Of a stretch of DNA of 64,000 nucleotides, positions 1 through 64,000 are shown one piece after another (positions within the stretch are counted from its first letter, which is position 1; each line of letters opens with the position of its first letter). The DNA is from Geosiphon pyriformis uo1. Lineage: Eukaryota; Fungi; Glomeromycota. The position numbers and the translations under genes were made by a program. The stretch is taken from assembly GCA_016748015.1 (NCBI GenBank), contig JAAOMT010000031.1:248001-312000 (forward strand), given 5' to 3'. Below the pieces are notes generated by a model. That model saw only the letters and a program-made list of their open reading frames with translations, was not told the DNA's origin and made no database searches.

Positions 1-171
1 TTGGATTTTAGTCTTTGAGTCGTTATAAGTGTGTAGTGTTGCCTTGTCTGGCCTGAGTGGCTAGCCATATGTAGTAAGTGTGTGAGCTGCATTTAGTCTG
101 GGCTTCTTAGTTTGGCTCTGTATATTAGACAGCAGTTGGACTTTACTCATAAAATACATAAAAAAAAAAAA
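1..171 (+). mobile_element. 3' end of a LINE (end of ORF2, 3' UTR, poly-A)
   Basis: ORF ends ...ISV* (TAG 34-36). The next ~125 nt align with 8005-8126, then a poly-A run at 160-171. Confidence 0.85.
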
Positions 172-3100
172 TTAATAACTATAATAATAAAAATAATCTT
201 AATTTGTTTTTAAAATTTGGTAAATTGTTGTTACAATAATTAAATTAATTTAAAAAATAAGTCACTAGTCCAAAAATTATTATGTACAATAACTAAAAAA
301 AAAGACAAAAAAACAATTTGCACTTATAATTTGTTTTTAAAAACTGTAAGCTATGAAATAAGTACTTTTTTTTTGGCAAAAAATAAGCCAGTTAAAGACA
401 ATTAGCATTTAAAATAGACTTTTTATAAATCTTTCTTAAAGCAAGAATAACAGTTTTAGTAATATTATATTTAAAAACAAAATGTTCAAAACATCTATAT
501 TTTTTACAATAAATTAAACTCAACCTAATTTAAAAAAGATTTACACTACTAAAAATTGATTTTATGTAAAAAACTGAATCCAAATTTTTTTTTAACATAA
601 AACTAATTACAACACATTAAATTTTATTGCCAATAATAAAAAAATAATTAATTATACAGGTTTTTTTACTAGTTTTTTTTACTAAAGCACTAAGATTATG
701 AACAGATATTTTTACAAACAAAATAAACAAAAATGCCTTAAATTAGTCCCTAAACATTTAGATATTATGATTATCTACAGTTTTAGTTACATATATCGAA
801 TTTTTAATAACTAAAAAAAACTATTTTGCTATTAGATTATTTGTTTAGCCTAATTTAGCAAATTTTATTATAGCTTTTTGTTATAGCCTAATTAGTTGTA
901 ATTAAATTGATGTTATTTGTTTATACTTAGCTATTACAATAATTATTATATTTTTAGGCATATATATAAAGATTTTATTAATAATCATAGTCTAATCTAA
1001 ACAAAATTTTTGTTTTTTAAGATTATTGTTTACAATAATACTATTTTTTTTAGCCAATGCTATAGATTTTTTCATGTTCTTTTTTAAAATAAATATAAAT
1101 TTAATAATTTTTTTAAATTTTAAAAAAATAGTGGTTTTTCCAAAACTATTAACTTTAGAGAAATTTTTTTTAATAGTCTGAGTTTTTATAATCTTAAAAT
1201 TAATTTATTTTTTGTTTAAAAATATATTGAAAAAAGATAGAAGAAATTTATTATTATTTTTCATATCAAAATAAAAAAAACTACAAAAAGAATCATAATT
1301 TAAACCAGTATTTACTTTTTTGGTTTTAAAAATAATAGCTGTCAAATTCAGAATTAGACTTGATTAAAAAATGTTTAATATTATCAAAAGAAAACTTTTT
1401 TTTTTGAAAAAAAAATCATTAAAGAAACTGTAAAAATCTTTTTTAGATGTTTTTTTTTTAAATATGTTACTGTTTAAAACTGCTTCTAAATTTACAATGA
1501 AAGAGTTATTTGCTTATAAAATATTGAAAAAAAAACAATAAAAAAAACAATAAACTTTTTTTAAAAAAATATGTTTTTTGAAAAATTTTAAACATAAAAA
1601 AAAAAGAAGTTTTTTTTAATTAATTTATACTATTTAATAAAATAAACAATATTTATGCTGGAAAAATTTTATAAATTACTATTTATTTTATTAAAATTTA
1701 TTTATTGTTAAAAAATGTTAATAATATTATTTTAATACTTTTAAACAATATTAAAACAATGATTTTTGATAATTATTGACAAAATATTAATTTTTATTTT
1801 TTTTATTGTATTTTATTTTGTATTACTAATTAATTAAAAAAATAATAAAATTATAACATTAAAAATAAACATAAATTAATTTATTAAATTGTTTATAAGA
1901 AAAATAATAAATGTTAGAATAAACTAATTATTATATTAAAAAAATTAAACATTAAATATTATTAACTATTATTAAAAATTTTTGTCTATTATATATTAAA
2001 ATTTTTAAATTAATTAACAAATTTAAAATATTAGTTTACAAATTTATACATTATAAAACTATTTGTAAAAATATAAATAAAAATAGTTAAAAAAAACAAT
2101 AATAATTAAATAATAAAATTTAATATTAACAAATTAATATTTAAAATGTTTAAAAACAATTACAAACTAGAATCAAAACTTAAAAAAACAAAAAAATATA
2201 TTTAAAACCAAATAATTTAAATTTTAATATTTAAAATAGTATTAATAATTAGAAGTTTTTTATTTAATATTTTTTTAATTATAATTTCCAGATTTTTATA
2301 AAAATAAAAATCACATATTTTAACTGATTAATAGAATTAAAATAATAAAAGATAAAACAAATATAACTATAAACTTGAAAAACCAATTTATAAATTTTAA
2401 AAATTATGTAATTAAAAAAAATTATCTAATTTAATCTTAAAAATATTATAAAAAACAAATTTTTTTTTGATTAACTATAAAAAAATCTAAAAACTATTTT
2501 TTTTTATCAATACAAATTAATAAATAAAAACAGTATTAAAAACAAAAAAATTTTTAAAATAAATAATAACATATTATTATAAATTAATAGACTTTAATTT
2601 ACTAAATATACTTAAAATTTTTAATATTATTAAAAATAGTACCAAAAAAATATTATAAAAAATAACAAAAAAAGCTAAAAAATTAGCAAATATTACAAAA
2701 AACTTTATAATCTTTAAAGTTAATAAAAAAAATTAATAAATTTAATTTATAAAATAATATTTAAAAAACTTAAAATATAAACTTTATATAAAAAAATCTA
2801 ATATTGTCTTTAATAATTAATTTAAATTCAAAAAAATCATGCAAAAATTAGAATATAATCTTAATATTTTATTAAATATTAAAATAAAAATTAATAATTT
2901 AAAAAATTTTAACAATTAGTAAATATTTTTTAAATATTATTTAATATAATATTATTAAAAAACAAAAAAAATTCAGTTTTTAATTAGTTTAATTTTTAAA
3001 ATTAAATAATTTAATAAGTTAATTGGCTAAAAATACATGCAAAAATATAATGTGTTTTGTTTTTAAAATTAGTAAAAATTAGTTAAAAACCAATATATTA

Positions 3101-3926
3101 GATAATATAAATTAATTTAAATCAAGATTAACTAATGTGTTTTTATTATTTTTATTTAAAATAAAAGATTTTTTTATTTATAATTACAATAAAACTAAAT
3201 ATTATCATTGGTATAAATAATATAAACTGGTAAAAAAATAAAAAAAAAACAGAAAAAACCAAAGTTTTATTTTTTATAAGAAAAAAAATTAAGTTTAAAA
3301 CAAAAAATTAATATTAAAAACACCAAAAAAAAGTTTAACACTTTAATAATATTTTTATCTATTATATTAAAGAATTAAAAAAGATCATTTTTTGGTTGTT
3401 TTAACTTTTTATTTAAGTAACAATAAAAAAAAACGAAAAAAATAACTTAATTACTAATTTTTTATTAAATATTTTAGAGCTTTTAGAAAAAAAGTGGTTT
3501 AAAATTAACGAAAAATTAATTAACTATTATTTTATTTAAAAAATATGATTTTATAGAATATTATTAAATAATTTTTATATTTATAAATATTTTATTAATA
3601 AAAATACTAATTGCTTTAGAAAATAAAAGAATTACAAATTTTTTACTTTTTGTTCTAATTATAATTATAAAAATATAAAAAAAAGCTTTATTGTAATTAT
3701 AAAAATAAGTTTTTATTTATTAATAATAAAAAAATGATTTATTATAAATAACAAAAATATAGAATTTTTTATTTAGCAATAATATTAACTTAATTATATT
3801 TTTTTTAAATTATTATAATACAAATTTTTTAATATTTTTTCTATTTTAACTAAAAGTTTTAAGCTAATTATATACAATAATAATATTAATAATTTTATTA
3901 TTATTGTTTTAACTATAAAATTGTTA
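172..3926. other. AT desert (~90% AT), probable hypermutated repeat relic
   Basis: Only 22 G/C in 1801-2100. No credible ORF. Sharp boundary with the LINE at ~3927. Confidence 0.65.
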
Positions 3927-6900
3927 ACGCAATAGTGGAATGCAGTGTTCTGGATGTTGGTGAATTCTTTGATACTAATCACTAATCTATTTTTGTATCA
4001 GTCAGTTTGGGTGGTTTGCTGAACACACATCTTTGTTCACTTCATAAACAAGCCAACAAGGACCATTGGAAGTATAACTTCAAAAATACTAATACTGCTT
4101 TATGGTTAAAATTCAGGGAGGTGATGGTGATAAACGCTGCTATATTTTCTGATGACTTTATGACTGCCAATGAGCTTTCGGATTTGGATTCTATGTGGGA
4201 TGTTATTCATAAGACAATGTGCTTTTTGGCAAATGAAGTTTTCAAAAAAAAATGGTTTAAGGAATATGATAGAGTTTTCACCAAGAGTTTATCCAAGTTT
4301 CACAAGCTGGAACTTCTGGTATTTAAATTAGTTAGGGCCTTCTGCTCAGTTAATAATGACAATTTTGTCTTATTGCTCAATACTTGGGAGGTACTCGATT
4401 CCGACAATGCAGTTGTGATTAGGTCTCTCTTTCTTTCTGATTCATTCTTTAATATCATTTATTCAGTTTTATCCAAAGTCAGGAAATCTTATCGTGCTTC
4501 AAAGTTGTTAGAATCTAAACGAGCCGAAGAATCTCAAATCAGATCTGCTATTGAGAAGAGGATGGAAAGCTTTGTGTGTAACAAGTGTCACACTATCCGA
4601 AGTGTTTTGAAAAGGCCTTTTCACAAGGTGGTCTTGGATCATTTGGTCATAGGTGATGAGCTAATTTTGGAACCAGACCCTGTTAAATCTAAAGTGGATA
4701 AAATTATGGAAGGTTGGACTCGAAAATGCAGTATGGTTCTTGATATTTCAGAAGACTGGTTTCGTCAATATCAGTCTTTAGACCATGTTTTTGATGGTGC
4801 TTTTTCTGATGTCATGGCCTGTGTGAGTTTTAATGAGCTGTTTGGTGTGGTTTCTAACCTGCCTGATGGCAAAGCTGCTGGTTTGTTAGGCATCTCCAAT
4901 GAACTTTGGAAACATTGTGACATTTCGGTTCTTGGTATGTTCTTGGTGCTTATTAACTTTTGTCTTTCTGGTGAATCTGTGCCTGGAGTCTAAAAGAAGG
5001 CTTGGGTTTCGATGATTCCCAAACCTTATAATTGGGAGAGCACACTCACAAACACTTGTCCTATTGCTTTAATTGAAACAACTTAGAAAATTCTGTCCAA
5101 AATTCTCTCTGATAGGATTTCTTTGGCTTGTAGCAAGTTTGATGTTTTTTATGGGGACAATTTTTCAGTGCTCAAGGGCACTACGACTCAGTTTCCCATT
5201 TTTGCAATTGGTTCGGTGGTTAAGGATACTTTTGAGAAAAACTGAGAGCTCTGGCTGGTTTTTTAAGACATGCGAAAGACATATAACTCAGTTGGTTGAG
5301 ATCATCTTAGGAAGAGTTTAATTAGAATCAAAATATATAGCAAGTTTATTCGGTTTTTTGGGGGTATTCATGGCGGTCATACCAACTGGGTAATGACCAA
5401 TTTTGGGTTGACAGATGGTTATTGTGTGCATAATGACTTGGACCAGGGAGAGGTGTTTTCATTTCTTCTTTGGCATATATTTTATTATCTTCTTTTGTGC
5501 AAAGTCAAGAGACAAGAAAGTGTGTGTGGTTACAGGCTGAATTCTTATTATGTTGTTAAGACAGGCCATGTGGAGTCTCAAGCTGGGTCAACATCTTTTT
5601 TTGCTGCTGGTGTTTTCATGGATGATACAATCTGGGTTGGTAGCAGTCAGGTTGCGACACAACACATTCTCAATATTGCCAGTGAGTTCTTTTGGATCAA
5701 TAACATTTCTATCAACAATGATAAAACAGTGGCCATTTCCATTAACTGCAGAGTTGTGAATTCTTCTTTATTAATTAGTGGTGCTCCTATTTTGATAACC
5801 AAAAAAGGAAAATCTTATCATTACTTAGGCATTTTTCTCTCGACTGAGGACTTGTTACAACCCAGTTTGGCCAAAGCTCATTTAGATGTCCGGTTTTTTG
5901 CCAATCTTGTGCTGAAGAAAGCTATCTCTAACAAACAGTTTTCATATCTGGTTTCAGCAGTTTTTTATCCTATTATCAGTTATAGAATTCAGTTTAGCTT
6001 TGTCCCTCTTAATGTTTGTAGTAAATGGGATGCCTTGATTTGCAAGAGTCTCAAATTCAAAGCTGGACTGCCCTGGGATTTCCCTAATGATGCACTCCAT
6101 CACCCATCCCTTTATGGTTTAAAAACTTTTGAACAAATTCAAGCTAAATGCAAGTCAGCATCTGTGATGTGTTTTGCCAATTCTGGTGAAATTTTGGGAT
6201 GTCTGTTTCTTCATAGGTCTCATGAATTACAGGTTTTAAGCTAGCATCCTATTCATCTTTTGGTGTTCTCGGCTCATCTGAAAATTAGCCTCACAAACAA
6301 TTTTTTGGTAGATGTTGTTCATATATTTAGAGATTGTGGTTTATCTTTAAGCAGTGCGGGACCCAGTGCATTCTAGTTTTGTGATGGTACTCCCATGTCT
6401 TTGGTGCTTGATGAGTTGAATTTTTCCAGGTGTTTTCCTTCACTTTGACAGTATGGTGTTGCCTTTGTGGAACAATTATGTGGCCGTGAGGGTGGTGTTT
6501 TTGAATGGGTAACCTTTAAGCGTTGGAAAAGGCTGGATCCACGTGGCCCCATTTCTGATTGGTTCGTCTTGTCTATTAAATTTCTGGGTAATATGGTAGT
6601 TTCTTCTATGCGAAATCTATTGATGGGGGGTGCTGATGTCTTTAATGTTTTGAATTTCATTGAGTTTGGTTTGTAATTGCTTATCTGGTCTGGGTGCTGG
6701 CTGCATCTTAGTGTATACAGACAGTTCTTTGTCTGGCTTGGAGTCTGTTAACATGAGGTCTGGTGTGGTGGTTTTCTTTGATAACATTAACATGGATATG
6801 GGAGTCAAGATTTCTGGTTTGATGTCATCTACACTAGCAGAATTGCAGATGATAGCACTTGCCCTCGAGTGTGTTCCAGTGTTTAGTAGTGTTAGTTTGT

Positions 6901-8004
6901 TCTTGGACAGTCAAGTGGTGTTGGATGCTTGCAGATCTGAATTAAGTGTGTCTCATCCAGATTTCTATAATCGCTGCTGGATAAAATGCTGTTATATTGC
7001 AAATTTTGTATGCTCGAAAAGACTGAAAATCACCTGGCATAAAGTTAAAAGCCATTCTGGTAATTTTGGCAATAACCATGCTGATGAGCTGGCTGGCCAT
7101 GCTGTTTTCTCTAATTTGATTCTTCCCTCTCCCCCCCCTCTGGTTGAATGAAAGATACATCTTGGCTGGTGGTGATATTGTTTCAGGTAATTCTAGACAT
7201 TTTGTTCACAATATTTTTTGTTCTATTCATTGTCTGCACTGGGAATATGGTTTAGGTACCACTGTTGTCACTCAAGATTTGTTGGTGGACATTGATTAAC
7301 GGAGATCTGCCTTTGTCTGGCATCCTGATTCGCATATGGCTGCTGGTTCTACTAGTAAACATACTGCTGGTATTTACACATATTTCATAAAAGCTTTACA
7401 TCGCAGGCTGCCTGTCGCTGTTCACAAACGCCTTTATAATAGAAGTTACCCAAGTGTGATCTGCTTATTTTGTGGCTGTGTGGAGGTTTCTGACCATGTC
7501 TTTTTCTGTGAAGCTGATGCTGCTATTCGTATTCGTCTTCTGGAGGATTATGCAACAATTTAGAAGAATATTTCTAGCCTTTGTCATTCCACTTTTAGTG
7601 TGTCACAATTTTTGTCCTCTTGTGTTTTGAATACTTTGTTCCATATTGCCTTGTGCAAAGAATTTGTTTTTAAGGAGTGGTTTCATGAAGCAGTCTCCGT
7701 GTTTGGTGATTTTAAGAATGCTGGTGTGAAGGTTGTGAACTTTGTGCGTGCTCTGTGTCTTGCTTTTAGGGATGAGATTTGGTCGGTCCATGCTAAGCAT
7801 CATGCCTTTATTGAAAAGCGTAATTTGATCCCTTATGACAGTTCTATGCCTGATTTTAAATCTGGCCTATCTTTTATTTACTCTGCTGGGGTTATCAAAT
7901 TGTTGGGTATTGATGTAGCCTTAGGTGTTAGTTTCGGTTTTTGTAGGTTTAGTTTGTTTATTTCTGATGCTTTTGATGTGGTTTCTATTAGTATAAGTGC
8001 TTAA
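3927..8004 (+). pseudogene. LINE ORF2 (APE tail-RT-RNase H-zf-RVT), disrupted by stops and frameshifts
   Basis: RT motifs MIPKP, PIALIET, DMRKTY, QGEVFS, FMDDTIW. RNase H motifs VYTDSS, LAELQ, FLDSQ, WHKVKSHSG..GNNHADELA. C-terminal CLFCGCVEVSDHVFFC. Confidence 0.92.
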
Positions 8005-8145
8005 TGTTGTCTTGATTGGCCTGAGTGGCTGGTCACATGTGGAAAATGCATGATTCGCACCTAATTTAGATCAATTATTTGATGTATTTCATTAGGTAGC
8101 ATTTGGATTTCACTCAATAAACGTAATAAAAAAAAAAAAAAAAAA
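3927..8145 (+). mobile_element. 5'-truncated non-LTR retrotransposon (LINE) with RT, RNase H and zinc-binding domain
   Basis: Starts near the last APE motif (FFDTNH ~ SDH). ORF2 remnants run to 8004, then 3' UTR and poly-A at 8128-8145. Confidence 0.93.
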
Positions 8146-9119
8146 TTTAAAAATTATTAATAATACAATTAATTTTAATTTCAATATTAAAAAATATTGT
8201 TATGTATAAATATTTAAAAATTTTTAATATTTAATGCACAGAATTATTTATTAACTTGATATTTTACACCTTAATTTTTTAAAAAAAGTGGATTTTTGGA
8301 TAACAACCATATTAAATAGTTTTTGTTTTCAAATATTGTCTTGTTTATAATTGTATTAATTTGGCATATTATAGCTTACAGTTTAATAATGATGTAACTA
8401 TTGTACTAGCCTTAATTTTTTCTGATACAATTAATCAAAGATATTGTGTAATATAAAGTCAGATATTAGAAATTTAAGTTTTGATTTCTGCTCTAAAGTT
8501 TTTAGTAAAAAACAATAATCATTTTCATTAGAGAAATTATAAACAATTTCGTTATTATTAGTAGAAATGAATTTGTTATCATGTAAATTACTTTTTACAT
8601 AATTATTTTGGTTTGTAACCTAAAGAAAAAAATAATAAATTTATTTAACCATAAGATGTGGATAAATTGATGGTTGGAATAAAATACGTTTCAATTTTTG
8701 CAGGACCTTCGCACTCAATTTTATTGCTCGATTTTTATTATTTAACAGTTCTGATATAGACTGCTTTGCAATTAAAGGTTTTAAAATCAGTTGGTTATAT
8801 AGCTGCTTGAAGCATAATTAAAAACCAATTATGCAATTCTTGGTCAAATATTTTGTTATTCCAATATTTATCTAACTCCACTTTTAAAATTATTAAATTA
8901 GATTTTAAATACTCGAAAATATTGCTTACCATTCTCGTGGCATAGATGTATTGTATTACAATTTAAAATGATTTGAAATCATATGACTCAATCCACTACC
9001 CTTGCTTTGGATTAGAGAATGAGCGGTAATGTTTAAATTGGGAAATTATAGTTAGTGATTTTCGCACAAACTTGATAATTTTATATAAATAGTAAAAGAA
9101 GCAACATAGACTTACCAAA

Positions 9120-11813
<2,694 letters not shown>

Positions 11814-12584
11814 TATTTCCGATTATTGTCACACAAACTTGAGATATACGCAACAAAATCAGAAAAAATCAACATAAAAGGCCACGAAAATTTGAGGTTT
11901 TCAGATTTTAGCAACTTTTTATTCAATAATGGGTTCATAATATTTTCAATCATCGTTTTCCCTTTTCAACTGTTTGGCACTAGTAATATTGTTGAAATTA
12001 ATATAGAATTATTATTATTATTATTATTATTTATTAAAAATAAAATATTTTATATATTTAATAAATGCCAAGTATTTTGTAAGAAAACTAATTTTTAATT
12101 TTTAAGACAATTAAAAAGCTTTTATTTCTTAGTTTGTAAATTTCATGTTCACAACTAAAAACTATTTTTTATAATACAGTCAGACCTCAATAAAAGAACC
12201 CTCGATAAAAGAACAACCTCTTACAAGAACATTTTTTTATAGAACCAATTGATTAATTAACAATTTTCCCTTTATATAAGAACAATCTATAAAGGAACAA
12301 GAACATAATTTTATCAAACATTTATTCGAAATTTACCTTCATATAAGAACAAATATCACGTGCTAGATGTTAATTGGTAATTGGGAAAAGAGTTAGAACG
12401 TATTGAATTGATTTCATCCTAACTTTCTTTTAAATCGATTTACATTGGACTTACTCTTTTTGATCTTGTCTGTTTTCACGTACAGCTACTTAGTTCCTAT
12501 TATATTCCAATTTAGGCTTGCTAAAACCAAATCTAATATTATCATTATAGGCATATTTTCTAACAGACTTGCTAAATTATCACA

Positions 12585-14260
12585 ATGTCAGAACCTTTAT
12601 TCAAAAAACAAAAACGAGCAGCAGTTAATGATGCTCTTCGTAAAGAAATTTGTCAATATTCCAAAAATCACTATGGCACGAAACATGATGATATTGTAGC
12701 TTACTTCAATCATAAATATCCAGAACTTCATATTTCTCGTCCAACTGTCTCCAAGATNNNNNNNNNNNNNNNNNNNNNNNNNNNNNNNNNNNNNNNNNNN
12801 NNNNNNNNNNNNNNNNNNNNNNNNNNNNNNNNNNNNNNNNNNNNNNNNNNNNNNNNNNNNNNNNNNNNNNNNNNNNNNNNNNNNNNNNNNNNNNNNNNNN
12901 NNNNNNNNNNNNNNNNNNNNNNNNNNNNNNNNNNNNNNNNNNNNNNNNNNNAAAAACGAAACCAGTTACGTGTTTACCGATTTCATGGTGAAGCAGGAAG
13001 TGTATCAACTGAAAGTTTACCAGAAGAACGAAGAAAATTAAAAACCATTATATCCGAATTTGATCCTGCTGACATATATAATGCTGATGAAACAGGATTA
13101 TTTTTTCGTATGGGACCAAATCAAACACTTGCAAAATGTCGAAATGCAGGAAAAAAATTGGTATATTATATTTACTAATTGTTATTGTTATATATTATTG
13201 TTATATTAAATTAATTGGGTTTTTTACAGGATAAATCTCAGATTACAATTCTTCTTGCTACAAATTCAACTAGATCTCACAAATTGCAGCATTTAGTAAT
13301 TGGACATGCAAAAAATCCAAGATGCTTTAAAGGAATTAATACTTCCAACCTACCTGTAATTTACAAATTCAATTCCAAAGCATGGATGCACTCAGATATA
13401 TGGAAAGCATGGCTCAAATATATAAATGAAGACTTTCGAATTCAAAATCGGCATATATTACTTTTGGCTGATAATGCAACTTCTCATCATACTCAAATCG
13501 GGGAAGATTCATTCCAATTAACCAATATTACTTTGCACTATTTTCCTCCAAATACAACATCACATCTTCAACCAATGGATGCTGGCATTATCAAATCTTT
13601 CAAAGGCAAATATAAGCATTTATATTGTCAACATATTTTACATCAATTTGAACAAAAAATTAATATTGAACAGTTAAGTAATATAATATATACAGTATTA
13701 TTATCGTTATATATTATATAATTTTATCTAATATTAATTTATTTTTTAGAAATAAATTAAACATAAAACAAGCAATTGATTATGTTGTTCAATCATGGTT
13801 TCAAGTAACACCTGTTACAATTCAAAACTGTTGGCAAAAAACGGATATTCTTTTCTATAATCAAGAATTAGAAATTCAAGAACCCGAAACATCAATTGCT
13901 ATGGATATATTCAACAATTTACCATCAAATGCACAACAATTGGTCAAAAATCTCGAAGATTATACTGTAGCAGTTGATGAATTATTGGCAACTGAAAATA
14001 TTCTTGATGATAATGAAATTGTAGATATGGTTTTAGCCGATGCTCAAATTGAAACCAATACAATTAATGACTCGGAAGAAGAATTAGAAGAATCTCCACC
14101 TGCTATTATTACAATTACAGAAGCATATGAAGCATTAAAAAAGGTAATTAGATTTGAAGAGCAATTAGCAGAAGAAAATTTTAGTATAGAAAACCAAAAT
14201 TTACTTAGAAAAAAATTATATGAATACGAAAAAATGAAGAAAATTCTAAAAAACTGGTAA
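12585..14260 (+). CDS. Tigger/CENP-B-like DDE transposase, 3 exons (introns 13161-13229 and 13673-13749)
   Basis: N-terminal HTH (ISRPTVSK), HGEAGSV, IYNADETGLF, LLADNATSH, PPNTTSHLQPMDAGII, W..VTPVTIQNCW. Splicing restores the frame. Part is hidden by the N gap. Confidence 0.85.
12758..12951. other. Assembly gap (N run)
   Basis: Run of n characters. Confidence 1.
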
Positions 14261-14421
14261 CAATTAATCAATATTTTAATAATAATAATAATAATAATTA
14301 ATTGATTTAATAAATAAATATAGTTTATTTGATAATAATTATAAAACTCTATAATAAAACACCTCTAAAATAGAACATAATTTGCATGTTTCAACTGTGT
14401 TTTTTTATAGGTTTGACTGTA

Positions 14422-16070
14422 TATTTAAGAAAACAATTAAACAAAATGTTATTTTAAAATATATATTTTTTATTTAAGCAATATTTTAAAAATATTTTAA
14501 TATTATTACAACTATTATTAAAAGTTTTGATCTTTTTAAAAACAAAATTACTATTTTTTGGTTGTTAATATTATTATTTTTTAAATAACCAAAAAATAAA
14601 TAATCAAATTTAATAATAAGTATTTTTTCTTTTGGCATTTTTTAAAACATTAATTTTGTGTTTTTTAATTTTATTATGCTTTTTTAAAACCAGTTTTTAT
14701 TTAATATGAATTTTTTTATTAATTTTAATAATAGCAACAAATTTTGATTTAGTTATAAATAACTGTATTTTTTAATTTAAACAATAAATATAATTTTTTT
14801 TTTTAATTTGTATTGTTAGAATTAATCCGAAAAGTATTTACTTATTCTTATAATTTATTGAATAAAAAAATGATTAAAAAGCACAATAATATTTGTTATT
14901 AATTCTAAAAATTACTAAATAAAACATAGAATAATAATAACAATATTATTTTATTAATAATTATAAATTAATTTTTTATTTTCAAATTTTCCAAAAAAGA
15001 TTAAACAATTGTGATTTTGAAACTAATTACATATATCAAATTTTTACAAATTTAATTTGTTTTTTTGATTAAATTTTTTTTTAATTATTATTATTATTCT
15101 TAATAGTTTTTTTTTTGCTATTTGTTAACTCATTATTCAAATTTGTAACATTATTATAAAGTTTCAAATAACTTTAAATTTTTTATTATTAAATGCTTTA
15201 CAAGTAAAGCCCAACTGAACTTTAAAACTATGCTTTAATTTTATATCATTTTATTAATTATAAAAAACAAATATTAAACTTTTTTAAAACTAATTTAATT
15301 AATTTTTTGTATAATTATAATATTTTTTAAATTAATAATATAATTGTTTAAATACATTTTTTATTTTTTATTTTTATTTTTAATTATTGTTAGAAATATA
15401 TTATTGTTATTTATAAGTTTAAAAATGTTTTTAATACTGTTATTATTAAAACTAATATTTTAAAAAGTTGTGTTTAATAGAAAATTTTTTAAGTATTAGT
15501 ATTATAATAAGTATTAATATTTAAATTATTTGGCTTTTAATTACAAAACTGTTTTTTTTTGATTTATTAAAGCTTTTTTTAAAGTTTTTGTTATATTTAA
15601 GATTTTTGTAAATTATTTTACCAGTTTAATGTTTATATTAAAGTTATTGCTTTATTAATAAAGTTTAATATTACAATTTATAATAACAAATTACTTTTAA
15701 ATTAAATTTTTTAAAAGCTTAATTGTTAAGTTGATTTAATTAGTGGAATTTGTAATTAAGTTTATTAATATCATAATAACATGATCTTTTTTTAATTAAT
15801 AAAAAGTTTATTTTTATAGTAAAAATTGAACAATATTGTTTTTATTTAGAAATTCAGATCAAGAACTTTGGCTAAAATTTTGGTTTTTGCAAAAAAGTTT
15901 TATTAATTTCAGAAATAAATTCGAAATTTTTTTTTAAGTAATAATTTTTTGGTTTATATAAAAGCTTTAAACCAAAAAATTAGCAAATTTATTAAGAGTA
16001 ATTTAAATTTATATTATATAATTAAAATATATATTAAGAATTTATTTATAATGTTTAACATAATATAAGT
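14422..16070. other. AT desert, probable hypermutated repeat relic
   Basis: Extreme AT content; residual G/C mostly in AC/GT dinucleotides. Confidence 0.6.
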
Positions 16071-16302
16071 CTAGATACCTGTTTACATATAGAAAGCATA
16101 ACTTATTCAGCAAAGTTATAATTAAAATCAAAGTAATTAAAGGATACAGATTAGCAAAGGCAGCTAGCAAATAGCGCTGTTAATTATGTAACCAGAGGAT
16201 TATATAATTACAACTGTCATAAATAAGTATTAGGAACTACACCAAAAGCATAAATAAAACTAAGCACGCAAAAATAAAGATGTGATACTTATTTACAATT
16301 TA

Positions 16303-16621
16303 TAGTAATACCTCCCCTAAGTGCACGCTCTATAAATGCATACTCTCTATATGCATGTCCCAAGTTAGGGACTTAGAGCTAAATGATTCCGAGTTCCAAA
16401 TAATAACCAATTAGAAGTTGCCAATTGTTTATTAGATAATGATAATTTGGCATTAGATTGGTTTAATTGGTTTAATGGCTAGTCACGTGTATAAAGTGCA
16501 CAGATTACATTAACTGTGAAACAATATCTATTTTATTATTGGCTATTCTTTAAATGCATACTCTCTCTAAGTGCATGAATATAGTCGGTCCCAAGAGCAT
16601 GCACTTATAGAGGTACCACTG
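16303..16621. mobile_element. pogo-like MITE (~320 bp)
   Basis: Left end TA|TAGTAATACCTCCCCTAAGTGCACGCTCT matches the reverse complement of the right end, CAGTGGTACCTCTATAAGTGCATGCTCT. TA flanks on both sides; internal TAAGTGCA/TAAATGCA repeats; no ORF. Confidence 0.8.
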
Positions 16622-16846
16622 TACTTGACAAATTCATGGAATATAGAAACACCGAATATCATAAGGTTGTAAGAATAAATTTCCCTTGTTAGTTGTTGGG
16701 ATTGCGATCGCACTCGCCTTCGATTTTTTTTATTAAGTAAGAATCCTGCAGATTAAGAGGATCTAGACTCGTTCACCTACCATTTTCCACGTTTTCAGGA
16801 TAGGAAAAAGCATTAAATATCCTTTAATTTACATTATAATCAATTC

Positions 16847-16849
16847 TTA

Positions 16850-16903
<54 letters not shown>

Positions 16904-18370
16904 TAGTTCATCTAAATTTTCATCCGCAAATAAATCTTCTTTAATCTCAATTTCTTCCTGTAATATGCCATTGTTTTTATTACTACTCCCCTCTTCGTAA
17001 GGGTTTTCTTCATGATTCGAGGTGAGCGTTGAATCATATCCCCCTTGATGGCTGTCGTCAGCCTTCCAATTATGATTCTGATTATAAGTAGAAATGTCGA
17101 ATGCATCTTCATCGTCATCATATTCGTCATCTTGGTTGACGAGATCTGGATTAAAGGTGAATAGATCACGCCCGGACATTCCAAAACCTTTTCCAGCTTT
17201 GAATGCAGCCTCCTTAGCCTTCCGCTTATCCTCCGCTTCAGCTTCAATTTTTGCCTTGCGGTTTTTCTTCCATTCCGTAAAAGATTCGAGTGTTACGGGT
17301 GTTAGGTTCTGACCTAATTTATGACGCTATAATAGAATTATCAAAGGTCAGAGCCTAAACAATTTCAATGGTAATAAAAATAGGATAATATCAAAACCTC
17401 TGTTTCTAGAAATTCTTCCAAAGTGATTTGCTCTTCTTCATCCGCTTCTGCCCTTTTTTGTGCTTTGGTTTTCAAGATGAACCCGAGAGGAAGTGCGTGT
17501 CTATACTTGCAATTCTTACCTAATAATTAAAAAACTTATAAATCATAGTTTCCTATTCGGGTATATTTAGTCCCTAAGAAATAGCAAAATAGAATGAAGT
17601 ACCTCCATTTGGACATTCCCAGAACCAACCATACTTTTGGTTTTCAATGGCTTCCAAAAAATATTTACATACAATATCAGTAGTTGTCTTTGGATTTCCA
17701 TGTTTAGACGAAACAACTTGTTCTAATTTTGACTGATCCCATTTATCCATAGTGTCTATTAAGAATGTTAAATATATCAAACGTCTCCATTGAGATATAG
17801 GACTTTGATCAAAGATAAATATTTGGCAACATGCCTTCATTGTATTCTTCTTCTCCCGCTCTCATATCGGAATAAAGATCAATCTTGGTGGTTTTTCTTT
17901 CAATGTTTAAATCATGAGAGAATTTACACTTGTCCCCTTTTTGGCATTGTCCAACTTTAAAAAAGGAACATAAAATAGTTTTTGGGTCAACACCGAAAGG
18001 AATTTTTTGCTGAACTTGAACAGGTTTGAATAATTCTGCGAGTTCCTCTTTCTTTTTTTGTTCAGCAGCTTTCTTATCAACAAGTGCTTGTTTGGCGGCG
18101 TCCTGCTCTTTCTATATAGTTTTATTATGAATATAAATTGTAAAATACAAAATGACAAACAAAATCAATATCAAGGTCAGATTAAATATGAACACGAACC
18201 TTCGTTTTCCGATCACCTGCTGCTAGAACTTGTGTTTCAATCTGTTTAATTTGCTGTTGTACCTTAGCGGACTTTTTTTTATTTTTCAGCCCAAAAGTTT
18301 TATCCTCAATAACTTTTTGCTTCTCTTTATCCTTTGATTTTGTAGATTGTTGATTCTTTTTCGGGGGCAT
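16847..18370 (-). CDS. TMA46: CCCH zinc-finger DRG family regulatory protein (Tma46/ZC3H15), multi-exon
   Basis: MPPKK...[84 protein letters not shown], acidic tail. Confidence 0.93.
16851..16903. repeat. (TCA/GAT)n microsatellite encoding poly-Asp
   Basis: About 17 perfect trinucleotide units in the last exon of TMA46. Confidence 0.95.
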
Positions 18371-18971
18371 TTCCAAGAAACAGATTCAAGATTTAAATAA
18401 TATGAGAAATTTCTTTGACAAAATGTAATACATGTATTTTGAAGAATTCGCCATTTTACGTGTAACCTCTTGGTTCATTACAAGCCACAAAGATAGATCA
18501 GAAATTTGTCAACGTATAATCTGTATTTCTTGAATCTCTTTCACCATGTCTATGAAACGCAAAAGACAAAAGAAAGTAGCTCAAAATGTTCCTTTAATAG
18601 GTTTTTAAGATTTCTGTTTGTTGACCTTACACTTTCAGCTGATTTCAAGAGTTTAGACTCAAAACAAATATATATTGAAAGGGGATCGCTCCCTTTTTCC
18701 AGTTATTCTATGAAACAGAAAATCGAACTATTCTCCTGTTTTTTAACTTAAGATTTTTTTTCGTCTAAGAATCTGTGACCAATGAAAGCTTTCTAAGTAG
18801 TAAAGAGAGCGAGAAAAAACGTGTGCGTATTTGCTCTAATGCAATTTTCATAAATAATAATCCCAAGATTCCCGATTCAAGGTTACGTGCAAGCATCTTT
18901 TGATCCCATAATTAATGAAAAGATAAACTAAACTTTGTTCCCGTTAAATTCCATTTAGTCAAGATGAATCA

Positions 18972-21882
18972 ATGCCTTCTGATAGTTTACTACTATCTAC
19001 ACCATTTATATCAAATCTTGACATTAGTTCAGATCAATCTCATTCCATACTTTCAGAATTGCAAATTCACACATTTTCAAAGAGAAATAAAGAAGTTGCG
19101 AATTCGCCTGAAGGAATGAGTGAGGAGGAAGGTATGGATTCTGAAAAAATTATCAACGAATACAAGGAAGCAGTTGGTCATCCTATAGAAAGTTCATTCG
19201 AAGATCAAGATGATAAGATGAAAACACCCACTGATTTGGAACAAGATCCTTCACCAATTGTCTCTACAAAAAGGTATTTTGCTTGAGTTTTATCGCAAGA
19301 AAACCAAATTTGTAAATGATTTGATTTTGAATTTATGCTAGCGCTGGTATCGATCCGGGTGCTGTTTCAAATTTCTCACCGACTGGCTCCAATGTTTTTG
19401 GCTCACGGGAAAACAGTACCAATAGCGACATATGTTTAATCGCCATGCAAAAAGACGAGGTAATTGTAATATGATTCTCAGATGATGAACCAAACGTTAA
19501 ACCTTTTAATTTTAATTTTTAGACAATTTGTTTTAAAGGCTATGTTCTTATATCACCGATTTATGGAAATGTCAAAATTATGGGTAACATCCTACACGGG
19601 AAATGCTCCGCAACCAATGACGACAAGACGCAAAATCTGATGGTCGATATAAAAGATGAATTTTTTTTTCAGCCAGTTTTCTCCCCACAGACCCATGCCC
19701 TTGCTGTGATTGAATGTATGACGATGGAAGCAACATCTCGGAAGACCTCTCGATCTGGCATTAAAGCTTCAGAAGAGACTATGAAGAAAATTCAGAAGCT
19801 CTTGAAAAATTTAAATTGCAATAGCCCCTCATATGATTCTATTTTAGCACTTCAAAGAATGGATTGGTGTGGGATCGCTGATCTGGAAAAAATATCAACT
19901 TCAATTTTCAGAGGAATATTTTCTGTAGATTCAATAGAGAAAGTAAACTCAAAAGTTGAAACCCAAATAGGAGAGCCCAATCAGATAAGGATCGAGGATA
20001 TTTATGGAATCCCTGGATTTCATCCCGTATGGAGATATATGTTTGAAATTGCTGTTTAATAGTCTTTGAGAGACATTATTAACCGCATTATTTAGATATT
20101 TGAACCAAAGCCTGGAATAACTTCATTGAAATATCCGGATTCATGGTTAATTGCCGCCAATCAAATTAGCACTGATTCTCTTATGAATGGTATTTTCAAC
20201 ACTGTAAATTGCCCATACATTTGTATTAAAATCTTAAATGTGATAAAATAGCCTATTTTTATTGATTTTCAGATAGTCAACCAAATATCATCGTATGCGG
20301 ACATAAAAAAGTGGGAAAATCTACCTTCTCTAGATTTTTAATGAACCATTTGCTAAATAGGTATGTCTGATATATTTTTTTTTTTACAAGAATCAAGTAT
20401 ATGAATAAAAGCGTATTTATTTCTTCCTAACCAGTTACTCAAAGATAGCTTATATCGAAAGTGATATCGGCCAATCGGAATTCACCCCATCAGGATTGGT
20501 TTCGTTGAATCTAATTGATTCCCCCCTCTTTGGTATCATAATCCTAAAAGTTTAAAATTTTTTTTATATGAGTCATCATTATCTAATCTTAGATTCATTT
20601 GGACAGGGCCACCGTTTACTCATCTAAAAAGACCATATCGTTCATATTTTATTGGTCACACCACACCCAAAGATGATCCTGATTATTATTTAGAATGTCT
20701 TGAGGAATTAGTTAATATATCTCAGCGCGATATTGCAGCCGATTTTAATGAACTAGATCTTTTAAATCCTTTAGAAATACCCTCACGTATACCCGTGATT
20801 ATCAACACACACGGATGGGTTAAAGGTACTTGGATTAATCAACGTTCTTGCTATAATCAATTTTTACTTGGTCTCAAATTCTGTTATTCCAGTAATTAAT
20901 CAATTCTTTCAACAACATCTAAGGAATGGGATATGACTTGCTCTTGCATATAATCAAACTTTTCAATCCCACTCATATCTGTCAATTCCAATCCAACTCC
21001 CATCCATACCTTAACCTTCCTCTCTTTCCTTCCTCAATTCTTTCTTCAGCCGACGAGAAATCGTGCAAAATTCTCTATGTTGATTCCGTACACCATAGCC
21101 CTAACCCTTCTAGGTTTATAGCATCGTTTCATAGAACACTTACCCTTCTTTCTTATTTTTATTCTACCCCTTCACTAAGCTCAAATTGTTCTGATAAATG
21201 GTGGGATTGTGACAAATCGTTAGTACAACACCTTCCGAGGTGCTTGGATTGGACTAAAGGATTGACTAAGGGGGTGTTTATGCTTTTTGGTGAGGTTTCA
21301 TGGAGTCAACTTTTATATGCCCTTAATGGCTCAATAGTAGGATTAATAGGAGATTTAGTGGATGAAGATCAGCTAGAGGAAGAAGAAGAGCAAAATCATG
21401 AATGGAAAGATGATAAATCAGGGCCTGGATTCGTAAGTAATCGGCTTCTTAATTTGAATTTTAATATGAATTCTTAACGTCATTGTGGGTAATATTCTTG
21501 ATTCGTCTCAACCTGATGCCAAATACAAAAGGAAGCTCCTCTATACTTTCCATCCCCTCGATTCCCACCACCACCTCCTGCACACCATACATGTCATGGT
21601 TTGGCTCTAATAAGATCGATCGATGCTGCCAGCCATACCTTTCATATCCTTACCCCCCTTCCGCATAAAATCCTCAAGAAAACAAACGCAATTGTAAAAG
21701 GCGCCTTAGAATTGCCTGTTTGTGCTAGTTTGGATCATACCATGAACACTTCTTTGGGTATATGCAGGTTACCTTGGAAGAAAGTACCCTACTTGACAGT
21801 GGATGTTAGTGGAGGAGCAGGCCATGCCGTTCCGCACGTCCGTAGAAATCTTATGAGGCGTGGGCAAATGACCAACGGGTGA
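18972..21882 (+). CDS. GRC3: Polynucleotide 5'-hydroxyl kinase Grc3/NOL9, multi-exon (start may lie upstream, e.g. MSMKRKRQK at 18547)
   Basis: P-loop CGHKKVGKSTF (~20295), ESDIGQSEFTPSG, GPPFTH, INTHGWVKGMG, ALNGSIVGL, ALIRSID...FHILTP, VPYL. Confidence 0.88.
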
Positions 21883-22019
21883 AGTGTCGGTGCTTGAAGT
21901 TAATTGAAGGCGGAATTGAGTTTTTAGAATTAAGATTAGGCTAGGAATGCTAACAACTACATTAGATGGAAAAAAGTCATGGGACATTTTAAATTTTTGT
22001 CACAAAAATGATAAAAATA

Positions 22020-25000
22020 GCTTTAAAATAATAAGGAATACACTAAAATTATAATTATTAATCAAAATAAAAGTATAATTAACCATATTTTTTGAAATCA
22101 ATGCATAAATCTTTATTAATTATAATGGATTTTCAAATATACAAAATTAAATAAAAAGAATTAACTGATTTTAAGCATATAAAAAAATTTGTATGTGAAA
22201 TATTAACACAACTCAATTATATTAATTATTTAAAATATTGTTATAATTGAAACTCATAGTTTTTATTAATTATTATATGTATTAGCTATTTTATTTTTAA
22301 ATAAATTATTAACCTAATTATTAAGTTAATTAATAACTTAGTTATTAATCTAATTTATTGATTTTTTTAGCAATTATATAAGCAATAAATTCTTTAACTA
22401 TAAAAAAAACATTAAACAAACAAGATTAAATTTAATAAAAAAATTATTTATTTATTTACTTATTTATTTATTTTAAAACTAATTATACTTATTAAATTTA
22501 TACTAATTTAATTTTTGTTTTTTCTATTTTTAATAATTGTTTTATTTGTTATTTATTAATTTATTATTTAAACTTGTAATAAAATAATGTTTTTTATAAG
22601 ATTGTTAAAACTTATCTTATTTACTATTTTATATATAATTATTTATACTTATTATAATAATTAATAGTTTAAAATATATTAATTTAAGTATATTGTAATT
22701 GTAAAAAGCATTTTTTAGCTAATTGTTTTTTTGTTAAAACTATTTGCAGTATTTTAATAATCTAAATTAGTCAATTATAAAAACATAATAAATAATTAAA
22801 AAAAAATCAAATTATTATAAATTATGTAAATTAATAAAAAACAAGTAACAAATTAAGTTTAAAAACCGAAAAAATAAAATAAAAAAATTAAATCACAATT
22901 AATGTTAATTTATTTAAAAAATTAGAATAAAATCTAACTGTTTTTTTATTTATATTTAAAAAATAATAAATTAATTACTAATTAAATTAGTAAACTGGTT
23001 TATAAATGTTTTAAAATAGTTTAAAATTTCTATAATTAATTGTTTTTTATTAAAATTAATAGTTAATCAAAAGTTAAAATTTTAAAAATTGTATAAAAAT
23101 TTTAGTATATATTATTTTTAACCAATTAATAACATTTTTTTTTTAAATTTGCATAAATTATTAATATTTAAAAAACACCTAAAATTAATAAATATTTTGA
23201 TTAAACTAGATTTATTAACAATAGTAATATTTATTATTATGTATTGTTAAACTAATAGTAATTAATAATTATTAGTAAAATTTAATTAATAATAGATTTA
23301 AATAATAAATAATTTATTATATAAAATAAATATAAATACAAATTAATTTATAATTTATAAACAGTTTTATAAAAAAACAGCTTTTAATTACTTAGTTTTT
23401 TTTGTTTTTTTATTAAATAAATTGTGTAATTAAGTTTTAAAATTCAATAAACTTTTTAGTTTTATATTTTAAGATATATAATTATATTTATTTTAAAGTT
23501 TTCAATATTAATTATTTAAATATTTACTTATTATACCATATTAATTTGATTTTAAATTTTTATTATCTGTTTTTTTATATTTTTATATTAGTTTTTAGTT
23601 TAAATAATTTATTTTTTATTATTTAAAAAATTCAATTATTAATTTAACTAATTCAGAATTTTAAAAACTTTTAAAATAACTATTTTTTTTATAATTATAT
23701 AAATAAAAATATTAAAATCATTGTTTAATTTAATTTTTTTTAATTTTTTAAGTTTTAATATATTTATTAATAGTAAAATTAATAAATTTTTAAACTTTAT
23801 TAAATTAAGCAAAATAAAAAAAGTATTACTAATTTGTTAATTATAATTAAAAATTTAGCAAAATAAATAAACAATTTAACACATTTAAAAAATACAATAT
23901 AAAATATTAAAAAATAAACAATTTATAAAACAAAAAAATATTAATATGTAATATAAATAAATAAATTAAATTAAATCATAAACAAATTTGATAATATTAA
24001 AGTTTTATTTTTGGTGTAGATTTTGATTATTTTGATTTAAATATTGTAATAATTATTAATAACAATATAATTAAATCTATATATAAAGTTTTTAAAATAT
24101 GTAATTAATTTTTGTTAATTTGTTTTTTGTTTAAAAATAATTTTTTTGTAATCATTTTAAGTTTTTATATTAATGTTTTATTGTATTTAAAAATATTATA
24201 GTTGATAATAATTTAATTATTAAAACAATAAATAAATGTTTTTTTATAATATTAAATAATAATTTTAATAAAAATAACATTAAATACAGTAATATAAATT
24301 TGTATAATATAATAACAAAAATTTTAACTGTTAAAATATTTATTTAAGACAATTTTAAAAAAGTTAAAAAGATTATTAATTATATTTTTATTAATAAAAT
24401 ATTAATTTATTAAAATTTTTTTAATACTAATTATAAAATTGTTTTGATATTATTTAGTTTAAAATTAATTTACTTATTATTATGTAAAAACAAACTAATT
24501 AGAATTATTATAAATACAAATTAAATTTAACTAATTTTGTAATTCAGTATAAATTTATTAAATTTAAATTTTGTATAAGATTTTATTAAAAAAAATATTA
24601 ATTTAATTTGCTAATAAAATAATTATTAAAACCAAATTTAAAAAATTTAATATAATTGTCAACAAAATTTTTTCAAGTTTTATAAGTTAAAAAATATTGG
24701 TTTTTAAAATTTTAAAAATAATTTGTTTAAGTAATAATTTTGAATTTAAGAATTTAATAAATGCTTAAAAAGATTAAATATAAATAAAATAATGATTTTT
24801 CAGATTTTTTGAATAAAAAATAGTTAAGTTTTAATATAAAAAACTTATTAAAATTCAAAATATTTAACAAAAAATTAAAAAATTAAAAATATAATTAATA
24901 AATACATAAAGTTTTTTGTTTTAAATAAAAATCAAATTATTAAGAATATTTTTAAGAAATTTTTCCAAAAAATTATTATTAAATTAAAAAAAACATAGTT

Positions 25001-25762
25001 TTGAATTTTATTATAATTAACTAAACACAAAAAAGACAAATTTACAAAAATAAAATTTTAATTTAAAATAGTTAATATGTTTTTTTAATTATGTTAAAAA
25101 AGATAATTTTAGTAAAAATATAAATACAGTGTTTTTTAATAAATTTTTTAAGATTTATTAAATAAAAAATAGTTAAATTACGAAATTATAGTAATTAGTT
25201 TATTTTAAAATTATTTTTAAAATTATTAAATATTTATTTATTAAGTAAAAAAGTTTTTAATTTTTAGAAAAAAACTTAAATTTTTATAATTTTTAAGCTT
25301 TATAAATAAAAAAGCATTTTAATTAATATTTATTCTATAATTATAATTAAAAATACTATTAAAAATGTTCTTTAATAAAATTTTTTGTGGCTTGTAAAAT
25401 TAATAATATATAAAAATAATTTTTTTGTTTTAAAAAAAATATTTACTTAAATATTTATTTTTATTATTAATTTAAAAATAATTTAAATAAAAATAAAAAA
25501 TATAGTTAATCTTATAAGATATGTAAAATATATATAATTTAATAAATTAAAAATATTTAAAAAAAAGTTTTAAGAAATTAAAATATTTATTAAGTTTTTT
25601 AAGCATATTTACAATAACAAAATTAATTAAATTATAACATATTTTAATTTAATAACTAGTTATAAAATTATTGATAATGTTATTAAATAAAAAAATTAAT
25701 TAATTACAAAAAAACATAATTAATATATAATAAATATACAATAATATAAAATAATAATAAAT
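22020..25762. other. AT desert, probable hypermutated repeat relic
   Basis: 3.7 kb of extreme AT content with no ORF of 60 aa or more. Confidence 0.65.
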
Positions 25763-25773
25763 AAGACACAATA

Positions 25774-28078
25774 TTAATAATATATTTAATCTAAAAAACT
25801 CTTTGTCTCCTTAATTTTATGACCACGACCAGAGCAAAGAGTAAAAAGGCTGCACCTGATATCTGTCCTAAGATATCTAATAAAATTTCAACCAGAAGAG
25901 CTCTTTCTGTTGTAGAAGCAACTAGGCAAAACGTTTTAGAAGTCTTCCTCTTACCCAGTAATCGTGAAAAGCTGCCTTTGGTAGCCACTGAATCAACTTC
26001 TTCATCTTTGGCTGGTTTTTCACCAGTTAAAGTTTCTTCAAAGAGACACACTTGAGTTAGTCCCAGTGTTGCCTTCACCCCGACTAAAAGCCCAAAAGTT
26101 TTTAATAATAGACCAGTAAATAAGCTGGTCTTCCCCTCTATAGACTCAACACCTAGTGCTTCTGGCACCACCTCTTCAAAAAAAATGGTCAAAAAAACCA
26201 AAAGTTCAGAAAAGTGGGGGCAGTCGCTTGCCTCTACTATTGTTACACCAAACCTCTTTGTGGTTCCCAATGAGATCTTGGATGAGATCTCAGTAGCATC
26301 ATCTGGCATGTCATCCAAGATGGGCCAAGATCAACCACTGGCTGTGTTGCCAAATGTGGTGTTTTCTGGCAGATCATTGCCGGTTTTAGAAGTAAAACAA
26401 TCTCCTTCTGTTGGGTCACCTGTTTTTAAGAACTGGGCTGATCAAATGGAAACTGATTTATTTCCTTCTCTAGTTTTTGGTGCTACTTCTGGTGGTGCTT
26501 GGGAAACTATTACTAGTCGTCAAAGATTTGCTGGGTGGGTGGCCTCCACTCTGGTGCCTAGTGCTACTTTTAAGATCAAATTGGCTCATGTTAAGACTGT
26601 TTTTCAGTCTGTACATGGTTTCTTGGGTGCTAAATCTGTTTTAAAAGACAATGTGAAACTTTTCTGTGTGGAGTTTGCTTCTCAACAGTCTTTGGATGCT
26701 GCATTTCTGGTTGAGCTTACAAGCTCTGTTCATTTGGTCATTCTCAAAATTGCCAAGTCTTTGGTGGTTTCTGAATTTGGTTCCTCTTCTGCTGCTGTTG
26801 CGCTGTATGATGTATCTTTGGGTGTGTCTGCTGCTGATATTAAGTTGGCTTTCAGTGTGTTTGGTAGTGTTACTCATGTTGTGCTGAAGCCTGCTGGCAT
26901 TTGGCAGTATGTGGTGGTTTATTTTGAAAAGTTGGACTCTGCTGTGTCTGCCTTGAAGCATTGGTCAGTCTTGGTGGGCAAGGATAGTATTAGAATCCTC
27001 TCTCTGGTAAATCAAAATGAGACTATTTTGTCTCATGATAAGTTTAAGGCCAAATTGGTCAACCTTCCCCCTGGTTGTACTGCCTTTGAAATCAGTAATA
27101 TGATTTCTCAGATTGGTGGTCGAACATGTTTCATCCCTCATTCTCCTGATTCTGGTTGTCGTTTCTAGTTTGCTTTGGTTACATTTGACTCTCAAGACAA
27201 TTTGGATTCTGCTGTAGTCAAGACTGGTACTCTTAGGAAATGCTGTATTTGGTGGGAAACTCCTGGCTGCCAGTGCTGCTTTAGGTGTCAAGAAATGGGC
27301 CTGGCTGCAGATTGCAAGATTTCCCCACCTTCCACTCTCAAGATTTCCAAGGTTTTCAAGTTTTGTTTTGTGGGTTCTGCTTCATATGCCAAGACTGCTG
27401 CTTCTTCTGGTCTTTCTGAGTTTCTTTCTTTAGTGGCTTCTTTAGCTGCTTCTGCTGCTGATTCTGCTGTTAGTTCTAGGTTGGACTCTTTGGAAAAGCA
27501 GATTTCGGATTTGGCTGCTCTGGTTAAGTCTATTGTTGAGCCTGTTGGTTTTTTGGTTGCTTTAGTGTCTCGTCTTCTTAATGATAATGCCATTAAGGCT
27601 GTTCAGGTCAAGAAAGATATCATTTCTATGAAAAGTGCTGCTAACAATTTTTCTAACCTCATGGTTGGAGTTTTCAAGAACATTGCTTGTTTTAGATTTG
27701 AGGTTGACTTTGGTAATATGGATTATGATGGTGTTCTGGCTGTTAAGCCTTCTTTTTTGAGTGAAGACACTATTGAGCATGTTATTGCTTTGTGGCAAAT
27801 GTCTGTTGCTGAAACCAGGGGCAATATTGAGTCTACTAGATTGTTTCTTAGTGAGTTTATTTTTGACTCTAGGAATTTGAATGGTATCATTGAGAGAATT
27901 TGTGGATTGGGGTTATTCTCACCTATTTTTGATTCAGCGTAGTGAGTCCTTGATTGGGCCGAGTGTCTGATCACATGTAGAAAATACATAATTTACACCT
28001 ATAATGTAATCCCTTCTGTGATATCATAGTTTAGGTAGTATTTGGGTCTTGCTCGTTAAAATATAATAAAAAAAAAAA
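25774..28078 (+). mobile_element. ORF1-only non-autonomous retroelement (HAL1-like) with LINE-type 3' UTR, poly-A and 11-bp TSD
   Basis: AAGACACAATA at 25763-25773 and 28077-28087. Single ORF, 3' UTR homologous to 8005-8126, no RT. Confidence 0.85.
25819..27942 (+). pseudogene. LINE ORF1-like protein (~700 aa): low-complexity N-terminus, three RRM-like domains, CCHC-type knuckle, coiled coil; 2 in-frame stops
   Basis: ORFs 25819, 26185 and 27175 share one frame. Motifs LYDVSLGVSAADIK...YVVVYFE, KLVNLPPGCT...ALVTFDS, CFRCQEMG-LAADC, RLDSLEKQISDLAALV. Confidence 0.78.
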
Positions 28079-28176
28079 GACACAATAATTTTTTTATATT
28101 AAGTTTAATAAGTATAGTCTAACCACTACTTAGTACTTTAAAACAAATTAAGTATTTTAAATTAAATACAATTCAT

Positions 28177-29036
28177 TATTACAGATGATTATTTGGGGTC
28201 TCAAATTAAATAATAAAATCATAACTTAGTGTTTAATAACTGATCTCATTGTTAATATATAAGAATTGTTTGTATCTAAAAGTTTTGGTTGAATCTTTTG
28301 TATAATGAACAGAGATTTAATAGTTGTTTTTCAGTAGCCTTCCAGAATCACAATTCCATTAAATTTCTTTCTCAACATGATAACTGGTAATTCTCTTAGT
28401 AAGCTATTCTCAATTATAAGTGTTTTATCCTTGTTTCATGGGTTTTTTACCAGTCCCTATGACATCTGTAACTTAGTGCTTAATTTTTAATCAATTAGTC
28501 AATAACAAAAAATAACAAAATAAATAAAATAAAATAAATAAAATAAAGAAAGAAAAATAAAGAAAGTAAGCCAAGACAATAAATGTTAGTATCCCATCAA
28601 TAGCCATGATCAAGAGCTATTGTTTCAGTGTAGTTAAGTATCTGTTACTATTAACACTTCATGTTGATAGCAAAGAATGAATTGAAATAGTAAATAATTA
28701 TTTATTAATATTTGTAAATAGAAAAGTTGCTTAGATCAAATCTAAACTGAGAGATCTGTCTTTTTTACTTCTAATGCTACTGCTATATATACATAATTAA
28801 GATTTCTTAATTCTTCAATTTTTTACATCAAGAATCCTGGAATTTCTGGAATTCTGCAATTTTTTTGAAAGAAATCCTGGAATTCTAAAATCCTGCAATT
28901 TCTTGTATAAAAATTCTGAAATTTCTAGAATCCTGCAATTCCTTTGAGAGGAATTCTGAAATTCCACATTTTACTACATCTACCTCTAATTGGCTAATTT
29001 ATGTGCTAATATACTTTCTATATTTTATGAGTAATA
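28177..29036 (-). repeat. 3' LTR of element A
   Basis: TATTACA...GTAATA (decayed TGTTACA...GTAACA). The first ~620 bp align with 58426-59050. PPT-like tract at ~29040-29052. Confidence 0.82.
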
Positions 29037-29050
29037 TTATTTTCTTTTTT

Positions 29051-29450
29051 TTAATATTGAGCTCCATCAAGATTTCCTAATTCTAATTCTCCATTTTTGA
29101 GTATTTCTTGAACTTCTTTTTCGAGAATTATTTGTGTTATTTTGTTTTGTAATTCCTCAAATTGGACTTTGGTTATTTTTCCCATTTGGTTAATGGTAAT
29201 AAAGTCTATTACTGAATTGAGTAAGATTTCTGGTCAGTCTTAAAATACAACTTTTAATTGATAGATGACTCATGTTTGTGTGGTTATATTGTTTTTTCTC
29301 ACAAATTGTTTAAGTTGTTGTAATATTTCTGTATTGAATAATCACTTTGTTTTGTCTATATATAAGTTCTGAATATTCAAGTATTGTCCCAAGTGAAAGT
29401 AACAAAAGTTTTTTGGAAATTGTTGTGTTTACTAATTCCATGTTTCTATC
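29051..29450 (-). pseudogene. ORF3 (unknown function) of element A, conserved core
   Basis: FCYFHLGQYL...FVRKNN...YQL..VF...EILLN...NQMGKIT..QFEELQ...GAQY*, colinear with ORF3 of B. Confidence 0.75.
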
Positions 29451-31605
29451 GTTAACTTTTAATATTAGATGACTTTTAGTTGCGCTTTTATTGCTAATTT
29501 TATCTTTGTAATTATTCTGTCAATAGTATTTTCTGTTTTTCTCTGTACTTTATTTTATGGTTCCTTTTTGGTGTTTTTGTATCTGATGGTTTGTTAATTG
29601 ATTGTAATTTCTATCTTTTGTTGTTGGATCAGTTGAAAAAGTTGTTATGTTAATAAGTAGATGTTGTCAGTAATTTCCATTTTTCTGATATTTTTTGTTA
29701 TGTATACTATGTTTTTATATGCTCTTTTGGTTGTTCAATTTGACATGTTTGGTTTAATAATTATAATTGGTTTCAGATCTTGTGGAATCTTATCTGGTTG
29801 GACTAGTATTCATTGTACTTTCAGTTGTAGAATATTATTGGTAAATGATAATACTATATGGTGATATGATTTCAGTCAATTCTTATGTGTTGTTTTGGCT
29901 AAGATTTTGTTGTCTCATCTTAATTTGTAAGCTCTATTTCCAAGAATTTCTTTTATGTAAAAAGGCCCATCCCATTTGAGGTCAAATTTTCCACTCTATT
30001 TTTTTTCCACTTTGATACAATGTAAAAGTACTTTGTCTTCAATTCTGAATTTAACTGGTTTATCTGGTAGTTAGTTATCATGTCTTTCTTTTTGTTTCTC
30101 TTGTGACTTTTAAATATTATCAGCTGCTCTTTGCCATTTGTTTCTAGTGTTTTTATTAAATCATATGTTCTTCTTAATAATGTTTCTTAGAAATTGTCTT
30201 CTATTATTGGTTTAGTTGAATATGTGCTGACTTTTATCTTTACTGATAATGTTGCTGTTTTACTGTATACTAATTCAAATGGTGTTGCTTGTATAGTGTC
30301 TTGCTTTATTGTCTGATAAGCAAATAATACTGATGGTATAAACAAATCTTATTTGTCTTGGTTTTCTTGGCTGATCTTGGCTATTGCTTTACACAATGTT
30401 CTGTTGAATCTTTCAATTAACCCATTTGTTTATGGATGGTATGGTAATAATAATGGTCTTTTGATTCCAAATCTTTAACTTAGTTCTGCTAATGTTTTAT
30501 TTACAAAGTGAGTTCTTTGATCAGATAACAATTTTTTTAAACATCCATGTTGACAGATTAAATCTTGATGAACAAATTTGGCAATAAATTCTGCATCTGC
30601 TCTTTGAATGGCTTTTGCTTCTGGTTATTTAGTAAGATAATCTATAGCTACTACAATATATCTGTTGCTTTTACTAGTAATTATTAATAGTCTAACTAAG
30701 TCAATTCCAATGCAATTGAATAGTTGTTTCATTTTGATTAGTTTTAACAGTTTATTGGATCTTGTTCCTTTTTTTTTCTGACAAGTATTACAATTTTGAA
30801 CATATTAGATAATGTCTGAATATATTGATAGCCAATAGTATTTTTTTCTGATTTTTTTCATAATTGCTTTTTTGTGAAAATGTTTTGCTATTAGATCAGA
30901 GTACATGTTAAATAATATTGTTTTTTTCTCTGGTTCTGTGATTACTCTGGTTGGTTGATCTAAATTTTTTCTGTTTTTCTAATACAGAATATCTTGGTAA
31001 GTAATAAAATATTTGGATTGTTGTTTTATGTTGTTCCATTCTTTTGGAGATAATTTCTTCTTGAACTGCTGAGTATTAATATAGTGTTGAAGTTGTTAAT
31101 ATTTTTGCATATTTATTTTTTGTTATATTTTTGGGTTAAAATGTTTTTAGATTTGTCTTATTTACAACAAACTATCAGTATTTCCATTTTTTTTTCTTTT
31201 TTTGTAATGTACTGTATAATTAAATGGTAAAAGTTCTATTTTCTATCTAGCATAGCAATTATTTCCAAATTTTTGTTTCTGGATTGAAGTCAATTCTTTG
31301 TGATTAGTGTACACATCAAACTTTTGGCTCAAGTATTTTTTCTATTTCATGATTGCTTAATAGATTGCCAAGTGTTTTAGTGCTGGAGTTCTATAGTTTT
31401 TCTCAGCTGGACTTAAGTTGTAACTAGCATATACTACTGGGTGTTCTCTTTTATCTGGTTTTTTTTGAGATAGTACAGCTCCTAATGCTTGACCTGACAT
31501 ATTGGTTGTGATTATAAATAACTTGTTATAATCTGAATAGATCAGTACTGAAGCTTGAATAAGCTTTCTTTTTAATGTATTAAAAGCTTCTTACTGAGTT
31601 TCCAT

Positions 31606-32659
31606 TGTTACAGGTAAACTTGATGGGTATGGGAAATGGCAATGTTTGGTGCTCTCAATTATTGATGATGCATCTTTCATGTAATTCTGTTGGCTTAGTC
31701 TTGATTATCAGTCTCTGAAGGTCTATTCCTGGATGTGAATTTTACCCATTGAGTTCTTTGGTTATAAGGCACAGAGTTTGTCTTTCGTCGATTGCAACAT
31801 TTTTTGTAAATGTGAGCTTTCTTCTCTGAGCTAACAAGCGCAGTTGTTAGGATCTGGCATTGTCTTTTCACTCTTCTGGTAAGCTAACAAGATAATGTTA
31901 ATATCCAAAACTTAGGGGGAGCTTCCCTTTTTTACCAGGCTATCACGAAGTCTATTCCCAGACAGTTGATTTTACTATGTTGCCGCTTCACAAAAAATTA
32001 AGACAGAAAAAGAAAGAAAAAAAAAAAGAAAAAAAAAGAAAAGAGAGAAAAGATAAATTAGTATCATCAATCACTGTGATCAAAAGCAATTGGTCCAAAT
32101 CGTTAATAGGTTTGAGGTGATTATGCTAAGAGCATCTGTTCTAGGATGGAGGTACGAGACAAGGGTTAATTCACATAAATTTTACAAAGTTCGAAAACAT
32201 GAATTCATGATTCTGATTTCTTTTAATAATTGGTTTATTTCAGGAGATGAAATAGGGAAGATAATAAAGAATGAAGGGATATGGATATTTTAATTTCTGG
32301 TCTAGAGATTCATATCTATTTTTTCTTCTCTGTCTTTTCTCACTTCTACAACTACTTGCTTTTATACATTCTTTTGGTTTTACAGGATTGCTTTCAATTG
32401 TTTCGCTATCGCTAGCTATTGCTTTGTTGTTTCTGTTATTGCTTTGTTTTTCTATGTTATCACTAGTTATTCTATGTTATAACACGTTATTTGATATTAT
32501 TACATGTTATTCTGTGTTATCCTGCATTATAACACGTTATCCTATATTATTGCACGCTATTCTGCGTTATCCAACATTATTGCGTGTTATTCTGTGTTAT
32601 GTCATATTTTTGGTCACATTTTTTCATAACTTTGGATCAGTTTTTCTACTCAGGTAACA
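31606..32659 (-). repeat. 3' LTR of element B
   Basis: Direct repeat of 41704-42817 with TG...CA ends. Confidence 0.95.
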
Positions 32660-32673
32660 TTATCTCTCTCTTT

Positions 32674-33050
32674 TTAAAATTGAGCTCCTGCAAAACCGTA
32701 TGTATCTGTTATCGTGGCTTTGTTTGTGTAATGTTTGATTGTTGTCTCGAGTATTGCCTTTTGTAGATCTTTGAACTGTTGATTGGTTATTCATCCTATG
32801 CTGTTAACCATTATGGTTTTCATAGATTCATTCAGTAGTATGTTTGGGCAATGTTGAAAGGTGGCGTATAGTTGGTATGCTGCTTTGTAATGTAGGGTCA
32901 GGTTGTTTTTCCTTATAAATTTTTCTACTTATTGTATTGCTTCTTTGTTGAATGTTTTCTGGCTGAGATCTTTGTATAGTGTTTTCAAGTCAAGCTGTTC
33001 TCCAATTTTGTAGAACCAATAAGCTAAAGAAAGTCTTTCTTTTCATTCCT
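32674..33050 (-). pseudogene. ORF3 (unknown function) of element B, conserved core
   Basis: YWFYKIGEQL...FIRKNN...AAYQLYATFQHCPNILLN...SIG*IT..QFKDLQ...GAQF*. Confidence 0.75.
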
Positions 33051-36000
33051 GGGCATTGTCAGGTGTCTACTCCCCTGTTTCGGGGAGTTTAGTCTTACAA
33101 GCTAAAACTTGTTTTATTTCTTTGAGCTCGGGGACCAAGTATCTTCTTTTATAACCTTTTTCTCATTCTTTGTCTTCTTCTTTTTCACCCCCTGCCCAAA
33201 GACAATTTTTCCTCCCACATTGCCTTTCAGGTGGTAGGTAGGGGAGGAAACGTTTAGTTCTAATTGAACTTTTGTTTTCTCCTCTCCTGCTTTTATCTTT
33301 GTACCGTATCTCTTTTTTATCAATTGTTATTTCTATTTGAGATGTTGATTTTTGAATTGTTTTAAATAATTGTTTAGATAATTTTAAAATTTAATCTGAA
33401 AGGTTTATGTTGAAATTTCTATCGTTTTTTGCTGCTTTTCAGATGCTATATATATTTGAATTCCCCAATTTAATTTGCTGCCCATTGGCTACGTTTTGAT
33501 GACAATAATTGGTTCCAGATCTTGTGGTATATCTTCTGGTCTGATTAATGAAATTTGTGTTCTTAGTTAAGGTATTGATAACAATGATTCCTGTTTTACA
33601 TGATAAAATTTTAACCGATTTCCATGCGCTACTTTCTTTAAAATCCTGTCTTCCAATTGTAATTTGTAAGCTCTATTTTCTAATGCTTTGTGTATGTAGA
33701 ATGGACCGTCCCATTTTGGGTCAAACTTTCCACTCCACTGTTTCTCAGCTTTTGTACAATATAACAGTACTTGGTCTCCAATCTTGAATTCCATTGGTTG
33801 TTCTGGCAGATGTTTATCATGTCTTTCTTTTTGTTGTTCTTGAGCATGCCTAATATTGTCAGCTGCTGTTCTTCAATTGTTTTCCAATGTTTCCATTAGC
33901 TGGTATGTTCTTTGGTGTAAGGTAGTCTCAAAATTCTTTTCATTGATTGTTTCTGTTGGGTATGATGGTATCACTTGTTCAATCAGTAACGTAGCTTTTC
34001 TTCCATAGACTAGTTCAAATGGTGTGAACTGATTTGTATTTTGTTTCAATGTTTGGTATACAAAGAGTACAAAAAGTATGAATAAGTCTTATTCTTGTCT
34101 GTTTTCATGACTTATTTTTGCTAGTGCTTTGCACAGTGTTCTGTTAAACCATTCTACCAGTCCGTTTGTTTGTGGGTGGTATGGTGACGATAAGGGTCTC
34201 TTTATTCCAAACCATTGGCTTAATTCAGTCAGTATATTATTAATGAAGTGTGTTCTCTGATCAGATAATAATTCTTTTGGACATCCATATCGGCAAATTA
34301 GGTTTTGATGCACAAATTTGGTGACTGTTTTGGCATCGGCCACTTGGATTGCTCTGGCTTCTGGCCATTTTGTAAGATAGTTTATGGCTACAGCAATATA
34401 GCAATTTTCTTGGGATGTAATTGAAAGAGATCCAACCAAATTGATCCTGATTCTATCAAATGGATTTCCAACTGGAATGAGTCGAAGTGGTTCTGTTGAT
34501 CTTGCTCCTCTTCTTTGCTGGCATGCATCACAATTGAGCACATATTCGAAAATGTCTTTGTGCATCATTGGCCAATAGTATAAGTTTAGTGTTCTTTCGA
34601 GGGTAACGTCTTTGTTAAAGTGTCCTACAGTCAAATCTGAGTGCACGCTATATAGTATAGTTTCTCTTTCACTGTCCATGATTAGTTGTTGTGGGTTGGG
34701 GTGGTTTTGGCATTCTCGTCGATATAGTTGGTTGTCTTGAATAAAATAATTTCAGACTTGTTTTCATATGGTACTCTGTTCCTGTTAAGATAATATCTTC
34801 TTGAAATATAGTGTTGATAGGTACTGATATAGTCATTGATAAGTGAGTGTGTCCATGGGTCTGGGATTAGGTTTGTGGCATTCTTGACAAACTGTCAGCA
34901 TTAGTGTTCTTGGATCCTTCCTTGTAATAGACTTTGAGTGAGAATTGTTGTAGATAAGTACTCTATCTCGCATATTTTTTTTCTAGTTGTGGATTGTTGA
35001 GTAACCAAATAAGTTCTTTGTGGTCGGTATATAGGTTAAATGGTTGACTGAGGTAATGTTTCCAAGTCTGTATGGCCCAATAAATGGCGAGACATTCCAG
35101 ATCTGTTGTGCTGTAATTCTTTTCTGCTGGGCTAGTGCTGCGACTAGCATAGGCAACTGGGTGTTCTCTATTGTCTGGTCCTATCTGTGATAAGACTGCT
35201 TCTAGAGCATTTTTCGAGGCATTTGTAGCAACAATGAACCGTTTAGTGAAATCTGGATAAATCAGAATTGGAGATGTGATCAATCGCTGCTTGAGATAGT
35301 CGAATGCTTTCTGTTGATCTTCTTTCCACAAGTACAGTACATATTTGGACAACAATTGATGGAGTGGTTTTGCAATGTTCGAGAAACCTTTGACAAATTG
35401 ACAATAATATCCTGCTAATTCTAGAAATCCTCGTAATTCTCTAAGGTTGATTGGGGCTGGAAAATCTTTGACTTTTTGTACTTTATCTGGATTAGATTTA
35501 ACTCCGTCCTTGCCGATTACATGTCCTAGGAATTTTAACTCAGTTTTTCCAAAGAAGCACTTCTTGGGATTGAGTTTTAATCTGGCACTATGAAGGCGTT
35601 TGAAGACTTATTGCAAGTGGAGCAGATGGTTTTCGAATGTTTTGGAGAACATGTTTGTGTTGTCTAGGTAAACTACTACTGATTTCCAAAAGATTCCTTT
35701 GTATACTACATCCATCAGGTGTTGAAATGTGGCAGAAGCATTACAAAGTCCAAAAAGCATTACATTAAACTCAAAGTTTCTGTCTTGAGTAGTAAATACT
35801 GTTTTTCTTTTGTCTTTGGAGTCCATTTCAACTTGCCAGTAACCACTTGCTAAATCTAATGATGAGAACCATTTCTTTTTTCCTAGATTGTCCAGAATTT
35901 CCTGGATAAGAGAAGTGGGATAACTATCTCCTCATGTGACACTATTTAGTTTTCGATAATCTACGCAGAATTGCACTTTTCCATTTTTCTTGGTAACCAA

Positions 36001-36679
36001 GACTACTGGCGAGGACCAAGGGCTTAACAATTCTTTGATTAGGCCATTATCAAGCATCTGTTGCACTTCTTGCTTAATTAGATTATCACCAGATGGGAGT
36101 ATGCGGTAAGCTCGTTGCTTAATTGGTCGAGTGTTTTCTGTATCAATCTAATGCTTCATGATGTTGGTACATCCGAACTCATTTTTGCTGGCAAAGATAT
36201 CGGCATACTGATTCAGAAGGACTTTGAGTTGCATTTATTGCAGGGTACTTAAATTTCCTAAATTCAATTTATTGATCTCTTCTGGTGTGAACAAGTAACT
36301 TTTTTTTGACAAATTCCATACTTGTGAGGTAATGTCACAGAATAAGAATAATTGTGTGAAATCTGGAATGGACTGGGATTTTTCAGAATTCTGACTATCT
36401 GCGGATATAGAACTGATGAGAGTCCCTTTGGGGATTTTAATGACATCTTTTGTCGGGTTGTGGATGGGGATTTTGAAATGTTTATGGACTTTGGTCAGTA
36501 GGTATAGATTAGCAACATTGGCTAGGGAACAAATTTCAGGACTGGCTTTGAATAATAGGGCTTGATCTTGGATCTTTTGATTCACCTTGAGGATGTATTG
36601 TCAGTATGGGGGAATGGAGATGATGGTGTCAATGTGGATAAATTCTACCTGGTTACTGTCTTCCTCCATGAAATTAACT

Positions 36680-37090
36680 GGTACATTTCTTCTTCCACTT
36701 AATCCAAACCCGTTGATTCCTCAGACAGTGAGGCCTAACTCTTTTTGGGTTGTTACTGGGGTTAATTGGGGTATTTTGACTAGGGGTAGGAAGATAGCTT
36801 GGGCAATCTTTTCTTGTAATTCTATTTTGTAGAGTCTGTCCGAATTGTTCTGTAGCATTATGATAATGTTTCCCGTGTAACCAGCATCAATGATTCTTCC
36901 TTTTATGTCGATTTCTTTCTTGATTAGACTAGATCGAAAGGCAACTTGTACTATTGTACTAACAGGAATTTCTAACATTATCTTAAAATCTATTTTTATG
37001 AGGGAATGTGAGACTATAATAATGGGTGATTGTCTGGGATATCATAGGTCAAAACTGGCATTGGTGTCATGCACTTTTTCGGGGCAGATT
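36680..37090 (-). pseudogene. dUTPase domain of element B
   Basis: PEKVHDTNASFDL, RSSL, GRIIDAGYTGNI, KIAQAIF, GINGFG. Confidence 0.9.
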
Positions 37091-38736
37091 CCTTCCTCAT
37101 TGTCACTGTACCATTTTAGCTTTAGTTCTTTGGATAAGTCAGGATATGCGAGATACTGTTCTGTTTCAGTATCCTCAGTTGGATCTTGAAATGACATGTC
37201 CTTGGTGATCAATACTTCTTCTTTGGGTTCAGGTAGTTCGGTGATTGGAAACAGTATTCTTGGAGGTGGATTGAACATGAGATTACATTCATTGCAGTAC
37301 TGGAAGTGACAGGGGATCAAACAGTGATTGCATAATTTGGTATTCAAATCAGCCAACCTTTGCTTCTGTTCCTCGCGAGTTGGAGCCAATTTCTGATATC
37401 GGTTCTGAAATGTGTCTGGGTCATCTGTAAAGAAATTATCCTCAGGGTAGTTGGGTCCAGTATATTTGAGCATCCAAGGGTTGTCCTTAATTTCTCGTAT
37501 TTCTTTGGGCGTGGTGCCTTCGGCCTTGGTGCTTGCCATTTTCCAGATTTCGTGGTCATCGTGTGGATAACCGTCTAGCCTGTTAAGTGCTCGTTTCTAA
37601 GCATCCTCGATGGGAGTTCTCTTTCATACCCAATCATTGATTAATATGGTGTATTGACAAGCCTTGTCGCATGTTTCTCCTCTGCCAGGCACATCATTCC
37701 AGAGTTTTTTATCTGGCAGAATTCCACCACATGCGAGGCACGGTATGTGGTCCCACTTGCCTTGTCATTTTGGTTGTCTAAATCTTTCCAGTAAACAAGG
37801 CCTGCAATAGTATTTGGTGGCAGTGGGCCATTCTTTGTTGTCCCCAATACATGTGCCCATAGTGGATAATTTTTTTCCACAATCAACACATATTAGTCTT
37901 GGAGGTTGGTAAAATAAGTTTCTTTGGTTCGAGGTTACGTATTCTAGTGATGACAATTGGGGTTTTTTTTCAGCTCTGCCTTTTTCTTTTTCTTTCCAGG
38001 TTGGTGGTGGGGGTAGTTCAGTTCGATAATCATTCACCCATGAAACCTGATAGGTCTCGATAGTTGGTGGCATTAATGTGTCTTCAAATTCAATAAGGTG
38101 TTCCTTGGTATGTTAGTTTTTAAAGTGTCTGCACGTAGCTGGAACTCGGGCATGCTGTCTATTAAACGTAAGTTGAAGTTCTTGGGTGTTCCAGTCGAGA
38201 GTAGTGTTGGCTTTTGACAACCAGTCATTTCCTACTAGAGCTTGATATTGAGTAGCTTCCATAACGAGTACTTTGGTAGGGATTTGGATTCCATTAATCT
38301 CGAAGGGAAAGTTGTCAATTTCTCCTATTGGGGTTTTTGTGTTTTCATCCACTGTAATGATCCAGACAGTAGTGGCACGGTCTACTCAGCGACCTAGTTG
38401 GTCCATGAACTGCTTTGTGATTATGCTACTGGCTGATCCACTATCCAGGATTAATTTAATGTCTATTTCTCTGACTTTGACATCGGTGTATAGGGCCATT
38501 ATTGGTTTATCCTGATTGATAACTGCTCCATTAAAAAGGCTATGTGTGTTCAAATTATCAATGTCAAAAAGAAATATGGCAGCTAGGGTGGTGTCTTTGG
38601 TAATAGTGGCTGGTGGGATATTGCTTTTTGTTGGCTTGAAAGGTTGGGAGATTCATTCTATATCCCCCCCTTCCACAAGTGTAAATTTATCAAAACCCTG
38701 GTCTTCCATAAGACTGAGATAGGAAGCTTGATTTGG

Positions 38737-39717
38737 TGTTACCAGAGGTTTTTGGTCTCTTCTTAGCTCTTGTATGTTTGTTGTAATGCTGTTAATTTAC
38801 GATTATGGGAAGTGTTTGAACCTCTGATAACTGAATTTATCCTCAAATTATCTTCTATAATTTGAGCTGCTGGGCTTATAAGTGGAATGGCCAATTCCTT
38901 GCCAGTTGCTTTTATGTAGTTACATTGTAGTAAATGTCAACTCTTTCCCAGGAATTGCTTGTCTGGAAGCTTACTAAAAATGTGTAGTTACTTTGCTGTG
39001 AAAATCAACTCTTCTACAGAAATCTCGTTTGTAGACTACCCTAATAATTGTAATAAGAAAATAAAAGAAAAATAAAAGAAATGTAAAAAAAATAGAATTT
39101 CTGTCAAGGGAAACGTTTTCTATTCAGGCCTGGCGTCACTAACAGTTTACTGAAATTAGTAGCTAATCAATTTCAAACTGTTTAGTAGGAATTAGTTAAT
39201 TTCAAAAGTAAAATAATTCAGAATTTGATTTTTTGAATTATTTGATATTTATTTTGTTTTTGTGTGTAAAGAATGATTCTAATTGTTAAATCTAAAGTAA
39301 GATACATTTTCTTGAAGAGAGAAGCTCTTCTTTTATACAACTTGTCATAACACTATTCTATAAACTTGAACTTTGCTATTTTCTACAATTTCGCTGAACT
39401 AAAGATACATTTCGGCAAACTACAAGTTATTTCTGCGAACTATTAGATATTTCGGTGAACTATCAATTATTTCGGCGAATTTCTATAAATTTTGGCGAAC
39501 TTTTGAATGTTACATAGTTCGGGGTATTGCATGATTGATCATCACAATTAGGTTACATTTGTGTTGTATACAATTTGGGTTATTAATTAAATAATAATTT
39601 CAGACATTTTTGCTAATGTAATAAGTGATAATTTGAAACAATAATATATGCTAATTAATGATAAGAATTATAAGATAATTTTATGCTAAATAATATCTCT
39701 AATTTTGTCTGGTAACA
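38737..39717 (-). mobile_element. Solo LTR of the C family inserted in gag-protease of B
   Basis: TGTTACC...GGTAACA; aligns with 45260-46272. Flanks TTGG/TCGG are a 4-bp TSD with one CpG transition. Confidence 0.9.
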
Positions 39718-41703
39718 TCGGGTATTCAGTTGGTGTTGGTCAAGATTGGACAGGACTGTGAGGGATTGGTCAAGACGGTCCACTGTTGGTTTGCACCTAA
39801 TTGTTGTTGAGATTCCTCTATCCCTGATTATAGTCTATAGTTCGAGGTCTGGATGGGCTGTAAGGGGAAGTTTGATAATGAGGGATTGCTTGTGTTATTG
39901 GTGGTAGTTGGTAATTATTCTGGGGTAGTGGTTGAGTGTACAGGACTTGTTGTGCATATAGAGGTGGTTGATTCTGAGGTATGGAATATTGGAGTACTAT
40001 GTTTTGCTGATATCTGGGTTGCTGGTATGGGTTTCCTTGATTTTGGTCCATGATCTTCTTTCTGCAGTCACGGGCAATATGTCCAGGTTTCTGGCAGTAG
40101 TAGCAGTTGCAGGGATTGGATCTCCAAGGTTGTTGCTGTTGCTGACGGTTCTGTTGCTGTGGGTATCTGCTGTTGTTGTTATTTTCTTTTCATTGAGGTG
40201 GTTGGTAAGTTCCTGTAGTTCCGGCTAAGAATCCCTCAATTTTCTGAGTTAGTTTCTTACTCAATAGGGTTATTTTTGCGTTGATGTCAGAGATTCTGTT
40301 AATGGCTAAATTAATGGCTTGGGTATGGTTCACTTCTTGTTCTGCAGACTTAAAATTGCGAGCAAGAGTGACAGTGTCTTGTAAACTGGTTGGATGGCAG
40401 GGTCTTACAGATCTTAGAATACTACTCTGCAATCCTTTAATGAATTGATTAAGAACTTATGTCGTGGTGTAGTAGTTCCTTTTGATAGCTAATATTTGAT
40501 GCAGGATTTGATTGAATTGTTTGAGATAAGTAGTTACTGCTTTATGATCTTTTTGTTTAATTATGCTGAATTGATTTTGCAATCGGATTAACATATTGGG
40601 GTCACAGAAATATTGCAGAAATGTGAGTTTAAATTCGGTAAAGAAGGTAGGCTTTTCTGCCAGACTTTGGTACCACGAATCGGCAGTTCCAGTCAAAAAG
40701 AACGGCAGTGCCTGAACTGTGTGGTCATTATTCCAACCATTAGCGGTAATTGCTTTCTTAGCATCCGCAATCCAAAAATATGCATTATCTTCTTCACCAG
40801 AGAATTTTTCCAATTTAGTGATATCTTGGTAAGTCATGATCCAGTTAATGAGTGGGGTGTTACTGGTTATGTTTAAAGGAATTGGTGTCCATGTATTCGA
40901 GTATTCTTTGGGTGCTAATGCTAGTTGCTTTCCTTTGTCGCTTGTATCAATAGGTTGTAAAATAACTGTTTCTTCCGTCAGGAGAAATGCTAATTCTGCT
41001 AGGTTTTGTGCTGGTGGCTGTTCCCAAGTTGACAGGTTTTTTTCTGTTTGACCGGCTGCTGGGTTAAGATTTCCAAACAGTGATCCATATTCTCTTAGTG
41101 ATTTGGTCCAACTGTGTTGATTCCAAGGGTGTGAATTTCCAGGAGTTTGTGGTGTTTCTGACTGGGTTTCTGGGGGTGGGTTGAATACAATTCTACTTTG
41201 GGGTGTCTGATGGTATGATAGAGTTGTTGGGGAGAGAACTCTTGGTTTCTTGTTGACCGTGGACTTGGCTTGGGCAGTTATGGGTTTGTTGGATTTATTT
41301 TCGTATTTCTCAGAATCGGATTTCACTGGTTGTTATACTTGAGGGAATTGTTGTGCCATGTAATATTTAATGTCTGTATCAATTATACACAGAGTTTCAG
41401 TAATTGCTCGGGTAGTCGTGGTTGTTGAGTACCCTAGTAAGCTTTGATGGATTTGTTCTCCAAGTCTTCCTATATCAGTTGTGTGGCCTAACAAGCAGTC
41501 AATTTTTGTGTTGATATAGTTACAAAAATCACTTTTTGTGTAAGTGGTTTCTGCTGGTATTCCTAGGTCTTTTTGAAAATATTGAAATAGTGCTTTTCCA
41601 TACAAGGAGTGGTCCTTTCTTATTGTTCCAATAGTCGCCACTTTTATGTATTTTTGGGGGTGCTCTGTCTCTGTGGATTTATAACCTTATAGGAAGCACT
41701 AAA

Positions 41704-42817
41704 TGTTACGGGTAAACTTAATGGGTATGGGAAATGACAATGTTTGGTGCTCTCAATTATTGATGATGTGTCTTCCATGTAATTCTGTTGGCTTAGTCTT
41801 GATTATCAATCTCTGAAGGTCTATTCCTGGATGTGAATTTTACCTGTTGAGTTCTTTGGTTATAAGGCACAGAGTTTGTCTTTCATCAATTGCAACATTT
41901 TTCGTAAATATGAGCTTTCTTCTCCAAGCTAACAAGCGCAGTCATTAGAGTCTGGCATTGTCTTTTCGCTCTTCTGGTAAGCTAACAAGATAATGTTAAT
42001 ATCCAAAACTTAAAAGGAGCTTCCCTCTTTTACCAGGCTATTACAAAGTCTATTCCCAGACAGTCGATTTTACTATGTTGCTGCTCCACAAAAAATTAAA
42101 ACAGAAAAAGAAAGAAAAAGAAAAAGAAAAGAAAAGAAAAAAGAGAAAAGATAAATTAGTATCGTCAATCGCCATGATCAAGAGCGATTGGTCCAAATCA
42201 TTAATAGGTTCGAGATGGTTATGCTAAGAGCATCTGTTCTAGAACAGAGGTATGAGACAAGGGTTAATTCACGTAAATTTCACAAAGTTCGAAAACATAA
42301 ATTTGCAATTCTGATTTTTTTTAATAATTGGTTTATTTCAGAAGATGAAATAGGGAAGATAATAAAGGATGAAGGGGTATGGATATTTTAATTTCTGGTC
42401 TAGAGGTTTGTATCTATTTTTTCTTCTCTGTCTTTTTTCACTTCTACAACTACTTGCTTTTATATATTCTTTTGGTTTTACAGGATTGCTTTCAATTGTC
42501 TCGCTATCGTTAGCTATTGCTTTGTTGTTTCTGTTATTGCTTCATTTTTCTATGTTATCGCTAGTTATCCTATGTTATAACATGTTATCTGATGTTATTA
42601 CATGTTATTCTGTGTTATCCTGCATTATAACACGTTATCCTATGTTATTGCGCACTATTCTGTGTTATCCTGCATTATAACATGTTATCCAACATTATAA
42701 CATGTTATCCAACATTATAACATGTTATCCAATGTTATTGTGCGTTATTCTGTGTTATGTCACATTTTTGGTCATGTTTCTTCATAACTTTGGATCAGTT
42801 TTTCTACTCAAGTAACA
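41704..42817 (-). repeat. 5' LTR of element B
   Basis: Direct repeat of 31606-32659 with extra 20-bp tandem units at ~42665-42730. Confidence 0.95.
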
Positions 42818-44194
42818 CCATTCATTCATATTTGGTGTTTTTTGTTTGGAGCTGGTGTAATAGTTGAACTAGTTTGGAAAAGTCTTTGATAAAGTGGCAG
42901 TAGTAACCTGCAAATCCCAAGAATGCTCATAGTTTGGTCAAATTGATAGGTACTGGAAAGTTCTTAACTATCTCAATTTTGTCTGAATTTGTTTTGATTC
43001 TGTCTTTGCTCATAACATGTCCCAAAAACTTGAGTTCAGTTTTTTCAAAAAAACATTTGGTTGCATTTAATTTTAATCCAGCTCTTCTTAGTTTTTCAAA
43101 TACTTGTTAAAAATAGTGCAATTGATCATCAAATGTCTTGAAAAACATATTGGTGTCATCTGGATATACAACTACCAATTTTTATAGCAGTTCAATATAA
43201 ACAATTTTTATAAGCCATTGAAATATTGCTGGAGCATTCATTAAGCCAAATGGTATTACTTCAAACTCAAAATTTCTTTCTTAAATTGTAAAAGCTGTTT
43301 TTTCTTTATCTTCTGGTTTCATGGCTACTTGCCAGTAATCACTGTTTAAGTCTAAAGTTAAAAACCATTTTTTTCTTTTAAAAGCATTGAAAAGTTCTTA
43401 GATTTTTAAAGTTGGATAGTTATCTCCTTTTGTTATTCCATTAAGTTTTTAGTAAACCACACAAAAATGTATTTTCCCATTCTTCTTATGAATTAATACC
43501 ACTGGTGACAATTATAGACTCATTGATGATTGAATTAATCCATTGTCTAATATCTGATTGATCTTTTGTCAAATGATTTTATGGCTTGCTAGTGATACTC
43601 AGTATGCTTTCTGTTTGATTGACATTGTATCTCCAGTTTTGATCTGATGTTGAATTATGTTGGTTCTGCCAAATTCGTTTTTACTGGCAAAGATGTTGTT
43701 AAAATTGTTAAATAACATCTTAAACTGCATATATTGTAGTGAATCTAGATTTCCCAAATTCATTTGTTCTAATTGTTTTGGTTAGAGCAGATAACATTTT
43801 TCTTATCCATATATTGTTTGTGATGTGATATTCACATATTCACATAGTTGTGGAAAGTTTGGGATGGGGTTTGGTGATTGTTTTTCAACTTCAGTGCTTA
43901 AATATTCAATAGTAGTTCTTTTTGGTATCTCAAGAATATCTTCTGTTGTGTTGTAGATGAGAATTTTGATATGTTTTGGGCTTTTGGCTGGTATGTAAAG
44001 ATTAGTAAGTTCAATCTTCCCTAATTCACACATAGTAGTTTTTGCTTTAAAAATCTGGGCTTGATTTTTTACTCTCTTTTCTATGGCTAACATGTACTGA
44101 TTATATGGTGGAATAAAAATTGATTGATGGTTGAAAATAATTTCTCCCTTGTTAATAACTTTTTCTTCTGTCATATTAACTGATATGTCTATTT

Positions 44195-44590
44195 TACCCA
44201 TGGATTTGAATCCTTATACTCCTCTAGCTGTAATCCTTAATTTTTTCTTGTTTTCTACTAATACTAATTGAGCTATTTTAATCAGAAACAGAAATATTGC
44301 CTATGCTATTTTTTTGTTTGGCTCTATGATATAGGCCTTTTCTAAGTCATTCTGTAGTATTACAATAATATTTTCCACATATCTTATGTCAATTATTTCT
44401 CTTCTGATGTTGATTCTTTTTTTTGCTAAACTATTCCTAAATGCTAATTAAACTATTGTTGTTGCTGAAATCTTCAATGCTATTTTGAGGTCAATACAAA
44501 TGTGTAAATGTGGTTCTAATTTAATGGCATCTTTTCTTGGATATCTCAGATCAAACTTTATATCAGTATTATGTATGCATTTTGACATGA
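44195..44590 (-). pseudogene. dUTPase domain of element A
   Basis: HNTDIKFDLRY, RNSLAKK, IIDIRYVENI, RGV*GFKS. Confidence 0.85.
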
Positions 44591-45259
44591 TACTTTCATT
44601 ATTATCACTGAACCATTTAAGTTTTTGTTCTTTGGTGAGGTCAAAAAGTGTGATATATTGTTCTGAATTTGAATTGGAGTTTAAATTGTTGTCATTTTCA
44701 TTGCCATTTTGAATAGAGCTGGAATTATTATTTTCATTGTCATCATTGTTGGAGTTTGAATTGGAATTGAACAGTAATTTTGATTCCAATATGCAACTGC
44801 TAATTGGTTTTTCTTCCTCTGGAATCATGTAAATCATGTGTGGTGGTGGATTGTAGATGAGGTTACACTTATTACAATATTGGAAGTCACATGGAATCAA
44901 ACAGTAGTTACATAATCAAGTGTTGATTTTTTCCAAGCATTTTTTTTGTTCTTTTTTGTTGGTGCCAAATTCTGGTAATGCTTGTAGAATTCCTTTGGGC
45001 CTGTCTCAATATCTAAAAATACATCTGAATTGGAGATAAAAATAATGTTAACTGGTTCTAGAAGGTTGTTTTTTATCTCCAAAATCTTGTTGGGTAAAGC
45101 ATCTTCTACTTTAGTATTGGTCATTTGTCAGATCTTATTTTTGTCATGTGAATAGCTGTCCAAGCAAGAGATCACTCAGTGCTATGCAGTAGTAATAAGA
45201 GTCTTATAACTCACCCAGTTGTTGATGAAAATTATGTACTGGCACAATGTGTTACACGT

Positions 45260-46272
45260 TGTTACTGGAGGTTTTTGGGTCTTTTTTTTTGAATGTTGTT
45301 GATGTTGATTTGCTGTGAATTCACATTTTCAGAAAGTAGTTGAACCTCCAGTAACTGAATTTATCTTCAAATTATCTCCTATAATTTGAACTGCTGGATT
45401 TATAAGTGGAATGACCAATTCCTTGCCAGTTACTTTATGTAGTTATATTATAGTAAACGTCAACTCTTTCCCAGGAATTGCTTGTCTGGAAGCTTACTAA
45501 AAATGTGTAATTACTTTGCTGTAAAAGTCAACTCTTTTACAGGAATCTCGTCTGTAGACTACCCTAATTATTATAATAAAAAAATAAAAGAAATGTAAAA
45601 AAAATATAAAAGAAATTGAATTCTGTTAAGAGAAACGTTTTCTATTCAGGCCTGGAGTCACTAACAGTTTTACTGAAATTAGTAGCTAATCAATTTCAAA
45701 ATATTAATTGGGTTTTGGGAATTTTCCAAGTGCAATAATTAAAAAATTTGGTTTTTTAAATTATTTGATATTTATTTCTTTTTTTGTGTGTAGAAATGGT
45801 TCTAAGTGATAAATCTAAAGTAAGATATATTTTCTTAAAGAAAAAAGCTCTTCTTTTATACAACTTGTTGTAGTACTAGTCTATAAACTTGCACTTTTTC
45901 TCTTTGCTCAAATTTCGGCAAATTAAAGATGCATTTTGATGAACTACAAGTTATTTCGCTGAACTATTGATTAATTTGGATGAACTATTCATAATTTCGG
46001 CGAATTTCTATAAATTTCGACGAATTTCATATAAATTTTGGCGAATTTCTGTAAATTTCGGCGAATTTTTGAATGTTACAAAGTTCAGAGTATTGTGTAA
46101 TTTGATCATCTTACTTTCTGTTGTACTAATTGGATTATTAATTGAATCGTGATATGTGATAAATTGATTAAATAATAAGTGATAATTTGAATTGATATTA
46201 ACATGTTAATTACTGATAGGAATTATAAGGATAATTTCATGCTAATTAATAGCTAAAATTCTACTGGTAACA
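45260..46272 (-). repeat. 3' LTR of element C
   Basis: Direct repeat of 54219-55200. Confidence 0.95.
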
Positions 46273-46282
46273 TAATCTCTTC

Positions 46283-46960
46283 CTCAAAACTGAGCTCTAT
46301 CAAAGTCCAAGCACTATCTTTAATGTCAAAATAGTGGTCCAAGATGATTAAAGTGATTTGCTCTGAAAATTGTTGAAATTTCAGTTCTGTGAGCTTTCCA
46401 ATGTATTGTATTTTCAATGGTTAAAGTATTGGGCTTTGTAGGACGTTTTCACAAGTATTAAACAAGTCATAGAGTCTAAGAGCTGCTCTAAGTTTGTAGC
46501 GAGTGTTTGTTGATCTAGCTGCTGTCTTGAATTTATTGTGAATTTGTTTTTGTATGATTTCTGGGGTGGTATTTGTTGCTTCAAGTTCTAGTTTTTGTTT
46601 ATAAAGTGTTTTTCCAATGCAAAAATATTTAAATATGAGGGTATGTTCATTGTTCTGTTTATTAAGTAATAGTAGAAGTTTTTGTTATATTGTGGCATTT
46701 GGTAGAATGTCAATAGGGGCAGATAAAAAGTTTTCTTTTAGTGTCTGCTTCAAAAGTTCTGATAACCTATTCTCAAAGTGACTTCTTGTTTTTCTTCTAT
46801 AGGAGTGGTAGTTCTGAGAATTATTTATTACTGGAGCTGTGGTTTCTTTCTGAATGTAATTAATTTGACTTCCATTAATTGTTATAAATAAGTCAGAAAG
46901 TGTTTTTAAGACTAACATTAATTTTTGGGATATTTGTTGAATATTTCGGGGAATAATCAT
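46283..46960 (-). pseudogene. ORF3 (unknown function) of element C, ~225 aa
   Basis: ORF 46685-46960 continues past one stop: FKYFCIGKTL...RAALRLYDLFNTCENVL...YIGKLT..KFQQF, then RAQF* after a frameshift. Confidence 0.75.
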
Positions 46961-47112
46961 GATAAAATTGACTAATTAGTAAAAAGGAAGAATAAAAAAA
47001 AATATTTTTTGGGTCTGGGGTTTTATTTGTTTTTGGGTTTTGGGTGTTTTGTAATTATTTATTATTTTTGTCTTTTGTGTGTTATTAAAGATTATTGTAA
47101 AATTATGTTGAA

Positions 47113-50100
47113 TTAAGTGTTTAAGTTTGGTTGTTGTTCTATTATAATTATTGGTTCTAAATTTCGGGGAATATCTTCAAGATTAATTAAAGAGGAATGT
47201 GTACTAATTTGTGGAATTAATGGTTCAAGATTGTTTCTGGAATAATAGTGTTTCAATCTATCTCCATGTGCAACTTTTGCTAATACTTTGTCATCAAGTC
47301 TTAACTTGTATAATCCATTGCCTAGAATTTCGTGAATATAAAATGGTCCATTCCATTTGTTTTCAAATTTCCCATTCCATTGTTTTTCAGTCTTAGTTCT
47401 GTGTAAGACAACTTTATTTCTTATTTTAAATTTGTTGGTTATGGGTGGTAATTTGTTGTCATGTTTTTCTTTTTGTTGAGCTTGAAAATGTTCAATATGA
47501 GTTGCTGCTATTTTTCTTTTTCCTTCTAGTGTACTAAGAAAAGTGTAGGCCCTTCTTTGGAGTGTTTCTTGCAAGTTTTTTTTATTAATTGGTTGTACAA
47601 GATATGTTTCCACTGTGAAATTAATTGGTAATATTGCTGTCCTTCCATAAGTAAGATCAAATGGTGTGTGTTTTGTAGTATCTTGTTTTAGTGTTCTGTA
47701 TATTAGTAACATTAATGGAATAAAGATATCTCATTCCTGTTCAAAGTCTGTTGAAACTTTGGCTAGAGATTCACACAATGTTCTGTTAAAACGTTCTACA
47801 AATCCATTTGTTTGAGGGTGATAGGATGATAATAGAGGTTTTTTGACATTGAATTGTTTACAAATTTCTTGTATCAAGTTGTTCACAAAATGTGTTCCTT
47901 GATCAGATAAGAGTTCAATTGGGCATTCATGTCTACAGATAATGTCTTCATAGATGAAATTTGCTACTGATTTTGCATTTGCTCTTTGGATGGCTTTAGC
48001 TTTAAGCCATTTGGTAAGATAATCCACTGCAACTACAATATAACAATTTCCTTGGGTTGTGATAAGTAATGGTCCGACTAAATCAATTCCAACTTTGTTA
48101 AAAGGTTGTCCAACTTTGATTGAATTTAAAGGTTCTGTGGGGCGAGTTCCTTCTCTTCTTTGACAACTATTACAAGATTCTACATATTGTCAAATGTCTT
48201 TTTGCATGTGAGGCCAAAAATAATGTTCAAGAGTTCTTTGAATTGTTCTATCTCTTCCCAAGTGTGTTGAAGAAGGATCTGTGTGCATGTTGTATAGAAT
48301 TGTTTCTTTTTCATTTTCCTGTACTAATCTGAGTGGTTGGTTTGGATTTTTATGATTTTTGTAATAAATTTTGTTGTGGTGTATAAAATATTGTTTGGAT
48401 CGGTATTGTAATCAATGTTTTTTACTTGGAGACCAATTTTCTGGCATGGTGAGAGTTTCCAAATAGTTTTTGATGTTGTTGTAGTTTTCTGAATCTATTG
48501 TTGTTGATTTTGTTGTTTGTTCTGCTATTAAGTTTGTTGGTGTTTTGTTGGTGTTGATGTTGGTATTAATATTGTCTCATTCTTGAGAGGCTATCAACAT
48601 TGGTGTGTAGTTTTTCTGGTTTGTGATGTACAATGTATCTGTAGTCTGCTAGGAAGTCATTCCATTGAGACTGTTTGGCACTTTGTTCAGTTTTCTTTTT
48701 ATTAAGCCATTTGAGACCAATATTGTCAGTTATTATGTCAAATTTTTTTCTATTCTTCAGGTATTGTTGAAAGTATTTGAGAGCCCAAATGACTGCAGTG
48801 GGTTCCAATTCAGTTGAGCCATATTTGAGTTCTGTTGGCTTGAGTGTTCTGCTGACATAGGCGATAACTTGTTCCTGGCCATTTTCATTCAATTGTGATA
48901 AGATGACACCAAATGCTATGTGTGAAGCATTAGTGGTTAATTGGAATCGTTTGTTGAAATCTGGGTAAGCAAGAACTGGGGCTGTTGTCAATTTTGTTTT
49001 GAAAGTTTCAAAAGCTTTTTGTTATTCTTCAGTCTATTTGTATGGTACGTTTTTGTTGATAAGATAATTGAGTGGTTTGGCAATTTCTGAGAATCTTTTT
49101 ATAAATTTTTGATAGTAAGAAGATAATCTTACAAATCTTCATAGTTCTGTGGTATTTCTGGGAGTTTAAAAGTTTTTGACAGTACTGATTGTTTTAGGAT
49201 TTGGTTTGATTCCATCTTTGCTAACAATGTGTCCAAGAAAGATTAAGCTTGTTTTTCCAAAGTGATATTTTTCAATGTTTAACTTCAATCCTGCTTTCCG
49301 TAATCATTGAAAAATTTCTTACAGGTAGATAAGATGAGTTTTAAAGCTTGGTGAGTATATATTAGTGTTATCAAAATAGACAACTACTGATTGCCACAAG
49401 AGTCTTTCATATACAACATCCATAAGTCACTGGAATGTTGTTGGTGCATTGTAGAGTCCAAAAGACATAACATTGAACTTATAGTTTCTTTTCTGGGTGG
49501 TAAATGCTGTTTTGGGTCGGTCTTTTGGGTCTATTTTGACTTGCCAGTATTCACTTTCCAAGTTTAAAGTTGAAAAAAACTTGGCTTTTCCTAGCGCATC
49601 TAGCATGTCATTAATTCTTGGAAGAGGGTAGGCATCTTCAATTGTCACACTGTTCAATTGGCAATAGTCAACACAAAATCTGATTTTTCCATTTTTCTTT
49701 TTGACAAAAACTACTGGTAAGACCCAAGAACTTCTTGATGGTTGAATCAATCCATTATTGAGCATTTTCTGGACTTCTTCTCTGATAAATTGGTGGCTGG
49801 CAGGTGGCACTCTGTAAGCTTGCTGATGTTTTGGTGGAGCATCTCCTGTATGGATTTGATGTTGAACCATATCCGTTTTTTCCAGGTTATTGTTGTCTTT
49901 TGCAAATATATTTGCAAATTCAGCTATCAATTGTTTCAATTGTCTTTGTTGTTGAGGTTTTAAGGGACCCATGTTGATTCAAGAGAGTTTTTCTTCCAAA
50001 AAGTGGTAGTTTTTAGTAGTGAGAATGATATTTGGATTTGGAAGTAGAGTGTGCCTTACAATTTCGATGAAATTAGAAACAATTTGAGGGTTTTCATCTT

Positions 50101-53100
50101 GAAAAATATTGCTATGTATGATTCCAATCTCTAGTTTGTTTAATAAGACAATAGGGTAATTATTGGGGTTGTAGAATATAACTCAAAATTTTTTCATTCC
50201 TTTGGGAATATAAACGTTTGAAATTGAAATTTCATGTTTCAAACAGATTTGTTTATTGGATTCAAAGATTTGTTGTGTAGTGGTGGGTTTTGAGCAAGTG
50301 TAAATTTCGTGATGTTCTTCAAAAAGTGAAATGGTAATTAGCTGAGGAAGTTAAAAAATCTGGTGAGATTTATTTTGTGTATTAAGAGTTATGTTTACTG
50401 GAACTGTAAATCGTTCAGTTGAACCAAAACCTTGAGTTCCTCTCAATTGTTCTCTGTTGTTTACTGATTGTAAACCCGAAATGTTGATTAAGGATAAGTA
50501 AATTGCTTGAGCAATTTTTTTAGCATGTTCAATTTTGAATGGTTTGTCTGTCTCATTTTGTAACATAATGGTAATGTCTCTAGTGTATCCTGCATCTATA
50601 ACTCCTCTTCTAATATTGATTCCTTTGCTTACCAATAATGATCTGGAGGCAATTTGAACCATTGCTCCTGGTAGTATTTCAAGAGCAATTTTGAGATTGA
50701 TTTTTGTTAAGAACTTTGGTTGGATAACCAAAGTATCTTTTCCTGAGTATCTTAGGTCATATCCAGCATCAATTTCGTGTGCTTTTTCTGGTCTGATTCC
50801 TTGGCTATGGTTGTCAAAATATTTAAGTTGTAGAGGTGGTTGCTTTTCAAGAAAATAGATGGGGGTGGTTGGTAGTTCTTTTACTAGTTCAAATACTCCA
50901 AATTCGATTTCATTTTTATCATTCTTATCTGACAGAGGAATGCTAAGAGCATAACATTCTAAACACCATTGGTTATCACAAGGCATAATACATTCTTTAC
51001 ACAATTGAATGTTTATTTGCTTTAATTATTGAATTTGAGCTTCTTTGGTCAGATATGTGTAGCTTGTAATTTGGTGATAGGTTTCTACTTTATCTTCATA
51101 ATTAAATCCAGCTAATTCCATGGTATACTCAATATATTCAGCTTTTTTCATTTGGCAAATATCTTTTTGGGTGGCTCCATTGATTAATGCTATTGCTAGG
51201 TCAAAAATCATTTCAGCATCATGAGGATAATAGTAAAGTTTATTGTGAGCACTGTTGTATGCTGCATTAAATAGTGTTCCTCTTCTGACTTTTTCCGAAA
51301 TTGATAGAGCATATTGACAGGTTTGATCACATACTTCTCCTCTCATTGCAACATCAATCCAGTTGTATTCTTCTGGTAACATATCTCCACATGTAAGGCA
51401 AGGTGTATTGTCCTATTTTTCACTTCTTTTTGGAAATCCAAATCGTTCTCTATGGCATGCTTTGCAAAAGTAACAGGTACGAGTTTCATATTCCTTTTCT
51501 GGAAAAATACATGCTCTCATTGATGAAAGTTTTTTGTTGCAATCTTTGCATTTGAGTAGAATATAGGGTGGTTGTTTCCATGGTTCTGGTGTAGAATATC
51601 TAACTTTTTTCCATCCTCTTGATTCTTCAAAAATCTCCTGTTCTGTTTCTTCAGTCCAATTGGATGTTGATTCAAGAGCCATGTAGGTTTCAGTAAGTGG
51701 CATTTCTTTTTTTTCTTCAAATTCAAATACTGGGGCTTTTTCTGATCATTTGTTAAAAAAACCACAAGTAACAGGTACTATAGTGTGTTGTTCTTGGTAT
51801 AAGATTTTTAGTTCTTGAGTTTCCCAATCTAAGTTTGCATTGGTTTTAAGAAGCCAATCATTTCTGACCAGAACTTGGTATTGGGGTGCATCCATAACTA
51901 ACACTTTGACTGGAATGGTGATTCCATCAATGGTGAATAGAAAATTGTTAATTTCTCCTACTGGTGTCTTCTTCATACCATCTGCTATAACAATTACAGT
52001 TTGGGCTGGTCTGTCAACAGTTTTTTGAAGCTGTTGCATTAGTTGGTAAGTAATAATACTTCCAGTTGATCCACTGTCTAGAATTAATCAAATGGGTTTT
52101 TCTTTAACTGTAGCTTCAGTGTATATAGCAGTAATAGCTTTTTGTTTATTAGCTACTGCATTACTAAGCAAGAATGGTAATTCATTTGCTTCAAATTCGA
52201 ATGGGAATATATCTAAGAGGTTGGCGTTTTGAGCAATTTGAGCTGATGGAATGGTATGGTTGGAAGGGTTTGTTCTTGGTACTGCAGCTTTATTTTCAAA
52301 AAGTGCAGTTTGTTAAAAATTCAATTCTTCAGTCATTGTTAAATAACTGGGTTGAGTGTGAAAGTAATTTGGTCTTTGCTGACTGGAATTTTGGAGAACT
52401 AATTAGTTATTTGGGTTGATTCTATTGTTGTTATTCTGAAATTAATTTTGAGGTGTGAATTGGTTATGTTGAACCAATCTTCTGGTTGGTACTTGATATT
52501 GTTGAGTGGGTTGTGTCTGATATTGCTGAATTGGTAAAGGTTGCTGATATTGTTGCTGCATTGATTGTGGAGCTGGTTGATAGTAATTGTTTTGATTTTG
52601 GGGTCTTGGTGAATAATAAGTTGGTGGTAGAGGTTGGTAATAAGATTGTTGTGATGAAAAATAACGTTGATTACTTCTATTTTGTTGGTCTCTTTGCAAT
52701 TTCCTGCAATCTCGTTTCCAATGTCCTGGAATTCCACAATAATGACAATTTTGAAGTTGGTTGTTAGATGGTGATCCAAAGTTGTTTTGATTGCATTGTT
52801 GTGGGCATTGATATCTTTGTGGTTGTTGCTGCTGTTGTTGTTGGTTTGTAAAATAGCTTTCAACTTTTTTTGTGAGTTGGTCTATTTTCTCTTCAGCTGC
52901 TGAGCTGGTTTCTCCAATTGCAAGGTTTACAAGCTTGGTGTGATTTGTTTCTTCCATTGCCATTTCATAGCTTTTTACATGTCTAATGGCAGTTGCTAAG
53001 TCTACTGAAACATGTGGACAGACTTTCTTAATCAGTTTGTCTTTTAATTCTGCTATAAACTGATCTAGAATTTGAGCATTAGAATAATAGTTATTGGTTT

Positions 53101-54180
53101 CTAATTGTCAAATTTGTCTGAAAAGTTTGTTGAATCTTCCAAGATAGGTTATAACAGTTTTAAATGTTTCTTGTTTGATATTGCAAAAGCAATTGCAGAG
53201 AGTGATAGAGGTGTTGTTGTCAGTGAATTGTTGTAAGAAAGCATTTTTGAATGCTTGCCAGTTCTCAAATGGTTCTTCTAAATTTTCAAATCATTCTCCT
53301 GCTGTTCCTTGGAGAAAATAAGGAATTGCTTTGAGCATTTTTGCTGCAATCCAACCATTTACATCCCCTGCTTTTTGAACTTTGTCAAGCCATTCTTGAG
53401 AACTGGTATCATTATTTTTACCTGTGAATTCTGGAATCTTTGCAATGTAAGCAGTTGTCATTTCCTCTTTGTTTTTTGTGGCTTCTCCTTGTTTTGATTC
53501 AGTTTCTTTACTTTCCAAATTTTCTGAATGATCACTTTCATTTTCCTGCAAGTATTCAATAATATTGGTGCTTGTTAATATAGGTTCCTGCTATTGAGTA
53601 GGATTTTTAGGTGACTGAAAATTTTCTGGTCAGAAGAAACAGTTGAATTTGGTGTTTGTGGTTGAGGAAGTAAAATTGGAAATGGTGTAATAGAAAGTGG
53701 TAATTTGATACTGGTTCCTTGTTCAAGTGTTTGCAAGTGTTTGGCAGTTGTCTTTGGTAGTATTAGAGTGTTTGGAGCAGTTTTTGAGTGTTGTTTTACT
53801 TTTTGTTTGTCTTTGTTACTTGTTTCTGTTTCTGATTTAAAGTCAAAAAAGTATTTAGACTGTACTGGGTATTTTTCTTCACAATACTTGATAATGTTGT
53901 AATTGAGTTCTTGAAAGTAGGTGGCAAGTGTCTCACTGTTAAGGTCTTCAGTTCTCAATCGTGAATAGTGTACTAGATTATTGTAGAGGTTGCTTCTCAC
54001 TTTTGAAATGTTGTAATTTCCAAGAAGATAATTGTTAATACGGTTTTCAATGTATTGGTAGAGTGTTTTTTCAACAATTTCAATTCCATCTGGGATGTTG
54101 AATCTCTGCTTGCAATGGGTGTAAATTGACTAATAATACTCTAGAGTTGTTGTGTCTGGTGTGGTCACCACTTTGAAGTT
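47113..54180 (-). pseudogene. gag-pol of element C (Gag-PR-Cys-rich-dUTPase-RT-RH-IN), disrupted
   Basis: CHYCGIPGHWKRDC, ILDSGST, DAGYDLRY/GVIDAGY/RGTQGFGST, RFCVDY..LN, AYPLPRI, VIAYVSR, SDQGTHF, WNGPFYI. Confidence 0.93.
50410..50800 (-). pseudogene. dUTPase domain of element C
   Basis: All five motifs are visible: AGYDL, ASRSL, GVIDAGY, KIAQAI, RGTQGFGST. Confidence 0.93.
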
Positions 54181-54218
54181 TGTTGTTTGCTGTGTTATTT
54201 TTGTGGAAAAGCACCAAA

Positions 54219-55200
54219 TATTACTGGAGGTTTTTGGGTCTCTTTTTTTGAATGTTGTTGATGTTGATTTGCTGTGAATTCACGTTTCCAGGAAGTAGTT
54301 AAACCTCCAGTAACTGAATTTATTTTCAAATTATCTCCTATAATTTGAACTGCTGGGCTTATAAGTGGAATGGCCAATTCCTTGCCAGTTACTTTATGTA
54401 GTTACATTATAGTAAATGTCAACTCTTTTTCAGGAATTGCTTGTCTAGAAGCTCACTAAAAATGTGTAGTTACTTTGCTGTGAAAGTTAACTCTTCTACA
54501 GGAATCTTGTTTATAAGCTACCCTAATTATTATTATAAGAAAATAAAAGAAATGTAAAAGAAATTGAATTTTGTTAAGAGAAACGTTTTCTATCCAGGCC
54601 TGGAGTCACTAACAGTTTTACTGAAATCGGTAGCTAATCAATTTCAAAATGTTAATTGGGTTTTGGGAATTTTTCAAGTGCAATAATTAAAAAATTTGGT
54701 TTTTTAAATTATTTGATATTTATTTTTTTTTTTGTGTGTAAGAATGGTTCTAAGTGATAAATCTAAAGTAAGATACATTTTCTTGAAGAGAAAAGCTCTT
54801 CTTTTATACAACTTGTTGCAGTACTAGTCTATAAACTTGCACTTTTTTTCTTTGCTCAAATTTTGGCAAACTAAAGATACATTTTGATGAACTACAAGTT
54901 ATTTCGCTGAACTATTGATTAATTTGGATGAACTATTCATAATTTCGGCGAATTTCTATAAATTTCGACGAATTTCATATAAATTTCGGCGAATTTTTGA
55001 ATGTTACAAAGTTCAGAGTATTGTGTAATTTAATCATCTTATTTTCTGTTATACTAATTGGGTTATTAATTGAATCATGATATGTGATAAATTGATTAAA
55101 TAATAAGTGATAATTTGAATTGATATTAACATGTTAATTACTGATAGGAATTATAAGAATAATTTCATGCTAATTAATAGCTAAAATTCTACAGGTAACA
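54219..55200 (-). repeat. 5' LTR of element C
   Basis: Direct repeat of 45260-46272, adjacent to the PBS. Confidence 0.95.
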
Positions 55201-58200
55201 ATGTTCTTCCTTGACCAGAAATGTTATTCCACATTTCTTCATCAAGTCGAGTTTCTCCACAAGTAAGACATGGTTTATTGTCTTACTTGCCTTGTTGCTT
55301 TGAATAGTCATATCATTTTTTGTAACATGATTTGCAGTAATAGTGGGTTTGCATCCAGTAATCTTTATTGGACACAATTCAAGCTTCTATAGAAGAAAGT
55401 TTCTTGCCACAATCTTGGCATTTGAGTAAAATATATGGCAGTTGCTTCAGTGGCTTATGTGAGTAGAATCTTTCTCAGCCATTAATTATTTTTTCTGTGG
55501 TGGTGTTTTCCTCTGGTGTGTTTTTTTCCTTTTCTTTCTCTTTGTCATTTCAAGAAAGCACTAATGATAACTTGTTGTGTTTGGTATTGGCCCAAGAAAT
55601 TTGGTAGACTTTTCAGATAAGTCTTCTTTTTTTTTTTTCAATTCAATAAGTGGTATTGGTGTTGTGTTTATTCAAAAGTGATCACACATGGCTGGTACAT
55701 GTGTGTGTTAACTATCCTGGCTGAGTTGAAGCTTTTGCATAGTCCAATTAAGCACTGTGTTGGTTTTGGACAACTAATTATTGCCAACTAGTGCTTGGTA
55801 TTGTGTGGCTTTCATTACCAAGACTTTGATAAGTATAATAATGTCATTGACTTTAAAGGAAAAGTCGTCAATTTTGCCAATAGAAGTTTTGATTGTTTTA
55901 TTGGCTGTAATAATTCTGGTGCTGACAGCTTGATCAACTTAGCAACCTAATTGGTCTATGAGTTGTCATGTGATAATGCTGCCTACTAAACCACTGTCCA
56001 AAATCAGTTTGATTGATTGACTATTAACTGTGGTGTCAGTATACATTGCCATAATAGGTTTTGATTTTAGAACAGCTCTACTGAATAGTGATGTTTCAAT
56101 TAGTTCTTCAAGTTCAAAGGGAAAAATAGTAGTAAGTGATTTGTTTTTAGTAATGGTTGCTGGTGGTATGTTGTTGGTAAGTGGCTGCTTTTGTTTAGCT
56201 TCCAAGTTGTTGGATGTGGCATCTTCTGAGATAACCAGGAGACTTAAATAGTATTGAAAATTTGAGTTTTGGGTGTATCTGGTTCTTGAATTCTACTGGC
56301 ATGATCCTAATAACTGGTTTGATGAGCTGAGAATTGGTTGATGAACAACCAACACCAATTTTCAGTTTTGAGTAATCTTTGATCTGAAATTTTCTGATGT
56401 CATCTGAGCTGAGTTTGGTGGCAGTATTGGAATTTGTTGAGGTTAATATATTATTTGTGGCTGCAGTTGATAAATAACTGGTGCCAGAGTCTGATAAATG
56501 AGTGGTTAATAAATTGGCAGCTGCATTACTAGTAGGTAATTCGGTTGATATAGTTCTGAATTGGGTTGATATTTTGGAGTTTGAAACTGGCAATTGGGGT
56601 TTTGATATTGATTTCCCAATTATTGGTTATTTATTTTTAACTTGCAGTTGATTTTCAAATCTCCTTGTTTACCACAATAGTGGCAAACATGTGTCTCCTG
56701 CTGCCATTGCTGATTGGTTGATGGTGATGAATATGACTAATTTTGGAAACAATTTGTGTTTTCTTGATTATTGTATTGTTGTGGAAGTTAATAAACTGTC
56801 TAATTGTTAGCTACATATCCCTCTAATTTTTGATTAATGAAATTACTAAATTGTTTCAACTTAGAATTCAATTCAGATGATCCATTTATTACTAGATTGA
56901 CAGTTTGGGCATGGTTAGCTTTGAGTTCAGCAGATTCAAAATCTTTGGTGTGGGTGATGGCTGCTTGAAGATTGACTGAATGTAATAGGTGTACATATTA
57001 GAGAATATTACTACATAGGCCACAAATAAATTGGTTTAAGATTTGTGGCTTTGTGAAATAGTTAGCGTCAATTGTTTAGATCTGGCATAGATTTTGATGG
57101 AAGCATCCCAAGTAAGTGGTGACTGCTTTACTTTCTCCTTGCTTGATGGTGGTAAAGATATTTGCCAAGCAGTTAATACTATTATTGTTACTAAAATATC
57201 TCACGAATTCCAGTTTGAATTCTTAAAAAGTTTGTGATTTGGTCACTAAACTCTAATACTATAAATTGGTAGTATTTTGAAGAAAATATGGAATTGCTTG
57301 AAAGACTCTGTTATCATTCCATTCATTGGCTGTAATGGCTTTTTCTATATTATTTAATCATACTTAGGCATTGTTCTCTTTGCCAGTGAATTTCTCAATT
57401 TTGGTGATAAGTGCGTATATTATTAGTGCTAGTAATAGTTGTTATTGTGGTTGTGGTTGGGGTTGCTGTTGTAGTTGCTGCTGAAGTAGTGGTGAATCAA
57501 TTACAATTACTGGAGATAAGTTTTGTTAATTAATTATGTCAGAGTTTGAATTGTTCTGATTTTTTTGAGTTTGAATATTCAGAGTTTCAATTTCTGGATT
57601 TTTTAAAATCAGGTTTTGCTGAGTTTGAATATTCAGAGTTTCAATTTCTGGATTTTCAACAATCAGATTTTGGTAATTAAATTTCTGATTGTTGTCTTTC
57701 TCTTCTTCTGATTCAGTTACTTTTCATAGACTCGCAGTTTCAAAATCTGGTTGAGGTAGTGGTGATCAAAATTCTAATAATGTTAGTAATCGCAATTTAA
57801 ATTCTTTAAAGTAGTTATTATAGGTTCCCAATAATTCTGCTTTCTTTTGTTTACTTTGAAATGGAAGTTGAACTAATAATGGTTTTGTGTTTGAGGTAGA
57901 TGTGCCTGGTGATAAAATGTTGATAGTGCTTTCAGATATATAGTAATATAATGGATTGGTTGAAGATTTTACTCTTGTTTTTTTCCAAGTAGATGGTTGT
58001 ATTCTTTGTGATATTATTGCTGGTGTTTGTAGTTTTCTTTTGCCTTTGTTTGCATAGATGATTGGGTATTTTTATTGAGTGTGATGTTCAATTTCTTTAT
58101 TGATTTTAGTAAAGATTGCTGTGAAATTATAATTTGCTGATAGGCTGGTATTTTGGATTAATTTGTTGTAGAAATTTCTTCTGGCTGAGTTGGTTTCTAC

Positions 58201-58425
58201 TAATACTCCTAGCAAATATGAGATTCTCTCATTAATGTAGAAATTGAAGACTGATTCTGTTGATAGGTGATTGTTGGTTAATCCCAAGTATTGACAGTAA
58301 TGTTGAAACAAAGATTTGGTGAATCTTAGATGGTTTGTTCTTATTTTTTCTGGTTCTGCCACTTTTGAATGATTGTATATTGGTGCTAGTTCTCTATAAG
58401 ATTATATCTCACAAGAAACACCAAA

Positions 58426-59374
58426 TTTTACAGGTGATTATTTGGGGTCTCAAATCAAATAACAAACCCATAATTTGGTGCTAATTTGTTTGCTGACATT
58501 GGTAATATCTGTAAGTTGTTTATATCTGAAGATTTTAGTGAAGTTTTTTATATAATGAACAAAGATTTAATTGTTGTTTTAGTAGTCTTTTGGAATCACA
58601 ATTCTATCAAATTTTTTTCTCAACATAATGACTGGTAATCTTTCTGATAAGCTATCCTCAAATCTATGAGTTTTTTATCTTTGTTTCATGGGTTTTTTAC
58701 TAGTTTTTATAACATTTGTAATTTAGTGCTTAATTTTTAATTAATTAGTCAACAACAAAAAATAACAAAAGAAAAAAAATCAAAGAAAGAAAATAAAAAA
58801 AATAAGCCAAGATGATAAATGTTAATATTCTGTCAATAGCCATGATTAAGAGCTATTGTTCCTATGTAATTTAAGTATCAATTACTATTAACATTTAGAG
58901 TTGATAGTGAGCAATTGAATTTGAAATGCCAAAATAAGTATATTTATTGATATTTTGGAATGATATGTTTTTAACTAGAAATGATAACTAATGAATTTTT
59001 GTCTGGAGATTCTCTTTTTTTACTTCTAATACTATTACTATATATACATATTATCTAGTTTTACAGAATTGCTTTGGATTGTCTGTTTTTGCTAGCTATT
59101 ACTTCATTTTCTTACATTATAACTAATTATTCTATGTTATAACACATTATCTAATGTTATTACACATTATTCTGTGTTATTCTGCATTATAATATGTTAT
59201 TCTATGTTATAATGCATTATTCTGTGTTATTCTGTATTATAACATATTATTTTACATTATAATATATTATCCAACATTATTGTGTATTATTCTGTGTCTC
59301 TTCATATTTTGTCACATTTTTCTAGGTTATATTTTTCTTTCTTCTTTTGATTGGCTTTTTTTTTTCAAGTAACA
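58426..59374 (-). repeat. 5' LTR of element A (its U3 part resembles the B LTR)
   Basis: TTTTACAGG...CAAGTAACA, adjacent to PBS TGGTGTTTCTTGTGAG. Confidence 0.85.
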
Positions 59375-60410
59375 AGTATAACAATAGTAAAAAGGGAACT
59401 AAACTCAGAAATTACCAAAAACTTGGCAATTTTAAGAGTAGTTAAATAAAAAAAGCTTATAAATCCAACTAAAAAAACAGTTTTTAAAGACTTATGAGAA
59501 GCAAACTCCATGCAAAAAAGTTTTATATTGTTTTTTAACACCAATTTTATATTCAAAAAACCATGTACAAACTAAAAAACAGCCTTAATATAAGCTAATT
59601 TGATCTTAAAAATAGTATTAAACACCAAAATAGAAACCACTCATTTAGAAAATCTTTAACAACTAATAATAATTTCTTAAACACTACCAATAAAAATATC
59701 AGAAACTAGTGGAAAAATAATTCAGTTTTTATTTGGTTAATCTAGTTCTTAAAAACAAGTGATTTTATAGGAAATAATTGTTTTATTTCTAAAATCAGTA
59801 AGGATCTGCTGAAAAATACCATATTTGGCAATACAGTCAGTAATTAATTTTAATTTATCTTAGATAATATGTCAGATAATGCAACAGAAATTTTATCTAA
59901 GATCTTATTAGAAACCACAAAAGAATCTAATATAACAATAATAAAAACAAACAACTGTTTTTACTTTTTTGGATTTTTGGTTTTTTTGACTATTTTTTTT
60001 AAAAAAATAGTATTAGCAGCACCAGATATAAAAGCTATAAAAGAGAAAACTAGCTTATTAACTAGTCTGTTATTAAAAATTTTTGGGCTCTTAAAAGAAA
60101 TAAAAACAACACTAAGATTAATTCAAATGTGTCTCTTTGAAGAAACTTTAACTGAAAAAAAATTAGCCAAAAATGAAAAAAATATTTTAGTGATTATCAA
60201 AAGCAGTCTTTTATTATCTATATCTAAAAAAAAAGCTTTTAAAACATTCTGTCTAGCAGTTTTTACAACAGAAAAAACTTTTTTGATTAAAAATTTATTA
60301 AGTATTTTAGGAAAGATAACAGATACAGCTTTTTTATTTTTTGCTTTGATTGTAGTCATAAAATTAAGAAGACAAGGAGTTTTTTTTTTAATTATATTTT
60401 TATTATAATA
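59375..60410 (-). mobile_element. Hypermutated 5' part of a second ORF1 element copy, cut by the LTR of A
   Basis: MTTIKAKNKKAV... aligns codon by codon with MTTTRAKSKKAA... (25819). Homology ends at AKFLVISEFSSLFTIVIL, exactly at the LTR edge. Confidence 0.9.
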
Positions 60411-61508
60411 ATTAGTAATAATATTAAATAAAATAACATAAAATAATAAATTTTAATTAATAATAACAGAATAATATAAGAAATAATATAAGATATTAAG
60501 TTTTTTAATATGTATTTATATAAGTAATTTTAATTTAAAAAAAAAGTATTTTTTATTTTAAATTTAATTTTACAAGCTAGTATTTAAATTTTAATTATAC
60601 TTTTTCTTTTAAATTCAATAAATTTTTTTTGAAAACAAAAATTACATAAATTAAATTTTTTATTTTTATTATTAAAGTCTATTTATCTTTTTTTGTTCAA
60701 AGTTAAATATAAATTATTTATGTATTTGGAATTTTAATAACTTAAACCAATTGTTTTTAATTATAATAATTGATAAAATACCAATTTTTTATATTTTTAT
60801 ATTTTTTTGTTTTTATTAAAAATTTTGTAATTAATTTAAAAAAACCAAAAAAAGTACAAAAACAATTTAGTAATTTAATTATTATAACAAAATAATTTAA
60901 CATTAATAACAGTCTTTATAAAAAAAAATTGTTTTTTTGCTGTTTTGGTTTTTCTAATTATTTAAACAACAATAAAAAGAAAAACTAAAAAAATGACAAC
61001 TTAATTACTATTTTGTTAAAGATTTTTAGACTTTTTAAAAGAATAATAATAGTACCAAAAATAATTTAACTAAAAAAAAACTTCCAGCCAAAGACAAATA
61101 AAATTTTTTTAAAAGGTTAAAAGCTTTGTTTCAAAATTATTTAAGAAAAACACTTTGATAATGCCTTGTTTAAACTGTTTTTACAACTGAAAAAACCTCA
61201 TAAGTGGTAAGATTCTAGATTGCTTCTTTTTTCCTTTTTGCTTATTTATTGAATAATTTATTGAAAATTAAATTATTAATTTTAATATTTGAAAATGCAA
61301 AATTATGATATTCAAAAATCATTGATCAAATAATCTAATATCAAAAAAATCCATTTTGAAATATATTGCGAGCAAAATTAATTATCATAAAATACGGATT
61401 CCTTGGAAACTACTATTCCTTTTATATTGAGCATCAAACCGAAATATCCATTGCGATGTCTCTGTTAATTATCTCAAGAATTCACCAAATTCCATTTATG
61501 AACCTTTT

Positions 61509-62611
61509 TTAGCTCGAGCTTGACATAAGATATTCTTTCAACTTCTCTAGGGCCTTATAACGATGGGAAATGGTGTTTTTGATATTTTTCGGCATCTCAG
61601 CATATCTAAATGGTGTTTAAAACGATTTAGTAATAAACGATAAATATGAACTGCATTACTCGGAATCCATTTGAAATTACGTCATTTGATATTCATCAGG
61701 TTGAAAAATAGGATCCCATCCAAAATCTGCGGGACCACGTGCTGGAACAATCATGCCCTAAGATTTAAAGTGAGTTTTGAATGCTATCAACCTCCATTAT
61801 TGAAAATTTTATCATTATTTACAGGCGTCTTTCCTTCAAAAAGAATTGGTTCATAGTTGGGTCCACGGCTATATGCAAATGTACAAAGGGCAAATGCAGT
61901 TTTATCATCGAATCCTGTTAATAGACGATTTAATCCTTTAAGGTAGATGGGAAGAAGTTTATAACGAGTTTTCAAATAATAATATAAAAGGTGTATAATA
62001 TAGGTTTATTAATTAGCCTCACCATCATGACCCAACTTTTCCAAGAACCATTTTCTAAAACAGAACATAATATCAGAAATTTAAATAGTTTCTGGAGCTT
62101 ACTTTAAATATCACCTACATATAGGGCCCGGGAAGTCCATTTAAGGCATTGAAACAAAGAGCGGTATCTTCGATAATGACTGGACCATTAACCTATTATC
62201 ATTAAAAATCCCCTCTAAGTATGAAGCTTCAAGACTAAATATTAAAAATATGAACTTTTTATTGAAAAGGAATTATCAGACCTCAATGGCTGCCCTCCGG
62301 CATTTATCCAAAGAGACTTCACGGGTATCTCCTTGGATTTCGGTTACTTTAGAAAATGATAAATTTATCCATTAGTTTTATATGATGGAAAGGTTTTATG
62401 TGGTCAATGAAATAAAGATGCAGCTAACTTGCTTTCAAGCTTGCGATTTATCAATTCAAAAGTGGAACCTAAAATGGCATGAACCTCAGCAAGTTTGTTT
62501 TTATTGCCTGTAACAAACACTGATGAACGACACCCAGTTAGAAATCTTTTCTTAGGTGAAAATAAAAGCAGCAGGGTTAACACCTAATTTTCTCAGTTCT
62601 TTTGTGGTCAT
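61509..62611 (-). CDS. HAM1: Inosine triphosphate pyrophosphatase (Ham1/ITPA), multi-exon
   Basis: [65 protein letters not shown]. Confidence 0.95.
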
Positions 62612-63021
62612 CGAGAAATGGTTGACTCGTAAAATTTGGGAAAACTTTTAAGCTAGCTATTTTTAGCTGTCAAAAATTAAAATCAATCTGTTCAATTACT
62701 AACTTTAGCGATGATCATTTCATTGGGCTAAGCATAGATTCCGAATTTTAAACATTCTTTGGAGCCACTTGAAAATAAATTCTATCATGTCGGCACGTCG
62801 TCGCGTTTTACTTCAAGCAGTGTTTCAATGACTAGGTTTTTTAACTTCACTTTCTTACTTTAGAACTTTGAAGGGGACGAATTCAACTTGCATACCGCTC
62901 CCGTTGGGGATGAAATGGGGTAGGATTGAGGACAGAATTTTGTTTGGTAGAACCTATGGGCATACTTTTCGAAAATGACTTTGCTTAATTCACTTAGAGC
63001 CGTCTCTTTATAAATTCACAG

Positions 63022-63950
63022 TAACGGGGGGGATTTAACTGAAGATCCTGTCCACGATCATCGCCCGCGGTTGTTGCTTATGGGCTTAAGAAGGCAAGTT
63101 TTTAGGTGAAACGACTTAATGTAAACTCGTTTATCAGTATACTTTACTTATGAACCCTTCTAATAATTTTCAGAAGTGGGAAATCGAGCATACAGAAAGT
63201 TGTTTTCCACAAAATGCCCGCAAATGAAACATTATTTCTTGAGAGCACAAGCAAAGTTGTCAGAGAGAATATCACGTATCCTTGAATGCTATCGTCAAAT
63301 GGATTGAAAATTTCATGTTCAAAGTCAACGTTAATAATAGTTTAGGTTTATATTATTTAAAATGTAATTTTCGAATTCTCTAATATTTCCTTGATAAGAT
63401 TTTTGCCCAACTAGATCATTTGTGGATTTTCAAGTTTGGGACTTTCCTGGTCAAATTGATTACTTTGACCCCGCTTTCGATTCTAATGTAATATTCGGTG
63501 AATACGGCGCGTTGATCTTTGTGATTGATGCTCAAGTGAGCCTGTGTTTTTCATTCAAATCTACTGAAGAATCTTTTTTCAAACGTTTTTTTAATCCCGA
63601 CGTAAACACACTTTTTATTCTTTGTAACCAAATAGGACGACTATATTGATGCTCTTCAAAGACTCCATCAAACAGTAACACGTGCTTGTCGCGTGAATCC
63701 AGAACTTACGTTTGAAGTATTTATTCATAAAGTCGATGCCTTATCCGATGAATACAAAATCGACACTCAACGTGATATACAACAACGGACAACAGATGAA
63801 TTAGCAGATGAAGGGTTGGAAAGCGTTCCGATCAGCTTTTATCTGACCAGTATATACGACCATTCTATTTTTGAGGCATTTAGTAAAGTTATTCAAAAGT
63901 TAATTCCCCAATTACCGACCTTGGAAACTTTGCTGAATATTTTGTGCTCG
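63022..63950 (+). CDS. GTR2: Rag GTPase Gtr2/RagC-D, partial (start uncertain; continues past window end)
   Basis: [80 protein letters not shown]. Confidence 0.95.
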
Positions 63951-64000
63951 GTATTTTTGTTTTTAATTTATCTTATCTAAGTTTCCTTTGATACCTTTTA

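What the first reader, a model, noticed from the sequence alone, without database searches (positions are those of the whole stretch)
172..25762. Repeat-restricted C>T hypermutation with a 5'-neighbour (TpC/CpC) signature, unlike classical RIP
Seen: in the AT deserts surviving C is almost always preceded by A and surviving G followed by T. Hand counts give 19 ApC/GpT vs 3 TpC/GpA in 1801-2100, and 23 vs 4 in 23041-23400, although A and T are about equally common. CpA/TpG (aca, tgt) survives freely. Host genes a few hundred bp away keep normal TC, GA and CG. Known: Neurospora-type RIP removes CpA, and ordinary 5mC decay removes CpG. Loss dependent on a 5' pyrimidine resembles APOBEC/AID-like or dipyrimidine signatures. 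Inference: a cumulative, two-strand, repeat-targeted genome-defence process (unusual-context methyltransferase or cytosine deaminase) erodes TEs to ~7-10% GC.
Basis: partly seen in the sequence, partly recalled or inferred. Interest (0 to 1): 0.9.

Follow-up and report, generated by a model that had tools for sequence, protein, structure and literature searches.

The report
Steady C-to-T erosion of Geosiphon transposons
In the fungus Geosiphon pyriformis, dead transposon copies slowly lose nearly all their C and G bases through one-way C-to-T changes while neighbouring genes and introns do not; this resembles the RIP genome defence of moulds, in a fungal lineage where I found no report of it, but the sequence preference is mild and does not point to an APOBEC-like enzyme.

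Summary
The counts are exact (19:3, 23:4) but come from extreme tiles. Over all deserts ApC:TpC is 595:283 (2.1), against 0.6 in introns and exons. The genome is Geosiphon pyriformis and the deserts are ghost LINEs. Between sister copies C>T per C site runs about 50 times the transversion rate, is one-way, hits both strands, and about 70% falls outside CpG. Every context is hit: CpG fastest, then TpC > CpC > ApC ≈ GpC (YC about 1.6 times RC). Simulation with this mild bias reproduces the deserts; flat, CpG-only, CpA-RIP and strict APOBEC models fail. Loads are clock-like, with no strand-coordinated clusters and no CC>TT excess, which argues against episodic RIP, a processive deaminase and UV. 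Best reading: steady, methylation-linked C>T in silenced repeats (DNMT1 plus a DIM-2-like candidate), comparable to the mitotic Dim2 mutator of Zymoseptoria; the enzyme is inferred, not shown. The N gap lies inside a young pogo transposon and is irrelevant. The scan has reported this process many times on other DNA of this genome.

The parts
172..1500 (-). Eroded LINE copy (ORF1 end / start of endonuclease region), about 17% GC; member of a high-copy family
   Evidence: 858 candidates, 40 scored copies at 70-79% identity; a 30%-GC relative (L030) carries the LINE endonuclease start; 32-copy alignment
1501..3940 (-). AT desert, 9% GC; ghost of LINE ORF1 (aligned part 2214-3111)
   Evidence: C>T-tolerant alignment to the 40%-GC element at 25791-28050 scores 116 vs 15 for controls; C>T 153, G>A 122, T>C 6, A>G 6
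3946..8130 (+). Younger 5'-truncated LINE (RT, RNase H, poly-A tail), 38% GC, many stops, CpG o/e 0.28
   Evidence: Pfam RVT_1 and RNase_H; pair with L028: 176 transitions, 12 transversions
9120..11813 (+). Host copine gene, 13 introns; unaffected control
   Evidence: Clean 556-codon frame after removing GT-AG introns; C2 domain in exon 1
12181..14400 (+). Young pogo/Tc5-type DDE_1 DNA transposon containing the N gap; keeps CpG (o/e 0.70) and ApC:TpC 0.73
   Evidence: DDE_1 E 1e-35; at least 40 copies at 81-98% identity; composition; right end approximate
12758..12951 (.). Assembly gap inside the transposase; true length about 245 bp
   Evidence: Spacing in at least 11 sister copies
14480..16050 (+). 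AT desert, about 12% GC; ghost LINE ORF1 (aligned part 15283-15578)
   Evidence: Score 56 vs 16 for controls
16847..18370 (-). Host Tma46/ZC3H15-like gene; unaffected control
   Evidence: Pfam DFRP_C; composition (intron limits approximate)
18972..21882 (+). Host gene, NOL9/Grc3-like by my reading of the translation, 8 introns; unaffected control; GC falls from 55% to 15% within about 200 bp of its stop
   Evidence: Clean 760-codon frame and 100-bp GC profile
22000..25770 (+). AT desert, 9% GC; ghost LINE ORF2 (endonuclease part 23971-24393, RT part 25174-25679)
   Evidence: Scores 70-95 vs at most 19 for controls; multi-copy
25791..28070 (+). Young LINE-related ORF1 element, 40% GC; reference for the spectra
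   Evidence: 93% identical to L018 with 150 transitions and 6 transversions; its L018 copy is G9A89_003886 of Geosiphon pyriformis
31606..42688 (.). LTR element whose two LTRs (31606-32590, 41704-42688) differ by 79 transitions and 2 transversions
45262..55200 (.). LTR element whose two LTRs (45262-46272, 54221-55200) differ by 48 transitions and 2 transversions
59380..60406 (-). Half-eroded copy (22% GC) of the element at 25771-26800
   Evidence: 207 C>T, 25 T>C, 9 transversions at C; uniform 45-57% loss along its length

Best explanation
Inserted TE copies become silenced and cytosine-methylated, and their cytosines then turn to T at a steady, high, per-site rate on both strands until about 8-10% GC remains. 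CpG goes first (DNMT1-type methylation). All other cytosines follow at a quarter to a half of that rate, set by a DIM-2-like all-context methyltransferase whose flanking preference is 5'-T(T)-C-N-Y (fast) over R-C-N-R (slow, 3-4-fold difference). Genes, introns and promoters escape because they are not methylated. SHOWN: TE origin of the deserts, direction, restriction, spectrum, clock-like accumulation, presence of candidate methyltransferase loci. INFERRED: that these cytosines are methylated, which enzyme acts, whether deamination is spontaneous or enzyme-assisted, and that it happens in vegetative growth.
For: Ghost LINE alignments. Transitions per C:G site 51 times transversions per site; 328 of 453 outside CpG. 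T>C at most 0.8% vs C>T about 65% in 32 copies. Rates CpG 0.525, TpC 0.208, CpC 0.126, ApC 0.108, GpC 0.100; +2 effect LR 73, -1 effect LR 56, both seen in LINEs, LTR elements and non-coding LTR-LTR pairs. Sister copies carry Poisson-equal loads (chi2 16.1, 14 df). Introns, exons and a tandem-repeated host coding region (50 transitions, 72 transversions) are spared. Genome has RFD+2 BAH+MTase at C371 (DNMT1), BAH+MTase without an RFD hit at C702 (DIM-2-like candidate) and further MTase loci. AMF keep DNMT1, DNMT5, DIM-2 and RID (PMC8298701). Precedent: Dim2 raises mitotic mutation over tenfold, over 95% C>T, in methylated repeats of Zymoseptoria (PMC8016269).
Against: No methylome was available. 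DIM-2 flanking preference is unknown (PMC11315935), so the motif cannot be matched to it, and Zymoseptoria Dim2 hits CpA, not TpC. Rhizophagus has the same enzyme classes yet its low-GC tiles show ApC:TpC about 1.0 (small sample). One pair (L016/L018) has unequal loads, 84 vs 32, and was left out of the dispersion test.
Confidence: 0.58

Rival explanations
1. CpG loss is methylation decay, but non-CpG loss comes from spontaneous or oxidative damage to unmethylated C that is poorly repaired in heterochromatin (or via TET-oxidised 5mC); the TCNY bias is chemistry or repair preference.
For: Clock-like, unclustered, all-context, mild bias; only one UDG-family hit; an earlier scan note places TET genes in this genome (s1-512654, not checked here).
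Against: Transversions, above all C>A and C>G, are not raised (22 in 5,840 sites, mostly A<>T), unlike a general repair failure; a uracil-glycosylase-family match is present.
Confidence: 0.17
2. True homology-triggered, RID-dependent RIP acting weakly in each of many cryptic sexual cycles, with a lineage-specific context.
For: Transition-only, one-way and repeat-restricted; compact BAH-less MTase loci exist (C657); AMF are reported to have RID. Many weak rounds would also look Poisson.
Against: No strand-coordinated runs (z 0.5) or bursts; about 40 pogo copies at 91-98% identity keep CpG; LTR pairs 9-10 kb apart are only about 8% diverged; a host tandem repeat is spared; CpA is not preferred.
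Confidence: 0.12
3. A dedicated TC/CC-preferring cytosine deaminase (APOBEC- or DddA-like) targeted to repeats.
For: TpC is the fastest non-CpG context, twice RpC; T at -2 also raises the rate.
Against: Bias far too weak (simulation); CpG fastest; both element strands equal, so not cDNA editing; no clusters; no family match (the last two had no positive control and intron-rich genes can be missed).
Confidence: 0.06
4. Genome-wide AT-biased mutation, with genes and their flanks held up by selection or GC-biased gene conversion; nothing repeat-specific.
For: Introns are only 26.6% GC; no polymorphism data for unique DNA.
Against: Introns and intergenic DNA keep CpG (o/e 0.67-0.89) and TpC; boundaries are sharp within 100-200 bp; the host tandem repeat has Ts/Tv about 1 at third positions.
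Confidence: 0.05
5. UV dipyrimidine damage in this surface-dwelling fungus, repaired only in transcribed DNA.
For: 5'-pyrimidine bias; CpC raised as 3' context.
Against: No tandem CC>TT excess (39 same-lineage vs 41 opposite-lineage doubles); RCA sites, which cannot form dimers, still mutate at about half the TpC rate; non-transcribed intergenic DNA is spared.
Confidence: 0.02

Closest known systems
Mitotic Dim2-dependent C>T mutator of Zymoseptoria tritici (PMC8016269)
   Same: Almost pure C>T in repeats, non-CpG targets, gradual accumulation; a DIM-2-like candidate is present
   Different: There over 98% at CpA and CpG spared; here all contexts, CpG fastest, TpC and +2 pyrimidine favoured; erosion runs to about 8% GC; dependence on the enzyme not shown
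RIP of Neurospora and other Pezizomycotina (RID/DIM-2)
   Same: One-way C>T on both strands, repeat-restricted, AT-rich relics with sharp edges
   Different: No CpA preference (o/e 1.06); no bursts or strand runs; young near-identical repeats largely intact; outside Dikarya
TpCpG RIP-like hypermutation of Pucciniomycotina (PMC3318451)
   Same: TE-restricted C>T with a 5'-T influence
   Different: Here CpG loss is not TpCpG-specific (A 0.58, C 0.70, G 0.41, T 0.59) and about 70% of changes are non-CpG
CpG methylation of TEs in Rhizophagus and Gigaspora (PMC8298701, bioRxiv 2021.03.30.436303, PMC13443276)
   Same: Same subphylum; CpG is the first target
   Different: No RIP signature reported for G. 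margarita or Mucoromycotina; CpG decay alone cannot give these deserts
APOBEC3/APOBEC1/DddA TC-deaminases
   Same: TpC above other non-CpG contexts
   Different: Only about 2-fold, unclustered, both strands, CpG fastest; no gene found

Membership tests
RIP (Neurospora type) | One-way C:G>T:A transitions confined to repeated DNA | tested here: met
RIP (Neurospora type) | CpA preference | tested here: not met
   3' base rates A 0.123, C 0.180, T 0.135; the CpA model gives CpA o/e 0.37 vs observed 1.06
RIP (Neurospora type) | Episodic heavy mutation of near-identical duplicates, in strand-biased clusters (feature recalled from general knowledge) | tested here: not met
   Strand z 0.5, Poisson loads; about 40 pogo copies at 91-98% keep CpG
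RIP (Neurospora type) | Triggered by homology pairing, not by silencing as such | tested here: inconclusive
   Host tandem repeat spared, but it is coding and under selection
RIP (Neurospora type) | Premeiotic timing and RID dependence | not testable with these tools
   BAH-less MTase loci located but not read
Mitotic Dim2 mutator (Zymoseptoria) | DIM-2-class gene present | tested here: inconclusive
   C702 BAH+MTase with no RFD hit; no sequence, no tree
Mitotic Dim2 mutator (Zymoseptoria) | Gradual, over 95% C>T, non-CpG, in repeats | tested here: met
   453 of 475 differences are transitions; 328 non-CpG
Mitotic Dim2 mutator (Zymoseptoria) | CpA-specific, CpG spared | tested here: not met
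Mitotic Dim2 mutator (Zymoseptoria) | Co-location with non-CpG 5mC; occurs in mitosis | not testable with these tools
   No methylome or mutation-accumulation data served
APOBEC/AID or DddA deaminase mutagenesis | Strong TC or CC (or WRC) motif | tested here: not met
   YC/RC 1.65-1.84; 10x model fails
APOBEC/AID or DddA deaminase mutagenesis | Strand-coordinated clusters or one-strand cDNA editing | tested here: not met
APOBEC/AID or DddA deaminase mutagenesis | Deaminase gene in the genome | tested here: inconclusive
   No match for PF08210, PF14428, PF14441; weak negatives
Pucciniomycotina TpCpG hypermutation | TpCpG-specific | tested here: not met
Plain CpG methylation decay | Loss confined to CpG | tested here: not met
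UV dipyrimidine signature | Tandem CC>TT excess; 5'-purine C spared | tested here: not met

The most novel reading that the evidence does not exclude
Geosiphon runs an enzyme-driven, vegetative, repeat-targeted cytosine mutator with its own T-C-N-Y preference (a methyltransferase-family or TET-coupled enzyme that actively promotes deamination), a genome defence outside Dikarya that is either independent of RIP or its ancestral form.
Probability: 0.25. Interest if true: 0.85.

Novelty: new variant of a known kind. Interest (0 to 1): 0.62.

Why it matters
Repeat-directed C>T mutagenesis is described for ascomycetes and some basidiomycetes and was reported undetected in Gigaspora and Mucoromycotina, although AMF keep DIM-2 and RID genes. 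A near-saturating, non-CpG case in Glomeromycotina would push methyltransferase-linked mutagenic defence back before the Dikarya split, or show a second origin. It gives a testable prediction for what these orphan enzymes do: non-CpG 5mC ranked TCNY > RCNR. It also means that TE ages from LTR divergence and TE content are badly misjudged in this genome, since about 95% of divergence comes from this process and old copies escape ordinary search.

Tried and rejected
LTR elements were compared pairwise only, with no consensus. Search for a sister-lineage (Ambispora) locus failed: all named LINE hits were Geosiphon and the unnamed best 150 were of similar closeness. The two Geosiphon genome papers were not held, so prior mention there is not excluded. 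Rejected models: flat C>T, CpG-only, CpA-RIP, strict YC; UV and processive deaminase; cDNA editing; codon-selection artefact (same bias in non-coding LTR pairs); the gap as a cause. Region 8130-8700 and 60400-61300 gave no confident ghost alignment. The Tma46-like splice did not give a clean frame, so 4 of 25 introns are approximate.
Full report
Source. The window is G000:C531:248001-312000 of a 128.3-Mb, 792-contig assembly. An ORF from a sister locus is 100% identical to G9A89_003886 of Geosiphon pyriformis, on a contig of the same length. The organism is therefore a glomeromycotan fungus, outside Dikarya.

Gap, tested first. The N run 12758-12951 lies inside a DDE_1 transposase. Searching the two sides separately, at least 11 sister copies hold them 244-245 bp apart; 173 + 245 + 2 = 420 keeps the frame seen. 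The sides are continuous and no desert borders the gap.

Observation. Across 9,955 bp of desert ApC:TpC is 595:283 (2.10, p 3e-26), single tiles range from 1:1 to 26:3, GpC o/e is 2.4, CpA o/e 1.06, and 7 CpG remain. Introns (0.58), exons (0.63) and intergenic DNA (0.65) show the opposite ratio and keep CpG (o/e 0.67-0.89). GC falls from 55% to 15% within about 200 bp of a stop codon. Over about 1,000 tiles the ratio climbs monotonically as GC falls (these loci were chosen for holding one eroded family). Rhizophagus tiles at 10-20% GC give 1.0-1.06, on only 26 tiles.

What the deserts are. 172-1500 is a high-copy repeat whose 30%-GC relative shows a LINE endonuclease start. With a C>T-tolerant score, 1500-3940, 14480-16050 and 22000-25770 align to 30-40%-GC LINE DNA at scores of 56-116, against at most 20 for reversed or complemented controls and for host genes. 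In the best case 153 C>T and 122 G>A stand against 6 T>C and 6 A>G. The family exists at 40, 33, 30, 22, 17 and 9% GC.

Spectrum. In the four closest pairs, including two LTR-LTR pairs, 453 of 475 differences are transitions; per C:G site this is 51 times the transversion rate per site, and 328 lie outside CpG. Direction is C to T: T>C is at most 0.8% of T sites in 32 copies while about 65% of C are lost. Both strands lose equally (0.64 vs 0.61). Young-pair rates are CpG 0.525, TpC 0.208, CpC 0.126, ApC 0.108, GpC 0.100; YC/RC is 1.65 (p 3e-11), and 1.84 in eroded pairs. The 32-copy alignment gives TpC 1.27-1.38, CpC 1.15-1.25, ApC 0.86-0.91, GpC 0.75-0.80, with 2 CpG left in about 1,400 copy-sites. 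A logistic model finds the +2 base (pyrimidine fast, purine slow; LR 73) as strong as the -1 base (LR 56), with smaller effects at +1, -2 and -3. TCHY is 3-4 times RCHR in LINEs, LTR elements, non-coding LTR pairs and eroded copies alike, so codon selection is not the cause. Copies share ancestry, so the p-values are optimistic.

Simulation. Eroding the window's LINE DNA to 9% GC gives ApC:TpC 0.95 (flat), 0.92 (CpG-fast), 1.70 (fitted rates) and 2.44 (YC twice RC), with GpC o/e 2.7-2.8 in the last two; observed values are 2.2-2.5 and 2.3-2.4. CpA-RIP gives CpA o/e 0.37 and a 10-fold APOBEC-like bias gives a ratio of 6.3 already at 17% GC.

Dynamics. Mutations show no same-strand runs (combined z 0.52) and no tandem CC>TT excess (39 vs 41). 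Sister copies carry equal loads within Poisson error (chi2 16.1 on 14 df, one unequal pair left out). About 40 pogo copies sit at 81-98% identity and the window's copy keeps its CpGs. A tandem-repeated host coding region diverges with 50 transitions and 72 transversions. This is a steady per-site process in silenced DNA rather than bursts set off by duplication alone (inference).

Candidate enzymes. Ten C5-methyltransferase matches fall in six contigs. C371 has RFD, two BAH and the catalytic domain (DNMT1); C702 has BAH plus catalytic domain and no RFD match (DIM-2-like candidate); the rest lack BAH matches. A UDG-family match is present. APOBEC_N, DddA-like and OTT_1508 profiles found nothing; these are weak negatives.

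Comparison. It works like the mitotic Dim2 mutator of Zymoseptoria, where over 95% of mutations are C>T in methylated repeats (PMC8016269), but that system is CpA-specific. It fails RIP membership on context and burst structure, and fails TpCpG, APOBEC and UV tests. AMF are stated to keep DNMT1, DNMT5, DIM-2 and RID (PMC8298701), RIP signatures were not found in Gigaspora or Mucoromycotina (bioRxiv 2021.03.30.436303), an AMF TE survey does not mention RIP (PMC11952901), and no held paper links Geosiphon with RIP. The two Geosiphon genome papers were not held. DIM-2 flanking preference is still open (PMC11315935).

Verdict. A real, strong, repeat-restricted C>T process in a lineage where I found no report of one; the 5'-neighbour signature is real but modest and only half of the motif. 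Best mechanism: methylation-linked steady deamination (0.58), unproven without a methylome. New variant of a known kind; interest 0.62. The scan has recorded the same process on many other stretches of this genome; those notes were not counted as support.

Noticed in passing
window 12181-14400: Young pogo/Tc5 DDE_1 transposon with two introns and at least 40 copies at 81-98% identity; a good series for the earliest stage of erosion. The N gap inside it should be about 245 bp, not 194.
   Followed up: partly
window 25763-28087; L018:5315-7600: ORF1 (RRM, CCHC knuckle) runs straight into a LINE-like 3' tail and poly-A with no ORF2, in two separate copies; fits an ORF1-only element noted earlier (s1-526219).
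   Followed up: partly
pairs: The few transversions between TE copies are mostly A<>T; C<>G is almost absent.
   Followed up: no
L010, L019, L023: Three LINE copies already at 16% GC are 86-89% identical, so they were duplicated or converted after partial erosion.
   Followed up: no
L025:6353-7365: 57-bp tandem array at 15% GC with the same transition-dominated, 5'-pyrimidine-biased divergence; the process is not limited to transposase-coding DNA.
   Followed up: partly
L020:1-837: Host coding region with 162-bp tandem units, 39% GC, CpG kept, transversion-rich divergence; a repeat that escapes erosion.
   Followed up: partly
window 50354-51004: dUTPase domain inside an LTR element (Pfam E 1e-16).
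   Followed up: no
window 22000-22500: GC is 12-15% in the first 400 bp of the desert beside the host gene and 7-9% further in; possible gene-proximal protection.
   Followed up: no
young pairs: CHG sites change less (0.145) than CHH sites (0.250).
   Followed up: partly
window 16851-16903: Perfect 17.7-copy trinucleotide run encoding a poly-Asp tail of the Tma46-like protein.
   Followed up: no
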